In this document: positions 1 through 64,000 of the stretch, in pieces
How positions within the stretch are numbered: the stretch's first letter is position 1
How the letters are laid out: each line of letters begins with the position of its first letter
Assembly: GCA_000165345.1 (NCBI GenBank)
Contig: CM000433.1
Coordinates: forward strand, 640,001-704,000
Length of the DNA stretch: 64,000 nt
Reading direction: 5' to 3'
Program-made: the position numbers and the translations under genes
The notes under the pieces: model-generated
What the model was told of the DNA's origin: nothing
The model's database searches: none
What the model saw: the letters and a program-made list of their open reading frames with translations, nothing else

Positions 1-136
1 ACAATTCCAGTTACTGAAATTAAGATGGAATCAGTTATAACAGAATTTAATATTCCCGAACTTTCTTTAAAGTTATTTAATATACATGATATGTCTTTTT
101 CCAGAAAGAAATTGGAACCATTTGTTAAAGATATAA

Positions 137-2152
137 TTAATAATAAGCTTCGATTTTAGACAAATTTTTTGAAACTATGTACTCAGCATACAGATTTGAA
201 TAATCTTTAATTAATTCTTTTAATTCCATCTTAGAATTTCCATGGAAATTAATTCTAGATATAGAACTAGAATCAGAATTGGAATCATTTTCTGAATAGA
301 AGCTTGAACTTGGACTAGAAATAGAGCTTTGGCTGGAACATGATTTGGATCTGGGTTCTGACTTGGACCTAGACCTGGAGTGTGATTTGGATTTGGATTT
401 GGATCTGGGCTTGGATCTGGATCTGGACTTGGAGTATGATCTGGACTTGGAGTATGATCTGGATCTGGATCTGGATCTGGATCTGGATCTGGATCTGGAT
501 CTTGATCTTGATCTTGATCTGGACCTGGATCTGGATTTTGACTTTGAACAAGAACTAGAGCTTTTCTTTTCAAGCCTGGAATTTTGAATATTTAGCTTTG
601 TATTAATTTTGGGTACCTTTTTGAAACTAGTATTATCTTCATTAATGGTACAACTATTAGCTTTATTGGGTACTAAATTGTTGGCTTTCTTTCTTGTAAT
701 GCTTCTTCCCTTTCGCTTTGAATTGCCTTTTCTTATGTAGATCCTAGATTCTGTCTCAGACTGTGAACCTAGTTCTGATTCTAATTTACTAACCAAACCC
801 CTAATCTTATTCATTTTTAACTCTCCATCTTTTTTAAATGATATTCTTGGTTCAGAAGCAGACCTAGACTTGGTTCTGGATTCTGATTTAAATCCAGATC
901 TTGATCCAGACCTCGATCTAGACCTAGAACTAGAGCTGGAACTGGAGCTGGAGCTGGGACTAGAACTGGGGCTGGATTTAAGTCTTCCTTTCTGTTCACT
1001 ATTCCCAAGCTTATGTTTAACTCTTTTAATGCTAATGCTAACATCAGTATCAATGTAACTGTTTCCTTCATCATTATAACTGTATTCTGCTTTATCTTCA
1101 GTCTTTTCATGATTTTTCTCCTGTTCAAATTTGATATGATTATTAGCACCAGAATTGCTACTAGTATGAGGCCTAAGGCCACGGTTTTGTTCAAAACTTC
1201 TATTATTCATAGAATTATTTGCATTTGCCATTGGATATTGATCTTTAAGTTTACATGGATTATTGTTTTCCAATTTTGAATAGAAACAATTTTCATTACT
1301 TGGATTCAAATTTATTGAACTTGAAAGTATTTCATCCAAATCTGTTATGCTAATTTTATTTCTCAAATTAATGATTTGCATTCTTTTTGGATCAATCAAC
1401 AAAATTATAGGCTCCCTCAATAACTTGGACTCTTGCATAATTATTGATTTTAATTCGCCATTTTCACATTCAAAAGATTTACAATTACCATTACGAGTCT
1501 CAAATTGTTGGTATTCTAAATCCATACTTTTATTCATATTCATTTCCATATCCAGTCCAATATCAACTTCCAAATTATCTTTAAAGAAAGGACTCATATT
1601 TCTTAAATATTCTTTCAATCTTTGACATAATTGAAAGTAAGATTTGCAGATTCTATTATTACTTTTAAAATCAAAAGAAAGATAATCTCCATTTTCTCCA
1701 CTAGTATAAACTTTCTTCTCAAAATCCATAATTGAATTGCTCATACAATCCATACTAGTTTTCATTACATTTGTAAAATTTTCTAATTTATCCATCATCT
1801 TCTTCAATATCATCTTTCTTTCATTCATTAATTCATCCACCTTTCTTTCTACTACTTTTATTGCAATCTCTTTCACATATAGTCCATCCCTTCCTATACT
1901 TTCATTCAAACCTTGCAAACTTTCTTTCCATAATCCTAAACGATCCTTCATTATTTCCATCTCTTTCATTGAATCATCATACATTTTAATATTCATTAGC
2001 AAATCATTTCTGCTCATTTTATCATCTTCAATATTATCCAACTCTTCTTCAATCCTTCTTTGCTCATTTATATATTTGTTATAGTCAAGCCCTCCTGTCC
2101 CAAATTGACCATTTTCATCTTCCTCTTCATCTAATTGATATCTATTATTCAT
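137..2152 (-). CDS. Arginine/serine-repeat (RS-domain) protein with an N-terminal helical or coiled-coil region. The C-terminal half is long (SR)n and SSPSSS runs.
   Basis: 671-aa ORF on the minus strand. RS dipeptide runs are encoded by (GATCTG)n-type hexamer repeats at ~340-545 and ~860-975. E2F-like and AP2-like promoter motifs lie upstream at 2490-2615. The N-terminal ~300 aa are non-repetitive. No specific family recognised. Confidence 0.65.
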   Translation of the reverse strand: MNNRYQLDEEEDENGQFGTGGLDYNKYINEQRRIEEELDNIEDDKMSRNDLLMNIKMYDDSMKEMEIMKDRLGLWKESLQGLNESIGRDGLYVKEIAIKVVERKVDELMNERKMILKKMMDKLENFTNVMKTSMDCMSNSIMDFEKKVYTSGENGDYLSFDFKSNNRICKSYFQLCQRLKEYLRNMSPFFKDNLEVDIGLDMEMNMNKSMDLEYQQFETRNGNCKSFECENGELKSIIMQESKLLREPIILLIDPKRMQIINLRNKISITDLDEILSSSINLNPSNENCFYSKLENNNPCKLKDQYPMANANNSMNNRSFEQNRGLRPHTSSNSGANNHIKFEQEKNHEKTEDKAEYSYNDEGNSYIDTDVSISIKRVKHKLGNSEQKGRLKSSPSSSPSSSSSSSSSSRSRSRSGSRSGFKSESRTKSRSASEPRISFKKDGELKMNKIRGLVSKLESELGSQSETESRIYIRKGNSKRKGRSITRKKANNLVPNKANSCTINEDNTSFKKVPKINTKLNIQNSRLEKKSSSSCSKSKSRSRSRSRSRSRSRSRSRSRSRSRSRSYSKSRSYSKSRSRSKPRSKSKSKSHSRSRSKSEPRSKSCSSQSSISSPSSSFYSENDSNSDSSSISRINFHGNSKMELKELIKDYSNLYAEYIVSKNLSKIEAYY
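340..975. repeat. Two hexamer microsatellite tracts ((GATCTG)n / GACCTG / GAGCTG variants, ~340-545 and ~860-975) that encode the RS dipeptide runs of the RS-domain protein.
   Basis: Direct reading: gatctggatctggatctggatctggatctggatctt... Because the unit is 6 nt, all three frames on both strands are open here. This generates the spurious overlapping DPDP / LDLD / IQIQ ORFs in the track. Confidence 0.9.
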
Positions 2153-2489
2153 TACTTATACTTTTGACTGTTTTTATTACTTTCTTCAACTTTTTTTTAC
2201 CTTTTATTACCAGAAAATTAAAAAAAAAAGAAAACAGTCAAAAGAATCCAAAGATTTAAGAGGAAAAAAAAACAAATATACAAAAGTGGGGCAAAATCAT
2301 TAACAAATCCTTGCTAATAATCTAATCTACTCTCCAACCAAGTATCACACTTTTTTTCCAATAATCTATCAATTTTCTCATTCTCATCTAATAAATAATC
2401 ATAATTTAGCCTAATATTTCTCACAATCATCCTCGACTAATTTGTTAATCCTTATACTCACATTAATTCCTGTAATAATCCTCTACCAT

Positions 2490-2615
2490 ATATTGGGCGG
2501 GAACCCCCCACATGCAATAACTAAATTTAAATAGAACTTGGCGGGACAATATTCAATTTGAACTTTGCATGTAAATTTTGGTCCACTAAATTTGACTGCA
2601 TGTGTGGCGGTAAAA
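2490..2615. promoter_or_regulatory. Promoter motif cluster for the RS-domain gene (minus strand, start at 2152): two E2F-like sites (GGGCGGGAA, GGCGGGAC), a C6 G-box, and GCATG elements.
   Basis: tattgggcgggaaccccccacatgcaa ... cttggcgggacaat ... ttgcatgtaaa ... gcatgtgtggcggtaaaac. Motif classes (E2F-like GGCGGG/GGCGCC, AP2-like TGCATGCA, G-box) have been reported as over-represented upstream of Cryptosporidium genes. Confidence 0.55.
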
Positions 2616-2731
2616 CTTCTACTCAGTAATACTATTAAAGAATGTTTAGAGTAATCATTTAGAGTATTTAAAAAAAAAAAAAGAAAATTAAAGAGAATGC
2701 TTGCGAATTCTACATTGAGAAAGAGTGAGTT

Positions 2732-5506
2732 TTAGCCTTTATTATCAGATAAACCTAAACTGGTTTGCTTACATAAACTAATCCACTCTTTATCACTTAT
2801 CTGGGAAGTCAGCCTACGCTCACTTTTCTCCTTTGGATCCGTATTAACCTTAGAGGTGTTATTTACTTGCTTTTTATCACTTTCGCTGATGTTATCATTT
2901 TCTGCTTCACCGTTTTCTGCTTCTCCATTTTCTGCTTCTCCGTTTTCTGCTTCTCCATTTTCTGCTTCTCCATTTTCTGCTTCTCCGTTTTCTGCCTCTC
3001 TATCTTCTGCTTCACCGCTTTCTGCTTTTCTATTTTCTGCTTCTCTATCTTCTGCTTCACCGCTTTCTGCTTTTCCATTTTCTGCTTCTCTATCTATCTC
3101 TTCTTCTCGATCTTCTATTCTCGAAGGTTCATCACATTTAGTTTCTATAATATCATAAAGTTGCTCCAACTCCTCATGAAGTTCTTCAAGCTCCTCTTGT
3201 TGTCTATCACATTGGTCTTCAAGACCTTTAATCACTTTCTGGAATGCTCTAATTTCTCTATCATGCTGTATAATATCATTATCCAGGCGTTGAGCCATCA
3301 TCGCAAAAAATCCAATATAAGGCTCTGGAGCTCTTCTTCCATATGACTTTAATGGTCTAATTAGCTCTCTTATTGAAAGGATTTCATTTCTATTTGCAAT
3401 ATAAGGATCAGGGAAATCTTCTAAATGTCTTAAAATTTCATTCACTTGTTCCCTACTTAACAATCCATCCATATTACCACTCATTTCATTATGATTATTT
3501 CTACCTTTAGAATTTAAAGCTAATACGGTATCTGATTCATTCTCAACTTTATTTCCACTATTCAAATCACGTCCTGAGAAAATCCCAAGTCCAAGACTTG
3601 TTAATTCTTTTTCTATTTGGAATACATAGTTATTCTCATTTGATAGATGTAAACTTTCAATTTCTGTATCTTCTATTTCATTATATACTATTCTTCCATC
3701 TTCCTTTGAATTCTGCTGATAACTACTTTTTGAGAAAGTTAGTAAATGTTTCTTTAATCTATGGTATATTCTTACCATTTCTTGAAGTTGATTAAGTAAC
3801 CTATTTTCATTATTTATTGACCTTTCCCATTGTTTATTTAGAATATATAACATTTGTATAATACCAATACTTAAGTATTCATTATTCAAATAATTTGATT
3901 TATAATCTTCTAAGTTTACCATAAATTCATAAGCATTTTCAAAGTAGTTTAACAAATATCTTGAAGAGTCATGATCATATTCTCTACTTAATTGAGATCC
4001 ATCCAAAATTTCTTCATCATATAGAATTTCTTCTACAATCCAAAGTTTTAATCTGACTAATGTGAATAAAAGTCTCTTGTTAATCATAAAAACTTGATCA
4101 ATACTTGATTTCATTCTATCTGAAAACTTTGAAGATCTTGATGTATTAATCACTGGAATTGAATCCATTGAATTCTTTTCTGTTGTTATATCTGAAAATG
4201 ACATGATTCTACTAGAATTCATTGAAGTTCTTTCAGATGCTGAACCTGCCATTTCAATCTTTTCTTTTAATATTGAAATTTGTTCATCAAGCTTTAATAA
4301 AAAATTCTTTTTTTCATTATATATATTCTCTTCATCTTCTTCTCCATTTTTTTCTAATCTATATATAATTTCATTAACTTCAGTTTTTAAAGGAGAAAAT
4401 ACCATCTTAATCTTATTTTCACTTGGACCAGAATAACCAATATTATTAGATTTCTTACCAATCTTTGAATTATTATTACTATTATTAGTGGAGTTATTAT
4501 TATTATTATTGCCATTATCGTTATTATTGTTATTTTCTAAATTCATATCTTCTAATAGTTGAACCTCCTCATCTACTAAATATTGTTTTATTAATATCAT
4601 TTTTGATTTAAAGTATATAAATCCATTCAATCTTACCATTATTCTCATCCAATTACGTTTATTATCAATTTGATTTTTATTAATATTGGTGATTACATTA
4701 CTATCACATTCGTAATCTTGATCTTCATTATTGAAATTATGGTCTAATTTCCCATATATATTATCTTGAGAGTCATTAACATTTCTTCCTAAATGATTAA
4801 CTCCAACCTTTAAATCACCAACAAATTTTTCTGTCTTATCATTAAATAGTACATGTCTTATATTACTTTTCACAGTTACTTTACTTGAATCAGAACTATT
4901 TGATGAGAGCTCATTATTAAACATTAACTCATCCTGAAGTGTTTTAACTTCTTTATTTCTAAATGTACAATCTGCCATAGATTCAATCCTTGATTGCATA
5001 TCAACTTCTGTCATAATATTATTTCCATCATTACAGCTTTCTAATTCTGCAATTCTTTGCTTAGAATTCTCCAATATATCTTTTAGTTCTGATATATCTC
5101 CATTTAATCTTGAAATTTCCTCCTTAAGAAATTCGATTTCTTCTTGATTTTTACGTATTATTTCTTTATCTGTTTGTGTTTTTTTTATTAATAACTCCTT
5201 TTCGTGAGTTGTTTCTTTTAATCTCTCTTTTAATGCATTCATAAAATGTTTCTGAGTTTCAGATTCATCTACTTTGTTTTTTAGCTCCAATAAAGTGCTT
5301 TCTGATATTAAAATAGTTGAATTATCCTTTCCTTTTAATGCTGATATATCGATATCAGCTTGAAAGTTTTTAATATCTGATAGACTACTAGTTCTATGTC
5401 CATTTATTCTACGAATTCTTCCACGAATCTCCTCCAGAGAAGCATCATCATAAACATTAGTTTTCATTCTTCTATCAAAAATCTCTTCTCTTGAATTTCT
5501 TCCCAT
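2732..5506 (-). CDS. Large coiled-coil protein with C-terminal (EAENG)n pentapeptide repeats and Asn-rich low-complexity inserts. Function unknown.
   Basis: 924-aa ORF. Heptad-like charged segments such as ELEELHEELEQLYD and LKEEISRLNGDISELKD. A 15-nt tandem repeat at ~2893-3100 encodes the EAENG units. No catalytic motif recognised. Confidence 0.6.
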   Translation of the reverse strand: MGRNSREEIFDRRMKTNVYDDASLEEIRGRIRRINGHRTSSLSDIKNFQADIDISALKGKDNSTILISESTLLELKNKVDESETQKHFMNALKERLKETTHEKELLIKKTQTDKEIIRKNQEEIEFLKEEISRLNGDISELKDILENSKQRIAELESCNDGNNIMTEVDMQSRIESMADCTFRNKEVKTLQDELMFNNELSSNSSDSSKVTVKSNIRHVLFNDKTEKFVGDLKVGVNHLGRNVNDSQDNIYGKLDHNFNNEDQDYECDSNVITNINKNQIDNKRNWMRIMVRLNGFIYFKSKMILIKQYLVDEEVQLLEDMNLENNNNNDNGNNNNNNSTNNSNNNSKIGKKSNNIGYSGPSENKIKMVFSPLKTEVNEIIYRLEKNGEEDEENIYNEKKNFLLKLDEQISILKEKIEMAGSASERTSMNSSRIMSFSDITTEKNSMDSIPVINTSRSSKFSDRMKSSIDQVFMINKRLLFTLVRLKLWIVEEILYDEEILDGSQLSREYDHDSSRYLLNYFENAYEFMVNLEDYKSNYLNNEYLSIGIIQMLYILNKQWERSINNENRLLNQLQEMVRIYHRLKKHLLTFSKSSYQQNSKEDGRIVYNEIEDTEIESLHLSNENNYVFQIEKELTSLGLGIFSGRDLNSGNKVENESDTVLALNSKGRNNHNEMSGNMDGLLSREQVNEILRHLEDFPDPYIANRNEILSIRELIRPLKSYGRRAPEPYIGFFAMMAQRLDNDIIQHDREIRAFQKVIKGLEDQCDRQQEELEELHEELEQLYDIIETKCDEPSRIEDREEEIDREAENGKAESGEAEDREAENRKAESGEAEDREAENGEAENGEAENGEAENGEAENGEAENGEAENDNISESDKKQVNNTSKVNTDPKEKSERRLTSQISDKEWISLCKQTSLGLSDNKG
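2893..3100. repeat. About 13 tandem copies of a 15-nt unit (ttctgcttctccRtt), coding for (EAENG)n on the minus strand.
   Basis: Seen directly: gcttcaccgttttctgcttctccattttctgcttctccgttttctgcttctccattttct... Copies alternate A/G and c/t variants. Confidence 0.9.
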
Positions 5507-6597
5507 TATTAGATTTATATTTCAATTTTATAGTCAAATTTTACCCATTAATAAATTATTTCCAAGATTACTAGTACAAATCTTGATATTTCTTTAATAC
5601 CAGTTTGCTTTTAATGTTCTCAATTGACTTAAAGACAAAAATGAAAAGAGATTTTTTTTTTTTTTTTTTAAAAAAAAGGAGAGGAGATAGGGAGAGAGGA
5701 AGAAAGAAAAAAAAAAGGTCCAAATACTCTTTTTCTTCTTTCTATTTAATAAGCACAATCTATTATTCTTCAATTCATTTGTTTCTAACTCTTTAAACTA
5801 TTTTTTTTTCATATTCTCATTCCAATCTAAAGTCTAGTTTTTTTAGTCACACAAGCTATCTCCTTTTCTTTCTGAATATAAATTAATAGGTTAAATATGC
5901 ACTTATTTATATTCTTTTAATTATATTTCTACTTTAACTTGAAATTCCAAATTTTATTTCTTCTCTCTGAATATTTTACTCAGACGGTTAATTAATTAAA
6001 AATGCAATAATATGAAAAGAAAAAAGAATTCTTTTTTTCTTTTTTTTTTATACAATTACTTTTCCTTTTGCTTTTAATTGTAATTATATAATTAAAGATG
6101 TATTTATTTTTCATTATTTATTGTAAAGACACTTTCCCGCCTAAATTTTACATGTCATTGTCATGCATTATTTTATTAATTATAATTGAAAATTAACTAG
6201 ATAAATAATTCTTAAATACCTCTTTTTTTTTAAATTGTATTTTTTTTAGATAATTATTTAAATTAAAAACATTATGTGCTTTGACAAATTATTGAAGATT
6301 TATTGAATGTTAGGAAAAAAAAAGATATATTAAAAATAATACAATAAGATATATCAATATTAGAAAAACAAATAATCGCGCCCTGGCGCCAAAATTTCAA
6401 GTAAAAGTAAAATAATATTGTAAAAATACGACAAGGAGTAAATAAAAGTGTGGGAAAGTAAACGTCAAGTAAAATGAATAGTAATTTAAAGCTGCACATA
6501 TTTAATTATAATATATTTCACATATTAATAGTACATGAATTAGGTGTATGGAGAGAAGAAAATAAAATAGTATAGTTAATTATTAAGTAATAATAAT

Positions 6598-6660
6598 AAA
6601 AATAATAATAACTGTTGTTTATCCTTAATACTATTATTATTATTATTATTATTATTAAAT
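6598..6660. repeat. AT-only microsatellite ((AATAAT)n then (ATT)n) in the long divergent intergenic region.
   Basis: taataataataaaaataataataac...ctattattattattattattattattaaat. Confidence 0.8.
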
Positions 6661-6909
6661 TAGTCTAGTGTTTTATTGCTAATATCTTTTTAATATTTTA
6701 ATAGGATAAAGTTATTGAAGATAATATTTTGTTGATTAGTTTTTCAAATTTTTAAAGAGATCATTGGCTATTGGCTTGAAAGAATAAATCAAAAAGTTGA
6801 TAATAGAAAGAAGAAGAAAAAAAGTTAATTTACAATAATTTTGACAAGTAATAATTAGAAAATAATAAATACATTTAAGTAAATAAATATAAGAATATTA
6901 GAAGAAAAA

Positions 6910-7980
6910 ATGGCATGCCCAAGATTGTTAAGCGATAATGATTTATGTAGATTTAGAACAAAACCTTGTAGAAGATCAAAGCAAATGGGATGTGATTTTG
7001 GAATTACTAGATGCCAATACTCACATAACATTTACTGGCCAAGAAGATGCCCTTTCTATCTCTCAAACCAAAGTACTATTAGGTATATCCCAGTTTTGTG
7101 TCCTGATATCATAATTAAAGAGGATGAGAGTTCAATTTCACATTGCAATAGAGGAGGAGGATGTCCTTTTGCTCATTCTTATGAAGAAATTAATTATCAT
7201 CCTTTAATGTACAAAACAAAGATATGCGAACAATTTCAACGTGGAGATTGTAATACTTATTATTGTCATTTAATTCATGGATTAGCTGAAAGGCGAGAAT
7301 CTAAAGTTTATTTGCTACCATATACGCAAAATGTTCAAGTTCCTAATTTTCCTGGTGTTGTAATAGCTAATAGAGTTAACAAACCGTTTGTTGCAAATAG
7401 CCAACTGAATTATCAGACACAAAAGTCTTTAGTTAATAATGAGAATATTTGTAATAATCATGAAAATGGTTTTATCATTAGGAGAAATAATTTTGAAAAT
7501 ATGATTTCTGATAAATGGAGTGAAAGAATTTTTTCTCAAAATAATAATGGTGATGATTTTTGGAAATCTACTGAAAATGACGAGCTAACTACAATGGATT
7601 CTATTTCTAAATCAGAATCTGAAAATAATAACTGTGAAAATATGAAATCATCAAAATTGGTTACTAAAACACCTGCACCACATGCTTTAAATAGAATAGA
7701 AAATGATAAATCTGTCCAAGAAAAAATGAGAAATGAAAATATTCTCAATGTCTTTAGAGCATTTGTACTAGAAGATAATGATATCTTATCAGTTTCTAAT
7801 GATAATTGTAGAGTCCAAGCAATTAATTCTACACTTTCTAATAACAAAATCCAACAATTAAAAGTTAGAAACGAAAACCTTCAGACTCAAGAACATAGTA
7901 AAAGTTTTAATCACATAATTGAGGACTCTGAGATTATTAAGAATAATGAAAATTCAAATACAAGCAATTTTTTCGATTAA
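6910..7980 (+). CDS. CCCH (C3H1) zinc-finger protein, likely RNA-binding.
   Basis: 356-aa ORF. Several C-x7-8-C-x5-C-x3-H-like units at the N-terminus (CRFRTKPCRRSKQMGCDFGITRCQYSH; CNRGGGCPFAHS; KICEQFQRGDCNTYYCHLIHG). The C-terminal half is low-complexity N/S-rich. Confidence 0.7.
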   Translation: MACPRLLSDNDLCRFRTKPCRRSKQMGCDFGITRCQYSHNIYWPRRCPFYLSNQSTIRYIPVLCPDIIIKEDESSISHCNRGGGCPFAHSYEEINYHPLMYKTKICEQFQRGDCNTYYCHLIHGLAERRESKVYLLPYTQNVQVPNFPGVVIANRVNKPFVANSQLNYQTQKSLVNNENICNNHENGFIIRRNNFENMISDKWSERIFSQNNNGDDFWKSTENDELTTMDSISKSESENNNCENMKSSKLVTKTPAPHALNRIENDKSVQEKMRNENILNVFRAFVLEDNDILSVSNDNCRVQAINSTLSNNKIQQLKVRNENLQTQEHSKSFNHIIEDSEIIKNNENSNTSNFFD

Positions 7981-8169
7981 TTAATAATTAGATTTAATTT
8001 ATCCTAGCCTTTTCAAAAACATGTATTATTAATTACTCTATTTCTAAAACCGTTAAAAAAAAAGTGAGGGGCGGGGGGAGCATGCATTTGAATCCCTGCT
8101 TTTGCAAATTTAATGAAAATAATTCAAATCTTTTTTCCCCTACTCCCTCTACTCCCTCGCTATCCAACT

Positions 8170-10101
8170 CTATTCCAAATGAAACTTCAGCTTCTGTGTG
8201 TTACCAACAAATATATAATGCGACGGAAATTCTCCGTGCTCATTTAATCCTGGACACCAAACTTCTATTGTTGGAAATGCCATATTTGCATGTGGACGAT
8301 TTGGTTGCATGTCTTCCATACCGACATTATTATCCTCATGCACCGCTCTAATATGTACAATTCCTGCCATTGAGGAGATTGGCGCGCATGTTGAATTTTT
8401 TGCATGGCATATTCCCGCAATAGTATTCACAAGATTTTTTAAAGGTTTATTATATGGAAGAATTTGAGCTTGATTATCAATCATAGATACATCTTGGTCA
8501 GCAGGTAGAGCTGATGCAGGTAAAGATGCAATCTGTAGTTCAACTAGATGGCACCAAGTACTTGAAACAAGTGTACTAGTATTAATTAGTGACTTGCCAT
8601 CATCTCCCATAGGTATTACTTTGAGATTAATTGTATGAGGTTTGAGCGGGAATTCGGGGGTTCCAAAAAAATAAGATTTTAAACATTCTCTTCTAATTTC
8701 AGCAAGCCTTTGCGAGGTGATACTGATAACTCCGTCAGACTTTGAGACTCCAACAACAGAAATCTTTGGTAGTTTTTCAAACTGCTTTTCAATATTTAGT
8801 TTATTAATATCAATTTCCTGATCAGAGCTTGAGTTATTTGCATTTCCTGACTCTTCTAAATGTTGTTTTTCTAAGATTTCATAGCTTTGGGGTTCCTTAT
8901 AGTCATATTGATCTGATAAATAGTGTTGGGTACTTGGATCGTCCATTACTACCACGACATCAATGTTGAAAATAGAAATAAGTTCTTTTAAAAGGTCATT
9001 TGATGGCTGAAATGGAGCGTTTAATATAAATCCTGAAGCTTGAGAGTTTGTATCTTGAATGTTTTGACTCCTAAGCGATATTGCACCACTTAGAAGCCTA
9101 CACAGGTATAAATATAATTGAAGGTCATCTGTTACATTTAAATGACCAAAAAAGAATGAAAGAGGATTTCTTAACTCTTTGCTGTGAAGAAAAAATTCAT
9201 TAACTTTTATTGCTCCAATTGTTCCAGCTGGAAACTGCATATTTTCTTTATCCGTAGATCCTCTCGGATCTAAATCTATAAATAAAGGTGTATACCCTCT
9301 TCTTGCTGCATAATTACAAAGAATCTGACACAAGGTAGATTTACCTGAATTAGATGATCCTGTTACCATAACTCTTGGGCCTAAAGTCCCATGAAGCTTT
9401 GAAAAATTTCTCCTGTTATCCAATACTTGAATAACTTCCATATACTCTTTCATACTTTTATTCACACTTTCATATTCTTGCTGAACTAATCCTCTAATTT
9501 GTAAAATACATCCATGCCAAGTATATATCGCAACTCTTGATAATGGAGCAATCTTCATATCAACATCTGGAGGAAGCTCAGCTCCAAATATTTCTGCTGT
9601 TGTCATTGCATTTGTCTGAGCTCCTCCACTTCCTGTCACAGCTCCTGCCCCTGATGATGATGAAGAGTAAAGTCTAATTGTGCAAGGCTGACTTGGATGA
9701 GCAATTATTCTCAATTCACTTCCTGCTTCAATCTTATAAGCTCTTACTTGAGACTTTGTCATTCCAACCCCTGGGCCCACATCTCCTCCAATTCCACCTC
9801 CTTGCCCTGACCCCAGTCCTCCCGTTCCTGCTCCTGTTCCTACTCCTATTCCAACTCCTGCTCCTATCCCTGTTCCAACTCCTTGTCCTAACCCTAGTCC
9901 AACTCCTAGTCCAGGAATAGCTCCAGAACTTGCTCCTACCCCAGAATTAAATCCTATTCCTGATGGTATTTCCATTTTACATTCTAAAGCGCTTAAAGAA
10001 ATAAATAATTCAAAATTTTCCTTGTAAATTGTTACTCTGACCGTAGAGCTGTAAATTTTGTGTAAATTCAAATTAAATGAGTAATATTTCCTTCCATTCA
10101 C
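8170..10101 (-). CDS. CLP1: Clp1 polynucleotide kinase (mRNA cleavage/polyadenylation factor Clp1 family). An unusual Gly-rich N-terminal extension precedes it. The true start may be the internal Met at 9762.
   Basis: P-loop GPRVMVTGSSNSGKSTLCQILCNYAARRGYTPLFIDLDPRG matches the Clp1 Walker A context. N-domain ELRI..., AEIFGAEL and VAIYTWHGCILQIRG match Clp1 ELRFEV / AEIFGTEL / VAVFTWHGCSVQLSG. The upstream in-frame region 9763-10101 encodes GxGxG repeats. Confidence 0.75.
   Translation of the reverse strand: MNGRKYYSFNLNLHKIYSSTVRVTIYKENFELFISLSALECKMEIPSGIGFNSGVGASSGAIPGLGVGLGLGQGVGTGIGAGVGIGVGTGAGTGGLGSGQGGGIGGDVGPGVGMTKSQVRAYKIEAGSELRIIAHPSQPCTIRLYSSSSSGAGAVTGSGGAQTNAMTTAEIFGAELPPDVDMKIAPLSRVAIYTWHGCILQIRGLVQQEYESVNKSMKEYMEVIQVLDNRRNFSKLHGTLGPRVMVTGSSNSGKSTLCQILCNYAARRGYTPLFIDLDPRGSTDKENMQFPAGTIGAIKVNEFFLHSKELRNPLSFFFGHLNVTDDLQLYLYLCRLLSGAISLRSQNIQDTNSQASGFILNAPFQPSNDLLKELISIFNIDVVVVMDDPSTQHYLSDQYDYKEPQSYEILEKQHLEESGNANNSSSDQEIDINKLNIEKQFEKLPKISVVGVSKSDGVISITSQRLAEIRRECLKSYFFGTPEFPLKPHTINLKVIPMGDDGKSLINTSTLVSSTWCHLVELQIASLPASALPADQDVSMIDNQAQILPYNKPLKNLVNTIAGICHAKNSTCAPISSMAGIVHIRAVHEDNNVGMEDMQPNRPHANMAFPTIEVWCPGLNEHGEFPSHYIFVGNTQKLKFHLE
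9763..9960. repeat. GC-rich imperfect 9-nt repeat (cc[at]actcct / cctgctcct) encoding Gly-x-Gly repeats in frame upstream of the Clp1 catalytic body.
   Basis: tcctgctcctgttcctactcctattccaactcctgctcctatccctgttccaactccttgtcctaaccctagtccaactcctagtcca. Local GC content is far above the window average. Confidence 0.8.
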
Positions 10102-10715
10102 TAAACAATCATTATAATTTCAAATCCTTTATAATTCTATACTTAAGGCTTCCCCCTTCATCTCTCAAATTGCATATAAATATAAAAGCTTGTTGGCGCC
10201 AAAGCTTTACCTCTACAAAATAATAATACCCAGTATAAAAAGAAAGTAAAATAAAATTAAGTCAAAAATGGATTATTTTGGAATTTAATTTAATGATTTT
10301 TTTTAATAATTGTAAAAAAAAATTAATGTACTAGTGTTCTAATAAGGGAATATAAAGTCATTAAAATAGAAAGTGACAATAATATTTCTATTGATCCAAT
10401 TTCTATTAAAAAATTGGATTTTTCTATAAAACATATTTTGAAATTCTTAATTTAATCAAAGAAATAAAAAGGAATAATTTGCTTGTAATGATAAAATATA
10501 TATATATTTTAAGTGCCAGAATGCTTTAAAGTTTGTAATTGTAATAATATTTCCGAAGATTCAAATTGAAGAACTATTTCTTTTGATATTTCACTTTACA
10601 ATATACTCTACTTTAAACAAATAATAGAGAAATTGTAATGAAAATAATGTATTTCGATTAAAAACATATATATATATATATATATTGTATTTTTTCTCCA
10701 TCTTTTAATTACACT

Positions 10716-11756
10716 ATGAAAATTAATAATTGTGTTAATATATTACTTGGAAATGTGGGACTATGTAGCAATCTTAATGCTCACCATTTCAGGAAAATGG
10801 CTTTAAAATGTGATATAATATGTATATATCACAATTTTGAAGAATCTGATTTAAATTCTATTTTAGCCATTGGGAGAAATCCAACAAACCGTGTAAGTTA
10901 TAAAGATTTTTACAAAACTAGTTCAATATTGTTTGCACCATTTTTTAATAAGATAAAAAGGCTTTTCAAAAAGAATGTAAATAATATGTTTATGTGGTAC
11001 TCATATTTTCGTGGTAATATTTATTTGGAAAATACCTCGAGAATAATATTTGAGGTTCCTGATGGTTACAAACTTCAAAAACAAAGTATAGATTTTTGGG
11101 AATTTGATGTGGGAGGATGCTTCCTGAATTTTAGACGATTAATTCTTGCAAATGTTAATTTTACATATTTCTGTTCTATCAAAAAACAAATTTCTTGTAT
11201 CAAGTCTTTAAGATACTCCATTAAAGAAATTGTTTGGAAGAATTTTATAAGTGAGTTAATCTTCAACCCTCAAATCAAATTAAATAAAATAGAAGATGAA
11301 ACAGTCATTATAAACCTTAATGAAATAACTTCATTTATAATTTGCGGTAAATTCTCAAATTCCAATTTATCAAAAGATTTCCTGACTCTTTTTGGGCATG
11401 GAGAGCTTATTCCAATTGGTAGTAATTCCTTTCAATCAAATAACTGTAATTTTGACAATTATATTCTTAAAAGTATAGTATTTTCACGAGAAGATATTCT
11501 TTATTTTATTTCAGTATTCCCAGTTAATAAAGTTATTGGGCCTGATTTTAACAATTACTTGATTCCAAATCAATTCATCAGCATGTTTGAATTGCACCAT
11601 TCAAACTCCAATTTATTGTCTAATATCAATAAAATTCACTCCGGGAAAAGTTCTAGCCCAAAGTTTACAAAGTTCATTTTTTATGACAGTGTAAATATAA
11701 CCAAAACTTCTGTCGATCCTGAAAATAATACTCACTTGCAAGTTATATCCTTTTAG
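10716..11756 (+). CDS. Hypothetical protein, possibly leucine-rich-repeat-like. No confident family assignment.
   Basis: 346-aa uninterrupted ORF in an AT-rich genome where stops are frequent. Promoter-type GGCGCC motif upstream at ~10194. No recognisable catalytic motifs. Confidence 0.45.
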   Translation: MKINNCVNILLGNVGLCSNLNAHHFRKMALKCDIICIYHNFEESDLNSILAIGRNPTNRVSYKDFYKTSSILFAPFFNKIKRLFKKNVNNMFMWYSYFRGNIYLENTSRIIFEVPDGYKLQKQSIDFWEFDVGGCFLNFRRLILANVNFTYFCSIKKQISCIKSLRYSIKEIVWKNFISELIFNPQIKLNKIEDETVIINLNEITSFIICGKFSNSNLSKDFLTLFGHGELIPIGSNSFQSNNCNFDNYILKSIVFSREDILYFISVFPVNKVIGPDFNNYLIPNQFISMFELHHSNSNLLSNINKIHSGKSSSPKFTKFIFYDSVNITKTSVDPENNTHLQVISF

Positions 11757-12378
11757 TTACTATATTTTTATTTTTAATTTAGCTTCTTCTAAATTTTCAT
11801 TTTAGCTCATTTTTCCTGCTTTTCTTCCTATTCCTCTTTTTTTTTCCTCCTCTTCGTCCTTCTCTTAGCACCCCACTCCCCCCCTTCAATATTTTACTGT
11901 ACACGTTACAAAAAAATGCCAAACCGGCGCCATGGTTTTGTGGCGCCAAAATGTGCATGAATTTATTTTTGAATCTATATATGTACAAAAAGTTAACTTA
12001 TGAGGATTACCATAATAAAACTAATTATAACTTAATTATTATTAGTTTTGAAAATAATTGATTAAGAGGAGTGTTCTGAAGCTCTTAATTAAATACTTAA
12101 TATATTTAATGAAGTATTTAATATAAATTAGTAAATTAATTAATCCAAATTACAATTAGTAATAGGAAACAATAATTTCAAATATTATTTTACAATAGTT
12201 GATTTATGAGGGCTTGAAAAAAGAAAGTGGTCAATAGACAAACATTCAAATAGATGTTTGTACTTTTATCTTGCACACTGAATAAAGCTTGAGATTTCAA
12301 ATATAGCTTTGAAATAATTTGCGAAATAATAATTGGGCTGTAAAAAAAATAGTTAAATAATTAAATAATAGCCAGAAG

Positions 12379-13764
12379 GTGGGATTTTTTTTTAAGTTGA
12401 ATAATAAGCCAAATCGAAGTTGGATATTATCTTATTTCTTTCTTATTCTCTTTAAAATTTTAGAGTTCATCTTAAAAATGTGGAATATTGCTAGCGAATT
12501 TATTTGTGGTTGTTTTCAGCAAGGAAGTTTTGCAAAGAAAATGCTAGAAGATACTGCCAAAGAGTTAGATATTACTAGAGCTGATGAACTTAGTTTCTTT
12601 GGCGCAGCAATTTCTTCCCAACATGAGTTAAAGCAACAGAAAAGTAGTATAAATGCAGATTCTTGGTTAGTTTCATGGAATTTACTCGGAATAGCTGATG
12701 GAGTATCTTCAGTAGAGTCTGAAGGATTTGATCCCAGTCAATTACCTTCAGAACTACTGAAGAATTGTGTTGAGCTCTGTAATATTAGAGAAAATAACAG
12801 AGTACAATTTGATTCAGCTTCGCAAAAAATATTCAATAAGAATTCGATTCCATTTCATTCATATGAATTCCTCAAACATATACTATGCAGATCTTGCTCA
12901 AATTGTGCTTCTTATGGATCTACAACTTGTTTACTATGTTTCCTTGATGGTAATCAACTTTGGGTGTCAAATGTGGGTGACTCTCAAATGATTGTTTTAA
13001 GACCATCAAAAAACGAGCCAAAAAATCTTCCACCAATACCATTCATTGAGAATCCAATAGAAAGGAAACCCATTACAGGAGATCCAAGAAGAAGATTACC
13101 ATCTAATATATCTGTTGGTGGATATGATATTACTGCTAGAAGTGAAGTTCAACAACATTTCTTTAATTGCCCGCACCAGCTTACTATTATGCCAGATATT
13201 AATTGCTCAAATGATGAAATTTTAAAGAGAGCTGCAAATGTGTCTCAGTCTTTTAGGGTTGATGTAAATCCAGGAGACTTGATAATTATTGGTACTGATG
13301 GGATATTTGATAATATTTTTGATGAAGATATTATTGATATTGTAAATCAAGCAAGAAAAAGGTATAATCGAGTTTTTGATGATAATCCTATCATGGTTTC
13401 AGATTTCATTGCCAAAGAATTACTTACTTATGCTTTAAAGGCTGCAAATAATGTTCCTTCAGGGTCAAGAGCTAGAGTAACACCTTTTAGTGAAGGAGCT
13501 TTGATTGATGTTAATAGACATATCGAGGGTGGTAAACCTGATGATATTACTGTAATTGTTGCCTTTGTTGCATATTCTGATAGGTTAAGTACAAGAATGT
13601 CAAATATTTCTCCTGAAATTTATAGTGGAACTTCATATTTGGGTAGTTCTGCAAAATTCAGTAATGATATGTCAACTTACATAATTAATGGTGAAAAGTA
13701 TTCGTATTCTTCTATCAGTGAGAGATTCTCAATTCTCGGAGGATTAACCTCAAAATATAAATAA
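12379..13764 (+). CDS. PP2C-family (PPM) serine/threonine protein phosphatase, PTC7-like. The start is more likely the ATG at 12478 (MWNIASEF...).
   Basis: Motifs LLGIADGVSS, CLLCFLDGNQLWVSNVGDSQMIVLR, IIIGTDGIFDNI and GGKPDDITVIVAFV match PPM metal-binding and catalytic blocks. E2F-like GGCGCCAAAATGTGCATGA lies upstream at 11940-11960. Confidence 0.8.
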   Translation: MGFFFKLNNKPNRSWILSYFFLILFKILEFILKMWNIASEFICGCFQQGSFAKKMLEDTAKELDITRADELSFFGAAISSQHELKQQKSSINADSWLVSWNLLGIADGVSSVESEGFDPSQLPSELLKNCVELCNIRENNRVQFDSASQKIFNKNSIPFHSYEFLKHILCRSCSNCASYGSTTCLLCFLDGNQLWVSNVGDSQMIVLRPSKNEPKNLPPIPFIENPIERKPITGDPRRRLPSNISVGGYDITARSEVQQHFFNCPHQLTIMPDINCSNDEILKRAANVSQSFRVDVNPGDLIIIGTDGIFDNIFDEDIIDIVNQARKRYNRVFDDNPIMVSDFIAKELLTYALKAANNVPSGSRARVTPFSEGALIDVNRHIEGGKPDDITVIVAFVAYSDRLSTRMSNISPEIYSGTSYLGSSAKFSNDMSTYIINGEKYSYSSISERFSILGGLTSKYK

Positions 13765-14090
13765 GCGGATTGAATATTGTGTATTTTCCTTGAAACAAGT
13801 ACTGGAAGGCCATGCATTATTTGGAAGTTATTTGATGTTTATACTTTAGAATTTTATGCTTTATAATAATGTTTTAAGCCTTTTAAGCTATTTTATTATT
13901 ATTTTGATTTGTTTTTTAATATTTATTGTTTGAAATGAAGAATTCAATTTGATATTTGATTTCCAAGGTAAAGTAGAAAAATCTGAATCATTAGTCCAGC
14001 ACTCAATTACCAAACTTCTACATTTATTTGGTCTAGTTAGACTTTTATCTTGTAACAGAAATTTGTCCTTAAATGTATTATTATATTCTC

Positions 14091-15614
14091 TTAATTTTCA
14101 ATTAATTCACTTCTATCTAAAGTTGGTATGTTGTATAGAACTTTTTTAAACTTTTTAATTTTGTACTGATTATATGAAGTTTTTGGAATACATGATGAAA
14201 TAATAATTGCCCAATTTGATAGCACATTAATTTTGATTTTCCCTTTTTTTGATTGATAAGTATCTGAAGGAGATAAAATATCCCTCCATTGGCCATCCTT
14301 TTCTTTCCAATCAACTTCAAAATCTTCAACAGATTTGGTATCAATATTAATTGCAACAAAAATAAATTCTTCTTTAATACGCCTTTCGAATACCAACAAG
14401 GTTTTGGTATTCAATAATAATGAATAATTTCCTTTAGTTAGAATTTTACCTATAATTGGATGACCTCTAATTTGAGAAATAAATTTAATCAAAACCAAAA
14501 ATCCATCATTTTTATCAGAATTAAGCCACTCAAGATCCTTAATTGTAAGCTTTGGTCTAAGCTGAAAGTCAGCTCGTCGACCTTTTCCTTTAACTCCTTT
14601 AAATCTAAATTCACTTCCATAATAAATTGAAGGAGAACCATTTAACATAAAGAGAATTATATATACAGTTAAAAGATCGTCTTCGATTTCAATTTGACTT
14701 GCAATTCTAGTTACATCATGATTATCAACAAAATTATACATCCATCCACTACTAAATAAATCATTTTGTTGAGAAATCACATTTGCAAGCAATTCAAGGT
14801 TATTAAAACGGTGAGATTTCCATATTGCATCCCATAAAACATAATTAGTTACCCCATCAAATGGTTGATTAGTATATTCATATTTGATACTGGCAGATGG
14901 ATTTGGTCTCACCCAAATTCTTTGGTCGCCATGAATAATTTCTGCTAATAAAGCAAAATTTTCTCCAAATTTAGTTTTACAAAAGTCCCTGAATATTCTC
15001 CAGAATTCAATTGAAATACAGTCAGCTGCATCTAATCTTAAACCATCAATTTCATATTCTTTAAACCAAAACTCTACAGCATCAAATAAGTATTTCTTCA
15101 CCTCATAATTTTCATGATTCAAAGTTACTAATTCATAATAACCTTCCCAAGGGGTGTAAGTAAAATTATCTCCTTTTTGAGATTTTTTTGAAAAATCCAA
15201 GCCTTTAAACCAATCACAATACTTGGAATGTTTACCATTTATCTTAATATCGTTGAATGCAAAGAAGTTTCTACCAACATGATTAAATACTGCATCGATA
15301 ATTACCTTAATTCCATTTGAATGATATATTTTTACAAGATTTTTAAAATCTTCATTACTTCCTAGCCTTTTGTCTATTGACAACAAATCTGTTGTATCAT
15401 ATCCATGCGCTTCCGATTCAAAAACAGGCCCTATATATATTCCTCCAATATTCAAATTTTTTAAATGATCAATCCATGATTTTGATCCTAACTCTTCTAA
15501 TTTGTTAACTCTTACAATTTTGTCTGAATTTATCCTTTCTACACCGCATAATCCTATTGGATATATATGATACCAATTGCAATTCTTATACCATTCATTA
15601 CCATTTATTACCAT
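14091..15614 (-). CDS. Glycoside hydrolase family 13 (alpha-amylase family) enzyme.
   Basis: Conserved GH13 regions: IDAVFNHVG (region I), GLRLDAADCI (region II, catalytic Asp), FALLAEIIHGD (region III Glu), FVDNHDVTR (region IV). 507 aa. Confidence 0.85.
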   Translation of the reverse strand: MVINGNEWYKNCNWYHIYPIGLCGVERINSDKIVRVNKLEELGSKSWIDHLKNLNIGGIYIGPVFESEAHGYDTTDLLSIDKRLGSNEDFKNLVKIYHSNGIKVIIDAVFNHVGRNFFAFNDIKINGKHSKYCDWFKGLDFSKKSQKGDNFTYTPWEGYYELVTLNHENYEVKKYLFDAVEFWFKEYEIDGLRLDAADCISIEFWRIFRDFCKTKFGENFALLAEIIHGDQRIWVRPNPSASIKYEYTNQPFDGVTNYVLWDAIWKSHRFNNLELLANVISQQNDLFSSGWMYNFVDNHDVTRIASQIEIEDDLLTVYIILFMLNGSPSIYYGSEFRFKGVKGKGRRADFQLRPKLTIKDLEWLNSDKNDGFLVLIKFISQIRGHPIIGKILTKGNYSLLLNTKTLLVFERRIKEEFIFVAINIDTKSVEDFEVDWKEKDGQWRDILSPSDTYQSKKGKIKINVLSNWAIIISSCIPKTSYNQYKIKKFKKVLYNIPTLDRSELIEN

Positions 15615-15809
15615 TATTATTTAATTATATTTCTAAATATGTGTAAATATTTATTTTTATTTCTGTACATATATATACATATTCATCAGAAATGAATATA
15701 AATATTTTTAAAAAAATAATAATAAATAAGTATTAATAATTATTATACTTTAGCTAACAATAATTAATTCATTTCACACGAATTTTTTTATTAATATATT
15801 TTTGTCCAC

Positions 15810-15915
15810 ATGCAAAATTATTGACATGAAATTTTTTAAAAACTTGCATCTATACCGGTATCAATATTGCATGTGGACGCATTTTTTTTAATTACAAAAT
15901 AATTAAATACCGGTA
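15810..15915. promoter_or_regulatory. Divergent promoter region (GH13 gene on minus / SNF2 gene on plus). It carries an inverted pair of GCATGTGGAC elements, the 14-mer GCATGTGGACGCAT, and two copies of the palindrome TACCGGTA.
   Basis: ttgtccacatgcaaaat ... cttgcatctataccggtatcaatattgcatgtggacgcattttttt ... aaataccggtaaataat. Confidence 0.55.
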
Positions 15916-16145
15916 AATAATCAAAAGATAAAATTTAAAAAAAGTGTAAATTAATTATGAAAGTTTTTAATTAGAAAAAATAATTAAAAGAATATTTCTT
16001 TGTATAATTATTAATTTTTGAACAAATTCCAGGCCAAAACCTAAGTGCCATAATAATAGAAATATTTATAAATAGTAAAGAAAGAAAATTTTGTAAGTTA
16101 TGGAGCTAAATTGAAAAATATAGAAGGCATTAGTTATTTACAAAC

Positions 16146-18752
16146 ATGACTGAAAAAGAAGAAAATCCAATTTTTTTGGAATGCAAAGCTGACCTTCAAG
16201 CAGAAAAGTTTGAAAATTTAAATAAAAGCACCAATCTGGATGAAACCAATTTGGATGATTTAATTAATAAGATAGATAATGTGACTATATCTGAAAAAGT
16301 GAATATTCTGGAAAAAAAAAGAGAGTTTGAGAAGCATGACAGAAGAAGAACTCAGCTAATCGATCAGGATGAAGTGAAAGGAAAACAGGAAGTGATTCAT
16401 ATTGTTGATGATGAATCAGAAACAGTACCACCAGAAAGTTTGCTTATTGACGATTTATTTTTCTCAAACGTTCCAATATCAGATTCTGAGGATAATAATG
16501 TTCATATAAATGAAATTATTGAAGATGATTATGTTGATCCACCTTATGAAGTATATAATGGGTGGCACTGGAATTCAAATAAACTCGAGTATTGTTTAAA
16601 AAGTAATTCAGGAAGAATTCAGAGAAAATTGTATGTTTCACCAAAGATATATGGCAATTTAAGAGATCATCCACATCAATATGATGGTGTTAGATGGATG
16701 TGGAATAGATTCAGAAGAAGTGAAGGGGGAATACTTGCAGATGAAATGGGACTTGGAAAGACTATTCAAGTATGTGTTTTCATTGGGGCATTGTATAGAT
16801 CAGAGATTGCAACCTTTATATTTTTAATTCTCCCTACGAGCTTAATATCACAATGGAAAGAAGAGTTGGATAAATGGTGTCCAAAGATTCCAAAATTCAT
16901 TTATCATGGAAATTTAAATATGCGAGATGAAGCACTAAAAAGCTTATATTTAAGCAAAAGAGGAGGAATTTTGATTACTACTTTTGAGACTTTTAGAAAC
17001 GATGTTCATAAATTGCATGAAATCAATTTGAAGAGTGTACAGTGTCAGTTTGTTAGAAATCATTTGGGGAGTAAAATTACTCCCAAAGATTATTTGAAGG
17101 AAATTTCACAATATAAAGAACCTGATAGAAACTTTAATATTCCATGGGACATTGTAATTATTGACGAGGCTCACAAATTAAAAAATTGTAAAACAAAGCT
17201 TTTTAAAGATATACAAACTTTGAGGAGTTATTGCATAATTTTATGTACTGGCACTCCTTTTCAAAACAGACTAACAGAGCTTTGGTCATTAATACATTGT
17301 GTTAAGCCAAACCTACTTGGGAAAAATATACAAGCATTTAACCATAATTATGCTAAACATATTAATAATTTAAACAATAGAAACATACTTGAAAATGAAA
17401 AGAAGACTTCTGAATTGATTATTAGTAAACTTAAGTATGCTATTAAGCCATACATTTTAAGAAGAACAAAACAAATAATTTCCCAAGTTAATACAAAAGA
17501 AAGTAATCTTAATGCTCAGAATATTAAAAATGAACTTTCTAATATAAAAAAGTATGATATTGTTTTGTGGCACAATCTATCTAGAGATCAATCCCAATCT
17601 TATATGGAAGTCTTAGATAGCCATTCAGTTTCAACAATAATTAATAATTCGGATGCAATTTCTCAAAATAAACAGAAAAATGGAGCAGTATTAGAGCTTA
17701 TTATATACTTACTTAAGGTTTGCAAACATCCTTTGCTTTTACTCAAACCTGAATTCCAATCATGGAGGATTCTACTTAAAAACAAAAGCAACCATGATTT
17801 AAAGCAAGGGGAGGAAGAAGAAGTGGTTAATTCTCAATTTGAAAGCCCTTCAAGTAAAGAAACAACTACTATATCTGCTCACAATACTTTAATGTTTAAC
17901 TCAGCATCTAAATTACCTCAGCTTAATATTGAACTTCTAAGAGATCAAAGCACTAAATTACAAATACTTAACATGATTATCCCTCAGCTCCTCAAGCCTA
18001 ACGAAAATAAGATTTTGGTATTCTCAGAAAGCTTATTAATGCTAGATTTGATAGAGCTTACGATTTTAATTCCAAACAAAATTGATTGGGAAAGACTTGA
18101 AGGAAAGCAATCTCTAGATGAACGAAATTCTAGTATTGATTCTTTCAACAAAAATAACGTAAGTTGTAATGTAAAATGAAAAATTTACTTTTAACAATTT
18201 CAGGAAAAGAGGATCTTACTATTATCTAAACATATTGGATCTACTGGCCTTAACTTAACCAGTGCAAACAAGATAATTCTAGTAGAACCACACTGGAATC
18301 CTACTCAAGATGAACAAGCAATAGGAAGAGCTTATAGAATAGGCCAAAAAAGAGATGTAATCATATATAGGTAAGAATAATTTTATCAAAATAACTTAAT
18401 TGTCTTAAGAAAACTTGACTAATATATATATATAAATCTTTTCTTCAGATTGATAGCGGCTGGAACCATTGAAGATTGGAAGTTTAGACTACAACTACAT
18501 AAAACTGGTCTTGCTAGGATATTTCTAGGAGGGGCTAAACAGGAAATTACTTTCACAAATGAAGAATTAAAGTGTTTATTTTCATATTCTGAAATGGACT
18601 CAAATGATATTCAAGAAGTCATTTTCAAGTTTAATGTGAATGATAAGCACTATGAGATTCTTAAAAATGATATTGAGGATGATTGCATTAAAGAAATGGA
18701 ACCCTATGTAATGGCATATCTAGACTTTGAAAATATTCAAAGATTTGAATAA
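16146..18752 (+). CDS. SNF2-family DNA-dependent ATPase/helicase (Rad54/ERCC6-like), 3 exons: 16146..18158, 18204..18370, 18449..18752.
   Basis: Exon 1 carries the SNF2_N motifs GGILADEMGLGKTIQ, DEAHKLKN, GTPFQNRLTELWSL. Introns are GTAAGT...CAG (18159-18203) and GTAAGA...TCAG (18371-18448), both frame-preserving. They restore the helicase-C block [59 protein letters not shown]. Confidence 0.85.
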
Positions 18753-18971
18753 TTGAATAACTAATGGTGCTTCAAAATTCATATCAATTCTTTTGCATGG
18801 AAATTTTTCTTTAAAAATTAATTTATTATTATTCTGGTATTTAATTTGAAGGCAAATTATTTATATTATTAATTTCCCCTGTAAAATATATATATATATA
18901 TTAGACTCTGTTTGGGCGGGCTCTCCATTTAAAGAGGTTCCGTCTTGACATTTTGACAAGAAAATAAGAAA

Positions 18972-21900
18972 ATGGATAGTCCCGAATTTTTGCAATATTT
19001 TTGGGATTTAGGAAGTTTTGAAGAGAAGACATCAGTCTCTTCTATTGAAGGAATTGTAAGATGTCTTGATAATTCGGTTCAGAATTCTATTAATCCTAAA
19101 GTTAAAGATGTAAGTACAAAATCCATAATAATTTTATCAGGTATTAATAATGGCAGAGCTGATCTGGAATATACATTAAGCCGCCTTATTAAAGGTTTGG
19201 AATCTCAGAGAGAATGTGTAAGGAGAGGGTATAGCGCATGCCTATCAATTGTACTGGATAGATATAAGATTCCAGTTTCAGATGTTTTGGAGGGGTTAGA
19301 AAAGCATTATTTAGAGGGAATGAAGAAAGAAGTCAAAGGAAAGGCTTCATCAGGATCAGTTGGAGATGTAAGAGATAGGATTATTGGCCTTCTTCTCGGA
19401 TATTTAGCTATAATTAAGACCGGATTTTTCAAAAAGAACGTATCCAGACCTTATATAGAACAAACTATTGAAAATCTTTGGATGATTTATGGTATAAAGA
19501 TGTATCTACAAGATATGATTTGTGAGATTATATATTTGATTCTTAGAGATTGCTGTGAATATGATCCAAGATTACCAATTAAGTACGTTTCGTCAAAACT
19601 TGGAAATGTTTTTGATAACAGATTTTTGGATAAATCTGAAATGAATGAAGCAAAAAGAAATCAGCTTGCATCTCAAATTCCTGTCTTGTCTTTATTTTTA
19701 AAACTGAGGCTGTTTCTTGAAGGTAGAGATGGAGTTGTTATTAATGGAGTTATTGGTTGTTCCGATATTTCTCAAGCTGGTGATATCTCCGCACGTATTG
19801 GCGATAAATGGGAGGATTGGAATAAGCTATTGTTTAATCCTGGATATACTTTCTATAAGAATAGATGGGAAATTGTTCTTTCTAATATTCAATACTTGTC
19901 GTTATTTAGTCCAAGAATTCCAAGCTTTCTATTCAATTTAATGACTTATATTTTAGAATCACCCTGTTTAAATGAGAAGATATCTGGCAAATTGATTTCT
20001 GATCTAATTCATGAGATTGAAGAAAAGTATTTCTCTGGGGTTTATTCTCCCCAAAAGCACTATTTTGGAGCAAGGATGATCCTCCAAATATTTACTCAAC
20101 TTAAACTTTCAGCATTTTCATTAAAGAAATGTAATTTCTCAGAAAAGTCTTTTATCAGAGCTTTGAAAAACTTTATTTCTGGTCATTCAAAATCTCTCAA
20201 TTGGGCTCTTAAGACTTCTTTGAATGATAAGAATCCTTTATCAGCATTTTCTACATTATTCTTGCAAACATTAGTTGATATTATTACAGGTAGAGGAATA
20301 GAAACTCATTTTGCTCATGGTTCTCAATTTAATCAAATCCAAGATTTTTCAAGGTTTATTTTTGGAACTATAGATGGGTTTTCTACTGAAGCTAATGAGA
20401 GATCAAAACCTGTATATCCTAATCCGAGCATTAACTTAGACGCAAATATCAGGAATTTGATTCCTTTTGTCATCAATGATTTGGTAATTGCATTATTTTG
20501 GGATGAGACTGAAGATATACAAATGTCTAAATTTATGGCTCTTAAAGAGAGCTTGGAGAAGCCTATTTCGATTTCTGGAAAGGAAAGAGTTAGGCTTTTT
20601 TGGATTATTCTCAAGTCTCTTATGTTAAAAACAGGAGCAAAAATGAAACATTTGATTAAAATGTTTTCTGATCTTTTGTCTCAAGAAGAAGGTGAATCCT
20701 TAGACTCTATAATCATTTCACAAGGTATACTTTTAATAGATGAAATTTCAAAGGAATATTCTGATGAAGAAAAACAAAGTAAGTTAGATAAGAAAGATAA
20801 TAATCAAGATGATGTGGATATGGATGACTCAAATTTGGATATAAACAACGAAGAGGAAGATGAGAAAGTCAATATATATTGGAGAAAAATACAATGGGTC
20901 CATAACATAATGTTAGAATTTGTTCAAGTTTCATTTAGTAGCTCTTTAAATAGTGGAGAAGAGAAGAACATTTTACCTCTTGTATTAAAGCTTTCATCTC
21001 AGGTATATCCTTTATTGGATTCTATTATAACTTTTGGAGCTTCTAATGAAAAGTGGATTGAAAATTATCGCCAAATTATTTTCCCTAGACTTGAGAAAAT
21101 TATAGGAAAGTGTACCAATGATTTAGTTCTATCATTGGAAGATGCTCGAAATAATGATGTTATTAATGAAGATTCTGCTCTTATAGAGTCAGTTTCTTCT
21201 TATAGAAATAACATTGCTGAGTTATTTGATAAGGCTAATCAATCTACAAACTTTGAAGATAATAAAAAGCTGTTTAATAAGAATAAGAAGCTTTACAATG
21301 CTATAATAGATGGAAAGACTCCAAAGACTAAGTTTGAAATCTCTTGCATTCTTATTGAGAGCTGTTTGTTAATATATTATATAATGGAAGATTGTAATTC
21401 CAGTTACATTTTAGAATTGATTTCCTCTTTATTAAAGTCAGGTAACAATAAAGGCAAAAGATTGGAAATTATCTTTAACTCAATGATTAAGCTGGATATC
21501 ACTAATGAAGGTAATCAAGTACAAGGTAAAATTGATGATCTAGATACTGATGAAGATAACGACTATCCTAGCTGTCTTGCAGGTCTAAGTCTCCTATTCC
21601 AGCTAAATATCAGAATTTTGGACATTTCTAAAAACTTAAATACAAAACTTCTAGTAGAGTTTTCTCGAAAGATTGCTCAACTTCCTGATTTATTAAATGC
21701 TCACTCAAGTTTAATGGATGGAAATGATGAGAATTATGACGATGAAGATTCTGAAATTGAAGCTGAAATTGATACAGATAATGAAAATGAAAGTACTGTT
21801 GGAGCTGGAGGTAAGAGAGGAGGATCTAAGCACAGCTCATCTCTAGAAAATGATGAAGTTTCTCAGCTTTTGAAACCAAATATCTTCTCTAAAGAATGTA

Positions 21901-23261
21901 ATCTTTCTAATGATGGCTTTAAAGAAAATGAGGATGACAATACTGATGATGAAAATAGTGGTGAGGAAGGTGATAGTAAAGATGAGATTATATCATATAA
22001 TGACAGTAATTCCATGATTTCACATTTACTGAATGATGAAAATACTCCATTACCTCCCAAGTATGAAAGACAGAGAGAACAAAAAGAGCAAGAGAAGTTA
22101 CAAATCCAAAGAATTAACAATGAAATGCAGAATAAGTTAAGGATGTTGGAAACAATATCTTTGATTTCTGAACAATATAAACCAAAAAATATTCAAGATA
22201 GAGAGATTTATACTGGTTTAGTTCGTACAATAATATTGCTATTGGAAGGATTTAGACTGGGATGTAAACACGCTCTATATTATTCTATTAGAAGTACTTT
22301 GACAATTTTTTCAGACTATGTGAATAAATTGGCTTCAACAATAAATAAATTAATGCATTTGGATGTTTTAAAAGAGAAAAATAACACAAATTTGGATGAG
22401 TTAGGGGATTTATTTAAACTTTTAGTCCATATAATTGGTAAACCAATTGTTGAGCCTCAAACAATGAGCCGTTGGAGTAAGAAAAACAATGGAAAGCAAC
22501 TTAGAAAAAAGATGGAAAATTATTCCAAACATTTTGAGACATTTTCAATCAATTTAATTGCTTTAATTATAATGATGGATAGAGAAAATGTATTGATTGG
22601 CCAACTTATAGCACAAGATCTGATAAAGAAATGGATTAGTCAGAAAAGATTTGGCATTGTCACATCTTCATTCTTGACTAAACTAATGCATAGAATTAAG
22701 AATTCTAATAATAATAACTCTTTAAGGTTTTTAACACAAAGTTTCATAAATAATTTTGAAGAAACTGTTAAATATTCGAAAGGTTCATATCAGCTTAGAG
22801 AATATACTACTTTAATTAACCATACTCTAATAGCATGTAGCACCGGCTCAGAAGGTTCTAGTGAAGATAATGATAAATATATTCAAGATATGATTCAAGT
22901 TGTAGTGAAAATGATTGATAGTTGTATTTCCAGTAATACAATAGAAGAAGCTAGTAAAGTTTCTTCAGATTCTGAAAATATCAAATTCACCACTGAAATG
23001 CAAAGATTAGAACTTTTAAAATCTTTAATTTCTCTTTCAAAATCTATTATTATAATAGAAAATAATTCTAATACTATTGATAATAATAATAGCAAAGATA
23101 TTGGTATTTTAGAGAGAAAAATTTCGGAATCTAATAATTATTTGAATTCATTTAACCAGAATTATAGCTCAGGAAAGGTAAAGAGACAAATCAATAAGCT
23201 CAAGAACATCATTAACAGTTCAAATAATAACAAAGGAAGTAAAAGAATGAAAGTTTATTAA
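18972..23261 (+). CDS. POL5: DNA polymerase V/phi (Pol5) / MYB-binding protein 1A family nucleolar protein.
   Basis: N-terminus FLQYFWDLGSFEEK and YTLSRLIKGLESQRECVRRGYSACLSIVL aligns with MYBBP1A FLDFFWDIAKPEQE and YALKRLITGLGVGRETARPCYSLALAQLL. 1429 aa with an acidic D/E-rich block, as in the family. E2F-like TTTGGGCGGGC lies upstream at 18911. Confidence 0.75.
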   Translation: MDSPEFLQYFWDLGSFEEKTSVSSIEGIVRCLDNSVQNSINPKVKDVSTKSIIILSGINNGRADLEYTLSRLIKGLESQRECVRRGYSACLSIVLDRYKIPVSDVLEGLEKHYLEGMKKEVKGKASSGSVGDVRDRIIGLLLGYLAIIKTGFFKKNVSRPYIEQTIENLWMIYGIKMYLQDMICEIIYLILRDCCEYDPRLPIKYVSSKLGNVFDNRFLDKSEMNEAKRNQLASQIPVLSLFLKLRLFLEGRDGVVINGVIGCSDISQAGDISARIGDKWEDWNKLLFNPGYTFYKNRWEIVLSNIQYLSLFSPRIPSFLFNLMTYILESPCLNEKISGKLISDLIHEIEEKYFSGVYSPQKHYFGARMILQIFTQLKLSAFSLKKCNFSEKSFIRALKNFISGHSKSLNWALKTSLNDKNPLSAFSTLFLQTLVDIITGRGIETHFAHGSQFNQIQDFSRFIFGTIDGFSTEANERSKPVYPNPSINLDANIRNLIPFVINDLVIALFWDETEDIQMSKFMALKESLEKPISISGKERVRLFWIILKSLMLKTGAKMKHLIKMFSDLLSQEEGESLDSIIISQGILLIDEISKEYSDEEKQSKLDKKDNNQDDVDMDDSNLDINNEEEDEKVNIYWRKIQWVHNIMLEFVQVSFSSSLNSGEEKNILPLVLKLSSQVYPLLDSIITFGASNEKWIENYRQIIFPRLEKIIGKCTNDLVLSLEDARNNDVINEDSALIESVSSYRNNIAELFDKANQSTNFEDNKKLFNKNKKLYNAIIDGKTPKTKFEISCILIESCLLIYYIMEDCNSSYILELISSLLKSGNNKGKRLEIIFNSMIKLDITNEGNQVQGKIDDLDTDEDNDYPSCLAGLSLLFQLNIRILDISKNLNTKLLVEFSRKIAQLPDLLNAHSSLMDGNDENYDDEDSEIEAEIDTDNENESTVGAGGKRGGSKHSSSLENDEVSQLLKPNIFSKECNLSNDGFKENEDDNTDDENSGEEGDSKDEIISYNDSNSMISHLLNDENTPLPPKYERQREQKEQEKLQIQRINNEMQNKLRMLETISLISEQYKPKNIQDREIYTGLVRTIILLLEGFRLGCKHALYYSIRSTLTIFSDYVNKLASTINKLMHLDVLKEKNNTNLDELGDLFKLLVHIIGKPIVEPQTMSRWSKKNNGKQLRKKMENYSKHFETFSINLIALIIMMDRENVLIGQLIAQDLIKKWISQKRFGIVTSSFLTKLMHRIKNSNNNNSLRFLTQSFINNFEETVKYSKGSYQLREYTTLINHTLIACSTGSEGSSEDNDKYIQDMIQVVVKMIDSCISSNTIEEASKVSSDSENIKFTTEMQRLELLKSLISLSKSIIIIENNSNTIDNNNSKDIGILERKISESNNYLNSFNQNYSSGKVKRQINKLKNIINSSNNNKGSKRMKVY

Positions 23262-23601
23262 GTATAGGAAAAGCCTTGCATGCAAATGCATACATAACAT
23301 TATATATTTAGAAGATTAGAGAGAGTTGTTCTTAATCTTTTTTTTTTACTGGAGAATCTAAATTTAAATGCTTATTTATTAAAATCTAGAATACATCATT
23401 TAAAATTTGTCTTTTCTTATTATCTTTATATTGTTCATATTTTTATTTGTAATGGATGGGCGTGACATGCGCATGTTTTGGCGGGAAATGTTCCTCACAA
23501 AAGAAATACATAAAAAGGTAACGAAAAATATAATGACAAAGACTAAGTATTGAATAAATAATTAGAATTGAATAAGTGGCTTATTTTGAGAAATTGGATT
23601 A

Positions 23602-24393
23602 ATGAGAAGGTATAGTTCAGAGGAAGATGATGAGTTTTACTCAGATTCGATAGAGTGTAGTGAGTTTGAAGATTCAATAGAAATGGTAAGAAGCCAGAAT
23701 GTGGGGAATAAAGAATTTGAAGAGGAGGATGGAATAGAAGTGGAGGATGAGGAGGAAAATAATAGTGATAATAATAATGAATACGGGATTTTGAATTCTC
23801 ATAAAAGATTTAGAAAGATTGAATCTTCACAGGAAAGTTATACACAAAATAGTAATTTTAATTACTTGAATAATGAAATTAAGGATATTAATAGTAAGAT
23901 AGAATTAATAAATAGTAACATTGAGAATATAATAACAAATTCAGGAAATTTGTCAAATCCTGTATGTATTTTGGAACAAATACCTACAGATAATAAGAAT
24001 TCAGGAAAGAAAGTTTTAATTCAAGTTGGGAATTCTGGACTCAAGATTGGAAGGAATTCGGACTGTGATTTTCCTGGTAAAATGGTTCCAAATAAGAATT
24101 TACTGAGGCTTTCTAGAAATCATGCTTATTTATATGTTAAAAAGAATAATAAAGGTAAAGATCAGATTTATCTTGTTGATTGTAATTCTGCAAACGGGAC
24201 TTATGTAAATAATATAAGGATAAAGAACAAAATTCTAAAGTCAAATGATATTCTTTCTTTTGGAGAGAAAGATGATGATAACGATAATAGTCAAAGATTT
24301 GAGCAGAAATTGTCATTAAATCAGCAAAGAAGAAAAAATATTTTAACAAGTGAAAACTATTGTAAATTTAAAGTAATATTATGTAATAATTAA
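23602..24393 (+). CDS. FHA-domain protein with an acidic N-terminus (SNIP1/Pml1-like architecture).
   Basis: C-terminal FHA signature: KIGRNSDCDF...RLSRNHAYLYVKKN...IYLVDCNSANGTYVNNIRI (GR...SR.HA...D..S.NGT..N). Upstream motif GACATGCGCATGTTTTGGCGGGAAATG at 23465-23490. Confidence 0.7.
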   Translation: MRRYSSEEDDEFYSDSIECSEFEDSIEMVRSQNVGNKEFEEEDGIEVEDEEENNSDNNNEYGILNSHKRFRKIESSQESYTQNSNFNYLNNEIKDINSKIELINSNIENIITNSGNLSNPVCILEQIPTDNKNSGKKVLIQVGNSGLKIGRNSDCDFPGKMVPNKNLLRLSRNHAYLYVKKNNKGKDQIYLVDCNSANGTYVNNIRIKNKILKSNDILSFGEKDDDNDNSQRFEQKLSLNQQRRKNILTSENYCKFKVILCNN

Positions 24394-24418
24394 ATTAAGA
24401 AATATTTCTATTAATCAT

Positions 24419-26095
24419 TTACTTTTTAACCTTTGAATTTTTATAATTACTACTACTCTTTATTTGTGCATGATTTTTCTCCTTTACATGAGCAAATAAC
24501 TTATTTCTGGATTCAAAAACTTGGTTACATACTAAACATTTCCACATTAATTCTTTACTATTGTTGTTATTGTTATTGCTATTAGTATTTCCTTTTACAG
24601 TTTTATCTCCTTTCTTCTTTCCTTTTGATTTTTTACTAGTCATTGCTGATCCTCCCTCAGATTCTAAGTTTGCAGAATCTTCGAAATCATCAAATAGTAG
24701 CTTATTTTTTCCTTTAGTCCCTTTTCTATTCAAACTATCCATCATTTCTGTAATTTTTTCCACGCTGATATCTTCTTCTTCCTCATCCTCATCTTCATCC
24801 TCCTCTTTTTTCTCTTCAATTTCGCAATGATTTTCACTTTCGTATTCTTCCCCTCTCAGCTTTTGTTGTTTGTGTTTCTTCTTTTGATTCTGCTTCTGTT
24901 TCTGTTTCAAATCATTTTTATCCAAGAAACGTTCTTTTTCATCTTCTGACTCTAATTCTGAAAAAATAAATGTGTCTTCACCTTTTCCAAAATCCATAGG
25001 ATCAGATTCTGGATGATTATCATCTGTTTCTTCTGAACTATCAACCTTATTGTTAATCAATAAATTATACTTTTCAGGGTCTTTCTTCTTCAACTCATTA
25101 AGCTTTGATACATGTTTCTTACTATTGATATGTGAATTATACTGTTGTTTACTTTTAAAGGTTTTATTACACAATTTACAAGAGTAAATAACAGTCTCAT
25201 AAGATTTAATATCTTGATCACTTTCTTGAACATAATCATCCCCATATAACTCCCTTCTCTCAGCCTCCAACTCCTCCATTCTCTTAATCTCTTCAATTCT
25301 TGCCTCCTCTCTAGCTCTTCTTCTAACCTCTTCCTCCATTTTTTTTTGCATTTCTTTTTCCTTTTGTAATTTAATCATTTGCTCAGATTTATTTCTCATA
25401 TATGAAACAACTCTTGGATCTCTCTTCTTTACATATTCGGTAAGCTTCCTAATTGTTTCATTATACTCCTTTCTTCCTTTTTTTCTCTCCTTAATATTCT
25501 CAGTTTCCATTGCTCTTCTTATTTGTCTATTTTGAGCCTGATTTAAATTCCATAAATCTTTCCAAGAAAATGTACGTGTAGATGAAAAATTACTCCAAAA
25601 CCTATAGAATTCCATTACAGTATCTAAATTTGTTTTACTATCTCCAAATCTGTTCGCATTCTTCCAAAATGTATATTCTTTTGAATCTTTTGATAAATAC
25701 TTCATTTCCTCCTCTATAATATCCTCAAATAATTTCTTATAAACTGTATAAAATCCATCTTTTTCATCATTAAAATCACCAAATACGTCTCTTGAAAAAT
25801 ACTGCCATAAATTTATTTCTGATGGGTCATAATTTGGATCATCTTCATTGTATGCCCCTGAACTACTTTCTGATAAAATCTGCTTTCTATGAGAGTCATA
25901 CCAAGCTCTTTCATTTGGATCACTTAGAACTTCATAAGCTGCTGCTATTAATTGAAATCTATGAGTTGCTTCCTCTATATTATTTCTATTCTTATCAGGA
26001 TGCCATTTTAATGATAACTGTTTATAAGCTTGACGAATCTCATCGAATGTTGCCTTATAATCCACCTGTAAAATTGAATAGTGACACTCTTTCAT
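24419..26095 (-). CDS. DNAJC21: J-domain protein with two C2H2 zinc fingers (JJJ1 / DNAJC21-like cytosolic ribosome-biogenesis cochaperone). Start refined to the Met at 26095 (MKECHYSILQV...).
   Basis: J domain with HPDKN. MKECHYSIL... parallels yeast Jjj1 MKTCYYELLGV, and the domain ends ...YEVLSDPNERAWYD. C2H2 fingers YSCKLCNKTFKSKQQYNSHINSKKH and WKCLVCNQVFESRNKLFAHVKEKNH. The ORF-track start at 26164 adds 23 unlikely residues. Confidence 0.85.
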   Translation of the reverse strand: MKECHYSILQVDYKATFDEIRQAYKQLSLKWHPDKNRNNIEEATHRFQLIAAAYEVLSDPNERAWYDSHRKQILSESSSGAYNEDDPNYDPSEINLWQYFSRDVFGDFNDEKDGFYTVYKKLFEDIIEEEMKYLSKDSKEYTFWKNANRFGDSKTNLDTVMEFYRFWSNFSSTRTFSWKDLWNLNQAQNRQIRRAMETENIKERKKGRKEYNETIRKLTEYVKKRDPRVVSYMRNKSEQMIKLQKEKEMQKKMEEEVRRRAREEARIEEIKRMEELEAERRELYGDDYVQESDQDIKSYETVIYSCKLCNKTFKSKQQYNSHINSKKHVSKLNELKKKDPEKYNLLINNKVDSSEETDDNHPESDPMDFGKGEDTFIFSELESEDEKERFLDKNDLKQKQKQNQKKKHKQQKLRGEEYESENHCEIEEKKEEDEDEDEEEEDISVEKITEMMDSLNRKGTKGKNKLLFDDFEDSANLESEGGSAMTSKKSKGKKKGDKTVKGNTNSNNNNNNSKELMWKCLVCNQVFESRNKLFAHVKEKNHAQIKSSSNYKNSKVKK

Positions 26096-26469
26096 TACTA
26101 TAAATCTTTCAAAACCATTTCTTTTCCAAAATTTAATCACTATTACTGACTTTAATGCTGTCAAATTCCAATTCCCGCCATAACTTTAAGTAATTAATGA
26201 CAGTATTTTCAAAAAAATTTTTTTTAGTAATAATCTGCTCGGAATTATAAAGTTCTAAAAATAAACCAACTCAAATTCATATATTAATTTTTTTAATTGC
26301 TTCATTATAGTGAGAATTCTTTTAATTTGTTATTATTTCTTTCATATATTAAAAAAACAAAATTCTACTAAATTCATTCCATTCTATTATAACAATATTT
26401 AATATTAGATAAAATAAATATTAACTATTTAAAATATTATTTGAATCATTTTTTTTTAAACTATTGCAA

Positions 26470-26600
26470 TTTCATGTGGACGCATGTAATGCATGTCAGT
26501 ATAAAAACAATTATTGCAAAGTTTCTATACCGGTAAAATAAAGTTACGAAATGATTAATACCCTCAAAAGCCCGGTAAAAAAATGACAATTTCCACGTAT
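26470..26600. promoter_or_regulatory. Divergent promoter region (DNAJC21 on minus / BRR2 on plus) with the same composite as at 15810-15915: CATGTGGACGCATG, GCATG, CTATACCGGTA, plus CCCGGTA and TTCCACGTA.
   Basis: tttcatgtggacgcatgtaatgcatgtcagt ... gtttctataccggtaaaataaag ... aaaagcccggtaaaaaaatgacaatttccacgtat. Confidence 0.55.
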
Positions 26601-26855
26601 AGTATAATATAAAAATATTTATTTTTTTAATTATTTTTAAAAATAATTTTAAAAAATTGTTTCTTAAAGCTTGGAAGTTATTTTAATAGTTAGAATTAAT
26701 GCTAAGAAATACTTGAACCAGACCCATCAAACTATTAAAAGTTTAGGTGTTTTTTTTTTTAAAGGTTTACTTTATTTTCATTATTGATTTAATCGGAGAC
26801 GTATATAACGTAAGCTTTAATTTATTGATTGCTATATAAATATTATGTCAAAAAA

Positions 26856-29800
26856 ATGGCTGACGATTATGAAATGTCCAAGAGATTTGGATATAAAGCT
26901 AATAGTAATTTGGTAATTCAAACTAGTCAAAGAAGCAGAGAAAATGTACCAACAGGAGAAGCAGAGAGTTTGGCTGGGAGGATTAAGTATAAGATGGGAG
27001 ATTTGGCTAATAAACGAGCGAAACCTAAAATCAAAGAGAAGAAACATGTTAAAAAAAAATCAAACAGAAGCATTGTTAATGAAAATGACTCGGGTAATAT
27101 CTTAGATTTAGATCTTCGAAGTGCAGGAAACTCCTATACTCCAACTACAATGGAAACAAGACTTGCTTATGATGAGTTATTAGGGATTTTGACAGATATT
27201 CTAGGGTCTCAACCAAGCAAAATATTGGAAGATACAGCTTTTGAATTGCTTATAGTTCTTAAAAACGATGAATTGAGAGATGAGGAAAAATATAAGAAGT
27301 GCAAGGAGATAATTATTCAGCTAAATAATACAACATATAGTGATATATTAGATAAAAGCAGGAGAATTGTTGACTTTACTTTAAATATGGAAGAGATGGA
27401 TGATTCTCAAAATAAGCAAACTGAGGAAGCTTCTGAAGTTGCGGTAATTTTTGATGAAAGTGATTCTGAGAAAAGAAAAGGTGAACTTTCTGATGGAGAT
27501 GATGACAGTGAAAACGATAGTGATACTAGTGAAAGTGATGATGAAGAGGATAACGATTATGATGATGATAATGAATACTACGAAGAATATGAAAACGATG
27601 TCACTTTGGAAATTGGAAAGGACGAGGCTGAGAATTATCTCAATGATGAGAATTATAGTCGTGATAATGATTATAATGAGAATCATGAGCATTCAGGATA
27701 TATTCGATTAAAGAACAAGGATGAATACCTAAAGGAAAATGAAGATCCCGATATTATTGAGATTAGGAAATTGGATGCTTATTGGCTACAAAGAGAGCTA
27801 TATTCACTTTTTCAAGATGCAGATAAATCCTTGGATATGGAAAAGGAGATCATTTCTATTTTGAATTTAGAGGATGATCAAGAGTGTGAGAATTCTCTTG
27901 TTATGATGTTTAATTACGAGCATTTTAATTGGATTAAGAAAGTCTTAAAAAATAGATGGAGTATATATTTTTGTACAATACTTGGTCAGGCACCTTCAGA
28001 TTCTGAAAGGGAAAAGATTATAGATAGAATGAGAAATCATCAAAAAGGATCAGAAGTCTTAGATTTATTTAGTAAGCCTTCATTATGGAAAAACAAGGAT
28101 TCTGATTTTTTTAAATCAATTAATAAGTATATTGAGGAGACTACGGGTGTTATGACTGGTTTAGATGATGAAGATAAGAATCTAATAACTTCTAGAAAAC
28201 CTCATGGAAAACTTTTAGATCTTGAGAGAATATATCAAGAACAGAGTTTGAATTTAAATTTAAGCACAAAAGTAGTACTTCCTCAAGGATCTGAACGTAT
28301 AGAAAATGCTGATTATGATTCTATTACTATTCCTCCATCAAAAAGACAAATTAAGGAAAAGCAAAGATTAATTTCTATTGAAGAGCTTCCAGAGTGGAGT
28401 AGGGAATGCTTTAGATGTGTATCAGTATCATATTTGAATGAAATTCAAAGTAGAGTTTTTGAGACAGCTTTTAAAGATTTTGAAGAAAATTTGTTAGTTT
28501 GTGCTCCAACAGGATCAGGTAAGACTAACATTGCTATGCTTTGCATTTTGAATATAATTTCACAATTTATTGAGCCTCAAAATAATGGAAAATTTACATT
28601 GGACACTTCTAAATTCAAAATTGTATATGTATCACCAATGAAAGCTTTGGTATCGGAACAAGTTGAATCCTTAAGAATTCGACTAAGACCTCTTGGGATT
28701 CTAGTAAATGAGATGACAGGCGATACACGAATTAGTAGATCACTTATGGAAATGACCCAAGTATTCATTACTACACCAGAAAAATTTGATGTTGTCACTA
28801 GAAAATCTACTGATGGTCTTTCTGAAAAACTTAAGTTAATCATATTTGATGAAGTTCATATGTTACACGACTCCAGGGGATCAGTATTGGAAGGAATTGT
28901 TGCAAGATTTAAGAAAAGTTTTACAAGATTAGTGGGATTGTCAGCAACATTACCCAATTTTATAGATGTTGCAGAATTCCTAAATGTTAATCCAAAAAGA
29001 GGTCTTTATCATTTTGGTCCAGAATTCAGACCTGTTCCTCTTTTACAAACATTTATTGGTATTAAAGCAAAGAAGGGGTTCAAGAAGTTGCAATTAATGA
29101 ATAGCCTTGTATATGATACAGTAATTAAAGATATAACAAATCATCAAATTTTGGTTTTTGTCCATTCCAGAAAAGATACAATTCATACTGCAAAATACAT
29201 TAGAGATACTGCAACAGAAAATGGAATGCTTAATTTGTTCTTTTCTGGAAACAATAATGTTTCTAGAGAAATTATTTTGGATGAAGTTAATAATATCAAA
29301 TCGAATAATCTTAAAGAAATATTACCTTGTGGAATTGGTATTCATCATGCAGGATTAGTAAGATCTGATAGAAAAGTAGTTGAAGACTTATTTTCTGATG
29401 GACATATTAAAGTTCTTGTTACCACAGCAACTTTAGCTTGGGGTGTAAATTTACCAGCTCATACTGTAATTATTAAAGGGACTCAAATTTATCAACCAGA
29501 AAGGGGAGAATGGACAGAACTTTCACCTTTGGATATGTTACAAATGATTGGAAGAGGAGGTAGGCCTCAATACGATAATAACGGCCATGGAGTTGTTATA
29601 ACAGATTTTGATCATTTAACTTATTATCTTTCTTTGTTGAATCAACAGCTCAATATAGAATCTCAATTAATTCCAAAATTACCAGATCTTATTAATGCTG
29701 AGATATCTCTTGGTAATGTTCAAAATAAAAGAGATGCTCTTGATTGGATTAAAAAGACTTTCTTGTACATTCGAATAATTAGAAATCCAAGTTTGTATGG

Positions 29801-32800
29801 TCTTGATATTGATGAAATTATTGACAAATCCAGACAAGATAAGGATTTAGTTGCTGAAAATAAGGATGCTTTAGAAGAAGAAAGAGATCTAGCATTCAAG
29901 AATGCAGTTGAGTCTTATTTAATAAAATTGGTAGAAACAGCTCTTGATAGATTAGAGACTTGCAAGCTGATTCAATACAACCATAAAGATGGACATGTTG
30001 GATCATTAATGCTTGGAAGAATTTCCTCTCATTTCTATTTATCACCAGAAACAATTCAAGATCTTGATAAGCAATTACTTCCAAATTTATCTGAAATTCA
30101 ACTTTTTAGATTATTTTCAACTTGTAAAGAATTCAAATTTCTTCTTGTTAGAAATGAAGAAAAGATTGAATTGGAGAAGTTGGTGGATAAAGTTCCGATA
30201 CCTATACAAGGAGTGGGATCCAGCAATGTTGATGGTAATGATAATATTGGCAATATGGTTGATCTTGATACTTTTACTAAAGTTAATGTTTTACTTCAAC
30301 TTTATATAACAGGGTCAAGATGGATTAATGCAAAACTAACTCTTCTCTCTGATCTTCACTTTATTGCTCAATCTGCTCCAAGAATATTCAGAGCTATTTT
30401 TAACTTGGCTATTAAAAGAAGGTGGTCAACGTTGGCTAGAAGATCACTTAAGATTGCAACAGTAAGTTAAAATAGTGAATGAATTATTAACCTGATGTAA
30501 ATTATGTTAATAATATGATGATAAAACGTTTAAAATTCTTGTCACTACCATTGAAATATTCATATTATTATATGAATTTTGAAAATAAATAAACGTAAAA
30601 ATCTGATTAATCAAATTTATCATATTTTCTGAATGGTTTAATAATTTATCACAATAATTCTTTCCTTAATTAATCTATTTTTTAGATGATAGAAAGAAGA
30701 TCTTGGGAGGCTATGCTACCTTTAAGACAATTTAAAGGTATTTCCGAAGAAGTTGTTAAAAGATTAGAAAAGAAAGACATTAACTGGAATACTTACTACA
30801 GCTTTACCAGTAATCAATTGGGTGAAATGCTCAAATCTTCTAAATTAGGTAAGTTTTTTCAATTTTGCTAATTCCACATCTTTTGCATTATTTCCAATAT
30901 AATTTAATAATTAATATTGGAACAGTTTCCCGCCAAATTTTGCATGAAAATGAATTTTGTAAAGATGATGACAAAAAAAAAACAAAATGACAAGCATATG
31001 TCTGAAAGACATAAATTTAAAAATCATGGTGAAATTGATTGATTAGTTATTGAAGTGTTGCCAGTACTTCTTGATTAAAGATGGAAAGCTGCGTTTTCAA
31101 TAGCAATGAAGTAATTTAATCATGATTTTTATTTTTTTATATTGATGTTAAAGTTTTTTTATATTGGTCTGATTTATTCAAATTAACTCTTTGCATGCAG
31201 TTATAAATTTATTTAGGCGGGAAAGCTTTATGCAGTATGTGGGATAGTTAAAAGGTTAATAAGAAATTACTAATTATTTAAAATAGGTCCCGTTTTATAT
31301 AATTTGATAAGAAAAATACCAAGATTGGAGATATCTGGAAATATCTTCCCAATTGACTCGAAAATTTTACAGCTAGATTTGGTTATTAAATCTAATTTTA
31401 TATGGGATAATAAGATTCATGGTCAATCAATGACAGGAGATATTAATACAGATGAAATAAATACTGGCGAAACATTCTGGATTCTAATAGAAGATTCTGA
31501 TGGTGAATATTTATATCTCTCTGACATGATAGTAGTAAGACCATCATTGAATGAGATTTCCAATAATAAAAATGAAAATGAAATATTTATGCAAGATGAA
31601 TATTATTTAAGTTACCAGATATTCTTAGAAAAGAAAGGTGTAAGAAAAAATTATGACCAAGACGATGTAATTCCCCCATTTATATTTGTAAGGGCTATTG
31701 CTGATAAATGGTTGCATTCAGAAACGAGTATTTCTGTACCAGTTGAGAATAAAGTAATATTACCAAATATCCAATATGAAAATACTGAATTATTAGATTT
31801 ACAACCAATTAGAGTAAAAAAAGCATTTTCTGAATCTGGATTTGAGGTGTATTTGAGGAGGATGTTTAGTATTGGAGATAATGATAAAGAATTTGATCAT
31901 CAAAGCTATGATTCATTAAAATTAAATGGCCTTCAGACACAATTGTTTAATTTGATTTACAATTCAGATAAAAGCTTTTATTTATCATCACCTCCTGGAA
32001 ATGGTCAGTTTATTTGTACTTGTATGGGAATTTTGAGGGAGATGAAACAAGATTCAAAATTTCAGTCCAAAAATTTCCAAGTACTATTCTTATCATGTAA
32101 TAAGGATAAAGCTGATTATTATGTTTCTAAGTTCGAGTCAATTTTTGGTGTGAATCAAATAGTTTCTGGTTTGAAAGGAAAGACTCCAGTCCAAATTGAA
32201 CAAGAATTAAAATCCAAGAGTATAATAGTTTCAGATATTGAAACATGGGATAATCATGTTGGAAAAAAACTTACAAAGATACGTGATCTTGTTAAGAAAT
32301 TAAAACTTTTGGTTATTGATGGTATTGAGTTTATTAATAGCAATAATTCAAATGGCTCTGTAATAGAATCAGCTATTTCCAGAATTAGATATATTATTAC
32401 TCCTTTGAATTTGAAAATAAGAATATTTGCATATTCAAAGTGTATTTCTAATGCAAATGAGGTTTCTGAATGGCTGGGAATATCAAGGGAGAATGTATTT
32501 TCTTTTGATCAAAATATATTCAATGAAACTATTAATAAGAAAGTTATTGCCTTTGATTCTTATTATCGTTCAAGCCGTTTTCAAATGATGTTAAAGTATC
32601 TCAAAGATAATATCATTTTGCAGTTAATTAATCAACCTAAAGAAGAAAAGAAAACTTTAATAATATTTGTTTTGGATTATGAATTCTGTTTAAGCTTGGC
32701 TAATGAGCTATCTTTATTTATTGTCTCAGAAAGTGATCAACAAGAAGAAGGTGTTACTGAATATAATTCTTTATTAAAATTCTCAATACACAATGGAATA

Positions 32801-35086
32801 GGTTTTTTGTATAAAAATCAGTCATTTAAGGAAAAAGAGTATATTTTATCACAATTTAATGATGAAAAGATAAATATTATCATAGCTTGTGAAGATATGA
32901 AGAATTCTATTACTCTCAAATTTGATTATGTTGTTGTAATGGATACAAAGAAAATTGATTATGATGATAATAAGGGTTCGCTCATTAATTCAAAAATACG
33001 TAAAACTATTGATTATTCACAATTTGATATACATCAAATGCTAAGTAGATGCAGAAATCAAATGGATCATTATTCCAACTTTATTTTATTGTGTTCTTCA
33101 AATAAACAAGAGTTTTATGAATATACAATTAATAATTCTTTGCCTTTAGAATCAAATATTGATTTTGGTATCATTGATTGCTTAAATACAGAAATTGCTT
33201 TGAAGACTATTAAAACAAAACAAGATACTATAGATTGGATTACTTGGACATTATTTTATAGAAGAATTTCAAAGGTAAGTTGTTTATTTAACTATTAAAG
33301 CGTATATAAATATATATTTATATATGAAGATTCTATATGTGACTATTATTAAAAAAGATATATTATTAATGGGAAAATTAATAATTTGGATTTATTTCAT
33401 TTATTTGATGATGACAATTTGTTTTAATAAATGACAATTTTATATGATTGTAATATTTTTTATATACATATTCGTACTGTCTGAGAGTTATATTCAATTT
33501 ATTAAATTTAAAATAAATCCAATAAAAATTAATAATATACCAACTGTTGTCATATTTTGACACAAATTATTAATAGTTGCATGATCTTGGCGCCAATTTG
33601 GTAATATATATTTATATACATTTAATTAATATAAAAACTTTTTTAATTCACATTTCTTTTTTTATAGAATCCAACTTATTATGGACTAACAGGAAATACA
33701 AGCGTTCATATTTCAGATTACTTATCTGAATATTTGGAGAGCCTTTTGGATTCATTATCTGAAGCAAAATGTATACAAGTTGATGGTAAAGAAAATGATG
33801 AAGATGGTGATAATGAAAAAGAGGAAGAAAATGAAGATGATAATGAAGGAGATGATACGGTGGTATCGCTAAATTTGAGCTTAATTTCAGCATTTTATAA
33901 TTTGAAAGTTTCTACTATTGAATTTATTAGTAAGAATTTGAGCGAAGATGATACCTATGATAGTCTAATTCAGTTAATTTCGATGGTTCCTCAATTACAA
34001 GAAGAATGTCTGATAAGAAAGGGGGATAACCAGATTTTAGATCAATTATGTAGGGATCTGAACTTAAATTTAATGTCAAATACTGAAAGTTCTAAGTCAT
34101 CATCATCTTCAAATTACCAACATAGAAGCTTAACTTCAAGAAAGATCCAAATACTTTTGAATTCATATATAAAACGTCACAAATTTATATTGAGCAGACC
34201 ATTGGTTAAAAATGATTTGATAGATATATTGCGATTTGTAATGGATTTATTATTTGCAATGGTTGATATATCAAGTTCAAATGGCTGGATTAATACTTGT
34301 TTAAGAATAATGGAACTTTCACAAATGTTAGTTCAAGCAATAAGTAACCCAGTAAATGATAAATTAATGCAACTTTCAATGTTAATGAATAAAGATCGAA
34401 TTCGAATATTTAAGGAAAGTGGCGTTACTGATATTTATGATTTAATTAATATGAACGATGATGATAGAGATGAATTATTAACAGAAAAACTTTCTTTAAG
34501 TGAAAAGGAAATATCTCAAATTGCTCAAGTTTGTAATGATTTCCCAATTATAGAAACTGAATATACTATTCTTGGCTGTAATGATTTGAATGAAAAAAAT
34601 AAAAGAAGAAGATTAGATTCAGATAATTCCACTAATACAAAAAATGGAGAAACTCAAAGATTATTTGAATGTAATCCTGAATCTGAACTAACTTTATCTA
34701 TTGATATATCAAGAGATTTTAGTTCTAATGAAGAAGAAGATAATGATTTGAAAAATCAAAATGATATTAAAGATCAAGAAATTTATCCATGTATCGTTAA
34801 GAATTTGAATTATTATCCTCTTGAAAAGGAAGAGAATTGGTGGGTTATCTTAATAAAAATTGCTGTTCCAAATTCATCAAAGGAAAATAAGGATGATGAA
34901 AATGAAGATGAAATTTTGTCTATAAGAAGAATACAACTTAATAAAATAAGTAATCAAGTATTGTTAAAGTTTAACTCAATTGAAGATTCTGGTATGATTA
35001 CAAACTATAAGTTACTGGTTATTTGTGATAGCTACATTGGATGTGACCAAGAATTTATGTTTTCTATCAAGACAGTAGAATCTTAA
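26856..35086 (+). CDS. BRR2: Brr2 / SNRNP200 (U5 snRNP 200 kDa tandem Ski2-like helicase), 4 exons: 26856..30461, 30686..30848, 31287..33274, 33668..35086. Total 7176 nt, 2391 aa.
   Basis: Collinear with human SNRNP200 from [20 protein letters not shown] (human [20 protein letters not shown]) through cassette 1 ([52 protein letters not shown]) to the C-terminus YIGCDQEFMFSIK (human YMGCDQEYKFSV). Three GT..AG introns in phases 0, 1 and 0 were placed by requiring continuity with the human sequence (MLPLRQFKGISEEVVKRLEKK; IRKIPRLEISGN; NPTYYGLTGN). Confidence 0.9.
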
Positions 35087-35326
35087 TATATTTATAGCTT
35101 TCTTTATTATTATTTTTTTAATTATTATTTTACTAAAATTTAACTTCAAATATATATAAACATGTTAGTTTCAAATTTAAATTTTCAGCCTAAATAACTA
35201 TAAATAAATTCTCCATCTATACAAATATGAATATTTCGAATTACGTGTATTCAAATGCATATTTGCATGCATGCATATTTGGCTATTTTATGTGGATAAT
35301 TACACGTATGGCGGGAAATGCAAGAA

Positions 35327-37627
35327 TCATTTTCTACTTTTTTTGATAAATTTGAGAATATTTCCCATGCTTTGATCATCAGTGACATCATTTAAATCAT
35401 TAATATTATGGTTATTGGAGTTTCTTTTGTTCTTGTTTTTTTTTGAAATCTTGGTATTGTTTGAAACATTTTTATAAGATGATGATTCTTCTAGATTATC
35501 AAGAATATCAATTTTTTCGTCAATAATATTACTAAATAGTTTTCTTGTTTTATCAATTTTCTCATTAACATTATTCCAATCATCTTTTTTATTAAAGCTC
35601 TCAATCTTTAGACTTTTAAATATTTTAAAATTCTTGCTCATAAGTACATCCTTTCCACCTCCTTGTTCTTCATTAAGTAATTCTTCAACGATCATTTTTC
35701 TGAAAAGATTATCAGAAGCATAAAACATTGCAATAATAGCATAATTGCATATTCCTGATAGTACTAAATTTAAAAAGTTTCCAAAATAACTTTGAATCCA
35801 TCTTTTCTTAAGAGATTGAGGAATGTTACTAGTAGATGAAACTAATGTTTCAATCATCCTAATTCCAAAAGGAACTTCAAGAATATCTTTAAGCATTATA
35901 TTCTTGTGTTTGCTAATAAAATATGTAATACCAGAAGTTAAGGGATGAATTGTATCTGCTGGAAACTTTGATAAAGAGCTAATCATTAAACATCCTTGAG
36001 AAGTTATTTTCAACTTTTTCTCTGCAGATTCTGTCTCTGACTTAGAGCTATCATTTTCTTTCCCTTCTAATAATAACAATTCACTCTTCTTCTTTTGAAA
36101 TATTAAGCATGAAAATGTGTATTGATAATCTTCACTTGAATCTATTTCTATTGACTTCCATAATTTTTTAGTTAAATATTTGTATTCACTTTGTAATCTT
36201 CTACAATTATCTATTAGAGAAATTAATATATCTAAAAACTCTTTTTTACTTATCATCTTTGAGAAATCTAAACATTTCAATATTGGAATAAATTCCTCAC
36301 GTTTAATTCTATTACTCTTTAAAAGATTTAAAATTATATAATGTCCATATTCTGAATCTAATATATCATTTAAGAATAACTGATCATATTGTTCTTTAGA
36401 GATTGTATGTGAATTAATCCAAATAACTAAGAATTCATATGGAATCACTTCTAATAGTGCTTCTAATAATCTACTCTTTAAATTTGAATTCATCCAATTT
36501 CTAGTTGAATTTGAAAGTAATCTTGAAATCTTTTCAGAATCTACATCTCCATTTTCATATCCAATAATTATATCTTCATCAGTTTCTTGTCCATTTGTTA
36601 TAATAATTGTTAATATTGTATTAAATAATTTTACTAATTCAGCATTTTTTTGTGGATTTAATTCATTCAATGCTCTAATAAACAATATTAAAGATGGTAA
36701 TCCATAAGTATCTCCTATAATACCTTCAAAATCCTCTTTAAGAGATTTTAATAGTTGAGATGATAATGATGTATCATCCATATTTGAAGAAAATACTAAG
36801 TCTTTCAACTCTTTAATACTATTACATTCATATGTTTTATATTTGTTTTGACTCTTTCCACTATACTTTTGTTTATTAGCTTGATTCCTTTTTCCTACAT
36901 TTTCTAATATATAAGTCTCCATATTGTCAATACTCATAGTTACTTTCCCCATAGTAATATTAATAACAGTTCTTCCTACATGACTTGCTGTAGAATTAGT
37001 AAATATTGAAATCCAACCCAAAGTATCTCCCATTTTTCTTACAAATTCCAAAATCTCTTCTAGTATTAAACTTCTTTCTTCATGAAAAATCTTCTTCTGT
37101 TTTAGAAAACTTAACAGTATTGCAGAACTTTCTAATGCTGTCTCTGTTACATGAGATCCATACAAATCAAAAATACTTTGTTCTACATGTTTTAATATAC
37201 TTTTTTGAATAAATATATAATTGGATATACAATTCTTTAATCTTTGAAATGCTTCATTTTCCTCAATCATTTTACTTTTCTCATTCAATATATCAAAGTT
37301 TATTGAATCTATTAATCTCTTGATACTTAATATATTAATACTAAGCATTAATTCAAAAATCTTACTGCATCTTTGATCACTCATTAAAAAGACTTCAACA
37401 TCTTTCTTCCTCATATCCTCAATAATTCTATCAACTAGTACTTCACAGCCTTGTTCATCATTCAATAAATCACCTGTTAATATCATATCTTTGATTTTTT
37501 TATAGTAATTCAGAATTTCCATATAGTAATTCTCATCTTCTTGATTTACTTCAACATTATTAGTGGTTTCCTCTTTTTTATCTTTAGAAGTTTTTTCTTT
37601 ATTAGCTTTTTCTTTTCCCATTTTCAA
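35327..37627 (-). CDS. Hypothetical helical-repeat protein with a Lys-rich N-terminus. Possibly a nucleolar/ribosome-biogenesis factor. No confident family.
   Basis: 766-aa uninterrupted ORF. Lys/Glu-rich start MKMGKEKANKEKTSKDKKEE. Promoter motifs (GGCCCGCC, TACCGG) upstream at ~37870-37925. Confidence 0.5.
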   Translation of the reverse strand: MKMGKEKANKEKTSKDKKEETTNNVEVNQEDENYYMEILNYYKKIKDMILTGDLLNDEQGCEVLVDRIIEDMRKKDVEVFLMSDQRCSKIFELMLSINILSIKRLIDSINFDILNEKSKMIEENEAFQRLKNCISNYIFIQKSILKHVEQSIFDLYGSHVTETALESSAILLSFLKQKKIFHEERSLILEEILEFVRKMGDTLGWISIFTNSTASHVGRTVINITMGKVTMSIDNMETYILENVGKRNQANKQKYSGKSQNKYKTYECNSIKELKDLVFSSNMDDTSLSSQLLKSLKEDFEGIIGDTYGLPSLILFIRALNELNPQKNAELVKLFNTILTIIITNGQETDEDIIIGYENGDVDSEKISRLLSNSTRNWMNSNLKSRLLEALLEVIPYEFLVIWINSHTISKEQYDQLFLNDILDSEYGHYIILNLLKSNRIKREEFIPILKCLDFSKMISKKEFLDILISLIDNCRRLQSEYKYLTKKLWKSIEIDSSEDYQYTFSCLIFQKKKSELLLLEGKENDSSKSETESAEKKLKITSQGCLMISSLSKFPADTIHPLTSGITYFISKHKNIMLKDILEVPFGIRMIETLVSSTSNIPQSLKKRWIQSYFGNFLNLVLSGICNYAIIAMFYASDNLFRKMIVEELLNEEQGGGKDVLMSKNFKIFKSLKIESFNKKDDWNNVNEKIDKTRKLFSNIIDEKIDILDNLEESSSYKNVSNNTKISKKNKNKRNSNNHNINDLNDVTDDQSMGNILKFIKKSRK

Positions 37628-37991
37628 TAATATTTCCTAATAATAAATATTAAATTCTTCAAATAAATTTTAAATTTTTTAAAGTTTAATATAAATAACG
37701 CTAATATTAAGTTGTTGATGATTTATCTATAATTTTATTGATACAATATATTTATTAGGGAAAAAAGCATTTAAGTAGATATACTCAATATTGAACTATC
37801 TCTTTATATCACTTTTAATTTTTTTTTTTAATCTTTTTTTGACATTATCATGAAAAAAAAAATAATTCAAAAGGCCCGCCTTTTAAATTTTATTATTGCT
37901 ATACCGGCATAAGGTACCGAATTAAAAAAAAAAAAAAATGGTAAAGATAAATTAAATAAATTTAAAAATGAAAAAAGAATTATAGAAAAAT

Positions 37992-38978
37992 TTAGTATTT
38001 TCTAAGACCACCCATAAAGTTTCGTGGATCTGGTATATTTCCATTAAATTCAGCATTTGAAAAATCGAATCCTGGATTCTGTTTTACATATATAATATAA
38101 ATATTTTAAATAATATTTATTAATTATTTATTTATTTATTTTGTTTAACTTACCTCTCTTTGGAATCTTTCTAACATCATTTGCTTTTTCATATTTTCCT
38201 GTAATAATTTTTCAATTTAATATGAATAGTTAAATCAATTATTAAGTAGAGAAGGGAAAGATAATTAACTCACAATATCAATGGAATTCAAAGAATTTTC
38301 ATTACTTGCAATTACTGAATTCCAAACAGATCCTTTTCTCATCTTTGATAGTTGTACAATGAGTTCATTGTTTTCTGAATAATTTGGGAAAAAATATGGA
38401 AAATAATAAGGTAATGACAATGGTTTAATATTAATTCAGTTATTTTATATTAAAAACAAAAATTAAAGAAAAGAAATCAAATAAACTTACCAATATACCA
38501 TAATGATTCTGAAGTATCAATTGTATCAAAGAGAGTATCCTAATAAATGTGAATTGAATTAATAGAAAAAAGTTAAAGTTAGGTATTAAAATCATGAAAA
38601 GATATCTTAATGATAATACTTTCTTTATTTTAAACTTTTCAACTTACATCAAAAATATCATAGTTGGTAGATTTATTCTGTATTTTCAGCTTATTACACA
38701 TTATCTTTACAGATAAATCTTCTTTATTCATTTTATTTTTACTATTTATATCTTTCCCTGAATTTAAATATACATTTTCTACTGTAAAATATAGAATAAC
38801 TTCGTCTAAATTTTGCTCCCAAGTATATTTTAATCTTCCTATTATAGAAAGAAAGTGGATAATACGATAAATTTAGGTTTTTGATTAATTTCAGTTTACA
38901 CGTAAAATTGCATGCCAAACATATATAAATTAGCAACTTACCAATATCATCAAAACATGGAGCCCGTATTGATTTCAT
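37992..38978 (-). CDS. NudC-like CS-domain protein, 6 exons on the minus strand: 38942..38978, 38648..38838, 38491..38539, 38272..38372, 38154..38198, 37992..38078. Total 510 nt, 169 aa.
   Basis: Spliced product MKSIRAPCFDDIG RLKYTWEQNLDEVILYFTVEN...SLWYIENNELIVQLSKMRKGSVWNSVIASNENSLNSIDI ENMKKQMMLERFQRE NPGFDFSNAEFNGN... It tracks human NudC YRWTQTLSELDLAVPF...SSWLIEDGKV...WWSRLVSSDPEINTKKI...EILKKFMDQHPEMDFSKAKFN. All introns are GTAAGT/GTGAGT...AG, and the phases close to an integral CDS. Confidence 0.7.
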
Positions 38979-39212
38979 AATTGTATAAAATATAAATCCT
39001 AATTATATACTTTTTTCCTGAATCTTGTTCACAATTTATTAACTATTTAAACTTTCAATAATAAATTAAGCAATGTGGCTGTGCAAATTAATTAAAAAAA
39101 ATAATTTTTTTGTGAGAATGTTTCCCGCCAAAACTTCGGTCATTTACAAAATATATAAGAAAAAATAAATAAGAGAATAAAAAAATATCAACAAAGGAGA
39201 ATATTTGACAGA

Positions 39213-41333
39213 ATGGACGATAGTTCAAAGAAAGTGGACGATATTGAGGTCTTAGATTTATTAAGAAAATCAAGAAATAGAGTATTGAAAGATTCAGATG
39301 AAAAAAATATTGTTGATAATGAAATGGAAAATGAAGATATGGATATAGATGAAGACGAAGAGGAGGAAGAAGAAGAAGAGGAGGAAGAAGATGAAGAAGA
39401 AGAGGAAAAGTTAGAAATGACAAGCGATTCAGATTCTGCGCAAAGTGATGAAAGACCAGAATTTGAACGTGAAGCGGAATTAGCAAAAGAATACGAAGAC
39501 GAAGCTCAGGCTAAAAGAAAGTACGAGCTATTATACAAAAATAAGAGGAGTCCTTCAAATAAGCAGGATTCTGCATTAATGAAATTACGTAATGCAAGAC
39601 AGAGAAAAATTAAAGGAATGAGACTTACACCATCAGAAGATGAAGAAGACAGTGAAGAAGAAGAATATCAGGGTAAAGATTCCGACGAAAATGATAATAC
39701 AGATAGTGAAGACGATGATGGAGATTATTATGGAGAATATGATAGTAGACATCAAAAAACTGATAAAATTAGTAAATCCAAAAGAAAATTAAGACATTCT
39801 GAATCAGATTCTGAAGAATATGATGATGATAATAACAATTATGAACGATTAAAATCAAAAGGACAAAAAAGATCTAGAAGAAATTCCTCTAATATTCAAA
39901 AAAGTAACCTATTTGATGATGATAATCAAAATCAAGAAAGAATGTTAAGAAGATGTGAAAAAGTACTTGAATCAATTAATTTAAAGCTAATGAAGTCTGT
40001 ACATTTAACAAAAGATAGAATAGAGTTCATGTTAGAACATCCAAAGTTTACTGAATATTTATGTGGGAGCTACGTAAAAGTACCAATTATTAATCCATCC
40101 ACAAATAGTGAGATTTTCTTAACATGTGAAGTTTTTGATTCTCATATTAGTGATGAAAATCAATGTGTATTAACTTTACAGAGAGGAGGATCTAAGAAAG
40201 AGTGGGGAATTGAAAGTATTTCAAACAATATATTCACAAATGAAGATTTACTTGAATGGAAAGCAATGATTAAAGAATTCTATTCCAATGATCCTGATTA
40301 TATTTTATCATTACCAAGAATACTACAAAAAAAAGCCAGGGATTTAAATAATTTTCAATATGGAGATGACGATATTGCTCTTATTCTTGAAAGAAAACAA
40401 AAGAAAGCAAGTACCCAATCTTTATCAGGTAAAACCTTAATTGAAACAAGAACTAACTTACAAACGCAAATTAAACAATTAGAAGCTCAGCTTAAAAATA
40501 TTGGATTGGATAATATTGTTAGAAAATCTAAACTTGCTAAAATTGATCAATTACAACAAGAATTAGAGCAAACTATTAATCAAATTGAGAAACTTAAATT
40601 ACAAAAAGAAATGATCCATCCTGATAAATCTCTTAGAATCACATCTTCTAGATATATTGGAGGAGTACAAGGTAAAGGATCTGGTACTATGCCTACATTA
40701 TTTAATAAGTCAAACTTAAGTGAAAATAATATGAATAATGGAATCACTACAGCTTCTAAAACTAACAAAACTTGCAATTCTTTATATAAACTTATTTTTG
40801 ATCCAACATCTCCAAAAAATTATTCTAAAAATAACCTAGGTTCTGGCGCCATTTCCAATAATGACTATAATCATGCAAAATCTCAATTATTTTCATCAAA
40901 TTCTAATCAAAACACAGAAATTCATTTTGGGAGAAGAGAATGTAGACCTTCTGTTATGTGGGAAACAAAGAGAAATAAGCCGAATACAAGACAACCAATA
41001 AATAGTAAAATTGAATCTTCTGATATTCAAGAAATTTCATTAACACCATCTGACCAAAATAACAATAAACCATCTGATTATGTTATTATTCAAGACATTG
41101 AAACATCTAAAAATTTTTCCTTAGAAACAGAAGAAATTATTTCTGATTTTAAAGATTTCTTTTCAAAAATTGACTTGAATCTTATAGTATCAGCCAGAAA
41201 TAACTCTCCTGTTTGTGTTCCTCCTATATATGATAGTTTCTGGAATCCTTCAGAATTCAATGCTATATCAAAAAACAATAAAGATCTCAACTCCGAATTT
41301 CAAGAACTTGTTAAGTTAGTAACAAATCCTTAG
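39213..41333 (+). CDS. RTF1: RTF1-like Paf1-complex subunit (Plus3 domain protein).
   Basis: Poly-Glu acidic N-terminus. The Plus3-domain block LTKDRIEFMLEHPKFTEYLCGSYVKVPI...FLTCEVFD...LLEWKAMIKE parallels Rtf1 [28 protein letters not shown]...EFMKWKEAM. TTTCCCGCCAAAAC motif upstream at 39121. Confidence 0.7.
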   Translation: MDDSSKKVDDIEVLDLLRKSRNRVLKDSDEKNIVDNEMENEDMDIDEDEEEEEEEEEEEDEEEEEKLEMTSDSDSAQSDERPEFEREAELAKEYEDEAQAKRKYELLYKNKRSPSNKQDSALMKLRNARQRKIKGMRLTPSEDEEDSEEEEYQGKDSDENDNTDSEDDDGDYYGEYDSRHQKTDKISKSKRKLRHSESDSEEYDDDNNNYERLKSKGQKRSRRNSSNIQKSNLFDDDNQNQERMLRRCEKVLESINLKLMKSVHLTKDRIEFMLEHPKFTEYLCGSYVKVPIINPSTNSEIFLTCEVFDSHISDENQCVLTLQRGGSKKEWGIESISNNIFTNEDLLEWKAMIKEFYSNDPDYILSLPRILQKKARDLNNFQYGDDDIALILERKQKKASTQSLSGKTLIETRTNLQTQIKQLEAQLKNIGLDNIVRKSKLAKIDQLQQELEQTINQIEKLKLQKEMIHPDKSLRITSSRYIGGVQGKGSGTMPTLFNKSNLSENNMNNGITTASKTNKTCNSLYKLIFDPTSPKNYSKNNLGSGAISNNDYNHAKSQLFSSNSNQNTEIHFGRRECRPSVMWETKRNKPNTRQPINSKIESSDIQEISLTPSDQNNNKPSDYVIIQDIETSKNFSLETEEIISDFKDFFSKIDLNLIVSARNNSPVCVPPIYDSFWNPSEFNAISKNNKDLNSEFQELVKLVTNP

Positions 41334-41735
41334 ATATGTTCTTATTCATTAGAATTCTTATAATTATTTTTTTTAATTATTAATTTTATATAAAAACACG
41401 TCATCAATTTACTATTTATTGCTTATTATTACTTAATAAGTTTGGCGGGAACTTTTTAGATACCCCACAAATATTAGTACAATAAAGGAAAATATGAAAT
41501 AAAAAAAATTGGTTAAAATAGAAAATAAGAAGAGGAATTGTTATAGAGTTTTCATTATTTTACGAAAAACTCTGCTTCCAAGTCTTTAATATTAAAATTG
41601 ACAAACTAGTTATGTTTTTATAGTCAAGATAAGAGATATTCAAATGGGTAAGACCCCTATATCAAATAATTTGTTAAATAATAGAAATTGTGATAATCTC
41701 AATGAAATAAGAGGTTACCATAAATTATAGTAAAT

Positions 41736-44252
41736 ATGTTAAATGAAGAGTATTGGAAATCCAAGAAAAGCGATGAGGCTTTGGTATTAGTTAAAAATGT
41801 CGATCCCAAAGAATTGACAAGTATTTGTACCATATCCCCATTTAAGCTTAAAGAGGAATGGTTAAATTACTTAGTGAAATTAGATAATTATGAGAAAGAA
41901 ATTCTAATTGGCCAGAATTGTAAATTAATTTGTGGATCAACAAAAGATTCAACAATAAAGATTTTTTGTGAGGAAGATGAAGACGAATTTTTGTCTTGTT
42001 TTAATATAGTAAATGTAAATACGCATGAGAAGGTTGAATATAATATTAAGAGCATTTATAGTATTATTAGACAAGAAAGTATGGAAGAACTAAGATACAG
42101 TTTGGAAGATGATTCTTCATTAGAATCACTTTATAAAGATATTATAATAATCATAAATACAGAAAATAAATTATTGTCTTGCAAGATTCCCTTGCATTAT
42201 ATATTAACTTTGTATATAAGGAGTCGGATTAGAAGAATTAGAGAAAAGCTTGGAAACTATCAAAATTCCGATATTAGTGTCTCAAATATTAGAAAAACTT
42301 TATGGATTTATCAAATAGAGAATATTAGTGGTACAAATTTAATTTCTTGTTATAACATTAATAATGTTTATCCTTATATACTATTAATTTCTAAAGATGA
42401 AGAAAAAGAGTTCAAAATGAACCTTTGTTTGATTTCACTAAATAGAATGGATTTTGAACTAAATATGGAATTTGAAAAGACAGGAAATCCTTTGAATATT
42501 ATTTGTTATAACAGCTTTATTTTGGGAGATAATTCATCTTATTTTGAGATTCTTGAGAATGGAATTGGATTCTTTCCGTTAAAATCCAGTTATATTTGGG
42601 TAATTACAACAAAAAAAACAGTAAGTGAGAGGATATTAGAAAATAATGATAATAATAATGAATTAAGGTTGGATAAAGATATCTTTGACAATAATGAAAA
42701 TGAAGAATTAAAAATAGAGGATCTTTCAGAAAGCTCAAGTTGTTGTTTCTATTTATTTGAATCAAATAGAAGTGAAATAAAACATAGAGGGAATATGTTA
42801 TGTACAAATTATGATATAGAATTTTTTAGGATCTTGAATTTGACTTGTACAAATGAAGGAAAAGATCAAACAGGAATTAAAGAGTATATAATAAGAACAG
42901 TTTCTTCAACAAAAAATCCGAATGGTTTGTTTTGTTTTGATTTCAAGCTCAGAATAAACCCAAATAGTTCAGAAAGTGACAGGATGGTCATTTTGTCATT
43001 AATTTTCATGCCAATTTTGGAAAGAGAAGTTGATAGACACATTGATAATGGAGATACAAGAAATTATTTGAACTATTCTTTTGGAAACAATGATGGCAAA
43101 AGTCTTAATAGAAGCAAAAATGATGAGGTTAGTTCATTTTCTAGAGGATATAATAATTTAAGAATCACTACTTTATGTGTAATACCAAATTATATTCTTT
43201 TATTATTTGGAAGAAATATAGAAAATGAATTACGTGAGAATTTTCCTTTGATATTTTGTGGATTATCAAATGGTGAATGGAGAACTTATAGTATAAAATC
43301 ATCATTAAAGACAAGGAGGAGTGAAATACAAGACAAAATTAACCTAAGCACTGATGATATTGGATTTTTTGTTCTTAAAGGAGTTCACTTACTAAGAGGA
43401 GATGAGCTTTCTATAAATAATCAGCTTGATGGCTTAAATTTAAGTATTACCCCTTCATGCTGGAGTTTTGATCGTAATACCAAAATGTCAATACTATCAG
43501 TGGCAGCATCAAATAGTATTGGTAATGTATTCTTGTGGTGTTTAGAAAATGAGAGAAGACAGCTTCCATCAAAAAATATACTTTCTAAAAAAAAAGAAAT
43601 AACAAAAGAGAAGAACATAAGCTTTGAAATATCATCAAAAGAGATAGAATCAAAGCTCAGCAATATAAAAAATGAGCAAGATAAAGAGAAAAGAGGTTTA
43701 ATATCGTCAAATAAAGTTTCAAAGAACAAAGATATTCTGAAAACTATGGACGAACATATTAGAAGAATTGATGAAAGGTTGAGAAAAGTAAAAATTCAAG
43801 AGGAAATAATCTCAGACGCTGAGAGACGTCGAGAAAAAGTGAGAAAAAATAAGGAAAAGTTGAAACCAAGGAGGAAGCTAACGAAAGAGGAAGCCGCCAA
43901 TTTTGTTCCAGACTGTTTGAGCAGGTCAGTTAGCCCCAGAAAAGGATGTAATTCCTGTAACTACTCAGACCCTGATGAGAAGAAGCCATTTTTCTTTAAA
44001 TCAAAATATGATAATTTTGACCATAAAAGATATAGAAGCTACTATAAGGATAATGATCACGAATATCTTTTCCAATTAAATAATTTTCTAAATATAGAGT
44101 GTATTTACAAGTCTAAATTGTTCACAGAGGCAGGAAACAATATTAAAAACCCACAAATTTTTAATGAAATTGTTGACTTTGATCGTCTTTGCTCTAAATG
44201 GTCAAAAAATATTAGTGACGATATTCATTTCGATGAAATTTTAAATGAATAA
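41736..44252 (+). CDS. Hypothetical protein (838 aa) with a basic K/R/E-rich C-terminal region.
   Basis: Long uninterrupted ORF. E2F-like TTTGGCGGGAAC lies upstream at 41441. No recognisable domain by eye. Confidence 0.5.
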   Translation: MLNEEYWKSKKSDEALVLVKNVDPKELTSICTISPFKLKEEWLNYLVKLDNYEKEILIGQNCKLICGSTKDSTIKIFCEEDEDEFLSCFNIVNVNTHEKVEYNIKSIYSIIRQESMEELRYSLEDDSSLESLYKDIIIIINTENKLLSCKIPLHYILTLYIRSRIRRIREKLGNYQNSDISVSNIRKTLWIYQIENISGTNLISCYNINNVYPYILLISKDEEKEFKMNLCLISLNRMDFELNMEFEKTGNPLNIICYNSFILGDNSSYFEILENGIGFFPLKSSYIWVITTKKTVSERILENNDNNNELRLDKDIFDNNENEELKIEDLSESSSCCFYLFESNRSEIKHRGNMLCTNYDIEFFRILNLTCTNEGKDQTGIKEYIIRTVSSTKNPNGLFCFDFKLRINPNSSESDRMVILSLIFMPILEREVDRHIDNGDTRNYLNYSFGNNDGKSLNRSKNDEVSSFSRGYNNLRITTLCVIPNYILLLFGRNIENELRENFPLIFCGLSNGEWRTYSIKSSLKTRRSEIQDKINLSTDDIGFFVLKGVHLLRGDELSINNQLDGLNLSITPSCWSFDRNTKMSILSVAASNSIGNVFLWCLENERRQLPSKNILSKKKEITKEKNISFEISSKEIESKLSNIKNEQDKEKRGLISSNKVSKNKDILKTMDEHIRRIDERLRKVKIQEEIISDAERRREKVRKNKEKLKPRRKLTKEEAANFVPDCLSRSVSPRKGCNSCNYSDPDEKKPFFFKSKYDNFDHKRYRSYYKDNDHEYLFQLNNFLNIECIYKSKLFTEAGNNIKNPQIFNEIVDFDRLCSKWSKNISDDIHFDEILNE

Positions 44253-44666
44253 TAACCTCAGAACAATATTTATTCCATTTTCCTTTTTTTTGCTTTAGAA
44301 CATTTCAAATCTTCAGTTTTACATAAATAATATTATTAATTTATCATTCAATTATTCCGATTTTTTATTTGATTTTTAACCATTTCCTCACTTATTGCAT
44401 GCATGCAGTATTTAAATTAATGTGGTCAGGTCAGGCGCCAAATTTTTATATTAAGAAGAAAATTAAATTATATTTTGTATTAATAATTAATATAATTGTT
44501 TATGTTATAGGTTTGGGTTTAAGTTTAAAAGAAAGAAGCAAGTATAGTTTTTATTAAAGAATATCCAAGATAAATAATTAATATCAGTGTTTTTTTTAAG
44601 AAGATAGACGTATTATGCAAACACAACTTTTGATAATTAGGTTAATTTGAGTGATAATGCGCTGAA

Positions 44667-45005
44667 ATGAGTAATACTGTGAAAACTGTAACTACAATAA
44701 ATGAACAAGTAATTGAAGTAGTATCAAATTTGGAAACAAATAAAATTTCAGAAAAACTAGAGGATATATCCACTAAAGTTAATCAACTATTAACAGGTTA
44801 TATAAGTAAAGAAAATGATGAATCAAGTGTAAGTAGCCAAGATGAATATGAAGGTCAAACAAGTGAAGAAACAAGCCTTAATAAGTGTTTGAACGCCAAA
44901 TACAAAAGCGCAAACTATGAAAGCGAAAAAGAATCAAATCCAGTAGATAATTCAGAAACAACTAGTAGAGGCAAAAGGCATAAAAAAGATACTAGTGATA
45001 AATAA
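44667..45005 (+). CDS. Small Ser/Glu-rich hypothetical protein (112 aa).
   Basis: The ORF is preceded by its own promoter-type cluster (TTGCATGCATGCAG at 44396, GGCGCCAAAT at 44445). This argues it is a real transcription unit rather than a chance ORF. Confidence 0.4.
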   Translation: MSNTVKTVTTINEQVIEVVSNLETNKISEKLEDISTKVNQLLTGYISKENDESSVSSQDEYEGQTSEETSLNKCLNAKYKSANYESEKESNPVDNSETTSRGKRHKKDTSDK

Positions 45006-45125
45006 GAAGTAGAATAAAACTAGTAATAATAAAATTATTAGTCTCCCAAAGACTAGATTGACTATGTGTGTAAGTGTTTTCTACTTTTAGTAACTAAAAC
45101 TCTAAAATACCAAGCTTCTTGATAA

Positions 45126-45728
45126 TTAAGCTATAATTCCTAATCTACCTGGATAGTAGTTTGTAGCTGGGAAGGAAAATTCAGCTTCTTTGTTGGTAAG
45201 TCTCTTGTAAACTGCACCAAAAACATCAACTTTATCGGCGATATCCTTATCCTTATCTTTAGGGTCAAGGATTACCTTTAATAAAGTACTTCCATCAACA
45301 CGGTATCTAAGACGTTTTCCAACAATATCACTTGGACCACAGATATCCTCCAACAATGCATCATGTACAGCTGTAAGTGTTCTTGATCTTGGTCTTGACT
45401 TGAAACCATATTTACGATAGTTTCTTGGTAAGATTGATCTTTGACCAATCATAACAACTGGGCACTTAAGTTTCTTCTCTAATTCAGCAATGATACGTCC
45501 TTGAATCTTACGTACATATGCCATGAAAATTGCATATGGAACAAATACTGCAACTGCCTTTCTTGAACCACAATCAATTTCCTTTGCAGTTGAGAAAACT
45601 ACTGATTGAACGATCGCTTTCAACTCCTCGTCATTGCTTGATGATTCGATGTCTTGGAAGCATCTCTCAACATCCTTTTCCAATTGGGTGAGTGGTGAAT
45701 CGTTCTTCTTGATACACTTTCCTTTCAT
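45126..45728 (-). CDS. RPS7: 40S ribosomal protein S7 (eS7).
   Basis: 200 aa. Typical eS7 blocks RKAVAVFVPY, RIIAELEKK, VVMIGQRSILP, TLTAVHDALLEDI, IVGKRLRYRVDGS. A strong promoter cluster with GGCGCC, (GC)5 and TGCATG lies upstream at 45840-45990. Confidence 0.9.
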   Translation of the reverse strand: MKGKCIKKNDSPLTQLEKDVERCFQDIESSSNDEELKAIVQSVVFSTAKEIDCGSRKAVAVFVPYAIFMAYVRKIQGRIIAELEKKLKCPVVMIGQRSILPRNYRKYGFKSRPRSRTLTAVHDALLEDICGPSDIVGKRLRYRVDGSTLLKVILDPKDKDKDIADKVDVFGAVYKRLTNKEAEFSFPATNYYPGRLGIIA

Positions 45729-45839
45729 TGTTAGAGTATGTTATTAGCCAGCCTCTCAACTACAAAAAAACTGTTCTAAAGTTAATGCCTTTATTTAATT
45801 CTTGTAATTTAACCCTTTTTTTTTACCTGGTACTTTTTT

Positions 45840-45990
45840 AGGCGCTACCTTTTTTTTCCTTGCTTTTGTTTGTCTCAAGTTCCTTTTATTTCCAAAATCA
45901 TTGGCGCCGTCTTTAATAAAATAAAGCGCGCGCGCGCAAATGCATGTACTCCCGCTTTATAATTTTTCTATGTATTTGTGCATGCAATAT
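45840..45990. promoter_or_regulatory. RPS7 upstream region: GGCGCT / GGCGCCG sites, an alternating (GC)5 tract, and TGCATG elements.
   Basis: ttaggcgctacc ... cattggcgccgtctttaataaaataaagcgcgcgcgcgcaaatgcatgtactcccgctttat ... tgtgcatgcaat. Confidence 0.5.
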
Positions 45991-46722
45991 TGTTCAAGAT
46001 GCTTTATGAATTATAAATGTTTATCAAATGAAATATAAACAAAAGGTTTAATTATAGAATTTAATTAATATTTCAAATATTTTGAATTTGTCAACTGAAA
46101 TTTATTTTAAGTAAGATTTAACTATTAGTTTGATTTTTTTTTTTAAATTAAATCTGTGTAGAAATTTAATTCAGGTACCTTAGTACCCAAAAAAAAAAAG
46201 AATTTATTCTAAGAGCAATATAAAATAATGTTAAATTAATAATTATTGTTATATTAAATTTAAAAAGTGGCATAATTATATCAACATTTGTCTTTTTTTT
46301 TTTAATAATTTTTGAATATTTAAAAAATAGTCATTAGTAATTCGTCTAAAAATGATTTAAAAAAAAAAAAAAAAAAAGAAATACTATACATCAAAATATC
46401 AATAAAACTACATCTTTGTATAATAAAATGAATTAATAACTTTTGAAAGCATACTCTAATTAATGATTTTTTTTCTTTTGTAAAACATGCAAATTTAAAT
46501 ATTAATGTGTGCGTGTGAATTTAACTCCAATATTAAAAGTTATTCGAGTATTTAAAGTTGCAAATTAAAAAGAAAAAAATTAAAAATAACAACTAATTGA
46601 TATTATTTGAATAAACCATTATAATTCTTTATTATGGTTTATTTTGCAATAAATTAGGAAGAAAAAAAAAATTTTATTATTAATTTCTAATTGGCATTAT
46701 TTTGAAGAAATAACAATTTAAA

Positions 46723-47536
46723 ATGCATGCAAGAAGATTAAATAGCACAAAACTTGAGGAAATAACATATCTCCCAGAGGAAGAAGATATTCTAATTTGG
46801 CATTCAAAGAGTTTAGAAAGTAAAGAAAAAAGTAATCTAGAACATCGACATTCTAGTAAAGCCAAAAAGAATTCCAATAATTTAAAACTGCAGACAAAAT
46901 TGATTTCTTCCCCAGATACTGAAAAACAAACCAAACTAGTAAATAAATTCCATACAATTCCAGAGGACTCAAAAACTAGTGTTTTTGATCGTCTTCTAGA
47001 TCCAAAGCTTTACACTGGAATGCATAAATATAGATTTGACAAAGATGGAAATGGACTAGGAAAAGCAGGTAGAGAATATTTATTCAGGGAGGATGGATAT
47101 ACTGAAAGCACAAAAAGAAAGCACGAAGTTGTTAGCTCCTCAATTAAGAGACATTCATATGCAAATATTTCCAGTAACGACTTCTTACAAAAAGCTAAAG
47201 TTATTTGGCTTTATAAAAATGGGGATAAATATGATAAAGGAACAATTTATTATGTTAAACCATATATCAGAAATATGACCCAACTACTTAATGAAATCAA
47301 TAGGGTAAGTCCAATCATTAATTCTTTTATTATTTTGCATTAATTTTTTGTTCACACTCCAGAATGTCAGACTTTTAGGCGGGCCCGTCAGAGCATTGTA
47401 TGATCAGGGGTTAAAACAAATTAATGGTGTATCAGAAATTGTAGATGGGGCAAAATATTTGTGTACTTCCGGAGAACAGCCAACATCAATTGAAAAGTTG
47501 GAAAAATTTTTGAGTTATTGGATAATTAATAAATGA
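46723..47536 (+). CDS. Apicortin: a partial p25-alpha domain plus a doublecortin (DCX) domain, 2 exons: 46723..47304, 47363..47536. Total 251 aa.
   Basis: p25-alpha-like block FDRLLDPKLYTGMHKYRFDKDGNGLGKAGREY, followed by DCX-like KAKVIWLYKNGDKYDKGTIYYV...R|NVRLLGGPVRALYDQGLKQINGVSEIVDGAKYLCTSGEQP. The intron is GTAAGT...CAG (47305-47362), phase 0. This p25alpha+DCX architecture is the apicomplexan apicortin family. Confidence 0.7.
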
Positions 47537-47877
47537 TTTTTCAATATCTTTTGTAGATGATAAAGATATCTCGTTGACATTCGTATTTACAACTTATTTG
47601 AAATTATATTTTACTAAAGAAAAAATTATTAAAAGTTTGTATATAATAATAACAGTAATAATAAGAAATTAACTAATTATAATCATTAATATTGAAATCT
47701 TGTTTGAATTTAAAGGAGAAATCAATGTATGATATTTCTACTCCAGAAACCCTAACTAATTGAATTTATGAATCTTTACTAGATAGGCGCATTCAAAGTA
47801 TAAACTGAGTGGAAATATTGACATTAGAATTTGCTCGATTTCCATTATTGAGCTTTTCATTAGAAATGTTTGTCTAA

Positions 47878-48813
47878 TTAATTACCATATCTTTTGCATA
47901 GATTTTGCCAAGCATGATATGTAAAATTGGAGATAATTCCAGTATTTTTCTCAAAATCAGACGAAATACTTGAATTGGCCAAAAAAACTAAAACCTTCTT
48001 GTCTTTACTTGTATTATTCTTAATGACAGTATTTGGAGAAGTAATTGAAATAAGGGAATCTTTTAGCAAAGATAATAGTGAAAATAAATTAAAACATGTA
48101 TTTGCAAAACCATATTGTTGATCTTTTTCTAAAACAAGCTCCCATAATTCAATACCCTCATTATTTATATCTTTTTCTTGTATTTTATTCAATAACTTAT
48201 TTTTGAATTCCTGTAATATTTGAATATTTTGTGTATCGTGAACATCTTCATCTTCTAAGGTTTTTGTTTCTTTCGATATTGTATTCTTAGTCCTGTTATT
48301 AACAACTCTAACCCTTTTTGCAGGTGGCTCACTATGGGTTTCTTGACTGAGTAAACCTTGTAATGTGTTAAATTTAATATTGTTAATTGGGAAAACGTTT
48401 ATTGTAAAATGATCATTAAACCATCCATTCCAATTCAATTTGACAAATTCATCATCATTTTCTGTAGGAAAGTCAGAATCCTCCTCAGATGTATCATTTT
48501 GCTGAGGCTTTTTATTCATGTATTTATCTTTCCAATTTTTTAATATGTTTCTTAACAATGAGTTTTGAGATTGTTTATATATCTTGTTATATCTTTTTTC
48601 ATTTACAAGTGCCTTTACTGATCCAAATTCACAAAGTAGTGAAAATGTCCGATAATCAGACTCACCAATATTTTCAAAAAACTCATCATCTTTTAATACA
48701 TATTCTTTGTATTCTGATCTCTTCTGTGGATCGCTTAGAAGGTCTTGATTTTTCTCAATTGCCCTTGTTAATTCTCTTATTTTTGAATGAATTGGCTCAC
48801 CCTCCATTGCCAT
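47878..48813 (-). CDS. Hypothetical protein. Weak resemblance to Nse4 (non-SMC element 4, the kleisin of the SMC5/6 complex).
   Basis: 311 aa. The N-terminal helix IHSKIRELTRAIEKNQDLLSD and C-terminal ELWELVLEKDQQYGFANTCFNLFSLLSLLKDS loosely mirror Nse4 RRIRRQYRQLMYSVQQNREDIV and [29 protein letters not shown]. By-eye similarity only. Confidence 0.35.
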   Translation of the reverse strand: MAMEGEPIHSKIRELTRAIEKNQDLLSDPQKRSEYKEYVLKDDEFFENIGESDYRTFSLLCEFGSVKALVNEKRYNKIYKQSQNSLLRNILKNWKDKYMNKKPQQNDTSEEDSDFPTENDDEFVKLNWNGWFNDHFTINVFPINNIKFNTLQGLLSQETHSEPPAKRVRVVNNRTKNTISKETKTLEDEDVHDTQNIQILQEFKNKLLNKIQEKDINNEGIELWELVLEKDQQYGFANTCFNLFSLLSLLKDSLISITSPNTVIKNNTSKDKKVLVFLANSSISSDFEKNTGIISNFTYHAWQNLCKRYGN

Positions 48814-48944
48814 TAACTTAAAATCTACTCAAAATAATATTTTCATTGCTGAAATAGCAAAAAAATTACAAAAAAAGTTAACTTCTACTTAGTTTCCAAG
48901 AATAACTTGATATTATTATTATTATTATTTTTTTTTTCCAATTT

Positions 48945-49015
48945 TCTATACCGGTATTACCCACATTTTAGGCGCCATACATGTAATTTGCATGACAAAT
49001 TTTGCATTTATTATT
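48945..49015. promoter_or_regulatory. Divergent promoter region (Nse4-like gene on minus / esterase gene on plus): CTATACCGGTA palindrome, GGCGCC, and GCATG elements.
   Basis: ttttctataccggtattacccacattttaggcgccatacatgtaatttgcatgacaaattttgcattt. Confidence 0.5.
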
Positions 49016-49327
49016 GCATAATGGCTGACAAATTTTAAATAAATAGTTGAAACCAAAATCACAGATTAGTCTCGAAATTGAGTAAGTTATAAAATAGGAA
49101 AAAAATGTAATAAAATTGGAAAGGATTTAAAGATTATACAAAGAAGAAAAATAAAATAACTAGGATAGGAAGAAAGAATTAAATAATTCAAATAATGTCA
49201 GAATAAAATAATAACCAAGATAATCGTTTCTGAAGAATAATAAACTAAGCATAATTATTATGTATACTCATATTTTTAAGAATATATATTTATATGAACA
49301 ATAAAAGTACATAATAAGTCAATAAAA

Positions 49328-52051
49328 ATGAAAAAAAATTATCATTTTAAAATAATAACGAATTTGTTGTTAATATTATTTTTATATAAGATTGAAGTTT
49401 TTGAATCTGTTGAAATTGAAGGCATACAACTAATAGGAAAGAAAAATAATGGAATTACATCATTCTATAATATCAGATATGGTGTAGCAAATCGTTTTCA
49501 ACCACCCAAATTATTATCAATTACTGAAGCTGTAATTATGGACGAGGATAGAACATCCAAAATTCCAAAAAGCTATGATTTATCAACAAATAAAGGCTCA
49601 TCATGTCCTCAAGACTGCTCAGATACTCAGCAAACAAGTCAAAAGACTTTTCTATGTAGAGGAACTGAGCCTGAAACTCAATCTGAGGCTTGCTTAACTT
49701 TGAGTGTATTTACAGCAACTAATCAGATTGAGGAAATATTGAGCCAGTTTTCTACTGTTGCAAAACATGTTTCTTCAAATAATACTCAAATTAATATGCT
49801 TTCAAGTGTAAATAATACTCTTATGAATAATCTTAATAAACAAAAATCAACCATATCTTCAATTGTACAAGCTAATATGTCATCTTTAAAGCCTGTCTAC
49901 GTTTTTATTCATGGTGGATTATACCTATTTGGATCTTCCAATTCTGAAACTAACTTTGGAGAAAAACTTGCAGAATCTGGAGCTGTAATTGTTACTATCA
50001 ATTATAGGCTTGGAATTCTTGGATGGTTAAGAACAAAAAATCTTTCATCTGGAAATATGGGATTTCTTGACCAAAGAATTGCTTTAGAATGGATTCACAA
50101 ATACATTGTAAATTTTGGAGGTGATCCTAATCGAATTATTCTTGCAGGACATAGTGCAGGAGCTAAATCAGTATTATGCCATTCAGTTACTGAAGAAAGT
50201 AATAAGTATTTCTCAGGTGTAATCATCCACTCTGGAGCTCTCTCTCAAAATGAAACTGCTCTTAAAGAGGCGGAAAATATGGGTGAAATGGCTGAAGCCA
50301 TTGCATCTGAAAAGTGTCTTGCAACTATATTAAGCTGTACAACTAAGCAATTATTGGAAATTCAAAAAGAGGTTAGAACACAAATAGTTCGATCTAATCC
50401 ATCCAAAGCTCTTCATTCTTGGTCTCCAATTGTTGATGGAGTTATTATCAAGGACTCTTGTAGAAATCTGGCATTATCTGGATCTATTCCTAAAAATATC
50501 AATGTAATTATCAGTACAACCAATTCAGAAGGTGTTCAATTCTTTAGATCATTTATTGCTTATTTACCAGCAATTTCAAGAGGTCTTGCTACTAGTAATT
50601 TTGCTTTTAGGTACCTAGTATCAAGAGTATTTGGCCCAAAAGCAGGAGAAGCTATGAAAATATATAGTAATAATAACTTTGCAAATTCTGCATCAATAGC
50701 TTCAGATTATGAAATATCTGATCCAAATTATGATTTGCAAAATAATACTAATATTAATCATGATAATTCTTCCTATGTTAATAATGAAACAATATCCAAT
50801 CCTATTGAAATTCAAAAAGAGGATAATGAAACTATGATTGGATTCAAAGCTGATGATATTAAATATGCAGATAAAGAAAATAATCAGATTGTTTCTAGTT
50901 CTGGATTTAATTTGTTCCAGGTTGGAAGAAATAGAGATGAAGAAAAGTGGAATGGTATAATTGATGATCCTGTGGCTTTAGCATATGCAAGAATGATTGG
51001 GGACTTTATATATAGTGTAAGTTTTTTTATTAAACAATATTTTATTCAAATTAATCCTTTATTTATTTCAGTGCCCAGCAAGAATGTTCATTAAGAAGCT
51101 ATCACAGTATAATCCTAATGTATATGGCTACTTTGTTAATAGTGGTTTTAAATGGACTGAAGGATTAAAGAAAGGATATGAAGTTAATAATAGTTCTTTT
51201 ATTTCTGGTAAGTTTTAAAGATTTCATTCATTTACATATTAATATCATTTCTCTTTTCAAAGAAATATTCCAAGCTCCCAAGTTTTCACTGAGAAATACT
51301 CCAAAAGGAGTAGTATGCCAAAACGACGATGTTGCCTGTAAAACTTATGTATATGATTGTAGCGATACCAGATTAGTTTGCCATATGGAAGATATGATTT
51401 GGTTATTCCAGACTTTTCCAAATAAATTGAATGATAATGTTGATCGAGTTTTTATTAATGAGCAGAATCTAGCTTTAACATTTTTCTCTCAATTAATTAA
51501 AAAGTCTTTGGGAGAAACTGAGACTCTTTCAAAAAAACAACAACAAATCTTCAGAAAGTCATCTTTCCCTGAATCTCTTGATATTTCTCCAGATGTTAAT
51601 TCTTGGGATTCATTTTCTGATGGAGGTAAGTCTAAATTATCTTTTTTTCCCCCTAAAAGAAAAAATCTTACAATTTGTAATTAATTTTATAGGTAAAATA
51701 CTTCAGCTTAATGGTAACAAGACTGAATTAGTTTCTGATTTCAAATCAGAAGAATGTGAGCTTTGGGAATGGAGAAATAATGACTTATCCATGACTTTCC
51801 ACCAACTAATTGATTCAAAGACTATTCCACAATCAAAGAATAATGTTGATAGTAATACCTTCACTGGTGTCAGCAGAAATGATGAGAATGAAAGTAGAAA
51901 TCTGAATATTAATCTGTTAGATGAAAACATTGAAAATCCTAATAGCAGCCTTTCAGATGATCAATTCAGTCAAATCTCAATCTTAACTCAAAATGATACA
52001 AAAAAAGATATTTCAGATAACTCCAATATTAATGGTAATGAGGAAATTTAA
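49328..52051 (+). CDS. Type-B carboxylesterase/lipase-family (cholinesterase-like) protein with a signal peptide, 4 exons: 49328..51016, 51072..51207, 51263..51625, 51693..52051. Total 2547 nt, 848 aa.
   Basis: Family blocks SEACLTLSVFTA (EDCLYLNVW), PVYVFIHGGLYLFGS, GAVIVTINYRLGILGWL, GNMGFLDQRIALEWIHKYIVNFGGDPNRIILAGHSAGA (GESAG serine nucleophile context). Hydrophobic N-terminus MKKNYHFKIITNLLLILFLYKIEVF. Introns are GTAAGT...AG and phases close. The ORF track fragments the gene across three frames. Confidence 0.75.
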
Positions 52052-52297
52052 TGATTATTAATTGATTTATGTATATATTATATATATATTTATATTTTTT
52101 ACGCAATAAAAATATATAGATTCTTAAACTTCTCAATGAAATAATCAATAAGTAATAATCGTTCTTATAATATTATTATCATTATTCTAGTTTCTAATTT
52201 AGATTCCTAAATAAACCATTTTGATTTGCCGAAAAATCCAATTTTGGATAAATCAGTATCAATGTTTCAAAATACAAAAGATATTCAATTTCGTATT

Positions 52298-52783
52298 TCA
52301 TGAAACTTTAACTTGAGAACCTTGAAAGTAAAGCTTCATAAAATATGCATCTTCCTTATCAGCATAATACTTGGCTTCTATACTATCTACCTTGTAATTT
52401 AATGCCTTTTGATACAAATTCTTTGCAGTATAATTTGAAATCCTTACATGCAAACTGCAGTATGGAGCATTATATATACTCTGCATACCATGATGATTTT
52501 GTGTAAGTAGCTTCTTTGCTAACCCAAATCCTCTATGTGTTCTTAAAACTGCTATTGAAGTAATATGTCCATGTAGGGGATTTGAATCATCTTCAATCTT
52601 GCCAAGAACATACCCTACAGACTTGTTTGGGTCATTTGAATCGGTTGCTATATCCAAAAGTTGTGGCCAAGTCATTGAATGATAATAATAATACTTAATT
52701 TGGTAGTTCTCTGGTAAACAGTACAAATTGTTCTGTTGTATTGTGAACAAATCATCTATTGTGGCTCTTCTAATACAAGCCAT
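52298..52783 (-). CDS. NAA10: N-alpha-acetyltransferase 10 (NatA catalytic subunit, Ard1).
   Basis: 161 aa, near-collinear with human NAA10: MACIRRATIDDLFTIQQNNLYCLPENYQIKYYYYHSMTWPQL versus [41 protein letters not shown]. It also has ...HGHITSIAVLRTHRGFGLAKKL..., ...YCSLHVRISN... and ...AKYYADKEDAYFMK. Confidence 0.85.
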   Translation of the reverse strand: MACIRRATIDDLFTIQQNNLYCLPENYQIKYYYYHSMTWPQLLDIATDSNDPNKSVGYVLGKIEDDSNPLHGHITSIAVLRTHRGFGLAKKLLTQNHHGMQSIYNAPYCSLHVRISNYTAKNLYQKALNYKVDSIEAKYYADKEDAYFMKLYFQGSQVKVS

Positions 52784-52924
52784 TCCTCCCCCAAAATTTT
52801 GTGTCTATCTTAGTTCTATTCCTTAATTCTTTGTTTCTAATTTCTTTTAACTCTTCTCCTTCTTTTCTATCCACACCTGATCTTATTCTAATTTTCTTAT
52901 TATATTTGTGCATTTTTCTTTTAT

Positions 52925-52965
52925 TTCAACTTGCTCAATTTTGGCGCCACAACTTCCCGCCTTTT
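52925..52965. promoter_or_regulatory. NAA10 upstream promoter elements (minus-strand gene; may be shared with the cullin-like gene): TTGGCGCCAC plus TTCCCGCC.
   Basis: caattttggcgccacaacttcccgccttttgaaagg, immediately 5' of the NAA10 start at 52783. Confidence 0.5.
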
Positions 52966-53578
52966 GAAAGGTTGAATTTCGACTAAAACAAAAATAAGAG
53001 GTTAATATTAGGTAGGAGGGCCAATTAGAAGAAAGAAAAGTGTGGTGAAACAAGAGGAAATATATTGAGCAGAAATATAAGTGATAGTCAGTTGTATTTT
53101 TTTGTGTGATAACATTATTACGGGTTTTATTGAGTCAGTAATAACAGTCTTATACTAGTATTAAAAAAAAAAAGAGTAAATAGGCATTTTGATAAATTAA
53201 GGACGGGTAACTTTGATGATAAAGCATTTTTAGCTTAAGGAGAGAGTATTTTGGTCAATTATAAGTTTATGGTTGGCTAATTTTTATGCAGTTTATGTAT
53301 AGAATTCAAAGTGAGTAGCTTTGAATATCAACAAGGGCGAAAGCCCTTTATATATCTATTACTATTGTATATCAATATAATTATTACATTAAATGTCTCT
53401 TAAAAGAATTCAGAGAGGTTTAATTAAAGAAGAATTCAAGAATTCAAGGTAATCTTTGAATGGAATTATTTATTATTTTTTTTTGTTTTAATATGCTGAA
53501 ATGCCTTTTTGATGTTAAATAGGAAAACGAGAGCAGATTAGTATTAGTGAATCTTGTATTATATTAAAAAAATTTAAG

Positions 53579-56500
53579 ATGTCCAAGAGTAAATATGAGG
53601 AGGAATGGGAGGAGAAGTTTGCAAAAAATATTGAAGGTAGCAAGATTAGTAGAGATATCAGTGATATTCTTTATGATATTGAGAAAAGTTGTTTAAAGCC
53701 TTTAATATACTTTTTAAAGTCAATCCCTTCTGGGTTTGCTCCACTTCCACTTCCCTCTCTGGAAGCTATATTGGAGCATAGTGAAAACGAATATGTTTCA
53801 TCTTCTTTTGGAGTTGAGAGAAGTATAGAAAGTGAAATTCGAAACTTAGGGACTAATTTCTGGTTCGATATGGTTATGAGTAATGGATCTGGGCCATTCA
53901 ATTCTAAGCAAATTAATTCTCCAAATGTATTTAATCATTGCTTAGTTAATAAGCTTAAACGTGTTTCTCGTAATGATGATTCAAAGGTAAATGATGAAGA
54001 AAAGGAACATGGTTGCGAAAATAGCACTTCTAATAATCATAATGATGATGATATAAATCATGGTAGTAATCAAGTTAATCAAGAAGATGAAAATTCACAA
54101 TATAAGAGTAAAAACTTTCAGATTGTGATTTCTCTTCAACAAATGTTGCATATTTATAGAATTGGAGGTATTAATAATGAAAATGTTTGGACAGCTTTAT
54201 TTGGAGCACAAATAATGGATCATCAAAGTAATAAAGTAGTTATTAAATATATTATGCCTTCATTTCTTTCAAATCAGATTCTAATGGATGCATATACAAA
54301 CATTATACAGATTTCAGAGCCTCAGAATAATTCAATGCAAATTTATATGTATTGTAGAAATATTTTAAAACATTTTTGTACTGATATTATTACTCCCAGA
54401 ATACTTATACATGCAAATATATTCTTATTATGGAATAGTACATTGAAAGATTTTTTCAATAATAAAACATATGATAAATTTCTCTCTGATATATTTAATA
54501 CAACTTCAGATAATTCACCAAAAGATTCAAATAACTCAAGTAATAATCATAGAAGCTCTTCTGATAGTGTCTTTTCTTTATATTCTGGCTTATTAGGTGG
54601 AACATTACCAAGCTTGCTTTTACTCAAAGTAATTGAGGAGGAATTTGCAAAGTTTAGTGTACTTACTCATTTTTTGATTCGAATCTTTGGTTATTTAGAC
54701 AGAAATAGCTGTCATGTATTTTCAAATTCACCAGATCTGAATATTACAGCTTTGTTGTACTTTTATAAGTGTGTATTCTTTCCATTATCATCATCATTTA
54801 CAGCAGCTTTATTAAATATAATTACAGTTGAGAGAGATTTCTTTGTACAAGCTTGTCTTAGAAGTTTATTTTCTCCAAAAATGAGTGACAAAAATGTATT
54901 TGATTGTATTAAAAGAATTGAGGATAGTGAGAAGGAGATAATAGAAATGGATGAAGTTGATGATGTTGAGGAGATTATATTAGGATCTTTTAGAGGATGT
55001 GAAAGAGGAACATCTTTGATTAAATGCAAAAAGGAGACCCATTTTTCTATTGATATGGATAATATTTATAGTAATTTAACAGTTGATAAGTTTCCTGGTG
55101 AAAGTTATAATAGGGTTTTATTTAATGTAATTAATAATATTATTTTAATAATGAGTAATAACTCAAGTAATAAGATTTTTCTAAAAAGGACAAATACTTC
55201 AGGGATTTATGATGACTATTTGGTTTCCAGATTTGGTAATACATCATCTTCATCTTCCTCTTCCTCTTCTTCAAATTCATCATGTTTTTTGGATAATAAA
55301 CTTAAAATGACTCGAGTTCCCAATTTTAAGATTGAGAAAAGAGTAACAGGGTTAAATAGAACATCAATAACAATAGATCCATATAGAGATTTAGAAGAAA
55401 ACCTTTTAGGTTTAAATAAAAGTTGTAAGATTTCTGGATTATTTTGGTTTCCACAGGAAGAAATCGATCAAACAGTATATAAGAATACGGTAGAAGAACC
55501 ATTTTTAAGAGGAACTTTGTATTACTATTATAATAGACTTGATGGTTTATTTGGATTTTTAGATTTGAAGCAAAGTTGTATGTTGGTCAACAGTATTTTA
55601 TTAAACGAAGAAAAAAGAGTTGTGAAAATCTTTCCAAAAAGATCTCATGCAGGATTTTTTAAACTTTTAGAGAGTGTATTGTTTTACTTTTTATCAAGAA
55701 AGCTGTTGGAGTCATATAAACAGAGTGTTTGTGGTATAATATTTCTAAATAAGAAAGAGATGAATGGTAACGATGTGGAATTATTAGATAGAAATGATAA
55801 GAATCTAAAATTTTGTTCTTTATTCAAGGGAAGTATTAGATCTTATATTAATAATGATAATTACTGTGCATTAAGATCAATTTACTTGTTGTTCTTAAAG
55901 GATACTTTAAGATCAAACTCTCATAATATTTTAAATAAGATATTATTAAAATCTGAGACTTGTAGTCGCCACAAGAAGTTAGAATTTCCAATAGGAAATC
56001 TTCAAATAGATATTTCAAAACTATCAAGTTCAATAGGAACAAGCACAAACAACCAAAATGGATCAAATAATAAATCAATTTCTACTGGCTCATCCAGACA
56101 GTCTTGCTTTGTATATTTAGCTTATGTAATATATGAATCAATAATAGAAGATGTCTGGAAAGTAATGAAAATTGAGAATGATGATTTATTAAAGAGCGAG
56201 AAGAATAACTCAATAAGAATGAGTGATAGATTTCTTAGTATTCAAATAATACTATCAATGTTGAAAAGATATAGAAGATTTGTCAAGATTTCTTTTGAAA
56301 ATGACAAAGTATTAAAAAAGATAATACATAGAGCATTCTATGATGGGCTTATATTACATCTCCAAAACTCAATTTCTCCAAACAATTACAATTTAGTTTT
56401 ATTCATGCTTTCCGCATGGATAGCTTCTTTTATTGACAATAGAATAATTCAAATTCACAGTATTTTTTCCCTTTTCAATGATGGAAAGCTTATAAATTGT

Positions 56501-57710
56501 ATAAATAGCTCAAATTGTGGTGGGTTTTCAATCGGTATTCAAGGAAAACCACAACTACAGAAGAAATCAACTCTAAGGGTTTTTTCAAAGTTTGTTTTTG
56601 ATTGGTTTAATAAATTCCTTGTAATTAGGTACTTGAATTACCAGGAATTGAATGAAATTGAAGAGATAATTTCAAATGGAATATTAATTATTGAGAAGAT
56701 TATTGAATCCAAAGACTTCTCAAAGATTTGTAATATTCTCATTAACAATATAATCAATAGTGTTTCTTTAATTAAACTACTTCCAAACTTTGAAGTAATA
56801 ATCTCATTATACAAAGACAGACTTTGTAAAAGATTACTAAATATAAATATGTTAGGCGCCAATCCAAACTTGACAAATGCGCGGGAAATTGCATGCATGG
56901 GGTTACAAGTTTGTTTGGAGCATTTTGTATTACTTTGTTTGGAGGAGAGTAGAGGAGTAGATGGGGACTTTAATTATTTGGGTGGAGAGGCGGGGATTAA
57001 TGACTTACTTTCAGCAATTGAGAATGATCGAAGTTGTTGGATGGAGACATTTCCAGGAAATTTGAGTGTAGAGGGTTACGAGAGTGAGAAAGCGAACAAA
57101 TCTTATTTGAATGATGATCGAATAGTTGGGGATTCAATGAATGTATCATTAAACAGCCTGAGGTCTTTGCTGGAGGATTTTTTGAGATCAATGTTTTCCA
57201 GAAGGAAAATAAATCATGAATTTCAAGTATTTTTAACAAGTAGTTTTAATTGGAGAAAAATGAATAACTATGTACTAACTCCAGTAGTTATGAGCAGATC
57301 TTCCTTTGATGATGAGATTAGTCAGAAGACAAATTCCGAGGAATTTTTGTATGGTTATTGTAATAATAATAAAAATTACAAGGATGTGAATATACCAGAA
57401 AAGATTAAGAAAGAAATTTCAAGATTTGAGTCTGAATATAAAAAAGAATTCCCCCATAGAAAGATTAATTGGCTCTGGGAGAATGGATTTGTAGTTTTGG
57501 AAGCCAAAGGTTTTAAGGCAAAAGTTTTAATTAATAAAAAAGAAGTAATTGGTGAATTAGTCAACTTTACTGTCATTTCTTCATTGTCAGTTTCTATCAT
57601 TTTGCTAAGAATGGGTGAATTTAAAGAAGGCCAGGAAATTACATTGGGAGATTTAGTTGATTATACGTGTTTGCCAATGATTGAGGTTGCGAGAGTATTG
57701 TTGAGTTTGT
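53579..57710 (+). CDS. Cullin-homology-domain protein (cullin family), large with N-rich inserts. The 3' end runs into the N-masked region and cannot be placed.
   Basis: Last readable segment HRKINWLWENGFVVLEAKGFKAKVLINKKEVIGELVNFTVISSLSVSIILLRMGEFKEGQEITLGDLVDYTCLPMIEVARVLLSL fits the cullin homology domain pattern (ELqVStfQmavLLlFN....t..ei...tgi...eLkrtLqSL). A cullin-repeat-like FEVIISLYKDRLCKRLL is also present. 1370+ aa of continuous ORF. Confidence 0.55.
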
Positions 57711-58481
57711 NNNNTNCNANTCNGAANTNNNTNAANNNTTNTNANCNNANTAANNNTCNNTNNAAANTANNNATNCNANTANCNNNNNANNANATTNTAT
57801 CATNNNNNNNNTTNGNNNAATNNAGANNNNNTNNTCNTNNTNTNTNANNNTATTNTNNANANTTGNGANNNNNTNANANTNTNTNANNANAANNTTNNNN
57901 TANGNNNCANNNTNNTTNNNNATNAACNTNCNTTTTTANNNNTNANNTNTTCNTCTTTATGATTNTTAANNTCNNTTNNNATANNCNNNGNTTNNNNAAN
58001 AANTCANNTTTANNNTNNTNANNNNNTTNNNNTTCTNTCNNATTNTNAATANNTATATNAATTANAACGANNTNNNTNANGNANNACNNNTNTATTNAAN
58101 NNTNAATNTTNNNNNTNATTTNNAATAAGNATAAGANNNNANTTTNNATNTNTNTNAANANNTTNTGGNNNTCCNGATTNATTGTNNTANATNNAATNNA
58201 NNNNANTNANTACANNATTNTNATTNTTNTCCAAANNTNATNNNATTANGCNTATCCAATAAAGCAGATGAACAATTNTGATTNTNTTNGNAATTATNAA
58301 TNCAAANCTANCANNTTNATATATAGANNTAANTNNNGTNNANNATNTNACGAGTCTNATAANTTNGANANCTNNANTNNNTTCAATNNTACTTAANANT
58401 NANAAANATTCNNTNNANNNTCAANNTCTNCAATTATACNTTTANNAGTNNTNTNANTNNTNTCNTGTTTAATAATTNCTC

Positions 58482-58505
<24 letters not shown>
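57711..58505. other. Randomly N-masked / low-quality sequence block. About half the bases are n in an irregular pattern. It is uninterpretable.
   Basis: Directly visible: nnnntncnantcngaantnnntnaannntt... The block spans the junction between the cullin-like (+) and midasin-like (-) gene ends. The ORF-track entries at 58010..58234 and 58062..58259, and the X-containing tails of the two large ORFs, are artefacts of this block. Confidence 0.95.

Positions 58506-64000
<5,495 letters not shown>

Follow-up and report, generated by a model that had tools for sequence, protein, structure and literature searches.

The 240-bp gap between the convergent genes for BRR2 and a NOP9-like protein on chromosome 5 of Cryptosporidium parvum holds a compact module of putative transcription factor–binding sites, consisting of two overlapping ApiAP2_1 palindromes, the element TGTGGATAA, and one E2F/DP1 site. 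The module shares the motif grammar of the real promoters in the surrounding sequence, yet no mRNA starts there. We are moderately confident that it is recognized as DNA by transcription factors and likely acts as the promoter of an antisense non-coding RNA, and that a second gap, between the genes for a CCCH zinc-finger protein and CLP1, has a weak equivalent at best. The most likely function of the module would be that of a dedicated promoter of a non-coding transcript, probably running rightward on the plus strand and antisense to the NOP9-like gene over its 3′ part. Such a transcript would belong to the known 3′-anchored antisense long non-coding RNAs (lncRNAs) of C. parvum. The CCCH/CLP1 gap (gap 1) could represent a weak, lineage-restricted counterpart of the BRR2/NOP9-like gap (gap 2), in which a G-tract may be bound by a G-box–binding ApiAP2 protein. 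From the sequence we infer where a transcript would start in gap 2, which way it would run, and which factors would bind there.

The window is a 64,000-nucleotide stretch of C. parvum chromosome 5 with a G+C content of 27.6%. It corresponds to about 662–726 kb of CP044418.1, on which a coordinate equals the window position plus 661,812, and it carries the legacy chromosome 5 identifiers cgd5_2890 (at 10716), cgd5_2950 (at 24419), and 5g3020 (at 41736). On CP044418.1, gap 1 spans 669,793–669,981 and gap 2 spans 696,899–697,138; the CCCH gene and CLP1 directly precede cgd5_2890. The two gaps and their flanking genes are as follows, in window positions.

6910–7980, plus strand: gene for a CCCH (C3H1) zinc-finger protein, CPATCC_002310, 356 aa, called as an ORF; left flank of gap 1
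7981–8169: gap 1, 189 bp, tail-to-tail between the CCCH gene and CLP1
8170–9975, minus strand: CLP1 gene, CPATCC_002311, with Pfam CLP1_N and CLP1_P and a 601-aa annotated product; right flank of gap 1
26856–35086, plus strand: BRR2 (SNRNP200) gene, 4 exons, assigned by Pfam; left flank of gap 2
35087–35326: gap 2, 240 bp, tail-to-tail between BRR2 and the NOP9-like gene
35327–37621, minus strand: NOP9-like PUF-repeat protein gene, CPATCC_002324, 764 aa, with Pfam PUF_NOP9 at 5.7e-21 and an exact protein match

A protein identical to the 356-aa CCCH product is found on CP044418.1 of GCA_015245375.1, and its C3H1 zinc-finger name is that given by NCBI; a Pfam search of this product returned zero matches at E ≤ 0.001. 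Removal of three introns from BRR2 (30462–30685, 30849–31286, and 33275–33667) gives a spliced coding sequence of 2391 aa with its sole stop at the end, and BRR2 orthologues are 2376–2394 aa long. The NOP9-like gene ends in a TGA codon at 35327–35329 on the minus strand. The initial annotation had described both gaps as convergent, and gene calls, Pfam assignments, and synteny in other taxa confirm that both are truly tail-to-tail. This arrangement is kept for gap 1 in all 7 of the other Cryptosporidium taxa with orthologous loci compared, in which the gap measures 21–672 bp, and for gap 2 in 4 of 4 other taxa compared. The motif strings that had been reported are also in place, with GAGGGGCGGGGGGAGCATGCAT at 8066–8087, GGCGGGAAATGCA at 35310–35322, and TGCATGCATGCAT at 35264–35276, one nucleotide away from the position originally given. 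The second gap 2 motif had been described as falling just past the stop of the minus-strand gene, and GGCGGGAAATGCA indeed lies 4 nt from the NOP9-like TGA.

Other parts of the window are packed even more tightly. The stops of an FHA-domain gene (plus strand) and the DnaJ gene cgd5_2950 (minus strand) are 25 bp apart (24394–24418), with a motif-free stretch between them, so the 3′UTRs of these genes must overlap extensively. In the CP044418.1 record, locus tags CPATCC_002312, one of 002316/002317, and two of 002321–002323 are absent from the consecutive protein accessions. Skipped tags fall in the intervals 8170–10716 and 26856–35327, and CPATCC_002312 would start between 8170 and 10716. Because the locus tags skip and the protein accessions are consecutive, non-protein genes appear to be annotated in these intervals.

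Gap 2 contains the following elements.

35203–35208, plus strand: AATAAA, the likely BRR2 poly(A) signal, conserved and upstream of the module
35264–35276: TGCATGCATGCAT, two overlapping palindromic ApiAP2_1 sites, with 10 of 12 positions conserved across three species
35291–35299, plus strand: TGTGGATAA element, with 9 of 9 positions conserved in three species
35310–35318, plus strand: GGCGGGAAA, predicted E2F/DP1 site, separated from the stop codon of the NOP9-like gene by 8 nt, with 9 of 9 positions identical in three species

The identity of these motifs is established by their agreement with published consensus sequences. The ApiAP2_1 consensus is present in full, flanking B and H positions included, as T-GCATGCA-T occurring twice in a complete palindrome, and GGCGGGAAA matches the E2F/DP1 consensus ([C/G]GCGGGAAA, or TTSSCGCCWAA). 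The reverse complement of TGTGGATAA is TTATCCACA, which resembles motif 5 (TTGTCCACATK) of the C. parvum lncRNA study of Li et al. (2021, PMC7840661), and TTATCCACAT of gap 2 is similar to the same motif. Related sites occur in true promoters of the window at 15803, 15871, 26474, and 52868. The first three of these, together with 8288–8297, are also the places of the 10-mer GCATGTGGAC or its reverse complement; this 10-mer corresponds to motif 5, occurs four times in the window against about 0.015 copies expected from base composition, and lies in divergent promoters at 15803, 15871, and 26474. The BRR2 signal AATAAA follows the consensus A(A/G)TAAA given for poly(A) signals in bioRxiv 10.1101/2025.01.17.633476, and candidate minus-strand signals of the NOP9-like gene are found at 35134, 35122, and 35108.

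Comparison with dinucleotide shuffles of the window, from which the chance expectations for the motifs of both gaps were taken, establishes that the combination is not random. Ten copies of GGCGGGAA are present in the window against 0.12 expected, all 10 of them outside coding exons, and TGCATGCA is present in 9 copies against 0.58 expected. Gap 2 therefore stands far above chance, and the joint expectation for its motifs is about 1e-6 per gap. A metagenome scan for TGCATGCATG-N15-45-GGCGGGAAA returned chance matches only, with zero Cryptosporidium-like sequences among them.

The module is selectively conserved. C. parvum, chipmunk genotype I, and C. ubiquitum have the order TGCATGCATGCA, TGTGGATAA, GGCGGGAAA in common, and in each of them TGCATGCATG(C/T)A is followed by TGTGGATAA, then by GGCGGGAAA, and then by the stop codon, with spacers that contain indels and vary in both length and sequence. 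Across these three species, 28 of 30 motif positions are identical versus 108 of 210 (51%) in the rest of the gap (Fisher p = 5.7e-6), a pattern indicative of purifying selection on the module. The C. canis gap, 117 bp long, is unalignable with the others; the same three motif types are present there as TATCCACATGCA, AGCCCGCCCAAA, and AGGCGGG. The motif-5 (M5) element, TGTGGATA, lies on the opposite strand in C. canis, within TATCCACATGCA, and E2F half-sites are found there on either strand, such that the motifs are tolerated in both orientations. An RNA element in a 3′UTR would hold its strand, and the inversion of M5 therefore argues for recognition at the DNA level; it points to a module read as double-stranded DNA rather than as RNA. 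The 194-bp gap 2 of C. ryanae holds no comparable module. As a positive control, E2F sites in the true promoters beside CLP1 and the CCCH gene are retained in all species out to C. ryanae; the gap 2 module, absent at that distance, is therefore younger or less constrained.

The closest precedent for gap 2 is found among the lncRNAs of C. parvum itself. A total of 396 have been described, of which 91.7% are antisense, with start sites that follow the 3′ end of the sense coding sequence, and the two leading motifs in the 100 bp preceding them are E2F/DP1 and ApiAP2_1 (PMC7840661). Like those upstream regions, gap 2 has E2F/DP1 and ApiAP2_1 sites within about 100 bp of a position at the 3′ end of a coding gene. 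The likeness extends to exact strings: the motif-1 instances in Table S3 of Li et al. include TTCCCGCCATA, the reverse complement of GGCGGGAAA, and the motif-2 instances include the gap 2 11-mer ATTTGCATGCA; the motif-5-like element is a further point in common. The geometry differs. Head-to-head placement with an mRNA gene, with a shared region between the two, accounts for 309 of 363 antisense lncRNAs (PMC7840661), so starts in tail-to-tail gaps would be a minority case. Unlike this majority, for which a shared bidirectional promoter is suggested, gap 2 is tail-to-tail and without an mRNA promoter. [quoted passage not shown] A transcript starting in a tail-to-tail gap would resemble such read-through and would thus be the kind of candidate that was removed. 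Probes of 16–22 nt taken at 15 positions within and near the two gaps had no match in the searchable portion of the lncRNA sequences of Li et al., and the positive control was found.

Gap 2 can also be set beside the canonical mRNA promoters of C. parvum, in which E2F, ApiAP2_1, and G-box motifs are used (Oberstaller et al. 2013, PMC3734150; review PMC12246861). The consensus sequences are shared, as are strong depletion from coding sequence, co-occurrence of motifs, and conservation between species. In contrast to canonical promoters, the gap modules lie downstream of both neighbors, and the promoter sites of the neighboring genes are conserved more deeply, to C. ryanae. Within the window, E2F and M5-like elements occur together at 26165–26828 and 52784–53578, both true promoters, and ApiAP2_1 occurs together with E2F ahead of the genes that begin at 23602 and 44667. 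The ApiAP2_1 site is distal and the E2F site proximal in all three unambiguous two-motif mRNA promoters of the window, and ApiAP2_1 is distal to E2F in three of the five cases of co-occurrence from Table S3 of Li et al. The same order in gap 2 points rightward, into the NOP9-like gene. A leftward transcript would reach the poly(A) signals of the NOP9-like gene within about 150 nt. Poly(A)-signal hexamers as such abound on the two strands, at 2.7 and 2.3 per kb, and are uninformative on direction. Together, order and geometry weakly favor a rightward direction for the putative transcript.

Motifs of this kind are rare between convergent genes of the window. Of its eight true tail-to-tail gaps, gap 2 alone has high-confidence E2F/ApiAP2_1 sites; the other seven, including gaps of 25 and 85 bp, are without strong motifs. 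Nearly all divergent or tandem intergenic regions of the window have at least one E2F/ApiAP2_1 site. Motif-bearing tail-to-tail gaps are thus exceptional, which fits with the estimate that about 10% of C. parvum genes have antisense RNAs (PMC7840661).

A third cluster that seemed to lie in a convergent gap, at 44396–44442 (TGCATGCATGCA at 44396 and GGCGCCAAA at 44434), was rejected as the ordinary promoter of the gene at 44667. The 112-aa acidic, serine-rich ORF at 44667–45005 on the plus strand is the annotated gene CPATCC_002328, and TGCATGCATGCA and GGCGCCAAA lie 230–270 bp upstream of it. With CPATCC_002328 included, the apparent convergent gap of 873 bp resolves into a tandem promoter and, beyond it, a tail-to-tail gap of 120 bp.

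Gap 1 presents a different picture. Its elements are the following.

8066–8080, plus strand: G-tract GAGGGGCGGGGGGAG, with overlapping G-box hexamers
8080–8087, plus strand: GCATGCAT, an incomplete ApiAP2_1-like site preceded by A
8131–8160, minus strand: tract that is C-rich on the plus strand and GA/G-rich on the CLP1 mRNA strand; pairing with the G-tract possible

A motif scan found no E2F site in gap 1. The G-box, G[T/G/A]GGGG, is bound by the ApiAP2 protein cgd8_810, and the G-tract contains it as GAGGGG at 8066 and GGGGGG at 8073. Because GCATGCAT has A at the B position, it departs from the ApiAP2_1 consensus BGCATGCAH, and it is not an 8-mer palindrome. Its occurrence next to the G-tract is probably fortuitous.

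That the motifs are neutral sequence that arose by chance and has no function is a serious candidate reading for gap 1 only; overall we consider it unlikely. For gap 2 it is excluded by the joint expectation and the selective conservation given above. At gap 1, non-palindromic GCATGCA 7-mers number two in the window, the gap 1 copy included, against 2.3 expected, and the hexamer G[AGT]GGGG is unenriched, with 14 occurrences against 11.6 expected. Nor are the motifs better conserved than the rest of the gap: among C. parvum, C. meleagridis, and chipmunk genotype I, three-way identity is 8 of 15 positions for the G-tract against a gap background of 63%, and 5 of 8 for GCATGCAT, whose GCATGC core is lost in the other two (ATATGCAT in C. 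meleagridis and ACATGCAC in chipmunk genotype I). The orthologous gaps of C. felis, C. ryanae (21 bp), and C. muris contain zero motifs. Against an origin by chance stands the 10-mer GGGGCGGGGG of the G-tract, which is the single copy in the window, with 0.28 expected when one mismatch is allowed. G-richness is also kept in the three species, and a G-box instance survives in each of the other two, as GGGGTGGGGTGGGGG in C. meleagridis and GAGGGG in chipmunk genotype I. Finally, the C. canis orthologue of gap 1 bears a strong E2F site, in the pair TGCATGTA and TTGGCGCCAT; these motifs hint at a recurring regulatory element, or at motif turnover at the same place.

The C. canis gap in question (L006 4663–4805) is unalignable with that of C. 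parvum, and CCTGCATGTATTTGGCGCCATTTT within it is an ApiAP2-like site adjoining the strong E2F site. In C. parvum, the copy of GCATGTGGAC at 8288–8297 falls in the CLP1 coding sequence, 120 bp from the stop and about 200 bp from the gap 1 G-tract.

The promoter interpretation of gap 1 is accordingly weak on this evidence, and the strength originally attributed to this gap was overstated, given that GCATGCAT is at chance frequency, off consensus, and unconserved in the two nearest species. The proposal that the motifs mark promoters of antisense or non-coding transcripts divides along the same line: gap 2 fits it, by the motif matrices of Li et al. and by the signature of selection, and gap 1 fits it much less well.

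The gap 2 module lies in the probable 3′UTR of the NOP9-like gene, just past the poly(A) signal of BRR2, so roles other than that of a promoter are positionally possible. In yeast, antisense promoters are found in 3′ nucleosome-depleted regions, and the factors Reb1 and Rap1 form roadblocks to transcription; in mammals, MAZ G5AG5 pause sites lie between closely spaced genes. The gaps considered here resemble these systems in having sites for sequence-specific factors between close convergent genes of a compact genome, although the factors are unrelated. By analogy, bound E2F/AP2 proteins (or, in gap 1, a G-rich pause site) might halt RNA polymerase II past the poly(A) site before it enters the opposing gene, serving in termination or as an insulator. 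The module begins about 55 nt past the conserved AATAAA of BRR2 and ends 8 nt before the NOP9-like stop, as such a roadblock might; the gap 1 G-tract GGGGCGGGGGG, which we take to resemble a MAZ-type pause element, lies between genes just 189 bp apart; and a roadblock, too, needs recognition of DNA that is independent of orientation. It is difficult to reconcile this role with the restriction of strong motifs to one of eight true tail-to-tail gaps, when even the 25- and 85-bp gaps do without them, or with the motif-free gaps of C. ryanae, where gap 1 measures 21 bp and gap 2 measures 194 bp, and no such role is reported for these motifs in the Cryptosporidium literature examined. We therefore regard a roadblock as quite unlikely. 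The more specific form of this idea, in which the gap 2 module is not a promoter and is instead a factor-bound boundary that ends convergent transcription and separates overlapping 3′ ends, strikes us as improbable as well. If it were true, E2F/AP2 sites would help to terminate or insulate transcription in a eukaryote whose genome is extremely compact.

Also improbable is a distal regulatory role, in which the module would be a downstream, enhancer-like site for BRR2 or the NOP9-like gene and would give rise to no transcript of its own. Introns 2 and 3 of BRR2 likewise bear E2F/ApiAP2_1 clusters, which makes the locus unusually rich in such sites away from its 5′ region, and the promoter of the NOP9-like gene has the variant site GGCGGGCC only. 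These intronic clusters, however, sit 60–95 nt before the next exon or 10–30 nt before a small nucleolar RNA (snoRNA), like promoters close to a start, and regulation by enhancers is undocumented for this very compact genome in the literature examined.

The least probable of the alternatives, to which we give little credence, is that the motifs act in the mRNA as 3′UTR elements for stability, localization, or polyadenylation: the position of the gap 2 module within the probable NOP9-like 3′UTR, given the three poly(A) candidates, and the potential pairing of G-tract and C-tract in gap 1 (fold z-scores of −2.66 and −2.06) would suit it, but M5 is inverted and E2F half-sites lie on both strands in C. 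canis, the strings coincide exactly with instances of known DNA-binding motifs, and in neither gap was a conserved RNA structure found, with consensus folds of −5 to −10 kcal/mol and no covariation. Folding each gap as a single sequence likewise yielded nothing credible. For the gap 1 tracts, the three-species consensus fold is weak, at −10.4 kcal/mol, and shows no covariation. Rfam searches at the gathering threshold gave no relevant match in the window or the gaps, and a tRNA scan gave none. At an E-value threshold, Rfam matches were none in gap 2 and at chance level only in gap 1 (E of 0.8–0.95, far under gathering).

An antisense promoter in gap 2, the reading that we prefer, would be of practical value. 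Most antisense transcripts of C. parvum start in regions shared with an mRNA promoter and are for that reason genetically inseparable from it. Antisense transcription could be tested more cleanly with a promoter-like module that lies tail-to-tail between genes. Because gap 2 has no mRNA promoter, the conservation of its module suggests selection on the non-coding transcription itself, or on a boundary function. At about 60 bp, the module could be mutated by CRISPR, and this could reveal the effect of an antisense RNA on a ribosome-biogenesis gene. Beyond its value as a test case, gap 2 is an instance of an already published phenomenon. The initial annotation had held that the motifs would extend their known role; for a promoter this is incorrect, as their role upstream of antisense lncRNAs is in print (PMC7840661), and gap 2 adds an instance to that role. 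The evidence partly supports gap 2 as a new and cleanly isolated member of the published class.

BRR2 itself contains further motif clusters of interest. Introns 2 and 3 carry ApiAP2_1 and E2F sites at 31190–31226 (TGCATGCA with GGCGGGAAA) and 33579–33600 (TTGCATGA with TTGGCGCCAA), 60–95 nt upstream of exons 3 and 4, and these clusters look like internal promoters. In the legacy annotation, BRR2 was divided into several genes, including cgd5_2960 and cgd5_2980. Intron 2 also holds a SNORD27/U27-like C/D-box snoRNA at about 30957–31019 on the plus strand, with C box AUGAUGA and D box CUGA. The guide, 23 nt long, agrees at every position with the consensus of Rfam RF00086, and the match scores 26.8 bits (E = 0.0078), which is under the gathering score. 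This snoRNA is probably the annotated, highly expressed intronic non-coding RNA cgd5_2965 (PMC9465071). Since TTTCCCGCCAAATTTTGCATG lies 10–30 nt upstream of it, the snoRNA may have its own promoter despite its intronic location.

A dense cluster within coding sequence was also observed at 56855–56902, where GGCGCCAA is followed by GCGCGGGAAATTGCATGCATGGGG in the 1605-aa ORF at 53579–58396 on the plus strand. This cluster lies about 1.5 kb from the 3′ end of that gene and is a candidate for a promoter, either internal or antisense.

Follow-up and report, generated by a model that had tools for sequence, protein, structure and literature searches.

Intergenic regions of this part of the Cryptosporidium parvum genome contain two short recurrent motifs, a CCGG-centred palindrome (M1) and a second word (M2), which are likely to be distinct cis-regulatory elements that bind proteins at Cryptosporidium RNA polymerase II promoters. 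M1, in the form (C)TATACCGGTA and often situated beside TTGCATGTGGAC, is very probably the binding site of a transcription factor. Judged from counts and alignments, both motifs are demonstrably non-random, restricted to intergenic DNA and held under purifying selection across the genus.

The window analysed is a 64 kb stretch of C. parvum chromosome 5, with about 28% G+C and long, closely packed open reading frames. Four loci carry the motifs. Locus A (~15.8 kb) is the intergenic region between a GH13 alpha-amylase gene (minus strand) and an SNF2 ATPase gene (plus strand), and locus B (~26.5 kb) is the spacer of 681 bp, cgd5_2950/cgd5_2960, between a DNAJC21-like gene (minus strand) and BRR2 (plus strand); for all four genes, Pfam agrees with the identities given in the first-pass annotation of this DNA. 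Locus C (~37.9 kb) is the upstream region of NOP9 (Pfam), a minus-strand gene ending at 37627. Locus D (~48.9 kb) separates an Nse4-like gene, whose 311-aa product has a C. hominis counterpart named non-SMC element 4, from a carboxylesterase gene (Pfam) on the plus strand that begins at 49328. Protein cluster look-ups return the C. parvum locus tags 5g2930, 5g3020 and 5g3060 in the window, and a published table identifies cgd5_2960 as Brr2, cgd5_2920 as an SNF2-type protein and cgd5_3070 as an esterase.

Two of these gene models differ between annotations. BRR2 extends over 26829–35086 as three long open reading frames (26829–30470, 31304–33298 and 33734–35086), the first in a frame other than that of the remaining two, and cgd5_2960 of the old annotation covers only part of the gene. 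C. ryanae has it annotated as three separate genes, whereas a single gene of ~2390 aa is annotated in C. meleagridis and C. ubiquitum; the discrepancy could be due to introns, to frameshifts or to splits in the annotation. The GH13 alpha-amylase of C. andersoni (syntenic block 4237–6972) is annotated with 911 aa, compared with 501–513 aa in the intestinal species, which could reflect a domain gain or a gene-model fusion.

Table 1. Positions of M1, M2 and neighbouring elements in the 64 kb window (footprint blocks are those of the multi-species 8-mer scan)
Feature	Position	Strand	Locus and remarks
E2F-type site TTCCCGCC	26172–26179	−	Locus B; close to DNAJC21 start
M2, inverted; reads TTGCATGTGGAC on minus strand	15804–15815	−	Locus A; footprint block 15805–15815
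M1a, TTGCAT-CTATACCGGTAT; holds palindrome ATACCGGTAT	15844–15861		Locus A; footprint block 15850–15861
M2, TTGCATGTGGACGCAT	15867–15882	+	Locus A; 16–18 bp from M1a in six species; footprint block 15867–15877
M1b, ATACCGGTAA	15907–15916		Locus A; footprint block 15907–15916
M2 with GCATG repeats, CATGTGGACGCATGTAATGCATG	26473–26495	+	Locus B; footprint block 26471–26480
M1a, CTATACCGGTAAA	26525–26537		Locus B; footprint block 26526–26533
Conserved block, ATGATTAATACCCTCAAAAGCCCGGTAAAAAAATGACAATTTCCACGTATAGTAT	26551–26605		Locus B; from alignment
Half-site M1b, CCGGTAAA	26572–26579		Within locus B conserved block; CCGGTA kept in 5 of 6 species
M2-like, TCCACGTA	26592–26599		Within locus B conserved block
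E2F-type site GGCCCGCCTTTT	37873–37884		Locus C; ~27 bp from M1; footprint block 37875–37884
M1 variant CTATACCGGCA, then GGTACCG	37899–37919		Locus C; 272 bp upstream of NOP9 ATG, ~90 bp past stop codon of CS-domain gene
M1, CTATACCGGTAT	48946–48957		Locus D
G-box-like TTACCCACA (48957–48965) and E2F site GGCGCC (48971–48976)	48957–48976		Locus D; directly after M1

The palindrome TACCGGTA occurs exactly at 15853, 15908, 26528 and 48949, four copies in the 64 kb where 0.05 are expected, a count that no shuffle out of 100 attains. The recurrence described in the first-pass annotation is thereby upheld at all four sites, with coordinates displaced by 1–3 bases. The extended form CTATACCGGTA, which had been assigned to every named site, is exact only at 15850–15860, 26525–26535 and 48946–48956, while the copy at 15905–15915 reads AAATACCGGTA. 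The related sequence at 37.9 kb is indeed present, as CTATACCGGCA at 37899–37909, with one mismatch. The 10-mer ATACCGGTAT, a perfect palindrome, is exact at 15852–15861 and 48948–48957, in promoters. The resulting consensus of M1 is (C)TATACCGG(T/C)A, with TACCGG as its invariant half-site. TACCGG occupies six positions in the window, every one upstream of genes; its 10 strand-matches (1.77 expected) are all intergenic, with none in coding sequence, and the 100 shuffles never attain this count. Even the CCGG core is scarce, with just 11 occurrences in the window, six of which fall in M1 modules. The M1 and M2 sites lie ~120–420 bp upstream of start codons. The evidence base for M1 comprises these four loci of one window and their orthologues; extrapolated from the one window, and if its density is typical, several hundred M1 sites would be expected per 9 Mb genome. 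M1 may be less common genome-wide than the window suggests, given that published motif discovery came out without it.

The consensus of M2 is TTGCATGTGGA(C/T). The word CATGTGGACGCAT is exact at 15870 and 26473, and its count is likewise reached by 0 of 100 shuffles; the sequence shared by loci A and B, previously given as a 14-mer, holds as a 13-mer only. An inverted copy at 15.8 kb, also part of the earlier description, is found as GTCCACATGC at 15804–15813. Another word, CATGTGGACGATT at 8289–8301, resembles M2 and departs from the 13-mer at two positions; it lies within the CLP1 coding region and probably arose by chance.

Other sequence features accompany the modules. An (ATT)n microsatellite followed by a T-run occupies 48913–48939, just upstream of the locus D M1, and T-runs also flank the modules at 15883–15890 and 26453–26457. 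The word (A)TTGCA or TTGCT, corresponding to the published 'CAAT-box-like' WATTGCA, is located 0–6 bp before M1 or M2 at 15844–15849, 26464–26469, 26514–26519 and 37894–37899. At locus A, five species retain TTGCAYMTATACCGG.

Syntenic blocks of C. meleagridis, C. ubiquitum, C. canis, C. felis, C. ryanae and C. andersoni were compared with the window, the block containing loci C and D being available for five of the six. The divergence of these species can be read from the Pol-phi-like protein encoded between loci A and B, which has homologues only in Cryptosporidium and whose identity to the C. parvum protein is 98% in C. hominis, 46% in C. ryanae and 33% in C. andersoni. M1 and M2 are kept at orthologous promoters of species in which Pol-phi has only 46–53% identity to the C. 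parvum protein. At the GH13/SNF2 and DNAJC21/BRR2 promoters, both motifs persist in C. meleagridis, C. ubiquitum, C. canis, C. felis and C. ryanae, within AT-rich spacers that have otherwise diverged. Conservation in the orthologous promoters of related species, a check named in the first-pass annotation, is thus observed for M1 and M2 alike.

At locus A, the order inverted M2, M1a, M2, M1b is constant from C. parvum to C. felis; only the first M2 is missing in C. ryanae. The inverted M2 is kept as ATCCACATGA in C. meleagridis, C. ubiquitum, C. canis and C. felis; M1a reads CTATACCGGTA(T/C) in C. ubiquitum, C. canis, C. felis and C. ryanae and ATATACCGGTAT in C. meleagridis; M1b is present in all five of these species, as GCCGGTAAAT in C. 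ryanae. C. andersoni retains a single site, TTACCGGTACATGCATG. At locus B, M2 is followed by M1a as TATACCGG(T/C) and then by CCGGTAAAA (or CCGGTT or CCGGTAT) in 5 of 5 other intestinal-clade species, with spacers of varying length; C. ryanae carries M2 in the opposite orientation, as CATGCATCCACATG. The M1a–M1b spacing ranges from ~34 to 65 bp. The place of the E2F-type site near the DNAJC21 start is taken in other species by TCCCGC, GGCGCC or GCCGCC. At locus C, an E2F site is followed 27–31 bp on by M1, which is inverted as CCGGTATAG in C. ubiquitum and C. canis, reads CTACTACCGGCA in C. ryanae and is absent in C. felis. At locus D, the order M1, ACCCACA/CCCCACA, GGCGCC is common to C. parvum, C. 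ubiquitum and C. canis and does not extend beyond them; M1 is kept there as CTATACCGGCG in C. ubiquitum and C. canis, lost in C. felis and displaced in C. ryanae. C. felis has lost M1 at loci C and D, and C. andersoni at three of the four loci, so some promoters can do without the element.

The half-site TACCGG is found in 14 of 16 orthologous M1 intergenic regions and in 4 of 31 other regions (Fisher p = 8e-7). Across the six other species, TACCGG/CCGGTA has 45 matches in 41.4 kb of intergenic DNA and 20 in 213 kb of coding DNA, an 11.6-fold higher density between genes than in coding sequence despite the greater A+T content of intergenic DNA. In both respects, retention above background at orthologous promoters and specificity for intergenic DNA, the motif behaves as a conserved promoter cis-element. 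An unbiased view is provided by a footprint scan of 8-mers with at least three G/C in 13 C. parvum intergenic regions, scored for recurrence on either strand in at least three of the orthologous regions of C. ubiquitum, C. canis, C. felis and C. ryanae. The scan yields 55 conserved 8-mer positions, compared with 0.96 ± 1.3 (maximum 7) under non-orthologous pairing. These positions merge into 21 blocks, among them 6–7 of E2F type, five of TGCATG type, three M1 and three M2. By these block counts, M1 and M2 are footprinted as strongly as the two best-known Cryptosporidium promoter motifs, E2F and TGCATGC. The orthologous retention, the contrast with other intergenic regions and the rank beside E2F and TGCATGC all speak for the original proposal that the palindrome is a candidate transcription-factor site.

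The exact 12–13-mers common to loci A and B might in principle be a chance recurrence or the remnant of duplicated or mobile sequence. The probability of this reading is negligible: chance does not generate the observed counts in any of the 100 shuffles, the similarity between the loci ends at the motif edges, and the sites lie at orthologous positions even in C. ryanae, and for a single site in C. andersoni, and are hence old and maintained.

The scan and the alignments also reveal conserved sequence of other kinds. The RPS7/p25-alpha intergenic region (45729–46722) holds six footprints unrelated to M1 that are kept in at least three of four distant species, including TTGTCTCAAGT at 45870–45880, GGCGCCGTCTTT at 45903–45914 and TGTGTGCGTGTGAA at 46506–46519, the last of which resembles the GTGTGT / GCACAC ApiAP2 motifs. 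In the spacer from SNF2 to Pol-phi, which forms the short Pol-phi promoter, TTGGGCGGG (E2F-type) and GTCTTGACAT are kept across species at 18912–18951; GTCTTGACAT is absent from the main published motif tables. In C. canis, the intergenic G+C is 34–46% (15189–15937; in the other block 6012–6485 and 16886–17343), compared with 17–21% at the same loci in C. parvum, and the M1 and M2 words are still preserved.

Dense conservation spans ~130 bp at locus B, and RNAalifold draws nested pairings there in which M2 pairs with TCCACGT and TACCGG with CCGGTA, as might be expected of a small non-coding RNA gene (snoRNA or similar) placed between the protein-coding genes. Such a gene is very improbable. 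The predicted pairs are mostly invariant and the RNAalifold covariation term is positive on both alignments (+0.45 and +0.92), Rfam gives no match at gathering score over the whole window and none at E ≤ 1 in the two intergenic regions, and no tRNA is detected. The conservation, moreover, is made up of islands of 8–14 bp with spacers of variable length, and the inversions of M2 at locus B in C. ryanae and of M1 at locus C are incompatible with any transcript-level signal, because the sites flip strand between species. An 11-codon open reading frame, ATGATTAATACCCTCAAAAGCCCGGTAAAAAAATGA (26551–26586, upstream of BRR2), was considered as a small or upstream ORF and rejected; because a frameshift interrupts it in C. 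ubiquitum, the locus B block does not owe its conservation to a peptide.

A transcript-level role of another kind, in which the CCGGTAA-type sites serve as 5' splice donors of 5'-UTR introns of the plus-strand genes SNF2 and BRR2, derives from the reading of M1b on their sense strand, where a G precedes GTAAAT and GTAAAA, respectively. The real introns of the window, seven of seven, begin with GT(A/G)AGT, while the M1 sites read GTAAAT, GTAAAA, GTATCA or GTATTA, none with G at +5. Several orthologous sites are CCGGC or CCGGTT, the upstream TATAC half is equally conserved, and the motif also stands upstream of minus-strand genes and flips its orientation, all of which renders a splice-donor function extremely improbable.

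The two motifs are instead best described as protein-binding DNA elements, and the arrangement of the sites suggests how they would be used. Both would work in either orientation, as indicated by the sites that flip between species. They would also be independent of one another, a picture to which the short conserved islands, variable spacers, free orientation, differing partner motifs and turnover at some loci all point. Promoters combine the sites with others as modules, with M1 and M2 at SNF2 and DNAJC21/BRR2, M1 and E2F at NOP9, and M1, a G-box-like site and E2F at Nse4/esterase. The composite with GCATGTGGAC put forward in the first-pass annotation is accordingly not obligatory, since the partners of the palindrome at 37.9 kb and 48.9 kb are E2F and G-box-like sites. 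Nor is every instance in a bidirectional intergenic region, as had been stated: the 37.9 kb site occupies a head-to-tail spacer, flanked on one side by the NOP9 start and on the other by the 3' end of an intron-containing CS-domain gene, with both genes on the minus strand. The tie to divergent promoters is loosened further in C. ryanae, where a synteny break (block 4869–7253) replaces GH13, PP2C and CLP1 upstream of SNF2 with DHHC, ACPS and DEAD-box genes. The M1/M2 module has remained next to SNF2, where it lies between two same-strand genes, DHHC and SNF2. Since it is retained upstream of SNF2 after the replacement of GH13, the locus A module is part of the SNF2 promoter, with no need for divergent transcription.

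Co-regulation of the flanked gene pairs, the functional proposal made at the outset, does not find support. Among the genes listed with expression clusters, BRR2 (cgd5_2960), SNF2 (cgd5_2920) and the esterase (cgd5_3070) belong to clusters 75, 112 and 124, and with three flanking genes in three clusters simple co-regulation is unsupported. The differing clusters of the M1 genes fit a general promoter factor or combinatorial control, and they would explain why cluster-based motif discovery missed M1. M1 appears to be a promoter-proximal site in wide use, and not one that switches a single co-expression group.

The description of the palindrome as outside the standard reported motifs stands for the CCGG element. 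M1 is absent from the 25 motifs of the genome-wide, expression-cluster-based study (Oberstaller 2013), from the six motif families of a 2025 review (PMC12246861) and from the top three motifs of an ATAC-seq study. The words TACCGGTA, ACCGGTA, ATACCGG, CCGGTAT, TGTGGACG and CGTCCACA were not found as a motif in the open-access Cryptosporidium literature searched, where a mention within a figure or table is possible. The primary motifs of 18 C. parvum ApiAP2 proteins (AP2_1-like, AP2_2-like, GTGTGT, GCGTGCA, AAAA and G-box; PMC12246861, Table 4) have no CCGG core. Because none of these listed motifs has such a core, the protein that reads M1 is presumed to be a non-AP2 factor different from the one that reads M2. 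A Myb-type or zinc-finger protein, possibly bound to the palindrome as a dimer, would be the likeliest candidate, on purely inferential grounds.

A different role for such a protein deserves consideration. M1 might be the site of a general regulatory factor (Myb-type, Reb1-like) that keeps promoters nucleosome-free and shielded from a neighbour's read-through, while adjacent AP2 or E2F sites give gene-specific control. The distribution of M1-bearing genes over three expression clusters and the varying partners of M1 agree with this. So does its position at locus C, where it follows the stop codon of the preceding gene on that strand by ~90 bp and comes ahead of the promoter of NOP9, and so do the C. 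ryanae locus A module between same-strand genes and the poly(dT) runs that flank the modules. The 2R-Myb site CCGTTAC is one base from CCGGTA(A/T), and the yeast Reb1 site TTACCCG(G), too, is similar to M1. The Myb/Reb1 resemblance is one base off, however, and M1 does not rank among the top three ATAC-seq motifs; a general factor of this type is rather unlikely. A broader version is equally tentative and should be regarded as doubtful: M1, as ATACCGGTAT, would be the genus-wide site of a non-AP2 promoter-organising or insulating protein of the compact genome, present in perhaps at least a tenth of promoters. This factor–site pair could be ancient in the stramenopile–alveolate lineage, because the identical 10-mer is abundant in oomycete promoters, and the oomycete motif studies assign no factor to it.

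The preferred reading, in which M1 and M2 are two separate promoter elements, bears on how gene control in the genus is understood. Present explanations rely almost wholly on E2F/DP and ApiAP2 factors; no site is known for most of the annotated Myb and zinc-finger proteins, and no factor for several promoter motifs. Of the 16 Myb-domain proteins annotated in C. parvum, just one has been functionally validated. M1, being genus-wide and no listed ApiAP2 primary motif, offers a concrete bait for a new regulator. Nuclear housekeeping genes, encoding the SNF2 ATPase, DNAJC21, BRR2, NOP9 and the Nse4-like protein, are among those with M1 at their promoters. For transgenic parasites, M1 also supplies a defined part with which promoters could be built or tuned. 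Simple phylogenetic footprinting across Cryptosporidium genomes, as applied here, finds elements missed by expression-cluster methods.

Among known motifs, M2 is closest to the AP2_1 family (TGCATGCA / TGCAT). It begins with TGCATG, often followed by more GCATG copies, is located in promoters and is independent of orientation. The TGCAT(GCA) core is present in M2 within TTGCATGTGGAC at 15867 and, inverted, at 15804, and GCATG repeats follow M2 at 26483–26495; M1 has no such core and is unrelated to the family. M2 differs from AP2_1 sites in that it is not the TGCATGCA palindrome and has a conserved 3' half, GTGGA(C/T), which forms a G-box-like tail, and in that the first M2 copy at locus B reads TTCATGTGGAC, without the TGCAT core. 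The tail is not a G-box of the form G[T/C]GGGG with at least four G after G[T/C], as M2 reads GTGGAC or GTGGAT; the G-box is approached only by the ACCCACA/CCCCACA neighbour of M1 at locus D. The element containing GCATGTGGAC, unlike the palindrome, is not wholly new, since similar words have already been filed: CCACATGCA was found by MEME in expression cluster 93 and placed in the AP2_1-like family, and TTGTATGTGGAAA was found by MEME in cluster 124, the two being filed under the AP2_1-like / G-box-like families. A[T/A]G[T/A]GGA.A has been reported upstream of class II oocyst wall protein genes, and the M2-related words are either assigned to known families or unclassified. TGCAT and the G-box are both bound by the AP2 domain of cgd1_3520. 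The TGCAT start and GTGGA end, the related published words and this dual binding suggest that M2 is a composite or variant ApiAP2 site, in which a G-box-like GTGGA tail is joined to a TGCAT core.

M1 shares features with E2F (TTTGGCGGGAAA / TGGCGCCA), the most abundant promoter motif of C. parvum. Like E2F, it is a GC-rich, partly palindromic island in an AT-rich promoter; the two are comparably conserved in the footprint scan, and E2F-type sites lie ~12–30 bp from M1 at loci C and D. The core of M1, however, is CCGG flanked by TA rather than GCGC/GCGG, and the motif does not fit the published consensus [A/T][C/G]GCGC[G/C][A/T]; neither the M1 core ACCGGT nor the M2 core TGTGGAC contains an E2F core (TTTGGCGGGAAA included).

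An exact counterpart is found outside the alveolates. The oomycete promoter motif ATACCGGTAT (Plasmopara streme-5), equivalent to GTACCGGTA (Phytophthora motif-9), is identical to the 10-mer of M1 and likewise resides in upstream regions, where it forms an abundant inverted repeat upstream of 1,284 genes. No factor has been assigned to it in the oomycete motif studies, and the text of the oomycete binding-array paper contains no CCGG motif. The oomycete motif belongs to the stramenopile lineage whereas M1 is alveolate, it is correlated with expression during infection stages and over-represented at RXLR effector genes, and a match of 8–10 bp can arise independently.

The nearest documented specificity is that of 2R-Myb proteins, whose CCGTTAC site differs by one base from the CCGGTA(A/T) of M1, with T in place of G; CCGTTAC/YAACGG itself does not occur in M1. 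The Reb1 site TTACCCG is also one base different, and the Grainyhead site AACCGGTT has a core, ACCGGT, identical to that of M1. M1 matches none of the 2R-Myb, Reb1 and Grainyhead consensus sequences exactly, and these resemblances are leads. In conclusion, M1 would be a new promoter element of a well-known kind, a transcription-factor site, rather than a new kind of system.

What the first reader, a model, noticed from the sequence alone, without database searches (positions are those of the whole stretch)
30849..33667. Promoter-type motif clusters inside the two long BRR2 introns
BRR2 introns 2 (30849-31286, 438 nt) and 3 (33275-33667, 393 nt) are unusually long for this intron-poor genome. 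Both contain the motif combination that elsewhere in the window marks intergenic promoters. Intron 2 has TTTCCCGCCAAATTTTGCATG at 30927 and TGCATGCAG...TTAGGCGGGAAAGC at 31193-31224. Intron 3 has TTGCATGATCTTGGCGCCAATTTGG at 33577. Intron 1 (224 nt) has none. Intron 2 sits exactly between helicase cassette 1 (with its Sec63 unit) and cassette 2. An internal promoter could therefore drive a cassette-2-only transcript. The motifs could alternatively be intronic enhancers, or the promoter of an unannotated small or antisense RNA.
Basis: partly seen in the sequence, partly recalled or inferred. Interest (0 to 1): 0.7.

Follow-up and report, generated by a model that had tools for sequence, protein, structure and literature searches.

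The report
snoRNA-bearing hairpin introns in BRR2
The long introns of this Cryptosporidium BRR2 gene are long because each carries a small nucleolar RNA at the tip of a long RNA hairpin, and most of the "promoter motifs" in intron 2 are the paired rungs of that hairpin, so an internal promoter is possible but not needed to explain them.

Summary
The motifs are real, at the stated places (±1 nt), and far above chance. GGCGGGAA occurs 10 times against 0.12 expected: none in 50 kb of coding sequence, 8 in spacers and 2 in intron 2.

The main feature was missed. All three BRR2 introns carry a conserved box C/D snoRNA:
- Intron 1: guide to 18S GGUAGUGACAAGAA.
- Intron 2: U27/SNORD27-like, targeting 18S A28.
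- Intron 3: U41/SNORD41-like, targeting 28S CAGUACGAAUA.

All three snoRNAs are kept in two unnamed relatives and in C. ryanae.

In all 12 introns (four species), the sequence before the snoRNA is complementary to the sequence after it. The introns are therefore predicted to fold as hairpins with the snoRNA at the tip. In intron 2, TTTCCCGCC pairs with GGCGGGAAA and TGCATG pairs with CATGCA, so these words are hairpin rungs.

The E2F and TGCATG words are kept in the two closer relatives but absent from C. ryanae. The intron 3 E2F word is unpaired yet kept in three species, so a real E2F site there remains plausible.

Intron 2 lies inside the first Sec63 unit, not between the cassettes. No transcription-start data were available. 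This is ordinary biology with useful new annotation.

The parts
26856..35086 (+). BRR2 (U5 snRNP 200-kDa helicase) coding region. Exons are 26856-30461, 30686-30848, 31287-33274 and 33668-35086. It is the host gene of three snoRNAs.
   Evidence: The spliced ORF is 2391 aa with no internal stop. Pfam domains support the identification. Orthologous exon structure is found in L001, L002 and C. ryanae L003.
30462..30685 (+). Intron 1 (224 nt). It has no E2F or TGCATG words.
30515..30606 (+). snoRNA 1, a box C/D snoRNA of 92 nt from box C to box D. Box C AUGAUGA is at 30515-30521. The guide UUCUUGUCACUACC is at 30536-30549. A D'-like UUGA is at 30551-30554. A hairpin is at 30559-30576. Box D CUGA is at 30603-30606.
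   Evidence: The guide block is 100% conserved in L001 and L002 and kept in C. ryanae. It has a 14-nt complement to eukaryotic SSU rRNA 463-476, and the nucleotide opposite the fifth guide position is A466 of the reference. The hairpin shows compensatory change, UUCAUAU/AUAUGAA versus UUCACG/CGUGAA.
30849..31286 (+). Intron 2 (438 nt). It interrupts codon 1257, inside the first Sec63 unit.
   Evidence: The whole-intron MFE is -99.7 kcal/mol, z = -3.86, with 0 of 100 shuffles folding as well.
30855..30946 (+). 5' arm of the intron 2 hairpin. It contains ATTCCACAT (30871-30879), TTGCAT (30883-30888), the E2F-type word TTTCCCGCC (30926-34; with AAA 30926-37) and TGCATG (30941-30946).
   Evidence: Helix list from RNAduplex. 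Duplex energy is -37.0 kcal/mol against -24.6 +/- 4.7 for dinucleotide shuffles. It ranks 1 of 142 against native spacers.
30956..31182 (+). snoRNA 2, a U27/SNORD27-like box C/D snoRNA of about 227 nt including its terminal stem. The terminal stem is 30956-30963 with 31173-31182. Box C is at 30965-30971. The guide GACAAGCAUAUG is at 30989-31000. Box D' is at 31002-31005. A long internal hairpin covers roughly 31006-31141. Box C' UUGAUGU is at 31142-31148. Box D is at 31169-31172.
   Evidence: Rfam SNORD27 matches with an identical guide: 26.8 bits, E 0.14, and in L002 29.3 bits, E 0.084. There is a 12-nt complement to SSU 25-36, target A28. The internal hairpin has 7 compensatory pairs. The terminal stem covaries in four species.
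31194..31265 (+). 3' arm of the intron 2 hairpin. It contains CATGCA (31194-31199, within TGCATGCA 31192-31199), GGCGGGAAA (31216-31224), ATGCAG (31230-31235) and ATGTGGGAT (31237-31245).
   Evidence: Each word pairs with its mirror image in the 5' arm. The same helices appear in the consensus fold of three species, with only wobble-compatible changes.
33275..33667 (+). Intron 3 (393 nt).
   Evidence: The whole-intron MFE is -72.3 kcal/mol, z = -2.99, with 0 of 100 shuffles folding as well.
33282..33395 (+). 5' arm of the intron 3 hairpin.
   Evidence: It pairs with 33513-33638. The pairing includes a perfect 17-bp helix (33302-33318 with 33603-33619), a 12-bp helix (33337-33348 with 33571-33582) and a 10-bp helix (33386-33395 with 33513-33522). 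Energy is -46.4 kcal/mol against -26.0 +/- 3.0 for shuffles. It ranks 0 of 156 against native spacers.
33406..33484 (+). snoRNA 3, a U41/SNORD41-like box C/D snoRNA. Box C UGAUGAUGA is at 33406-33414. Box C'-like AUGAUUG is at 33444-33450. The guide UAUUCGUACUG is at 33469-33479. Box D CUGA is at 33481-33484.
   Evidence: The guide plus box D is 100% conserved in L001, L002 and C. ryanae. There is a weak Rfam SNORD41 match with the same guide, 16.3 bits, E 0.66. There is an 11-nt complement to LSU rRNA 2693-2703, with the target U in CAGUACG.
33513..33638 (+). 3' arm of the intron 3 hairpin. TTGCAT (33577-33582) is paired.
33587..33596 (.). Palindromic E2F-type word TTGGCGCCAA. Its core GGCGCC is essentially unpaired in the predicted hairpin. 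It is the best candidate for a genuine DNA-level E2F site.
   Evidence: Two matches in the window against 0.01 expected. It lies in an internal loop. An E2F word, TTTGGCGGGAAA, is kept at the same distance from box D in L001 and L002: +103, +105 and +108 nt. It is absent in C. ryanae.

Best explanation
BRR2 is a snoRNA host gene, and each of its three introns encodes one box C/D snoRNA.

Shown:
- The snoRNAs guide 2'-O-methylation at conserved rRNA sites. Intron 1 targets the A of 18S GGUAGUGAC. Intron 2 targets 18S A28, the U27/SNORD27 site. Intron 3 targets the U of 28S CAGUACGAAUA, the U41/SNORD41 site.
- The rest of each long intron consists of two arms that are complementary to each other.
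In intron 2, TTTCCCGCC pairs with GGCGGGAAA, TGCATG with CATGCA, and ATTCCACAT with ATGTGGGAT. In intron 3, TTGCAT pairs with ATGTGA. This explains why the intron 2 words come as mirror-image pairs equidistant from the snoRNA.

Inferred:
- The pre-mRNA folds into a long hairpin with the snoRNA at the tip.
- This brings the 5' splice site to within about 50 nt of the branch point, as yeast zipper stems do.
- It probably also holds boxes C and D together for snoRNP assembly before the spliced intron is trimmed.
- This accounts for the length and retention of these introns in an intron-poor genome.

Open:
- The rungs are at the same time exact E2F/DP and ApiAP2_1 words, and one E2F word in intron 3 is conserved without being paired.
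- A second, DNA-level role as intragenic E2F sites is therefore plausible (about 0.4). It is neither required by nor demonstrated with the present data.
For: snoRNAs:
- Boxes and guides are invariant across species whose surrounding intron sequence has diverged beyond alignment.
- Rfam matches SNORD27 in the window and independently in L002. Rfam also matches SNORD41. Both matches carry identical guide elements.
- The guides have exact 14-, 12- and 11-nt complements to SSU and LSU rRNA of a reference rDNA unit, with the box-plus-5 rule giving A, A and U.
- The snoRNA 2 terminal stem covaries: cognate leader/trailer duplexes average -4.6 kcal/mol against +0.3 for non-cognate pairs.
- The snoRNA 2 internal hairpin has 7 compensatory pairs.

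Hairpin arms:
- All 12 introns (3 introns in 4 species) have flank duplexes more stable than dinucleotide shuffles, with z from -1.6 to -8.4. They are also more stable than reversed or non-cognate flanks, with two exceptions (window and L001 intron 1, tied or slightly exceeded).
- Against native spacers of the same window, intron 2 ranks 1 of 142 and intron 3 ranks 0 of 156.
- Arms co-evolve. C. ryanae arms pair only with themselves, and in intron 3 every cognate pair is the best in its row and column.
- Whole-intron MFE z-scores are -3.9 and -3.0.
- The helix list shows each intron 2 word paired with its mirror image.
- In L001 the two changes that break the DNA motifs (TTTGCTGCC and TATGCA) keep pairing as G.U.
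- The 'G-box-like' GTGGGGAG of L001 and L002 pairs with a pyrimidine tract near the 5' splice site.

Motifs are dispensable for the snoRNAs:
- Intron 1, and all three C. ryanae introns, have the snoRNA and arms but no E2F or TGCATG words.

Literature:
- C. parvum has 23 intronic ncRNAs, including 4 snoRNAs. The authors propose that such RNAs keep introns in place (PMC9465071).
Against: - All structure evidence is predicted folding on four species; there is no probing or expression data.
- Intron 1 as a whole does not fold better than shuffles (z = -0.66).
- Pairing alone does not explain why the GC-rich rungs are exact E2F/DP and ApiAP2_1 consensus words. It also does not explain why these rungs are sequence-conserved in three species while distal rungs covary.
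- All GC-rich hexamers in the flanks are E2F-type.
- The intron 3 E2F word is unpaired in the window and only weakly paired in L001 and L002, yet it is kept at +103 to +108 nt from box D.
- That word switches between the GGCGCC and GGCGGGAA forms, exactly as the canonical E2F site does upstream of the neighbouring divergent gene (window 26172 versus L001 1283).
- Rfam scores are far below the gathering thresholds: 27-29 against 52 bits for SNORD27, and 16 against 41 bits for SNORD41.
Confidence: 0.6

Rival explanations
1. The clusters are genuine DNA-level E2F/DP plus ApiAP2 binding modules, that is, intragenic promoters or enhancers. They would start sense transcripts lacking the 5' part of BRR2 (from about 70-95 nt upstream of exons 3 and 4), or antisense lncRNAs. 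Alternatively they would boost E2F-coordinated transcription of the host gene.
For: - The words are exact consensus matches and are excluded from coding sequence.
- E2F is the dominant motif of open chromatin in C. parvum (bioRxiv 10.1101/2025.01.17.633476).
- E2F/DP1 and ApiAP2_1 are the top motifs upstream of C. parvum lncRNAs (PMC7840661).
- A similar cluster sits in the 3'/3' spacer after BRR2 and is conserved in L001 and L002.
- The intron 3 E2F word is unpaired, positionally conserved, and shows the same form-switching as a canonical promoter site.
- The intron 2 downstream cluster and the intron 3 cluster lie 61-102 nt (E2F words 70-95 nt) before the next exon in all three species.
Against: - No transcription-start evidence was available.
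- C. ryanae lacks the words in the same introns, although it uses E2F words at neighbouring promoters.
- In L001 both intron 2 sites are poor E2F matches but still pair.
- The mirror-image, equidistant layout in intron 2 is what a hairpin predicts.
- A cassette-2-only product is not what a start in intron 2 would give, because the intron lies inside Sec63 unit 1 and the first in-frame Met lies about 48 codons into exon 3.
- The orientation of GGCGGGAA relative to known 5' ends is only 5:2, so it is uninformative.
Confidence: 0.3
2. The upstream intron 2 cluster (E2F word 38 nt and TGCATG 24 nt before box C) is the promoter of an independently transcribed snoRNA 2 gene that happens to lie in an intron.
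For: - The distance to box C is fixed in three species: TGCATG at -24, -28 and -26 nt, and the E2F word at -38, -50 and -42 nt.
- E2F words are over-represented upstream of ribosomal protein genes in C. parvum (PMC12246861), so E2F control of a ribosome-biogenesis RNA would make sense.
Against: - snoRNA 1, snoRNA 3 and all C. ryanae copies have no upstream cluster.
- An identical mirror-image cluster lies downstream of box D.
- The terminal stem plus arms fit ordinary intron processing.
Confidence: 0.1
3. The motif matches in the introns are chance occurrences with no function.
For: Introns are non-coding and AT-rich, so short words can arise by chance. TGCATG alone occurs 47 times in the window.
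Against: - GGCGGGAA is expected 0.12 times in the whole window and occurs twice within 300 nt.
- The words are kept at fixed offsets in three species whose flanking intron sequence is otherwise diverged.
Confidence: 0.02

Closest known systems
SNORD27 / U27 (yeast snR74), a box C/D snoRNA guiding 18S Am27/Am28 (Rfam RF00086)
   Same: The antisense element AAAAUGACAAGCAUAUGU followed by CUGA is identical to the family consensus. It has a box C and the same predicted target. It is intron-encoded, as in vertebrates.
   Different: It is about 210 nt from box to box because of a roughly 135-nt structured insert between D' and C', against about 70 nt in the family. It scores 27-29 bits against a gathering score of 52. 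Its second guide (before box D) has no recognised target.
SNORD41 / U41, a box C/D snoRNA guiding a 28S Um (Rfam RF00588)
   Same: The guide UAUUCGUACUG plus CUGA matches the consensus, with an 11-nt complement to LSU CAGUACGAAUA.
   Different: It scores only 16.3 bits against a gathering score of 41. The 5' half is unrelated to the family, and its length varies from 77 to 150 nt among species.
Intronic ncRNAs and snoRNAs of Cryptosporidium parvum (Li et al. 2022, PMC9465071)
   Same: Small structured RNAs are encoded in the rare introns and conserved across the genus. The authors proposed them as the reason those introns persist.
   Different: That paper's text and a 2025 review list only 5 C/D snoRNAs and no U27- or U41-type snoRNA. 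I could not check whether the BRR2 intron RNAs are among the 19 unnamed intronic ncRNAs, because the supplement is not held. The hairpin-arm architecture is not described there.
Zipper stems of long Saccharomyces cerevisiae introns (RPS17B; PMC2536676, PMC12350175)
   Same: Complementary segments just after the 5' splice site and just before the branch point shorten the effective intron. The outer helices here leave linkers totalling 51 nt (intron 2) and 54 nt (intron 3), within the 42-85 nt window defined for yeast. As in yeast, the sequence is poorly conserved while the pairing is kept.
   Different: The arms here are much longer, about 70-125 nt with many helices, and they enclose a snoRNA. 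Branch points are only inferred from yTAAT words. There is no probing or splicing data.
External stems flanking intronic box C/D snoRNAs in vertebrates
   Same: Intron sequences flanking the snoRNA pair with each other and juxtapose boxes C and D for snoRNP assembly.
   Different: The known external stems are short and immediately adjacent to the boxes. Here they extend across almost the whole intron.
E2F/DP1 and ApiAP2_1 (TGCATGCA) promoter motifs of Cryptosporidium (PMC3734150, PMC7840661, PMC12246861)
   Same: The words are the same and co-occur within 10-30 nt. They are confined to non-coding DNA.
   Different: They lie inside introns of a transcribed gene. In intron 2 they are arranged as a base-pairing inverted pair around a snoRNA. 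They are absent from the orthologous C. ryanae introns. No evidence of binding or initiation is available.

Membership tests
Box C/D snoRNA | Box C (RUGAUGA) near the 5' end and box D (CUGA) near the 3' end | tested here: met
   AUGAUGA at 30515, 30965 and 33408. CUGA at 30603, 31169 and 33481. Both are invariant in four species.
Box C/D snoRNA | Terminal stem that brings boxes C and D together | tested here: met
   snoRNA 2 has an 8-bp stem with different, mutually complementary sequences in the window, in L001/L002 and in C. ryanae: cognate -2.0 to -6.3 kcal/mol against a non-cognate mean of +0.3. snoRNA 3 has a clear stem in C. ryanae (-8.3) and L002 (-3.9) but a weak one in the window. snoRNA 1 has a weak stem. 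Long external arms are present in all.
Box C/D snoRNA | Antisense element of at least 10 nt ending 1-2 nt before box D or D', complementary to rRNA, with the target opposite the fifth nucleotide | tested here: met
   There are 14-nt (SSU 463-476), 12-nt (SSU 25-36) and 11-nt (LSU 2693-2703) exact complements in a reference eukaryotic rDNA, contig L004. The rRNAs on that contig were delimited by Rfam. The organism's own rRNA was not available.
Box C/D snoRNA | Stable expressed RNA bound by fibrillarin, Nop56, Nop58 and Snu13, with methylation at the predicted site | not testable with these tools
   No expression or modification data were accessible.
Rfam SNORD27 (RF00086) | Covariance-model score at or above the gathering threshold (52 bits) | tested here: not met
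   26.8 bits in the window and 29.3 bits in L002, and no hit in the gathering-threshold scan. It is filed as a functional equivalent by guide and target, not as a scored family member.
Rfam SNORD41 (RF00588) | Covariance-model score at or above the gathering threshold (41 bits) | tested here: not met
   16.3 bits, E 0.66. Only the guide and box D half aligns.
Zipper stem (intron-shortening stem) | Stem starting at least 10 nt after the 5' splice site and ending at least 20 nt before the branch point, with total linker length of 42-85 nt (PMC12350175) | tested here: met
   For the intron 2 helix 30871-79 with 31237-45, the linkers are 22 + 29 = 51 nt. For the intron 3 helix 33302-18 with 33603-19, they are 27 + 27 = 54 nt. 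Inferred branch points are CTAAT at 31270 and TTAAT at 33643. Both the structure and the branch points are predictions.
Zipper stem (intron-shortening stem) | The stem is needed for efficient splicing | not testable with these tools
   This requires mutagenesis with compensatory rescue.
E2F/DP-type promoter element | Match to the Cryptosporidium E2F consensus, with restriction to non-coding DNA | tested here: met
   TTTCCCGCCAAA, GGCGGGAAA and TTGGCGCCAA are present. The 8-mer occurs 0 times in 49.9 kb of coding sequence. The consensus is taken from PMC12246861.
E2F/DP-type promoter element | Conserved at the orthologous position in related species | tested here: inconclusive
   It is kept in L001 and L002, strongly in intron 3 but degenerate in L001 intron 2. 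It is absent from all C. ryanae BRR2 introns, while the neighbouring promoter site is kept there.
E2F/DP-type promoter element | Lies in open chromatin just upstream of a transcription start, or is bound by E2F/DP | not testable with these tools
   No ATAC, cap or TSS, or binding data for this locus could be reached. The literature gives only genome-wide statements.

The most novel reading that the evidence does not exclude
The same short words are used twice. As DNA they are genuine E2F/DP and ApiAP2 sites that make introns 2 and 3 intragenic promoters or enhancers. These would launch E2F-coordinated snoRNA-precursor, 5'-truncated BRR2 or antisense transcripts, in step with ribosome biogenesis. 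As RNA they are the GC-rich rungs of the hairpin that presents the snoRNA and zips the intron for splicing.
Probability: 0.15. Interest if true: 0.65.

Novelty: new member of a known kind. Interest (0 to 1): 0.4.

Why it matters
- It adds three box C/D snoRNAs with assignable rRNA targets to a genus in which a 2025 review lists only five.
- It gives a concrete reason why an intron-poor parasite keeps three introns, two of them unusually long, in an essential spliceosomal helicase gene.
- It gives a testable model (snoRNA at the tip of an intron-spanning hairpin) for how a machinery used to introns of about 86 nt handles introns of about 400 nt.
- It warns that E2F and TGCATGCA word matches in Cryptosporidium non-coding DNA are not automatically promoters.
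- It flags an annotation error: BRR2 is split into three genes in C. ryanae.
- If the E2F words also work at the DNA level, this would be a compact example of dual DNA and RNA use of the same sequence.

Tried and rejected
- The Rfam gathering-threshold scan of the whole window gave nothing. The snoRNAs surfaced only in E-value scans, and intron 1 has no informative Rfam match.
- I looked for an independently transcribed snoRNA with the same flanking words as a comparison. The only intergenic C/D-like candidate (38050-38180, minus strand) lies in a small spliced minus-strand gene and was dropped.
- The orientation of GGCGGGAA relative to neighbouring 5' gene ends is 5 forward and 2 reverse, too weak to infer a firing direction.
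- I tried to find out whether the BRR2-intron RNAs are already in the C. parvum ncRNA catalogue. The supplement is not held, and the gene identifiers lead only to the review table. Searches for 'Cryptosporidium BRR2' and for Cryptosporidium TSS mapping gave nothing usable.
- The guides before box D of snoRNA 1 and snoRNA 2 have no complement of 10 nt or more in the reference rRNA. An 11-nt LSU complement in the window's snoRNA 3 D'-side is not conserved and was disregarded.
- A first version of the arm test with mononucleotide shuffles was repeated with dinucleotide shuffles, reversed arms, non-cognate arms, cross-species arms and native spacers, to exclude an AT-richness artefact.
- The idea that only short external stems (TGCATG and E2F rungs) matter was replaced by the whole-arm model, after snoRNA 2 turned out to have its own covarying terminal stem.

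Full report
**Observation.** The gene model holds. Joining 26856-30461, 30686-30848, 31287-33274 and 33668-35086 gives an open 2391-aa protein. Pfam finds Helicase_PWI, DEAD, Helicase_C, winged-helix and Sec63 domains. The three introns start with GTAAGT, end with AG, and measure 224, 438 and 393 nt. The quoted words are at 30926-30946, 31192-31200, 31213-31226 and 33577-33601. Intron 1 has none.

**Enrichment.** The words are not chance. GGCGGGAA occurs 10 times against 0.12 expected, TGCATGCA 9 times against 0.58, and TTGGCGCCAA 2 times against 0.01. GGCGGGAA is absent from 49.9 kb of coding sequence, occurs 8 times in 13 kb of spacers, and occurs twice in intron 2. The clusters mark most 5' spacers. 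They also occur in three 3'/3' spacers and once inside an ORF.

**One wrong statement.** The first Sec63 match spans aa 1051-1407, and intron 2 splits codon 1257. The intron therefore lies inside the Sec63 unit of cassette 1, not between the cassettes.

**Related loci.**
- Protein searches found two unnamed relatives in Logan assemblies: L001 (SRR31860986) and L002 (SRR31861040), 74-76% identical over exon 3.
- They also found Cryptosporidium ryanae (L003, GCA_009792415.2), 57% identical. This fixes the genus.
- All three introns are at the same positions in all four species.
- In C. ryanae the public annotation splits BRR2 into three genes.

**What the introns contain.** Outside a few blocks the intron sequences are diverged beyond alignment, but each intron has an invariant block with box C/D snoRNA anatomy.
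- Intron 1 (30515-30606): AUGAUGA, then the guide UUCUUGUCACUACC next to a D'-like UUGA, then a hairpin with compensatory changes, then CUGA.
- Intron 2 (30965-31172 from box to box): AUGAUGA, then AAAAUGACAAGCAUAUGU-CUGA, a long internal hairpin, UUGAUGU and CUGA. An E-value Rfam scan matched SNORD27 with an identical guide in the window (26.8 bits, E 0.14). It did so independently as the only hit in L002 (29.3 bits, E 0.084).
- Intron 3 (33406-33484): UGAUGAUGA ... AUAUUCGUACUGU-CUGA, with a weak SNORD41 match through the same guide.

**rRNA targets.** I retrieved complete eukaryotic rDNA units from metagenomes and delimited the rRNAs with Rfam.
- The snoRNA 1 guide has a 14-nt exact complement at SSU 463-476, and the fifth-nucleotide rule points to the A of GGUAG.
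- The snoRNA 2 guide has a 12-nt complement at SSU 25-36, pointing to A28.
- The snoRNA 3 guide has an 11-nt complement at LSU 2693-2703, pointing to the U of CAGUACG.
- By my own count, the snoRNA 1 site corresponds to human 18S A512. That equivalence rests on my own knowledge and was not checked with a tool.

**Structure of snoRNA 2.** Its terminal stem has a different, self-complementary sequence in each lineage:
- UUUGUAAA with UUUAuuCAAA in the window.
- UUUAUCAA with UUGAUAAA in L001 and L002.
- GAUAAAU with AUUUAUC in C. ryanae.

Cognate duplexes average -4.6 kcal/mol, against +0.3 for non-cognate pairs. Its internal hairpin shows 7 compensatory pairs. It is therefore one RNA of about 227 nt.

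**Conservation of the motifs.** In L001 and L002 the words are present at almost fixed offsets.

| Intron | Word | Reference point | Window / L001 / L002 |
|---|---|---|---|
| 2 | TGCATG | before box C | 24 / 28 / 26 nt |
| 2 | E2F-type word | before box C | 38 / 50 / 42 nt |
| 2 | TGCATG(CA) | after box D | 20 / 19 / 17 nt |
| 2 | GGCGGG | after box D | 44 / 40 / 41 nt |
| 2 | TGTGGG | after box D | 65 / 64 / 65 nt |
| 3 | E2F word | after box D | 103 / 105 / 108 nt |

The intron 3 E2F word is TTGGCGCCAA in the window and TTTGGCGGGAAA in the relatives. C. ryanae has none of these words in its BRR2 introns or in the spacer after BRR2. It does have E2F-type words at the neighbouring promoters.

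**The hairpin.** The mirror-image, equidistant layout in intron 2 suggested RNA pairing, so I tested the arms.
- Duplex energies beat dinucleotide shuffles, with z from -1.6 to -8.4. Examples: window intron 2, -37.0 against -24.6 +/- 4.7; window intron 3, -46.4 against -26.0 +/- 3.0; C. ryanae intron 2, -48.3 against -23.6; C. ryanae intron 3, -68.7 against -37.9.
- They also beat reversed arms and non-cognate arms of the same species, with two exceptions. For window intron 1, one non-cognate pairing scored -15.6 against -15.0 for the cognate pair. For L001 intron 1, the reversed arm (-15.4) and a non-cognate pairing (-15.3) matched the cognate value of -15.3.
- They beat native spacers of the window: intron 2 ranks 1 of 142, intron 3 ranks 0 of 156, and intron 1 ranks 5 of 209.
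- In cross-species tests the arms co-evolve. C. ryanae arms pair only with themselves, and every cognate intron 3 pair is the best in its row and column.
- Whole-intron folds give z = -3.9 for intron 2, -3.0 for intron 3 and -0.7 for intron 1.

**Which words are rungs.** In window intron 2:
- TGCATG 30941-46 pairs with CATGCA 31194-99.
- TTTCCCGCC 30926-34 pairs with GGCGGGAAA 31216-24.
- TTGCAT 30883-88 pairs with ATGCAG 31230-35.
- ATTCCACAT 30871-79 pairs with ATGTGGGAT 31237-45.

In intron 3, TTGCAT is part of a 12-bp helix and there is a perfect 17-bp helix (33302-18 with 33603-19). The E2F core GGCGCC sits in an internal loop. In L001 the two substitutions that spoil the DNA motifs (TTTGCTGCC and TATGCA) keep G.U pairs. 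The G-rich GTGGGGAG of the relatives pairs with a pyrimidine tract near the 5' splice site.

**Effective intron length.** With inferred branch points (CTAAT at 31270 and TTAAT at 33643), the outer helices leave only 51 and 54 nt of linker. This is within the 42-85 nt range that defines yeast zipper stems (PMC12350175).

**Interpretation.**
- Shown: three conserved C/D snoRNAs with canonical rRNA targets, and co-evolving complementary arms.
- Shown: the intron 2 words are paired partners, and the words are dispensable for the snoRNAs (intron 1 and C. ryanae).
- Inferred: the hairpin shortens the effective intron and presents the snoRNA for snoRNP assembly, and the snoRNAs are released from the spliced intron.
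- Literature: this fits the proposal that ncRNAs keep the rare Cryptosporidium introns in place (PMC9465071).

**What remains unexplained.**
- The GC-rich rungs are exact E2F/DP and ApiAP2_1 words, and they are sequence-conserved while distal rungs covary.
- The unpaired intron 3 E2F word is kept in three species.
- That word switches between the GGCGCC and GGCGGGAA forms, just as the canonical E2F site upstream of the neighbouring divergent gene does (window 26172 versus L001 1283).
- E2F is the dominant motif in open chromatin. E2F and AP2_1 are also the top motifs upstream of C. parvum lncRNAs.
- A DNA-level role is therefore plausible. I put binding or regulation at about 0.4, an internal TSS at about 0.25, and a cassette-2-only mRNA at 0.1 or less.
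- No TSS, cap, ATAC or RNA-seq data were reachable, so this cannot be settled here.

**Comparison and novelty.**
- By guide and target the RNAs are equivalents of U27/SNORD27 and U41/SNORD41. They fail the Rfam gathering scores, so I do not file them as scored family members.
- The arms work like yeast zipper stems and like the external stems of vertebrate intronic snoRNAs, but they span almost the whole intron.
- A 2025 review lists only five C/D snoRNAs for C. parvum, none of the U27 or U41 type. I could not check whether these loci are among the 19 unnamed intronic ncRNAs of Li et al..

**Verdict.** This is a new member of a known kind. It is ordinary biology with useful annotation value and one open question, the dual-use words. 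Interest is 0.4.

Noticed in passing
window 56855-56897: A cluster of GGCGCCAA, CGCGGGAA and TGCATGCATG lies inside the continuous 1605-aa ORF 53579-58396 (+). These are promoter-type words within coding sequence, which is rare in this window.
   Followed up: no
window 35264-35317; L001 10508-10552; L002 5211-5257: The 240-bp 3'/3' spacer between BRR2 and the minus-strand PUF/NOP9-like gene carries TGCATGCATGCA ... ATGTGGA ... GGCGGGAA. It is conserved in both closer relatives and absent in C. ryanae. It is a candidate promoter of an antisense lncRNA over the NOP9-like gene.
   Followed up: partly
window 26468-26605; L001 1617-1760; L003 about 4786-4900: A block of about 130 nt, 250-390 nt upstream of the BRR2 start codon, is about 80% identical between the window and L001. 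It contains ATGTGGACGCATGTAATGCATG, two CCGGTAAAA repeats and CAATTTCCACGTA, and is partly kept in C. ryanae. There is also an out-of-frame upstream ATG at 26845. It could be the core promoter or 5' UTR, or another ncRNA.
   Followed up: partly
L003 5196-13755 (C. ryanae VHLK02000036.1): The public C. ryanae annotation splits BRR2 into three separate genes (1184 aa; 641 aa, FG386_000195 'hypothetical protein'; and 454 aa). It omits exon 2 and the start of exon 3 and treats the snoRNA introns as intergenic.
   Followed up: yes
window about 37990-38400, minus strand: Conserved blocks bounded by ACTTACC (GGTAAGT on the minus strand) indicate a small multi-exon gene in the 1.6-kb spacer that the ORF list does not show. 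An E2F-like GCCCGCC at about 37876 is conserved in L001 and L002.
   Followed up: no
window 44396-44441: TGCATGCATGCA plus GGCGCCAA lie in an 873-bp 3'/3' spacer (44253-45125). This is another promoter-type cluster with no annotated 5' end next to it.
   Followed up: no
window 26475, 35290, 31237; L001 6088, 8804; L002 735, 3457: The word (A/G)TGTGG recurs next to TGCATG and E2F words at the BRR2 promoter, in the BRR2/NOP9 spacer and in introns 2 and 3. It may be a third cis-element, or simply a favoured rung sequence.
   Followed up: partly
window 33414-33431: The 5' half of the window's snoRNA 3 has an 11-nt complement to LSU rRNA 2111-2121 (AUUAAAACAAA), next to a D'-like AUGA. It is not conserved in the three relatives, so it is probably fortuitous.
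   Followed up: partly

Follow-up and report, generated by a model that had tools for sequence, protein, structure and literature searches.

A six-exon gene for a short NUDCD2-type CS-domain protein in the intron-poor genome of Cryptosporidium parvum

Long reading frames follow one another closely along this part of Cryptosporidium parvum chromosome 5, and the stretch from 37992 to 38978 raises the question of whether a protein-coding gene in six small exons lies among them and, if so, how its introns came to be there. We analysed the whole surrounding stretch of 64,000 nucleotides (the window; all positions are counted from its first letter). Its GC content is 19–38% in 2-kb windows, and long uninterrupted open reading frames (ORFs) are densely packed; those of at least 150 aa cover ~78% of it, which fits the statement of the original prediction, made from the sequence alone, that most neighbouring genes are intronless. 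For the locus itself, that prediction had proposed a minus-strand gene for a small CS-domain protein of the NudC family, here called the CS gene.

The predicted exons can be joined into one reading frame. We used a chain search script in which the exon lengths were fixed to the six originally predicted (37/191/49/101/45/87 nt), introns were free at 40–199 nt and GT..AG ends were required. Two stop-free chains were returned, of 169 aa and 166 aa, and the 169-aa chain (CDS 510 nt, six minus-strand exons) reproduces every coordinate that had been proposed. The introns were expected to be 70–120 nt long and measure 103/108/116/75/75 nt, all five with GT..AG ends. As anticipated, the donors are GTAAGT (four of five) or GTGAGT (one of five), and the acceptors are TAG or CAG. 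The GC content of the gene is 27% in exons versus 19% in introns. The parts of the gene, in the order of transcription, are as follows.

38942..38978, minus strand: exon 1, 37 nt, with the ATG at 38978-38976 and its end in phase 1; 37–40 nt in six other Cryptosporidium species
38839..38941, minus strand: intron 1, 103 nt, GTAAGT...TAG, phase 1; contains GCATGC at 38910-38915
38648..38838, minus strand: exon 2, 191 nt, coding for the N-terminal two thirds of the CS domain; 179–191 nt in relatives
38540..38647, minus strand: intron 2, 108 nt, GTAAGT...TAG, phase 0
38491..38539, minus strand: exon 3, 49 nt; the same length in 7/7 species
38375..38490, minus strand: intron 3, 116 nt, GTAAGT...CAG, phase 1, inside codon E93 (the codon after WYI)
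38274..38374, minus strand: exon 4, 101 nt, coding for the last CS strands; 98–101 nt in relatives
38199..38273, minus strand: intron 4, 75 nt, GTGAGT...CAG, phase 0
38154..38198, minus strand: exon 5, 45 nt, coding for ENMKKQMMLERFQRE, part of the C-terminal helix; the same length in 7/7 species
38079..38153, minus strand: intron 5, 75 nt, GTAAGT...CAG, phase 0, 8% GC, just before NPGFDFS
37992..38078, minus strand: exon 6, 87 nt including the TAA stop at 37992-37994, coding for the tail NPGFDFSNAEFNGNIPDPRNFMGG, the best-conserved stretch of the family

None of these introns could stay in the message without harm to the reading frame. Retention leads to a premature stop for every one of them, within 3–5 codons for introns 2–5 and at codon 79 for intron 1; thus, all five must come out to join the coding pieces. 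In the mechanism that we propose, five short, AT-rich GT-AG introns would be removed by the spliceosome and the coding pieces joined. It had been claimed that the mechanical ORF list shows only the read-through of exon 1. A 78-aa read-through is indeed listed there (38742..38978), and so are unconnected fragments that hold exon 4 and part of exon 2.

Homology identifies the joined pieces as one protein. Over its whole length, the spliced product can be aligned with homologues from other supergroups of eukaryotes, and it contains one Pfam CS domain (PF04969; 46.6 bits vs a gathering cut-off of 21.3, E = 6.9e-12) at residues 16–103, which covers profile positions 2–78 of 78. When Lagenidium, Plasmodiophora and Scenedesmus homologues were used as tblastn queries, the CS-gene locus was the sole match at E < 0.1 in the 64-kb window, and gaps in those alignments coincide with introns 4 and 5. 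The Pfam score, the end-to-end homology and the single tblastn locus together exclude a chance origin of the spliced ORF. The spliced alignment with family proteins, which had been suggested as a check, was in effect passed by these searches and by the cross-species models described below. We therefore infer, with a probability of about 0.92, that the CS gene is a genuine spliced six-exon gene encoding a 169-aa, single-CS-domain protein of the NUDCD2 branch, its splicing at the RNA level being read from genomic DNA.

The exon–intron structure is conserved across the genus. We compared the orthologous loci of C. meleagridis, Cryptosporidium sp. chipmunk genotype I, C. ryanae, C. serpentis, C. 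canis and C. felis. The six-exon models of the first four translate exactly to deposited proteins, with exon lengths of 37–40/179–191/49/98–101/45/87 nt. For C. canis and C. felis, a rebuilt six-exon path restores full-length homology (165 and 169 aa, respectively); the rebuilt C. felis model has an intron 2 of 229 nt and an exon 6 of 90 nt. All five intron positions are kept in 7/7 species, with intron lengths free at 55–229 nt and exons that differ by multiples of 3 only. Exons match the C. parvum DNA more closely than introns do in C. meleagridis (94 vs 82% identity), chipmunk genotype I (85 vs 69%), C. ryanae (68 vs 52%) and C. serpentis (63 vs 54%), and gapped positions in these four species number 0–27 in exons versus 29–121 in introns. 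Exons 3, 5 and 6 give gap-free alignments in 4/4 comparisons. For exon 2, the 12 pairwise alignment-gap counts are multiples of 3 in 2/4 species compared. The maintenance of frame, lengths and GT..AG ends in seven species, together with the higher conservation of exons than introns, indicates purifying selection on the spliced product.

This pattern leaves next to no room for a decaying pseudogene, or for a locus that expresses nothing but short ORFs without splicing, for example the 78-aa read-through from exon 1. Such a reading could draw on the mechanical ORF list, which has fragments only, and on the original Iowa II product, which is a partial protein of 95 aa. However, the frame, the exon lengths and the GT..AG ends have been kept out to the gastric species C. 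serpentis, and the coding pieces are more conserved than the introns between them, three of the exons without a single gap in four comparisons. Both observations argue strongly for a functional spliced gene.

The six-exon model is correct, yet it is already annotated and is no new discovery. An identical 169-aa protein has been deposited four times for C. parvum (QOY41732.1, KAL5368731.1, WKS77955.1 and WRK32445.1, 'CS domain containing protein'), and the gene is the same as cgd5_3000 on C. parvum chromosome 5, which also carries tags ending in _5g3000 with the prefix CPATCC or CPHLJ (100% identity over 169 residues). Nearly the same protein, again of 169 aa, has been deposited for C. hominis, C. 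tyzzeri and C. ubiquitum. The ab initio find is thus sound, but current C. parvum annotations already contain the gene model at which it arrived.

Other deposited models of the same gene differ. The 2004-era C. parvum Iowa II entry (EAZ51301.1/XP_001388279.1) starts inside intron 3 and misses exons 1–3. The models of C. hominis TU502_2012 (133 aa) and C. felis (112 aa) diverge from the WYIE boundary on and are without the exon-4 peptide, C. hominis PPS96717.1 (189 aa) has a different, non-homologous C-terminus, and the C. canis model (174 aa) runs into intron 4, after which homology is lost. Compared with the conserved six-exon path, the models of C. canis, C. felis, two C. hominis assemblies and C. 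parvum Iowa II look mis-spliced. These five differing models (133, 189, 174, 112 and, as a partial entry, 95 aa), together with the second stop-free chain that runs through an acceptor at 38029, could also be taken as signs that the gene is spliced differently, through that last acceptor, by skipping of exon 4 or by retention of intron 4. We regard this as very unlikely. Each variant loses invariant or nearly invariant family sequence, either the last CS strands or ENPGFDFS.AEF.G..P, and the six-exon path gives full-length homology back in C. canis and C. felis. The 166-aa chain through acceptor 38029 was rejected because the conserved C-terminus is lost; the most conserved tail of the family is swapped for low-complexity sequence. 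Minor alternative isoforms may exist beside the six-exon product.

Gene-model errors of this kind may have entered comparative work. A literature search for cgd5_3000 found no mention in the text of any paper; the gene appears only in the supplement of Isaza et al. 2015 (PMC4637869). There, Tables S4 and S5 count cgd5_3000/CHUDEA5_3000, with an identity of 0.82, as one of the 113 'most divergent' proteins (<90% identical) between C. parvum and C. hominis (PMC4637869). The correctly spliced C. parvum and C. hominis (CHM_5g3000) proteins differ at just 3/169 residues (I43M, D73E and T82K), which makes the published divergence doubtful; it is probably a gene-model artefact, a judgement formed without sight of the CHUDEA5_3000 sequence. 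Micro-exon genes therefore call for caution: the 2004-era Iowa II annotation contained a wrong model of this one, the deposited models of C. canis, C. felis and two C. hominis assemblies are still wrong, and such errors can propagate.

The protein belongs to the NudC family, as originally predicted, and its place there can be refined. In a phmmer search against the PDB, the top sequence match was mouse NUDCD2 (2rh0; E = 8e-12, query residues 73–156), and the match spans the last strands, the C-terminal helix and the ERFQ.ENPGFDFS.AE tail; the NudC entries in the same search had E values of 6e-4 to 3e-2. The C-terminal tail is invariant over 21 homologues. The CS domain begins at residue 16 of 169, without an N-terminal extension, and the position of the start codon is common to homologues from other lineages. 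The protein resembles mouse NUDCD2/NudCL2 in having a single CS domain followed by the helix and the tail in a chain of similar length (157 aa in 2rh0 vs 169 aa). It differs in its low identity (~23% in the structural alignment) and in an extra loop of ~15 residues in the Cryptosporidium protein. Canonical NudC (human 3qor, mouse 1wfi and E. cuniculi 2o30), p23 and Sgt1 share the CS beta-sandwich fold, but their sequence match is weaker (E ~6e-4 and above), their domain architectures are others and, judging from the alignments, they do not carry the NPGFDFS tail in the same form. Ranked by best match and architecture, the CS protein is a short NUDCD2/NudCL2-type member of the NudC family rather than a canonical NudC.

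The predicted structure agrees with a CS fold and bears on the same distinction. The AlphaFold2 model, for which 21 homologues were used, has a mean pLDDT of 77.8 and shows a beta-sandwich with eight predicted strands (core pLDDT ~90) and a helix at residues 123–141. Foldseek against the PDB matched it to the CS domains of NudC, NUDCD2, p23, Sgt1 and Shq1, all with probability 1.00, and placed human NudC 3qor (E ~6e-8) above NUDCD2 2rh0 (E ~6e-6). This order, and the automated label BOB1 on one Scenedesmus homologue, BOB1 being a plant NudC-type name, would favour a reading of the protein as canonical NudC of the parasite, a nuclear-migration factor of the dynein/LIS1 pathway. The sequence evidence points the other way, with E = 8e-12 for NUDCD2 against ~6e-4 for NudC and the NUDCD2-type tail within the match. 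Canonical NudC carries an N-terminal extension, for which 169 aa leaves no room. In the Foldseek alignment, the lower-ranked 2rh0 has an rmsd of 16.7 across 156 columns (~23% identity), which suggests that the helix is placed differently in the model and that the core matches. Overall, we consider a canonical NudC quite unlikely and retain the NUDCD2 type.

The extra loop, ENVYLNSGKDINSKNK, lies between CS strands at about residues 34–48 (window ~38695–38740, in exon 2), with low pLDDT at residues 41–45. Two homologues (one from an ENA contig, one from EukProt) have an insertion at a similar place that aligns with this loop, and the loop is absent from the aligned stramenopile, green-algal and rhizarian homologues. 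Among the listed matches of word-indexed protein searches there were no named apicomplexan homologues from outside Cryptosporidium, which may reflect the sensitivity of those searches.

NudCL2 is an Hsp90 co-chaperone that stabilises clients such as LIS1 in animals. By analogy, the CS protein would most likely act as an Hsp90-associated co-chaperone, and client proteins may be stabilised by its p23-like beta-sandwich together with the conserved helix and tail at the C-terminus, in the way of animal NudCL2.

The gene stands out in its genome by the density of its introns and not by their kind. Introns occur in 10.8% of C. parvum genes, and the genes that have them average 2.6 exons, with a range of 2–10 (Isaza et al. 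2015, PMC4637869). The genome contains 688 introns with a mean length of 99 nt, and genome-wide GC is 32% in exons versus 22% in introns (PMC4637869), a contrast that the gene matches. The five introns described here resemble typical C. parvum introns in size (75–116 nt vs the mean of 99 nt), GC content (19 vs 22%) and GT-AG ends. The gene differs in its exon number, six against the mean of 2.6, which places it in the upper tail and inside the known range. Its density of ~9.8 introns per kb of CDS is ~100-fold higher than the ~0.1 found genome-wide (from 688 introns and 3,865 genes of 1,783 nt).

Of the five introns, three or more were probably inherited from an ancestor and retained. Intron positions were mapped on a protein alignment of orthologues whose gene structures could be exactly rebuilt. 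Introns 2 and 5 coincide in position and phase (phase 0 for both) with introns of Plasmodiophora and Scenedesmus, and intron 3 coincides in position and phase (phase 1) with a Scenedesmus intron. A hypergeometric estimate puts the chance of at least 3/5 coinciding introns at ~6e-6. We read these three as ancestral because position and phase are common to the Plasmodiophora/Scenedesmus orthologues; in principle, parallel insertion at preferred sites could also produce shared positions. For introns 1 and 4, this small set of orthologues offers no match. The orthologues of Chrysophaeum, Nannochloropsis and a ciliate-like ENA contig have no introns and the single intron of Amorphochlora lies at another position, and they thus give no information on introns 1 and 4. 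By our proposal, at least three ancestral introns probably escaped the large-scale intron loss of the lineage, and the CS gene would be a neat case of ancestral introns outlasting loss in an intron-poor parasite. With five introns, intron-poor Cryptosporidium has the most among the sampled orthologues, intron-richer organisms included (Scenedesmus has four and Plasmodiophora three).

Some ~99% of the intron density has otherwise been removed from the genome, and the persistence of these five could have a functional reason. They may have been kept because expression of the gene needs them, through splicing-dependent expression or quality control or through an element in intron 1, and not by chance; we hold this explanation to be doubtful, with a small chance of being right. 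If true, the CS gene would be a compact model for introns that resist loss in reduced genomes. Hosting of a snoRNA or another known structured RNA was rejected as a reason for retention, as an Rfam search of 37600–39300 at E ≤ 1 found no snoRNA or other known structured RNA in the introns.

Intron 1 has some features of its own. It is the best-conserved intron in the comparison with chipmunk genotype I (80% identity vs 58–69% for the others). The GCATGC at 38910-38915 (minus strand), ~30 nt into the intron, is kept in C. parvum, C. meleagridis, chipmunk genotype I and C. canis. GCATGC is the core of BGCATGCAH, a published Cryptosporidium upstream motif (PMC3734150). From its sequence, the copy in intron 1 may be an intronic regulatory element.

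The CS gene lies between two intronless genes, and the gene order Plus-3, CS, NOP9 is the same in 6/6 other Cryptosporidium loci. The neighbours and the motif upstream of the CS gene are as follows.

39213..41333, plus strand: Plus-3 (RTF1-like) gene, intronless, 706 aa; Pfam Plus-3 E = 2.2e-09; divergent from the CS gene
35327..37627, minus strand: NOP9-like PUF gene, intronless, downstream of the CS gene; Pfam PUF_NOP9 E = 5.7e-21
39121..39132, minus strand: E2F-like motif TTTGGCGGGAAA, 151–154 nt upstream of the CS-gene ATG and ~80–90 nt from the Plus-3 ATG

The original prediction had placed a shared bidirectional promoter between the CS gene and RTF1. The divergent arrangement is borne out by a Plus-3 ORF on the plus strand, with 234 nt between the start codons at 38978 and 39213. 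The sequence TTTGGCGGGAAAC at 39133-39121 (minus strand) is an exact match to E2F-like motif 4, TTTGGCGGGAAV (Oberstaller et al. 2013, PMC3734150). An E2F-like site is kept 140–163 nt upstream of the CS ATG in C. meleagridis, chipmunk genotype I, C. canis and C. felis, with the variant TTTGGCGGTAAA in C. ryanae. A bidirectional promoter shared by the CS and Plus-3 genes is a reasonable reading of this divergent region and its conserved motif, and transcription of the CS gene would probably start within the 234-nt region that it has in common with the RTF1-like gene.

E2F-like sites are frequent in the window as a whole. The pattern TTTSSCGCS occurs 12 times against 0.18 expected, at the positions below.

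6133, 6385, 10195, 11942, 23480, 30926, 31216, 35310, 39121, 44434, 52940, 56880: TTTSSCGCS sites

This excess fits a published result: among the putative promoter elements of C. parvum, E2F-like motifs are the most abundant (PMC3734150). Further conserved blocks lie in the upstream region of the CS gene. TCTCACA at 39111-39117 (minus strand), beside the E2F-like site, is kept in five species. Four species have GCACAGCCACAT (block CACAGCCACAT) at 39073-39084 (minus strand); C. ryanae carries the variant CATAGCCACAT and C. felis the variant CATAACCACAT. On the other side of the gene, between the CS stop codon and the NOP9-like gene, a GGCGGG core (AAAAGGCGGGCCTTTT) at 37875-37880 (minus strand) lies ~250 nt upstream of the NOP9 ORF start and, though outside the TTTSSCGCS pattern, may be the NOP9-like gene's own E2F-like element.

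Follow-up and report, generated by a model that had tools for sequence, protein, structure and literature searches.

Does a patch of coding sequence that spells three promoter-type motifs act as a regulatory element, or is it merely the trace of the peptide that it encodes? This question is raised by a cullin-family gene of Cryptosporidium parvum, in which two E2F-like motifs and one AP2-like motif occur close together in the middle of the open reading frame. The gene lies in a stretch of 64,000 nucleotides of chromosome 5 (assembly GCA_000165345.1, contig CM000433.1, positions 640,001 to 704,000), which we refer to as the window and whose first letter is position 1. The original prediction, made from the letters of the window, offered two answers: an internal promoter, for example for an antisense transcript or a 3' isoform, or a coincidence driven by the peptide sequence.

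The part of the window from 43579 to 57710 was 100% identical to the C. parvum chromosome 5 sequences CP044418.1 and CP029784.1. We identified the gene as cgd5_3100 because its C. hominis orthologue is CHM_5g3100 and because of the position of the misassembly in chromosome 5 of the Iowa II assembly, which begins directly after cgd5_3100 (PMC4637869). The gene has the GenBank locus tag CPATCC_002334 and probably corresponds to cpbgf_5003100. In intact C. parvum assemblies, the coding sequence (CDS) is 5.5 kb long and its product has 1830 amino acids; orthologues were found in 10 further Cryptosporidium species. In the window, the region 57711-58505 contains 321 scattered N and is followed by a midasin-like AAA ORF on the minus strand (58482-63974), whereas the gene that adjoins the cullin gene in intact assemblies is a VPS13_N gene on the plus strand. 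Due to the N stretch and the misjoin from 57711 onwards, the last 1.36 kb of the cullin CDS is absent from the window. The misassembly leaves the motif-cluster finding untouched. Upstream of the gene, the closest E2F sites in intergenic DNA, TTTGGCGCCA and TTCCCGCC (52940-52961), are 160-171 bp away from the start of a divergent acetyltransferase gene and ~630 bp away from the cullin ATG, so the cullin gene may have a long 5' UTR or a promoter that has not yet been recognised.

Table 1 Positions of the cullin gene and of the motif sites inside it (window coordinates unless an accession is given)
Feature	Position	Strand	Description
Cullin-family CDS cgd5_3100, readable part	53579..57710	+	ORF; Pfam PF00888 Cullin, E = 5e-20
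Motif cluster, 46 bp	CP044418.1:718,667-718,712		codons 1093-1106
E2F/DP-type site ATTGGCGCCT, palindromic core GGCGCC	56854..56863	-	rare codons GGC GCC (Gly-Ala)
Weaker E2F-like site GCGCGGGAAA (TTTCCCGC on the - strand)	56879..56888	+	codons GCG CGG GAA A
ApiAP2 AP2_1-type palindrome TGCATGCA within TTGCATGCATG	56889..56898	.	codons ATT GCA TGC ATG
Candidate fourth site GAGGCGGGGATT, GGCGGG core	56987..56998	+	~90 bp downstream of the cluster; weak evidence

The coordinates given for the cluster in the original prediction were correct. The three strings GGCGCCAA (56855), GCGCGGGAAA (56879) and TGCATGCATG (56890) lie within 46 bp and in frame, where they are encoded by TTA GGC GCC AAT ... 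GCG CGG GAA ATT GCA TGC ATG and translated as LGANPNLTNAREIACMGLQ. The cluster is located 3.3 kb into the CDS, at 60% of its length and far from any gene start. We compared the sites with the upstream motifs described for C. parvum, which include the E2F-like motif 3, DTTGSCGCCH, and the ApiAP2 motif 1, BGCATGCAH (PMC3734150). The first site, ATTGGCGCCT, was an exact match to DTTGSCGCCH; this definition has 8 matches in the window, compared with 0.10 expected by chance, and only ATTGGCGCCT falls in a CDS. The AP2_1 definition BGCATGCAH was matched exactly on both strands of 56889-56898, by TGCATGCAT (plus) and TGCATGCAA (minus). The middle site fits the generic E2F consensus TTTSSCGC; it reads CGCGGGAA, and all 10 intergenic copies in the window read GGCGGGAA. 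The E2F-like upstream motif 4 (TTTGGCGGGAAV) was not found at this site, where ATGCGCGGGAAA agrees with it at 9 of 12 positions, with three mismatches and the core CGCGGG instead of GGCGGG. Of the three published motif families, the cluster therefore matches two by sequence and departs from the third. The candidate fourth site, which the original prediction had overlooked, uses the rare codons GCG GGG and holds the only GC-only hexamers of the cullin CDS outside the three-site patch; it is kept only in C. parvum, C. tyzzeri, C. hominis and C. meleagridis, and has been lost in chipmunk genotype I and C. canis. No poly-T tract was seen near the cluster when the sequence was inspected by eye.

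All three motif types are far more frequent in the window than expected: TGCATGCA has 9 matches (0.58 expected), GCGGGAAA has 7 (0.27 expected) and GGCGCCAA has 10 (0.05 expected). To define coding sequence, we treated 24 ORFs as coding, which together cover 48.5 kb or 76% of the window. The motif classes had been said to cluster otherwise at gene starts, and this was borne out, as the intergenic share was 9/11 for GGCGCC, 10/13 for GCGGGAA and 7/11 for GCATGC. Among the seven other sites in the window with at least two classes within 100 bp, six are upstream of gene starts, where the motif cluster at 44397 is counted as upstream of a small gene that lies downstream of 44397. The rarity of GC-only hexamers, likewise claimed at the outset, holds for the CDS, with 0.27 per kb compared with 3.49 per kb outside (13x denser outside). 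Five such hexamers occur in the cullin CDS, all of them in 56855-56995.

We then asked how far the encoded peptide accounts for the motifs. Among the 15,867 codons of the window, GGC makes up 7.1% of the Gly codons, GCC and GCG make up 5.6% and 4.1% of the Ala codons, and CGG is the rarest Arg codon (4/800, 0.5%). With these frequencies, the peptide would be spelled by this set of seven core codons with a joint probability of 6.5e-8. Furthermore, we shuffled synonymous codons within each of the 24 ORFs in 3000 replicates. Two or more motif classes within 60 bp were seen in 0/3000 permutations, and the same was true of the triple cluster; a rough extrapolation from the permutation rates gives ~1e-4 triple clusters in all CDS of the 9-Mb genome. 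A coincidence driven by the peptide was therefore rejected: the peptide does not dictate the motifs, which owe their presence to rare codons. Codon rarity alone is not unique to the patch, since it ranks ~8th of 15.9k 12-codon windows in a plain rare-codon score. The improbable part is that the rare codons spell promoter motifs. The same permutations gave an expectation of 0.055 GGCGCC in the 48.5 kb of CDS, with 2 observed. The copy outside the cullin gene belongs to an exact E2F palindrome, TGGCGCCA, at 40841-40854 inside the CDS 39213-41333, ~490 bp before its stop codon.

A looser form of coincidence is that a GC-rich patch of rare codons, lying in a relaxed protein loop, drifted neutrally into spelling the motifs and has persisted through shared ancestry and through amino-acid constraint on Gly-Ala, Arg and Ala-Cys. 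It agrees with this explanation that motif-free patches of rare codons exist elsewhere in the window, but the absence of even two neighbouring classes from all permutations, and the genome-wide expectation extrapolated from it, argue against it. To compare orthologues, we aligned the codons of the cullin gene from C. parvum and the 10 further species. The three species C. parvum, C. tyzzeri and C. hominis share 97% codon identity, a divergence too small to be informative, as an explanation by drift would also have it. Because the four closest species are hardly independent of one another, the test of conservation relies mainly on C. meleagridis, chipmunk genotype I and C. canis.

The 5.5-kb CDS of C. 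parvum, C. tyzzeri, C. hominis and chipmunk genotype I contains GGCGCC, GCGGGAA and GCATGC nowhere but in this patch. The codons GGC GCC are identical in these four, in C. meleagridis and in C. canis, and the palindrome TGCATGCA is invariant in six species, with the C. canis version extended to ATGCATGCATGCAT, in which GCATGC is doubled. The core of the middle site is kept in chipmunk genotype I, differs by one base in C. meleagridis (GCGGGGAA) and reads GGCGCGCGC in C. canis. We quantified the variation in the five AT-rich species, in which 18.8% of the nucleotide columns of the whole gene are variable. The 16-codon patch has 11/48 variable bases and is more variable than 80% of the windows of the gene; within it, only 1/21 core bases vary compared with 10/27 neighbouring bases (Fisher p = 0.008). 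The avoidance of the cores by the variable bases speaks against drift, although Gly-Ala, Arg and Ala-Cys are indeed conserved as amino acids in this clade.

In C. canis, the gene has 53.7% GC compared with 28% in C. parvum, and the amino-acid identity here is only 54%. The peptide REI is changed to RMH in C. canis, yet GGCGCC (GGCGCCAA) is kept at the same spot, and GGCGCGCGC, which represents the other E2F core type, [C/G]GCGC[G/C], stands in place of GCGCGGGAAA. The codons GGC, GCC and GCG are common in this species (~30% each), so GGC and GCC would be expected there under drift as well; GCA, with 18% of the Ala codons, is nevertheless retained, and the motif classes persist through the amino-acid changes. 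Since GGC, GCC and GCG are common codons in C. canis, it is the motif that has been conserved; codon rarity has not. A comparison of orthologues had been proposed as the means of separating conservation of the peptide from conservation of the nucleotides. We found the motifs kept at the nucleotide level down to C. canis, and a peptide kept with its motifs lost was not seen in this range. As judged from a small sample of species, conservation at the nucleotide level exceeds what the protein needs. In the GenBank annotation of C. canis (L006, 588-6077), the uninterrupted 1830-aa ORF is split into two models, of which the second starts ~110 nt after the motif cluster; this position is suggestive, and the split is probably a gene-prediction artefact.

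The cluster was absent from the patch in C. felis, C. ryanae, C. xiaoi, C. muris and C. serpentis. Motif turnover elsewhere in the gene was not found in these five species, in which the only occurrences were one stray GCGGGAA each in C. felis and C. xiaoi. The Gly, Ala and Arg residues are also present in C. ryanae and C. xiaoi, where they are spelled by the ordinary codons GGA and GCA AGA, which is a further point against persistence by amino-acid constraint. Taken together, we regard coincidence or neutral drift as an improbable explanation of the patch. The cullin ORF is uninterrupted in all 11 species, and the cluster is derived, because the outgroups have a continuous ORF without motifs. 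We ordered the branch points of C. felis and C. canis by the usual Cryptosporidium phylogeny; given this phylogeny, the alignment dates the gain of the cluster to the interval between them. The origin of the module would thus be later than the split of C. felis and earlier than that of C. canis, and since then the patch would have been kept by selection on DNA rather than on protein. The same comparison excluded a remnant promoter between two fused genes, as the ORF is continuous in 11/11 species and the outgroups are without motifs. An antisense protein gene was also rejected. An 86-aa ORF on the minus strand (56638-56898), with its ATG inside CCATGCATGCA, is open from C. parvum to chipmunk genotype I and has no called gene on record; in C. 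canis it is reduced to 29 aa, and a protein gene is unlikely here.

The codon usage of the patch could also reflect a signal at the level of RNA or translation, that is, a ribosome pause at a domain boundary or a hairpin in the mRNA. The patch contains four rare codons within 10 codons and is a variable loop between conserved segments, as would suit a pause. However, the same codons are common in C. canis, so the pausing property is not conserved there while the motifs persist, and TGCATGCA is not needed for a pause, since its GCA is the commonest Ala codon in the window. A hairpin is disfavoured by the folding of the patch (z = -1.18; 25/200 shuffles fold at least as well), and a search of Rfam gave no family match, with a single hit at chance level (E = 0.64). 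We consider a signal of this kind highly improbable.

These results suggest that the three sites are probably a real internal regulatory element in the cullin CDS. The 46-bp patch would be a cis-regulatory module at the level of DNA, set in a poorly constrained loop of the coding sequence and composed of one strong and one weaker E2F/DP-type site and one ApiAP2 (AP2_1) palindrome, a combination as at real promoters in the C. parvum genome. According to Oberstaller et al. (2013, PMC3734150), E2F/DP and AP2_1 sites define C. parvum promoters. The cullin patch resembles their promoter modules in that motif 3 and motif 1 are exact and are accompanied by a third, E2F-like site, and three upstream regions of the window (31193-31224, 44397-44441 and 52943-52960) have the same combination and spacing (<50 bp). 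Unlike these modules, which are intergenic, the cullin sites also encode Gly-Ala, Ala-Arg-Glu and Ala-Cys-Met, and the GCGGGAAA site in the cullin gene is without the usual preceding G.

One way in which such a module could act is that E2F/DP and/or AP2 factors bind to it without starting transcription, with consequences for the cullin gene or for genes next to it; these could be repression at particular stages, an obstacle to polymerase elongation or the positioning of nucleosomes. The codon spelling and conservation that point to selection on DNA apply equally to this possibility; no lncRNA is recorded at the locus among the catalogue entries listed, and Oberstaller et al. caution that a motif by itself is no proof of binding or of use as a promoter (PMC3734150). 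On the other hand, an intragenic role other than that of a promoter is not documented in the Cryptosporidium literature examined, and the same motif combinations in the window are almost always found just upstream of genes. We therefore consider binding alone to be unlikely.

The alternative, that the patch is a lineage-specific intragenic promoter working in either direction, is the reading that we favour, and we hold it tentatively, at slightly less than an even chance. It is favoured because E2F/DP and AP2_1 mark promoters, open chromatin and the regions upstream of lncRNAs in C. parvum. E2F motifs dominate the open-chromatin peaks in a study that lists two E2F and two DP genes (PMC11761812), and of all motifs in the 100 bp upstream of lncRNAs, E2F/DP and AP2_1 rank highest; they occur together upstream of 17 lncRNAs (Li et al. 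2021, PMC7840661). In that catalogue, 363 (~92%) of 396 lncRNAs are antisense to genes (PMC7840661), and for this reason a start inside a sense CDS is a documented arrangement. Another annotation, CpBGF, lists 766 lncRNAs as well as UTRs (PMC12179316). The cullin patch differs from the known antisense lncRNAs, which are biased to the 3' ends of genes and mostly share the bidirectional promoter of a neighbouring gene (PMC7840661). It also differs in part from the E2F sites of polycistronic transcripts: these too are embedded in a larger transcription unit and have been proposed to give rise to internal transcripts at certain stages, but they are located in untranslated spacers between ORFs (PMC11761812), whereas the cullin ORF is continuous in 11 species. 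In addition, no AP2 motifs were seen in the open chromatin of sporozoites (PMC11761812). A poly-T tract is the other common feature of open-chromatin peaks and of the regions upstream of lncRNAs in C. parvum, so that its absence near the cluster counts against a promoter, as does the departure of the middle site from the GGCGGGAA form of the intergenic copies.

Factor binding at the patch, transcription initiation and its direction are what we infer from the sequence. As we picture it, an E2F/DP factor and an AP2 factor would bind to the patch, open the chromatin and start transcription by RNA polymerase II inside the gene. An antisense or bidirectional non-coding transcript may arise from the patch, which we judge rather unlikely when taken by itself; a transcript in the sense direction is clearly less probable. 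We favour antisense or bidirectional transcription over sense transcription because antisense lncRNAs number in the hundreds and only ~4 mRNA isoforms are annotated (PMC12179316), because a protein starting after the patch would consist of a cut cullin domain, and because M1154 is not kept in C. canis. The only directional motif of the cluster is GCGGGAAA, which is on the plus strand; as we read the window, copies of this form mostly face the mRNA. Its orientation leaves the direction unsettled, as promoters in C. parvum are often bidirectional.

The idea of a 3' isoform, which was part of the original prediction, has been weakened by these comparisons. Just before the patch lies LLPNFEVIISLYKDRLCKRLL (YKDRLCKRLL), which we take to be the cullin signature Y..LAKRLL, so the patch follows a cullin-like signature. 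PDB sequence and profile searches gave no matches to the cullin signature, and in an hhalign comparison with a segment of human CUL1, for which the query was approximate, only the downstream alpha/beta domain was aligned. The first in-frame Met downstream of the patch, M1154 (CWMETFPG), is kept from C. parvum to chipmunk genotype I and is replaced by Thr in C. canis. The combination expected of an isoform, a conserved downstream start with a self-contained domain, was not found.

We also looked for transcripts from the patch in the lncRNA catalogue of Li et al. 2021, using 12 antisense and 6 sense 14-18-mers over 56300-57135, the motif strings and the gene identifiers. Among the entries listed (to Cp_lnc_394), none was at the locus; the catalogue does not include stages under 24 h. 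Four of the motif strings occur in the catalogue, and the entries inspected do not fit the cullin locus. A second promoter-type cluster in the window, TGCATGCATGCA and GGCGGGAAA at 35264-35318, was intended as a positive control and had no match among the listed entries of the 2021 lncRNA catalogue either. It is flanked by the 3' ends of two convergent ORFs, 33734-35086 (plus strand) and 35327-37627 (minus strand), and points into the gene on the minus strand, an arrangement compatible with an antisense promoter at the 3' end of a gene.

A more far-reaching version of the favoured reading is that a promoter module was created de novo in an essential-looking CDS and now drives a stage-specific transcript that controls or splits cullin expression. 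The route would have been substitutions, either synonymous or tolerated in the loop, in the ancestor of the clade from C. canis to C. parvum. As an antisense RNA, the transcript could gate the cullin mRNA; as a sense RNA, it could encode a C-terminal fragment with Rbx1-binding and neddylation functions. We think it very doubtful that all of this applies. If it did, the patch would be a dated example of a promoter arising where the sequence also has to encode protein, in a genome that has hardly any non-coding DNA to spare.

The regulation of Cryptosporidium genes is poorly understood, and almost no cis-element has been tested. The cullin patch is a compact test case in this respect, as its three separable sites can be changed by synonymous recoding that leaves the protein intact. 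From it one could learn whether E2F/AP2 motifs suffice to start transcription wherever they are present, and species that have the cluster (C. canis to C. parvum) can be compared with those without it (C. felis and deeper). The signal of selection on the patch, as read from the alignment, is clean, and the synonymous recoding is easy to design. If the patch is active, a regulatory code can be overlaid on CDS in a genome of which ~75-80% is coding, and motif scans confined to intergenic regions would miss part of the regulatory map. Intragenic antisense promoters with E2F/AP2 motifs are already expected in the C. parvum genome. An active element would thus be unusual mainly for its place in the middle of a gene under dual coding constraint, and for its datable origin.

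Apart from the cullin gene, we noted a difference between gene models in the window. For the carboxylesterase gene at 49328-52051, one C. parvum annotation and other species have one model of 848 aa. The window has separate ORFs instead (49328-51094 and 51178-51684), as does another C. parvum annotation, which suggests an intron, a frameshift or a difference in annotation.
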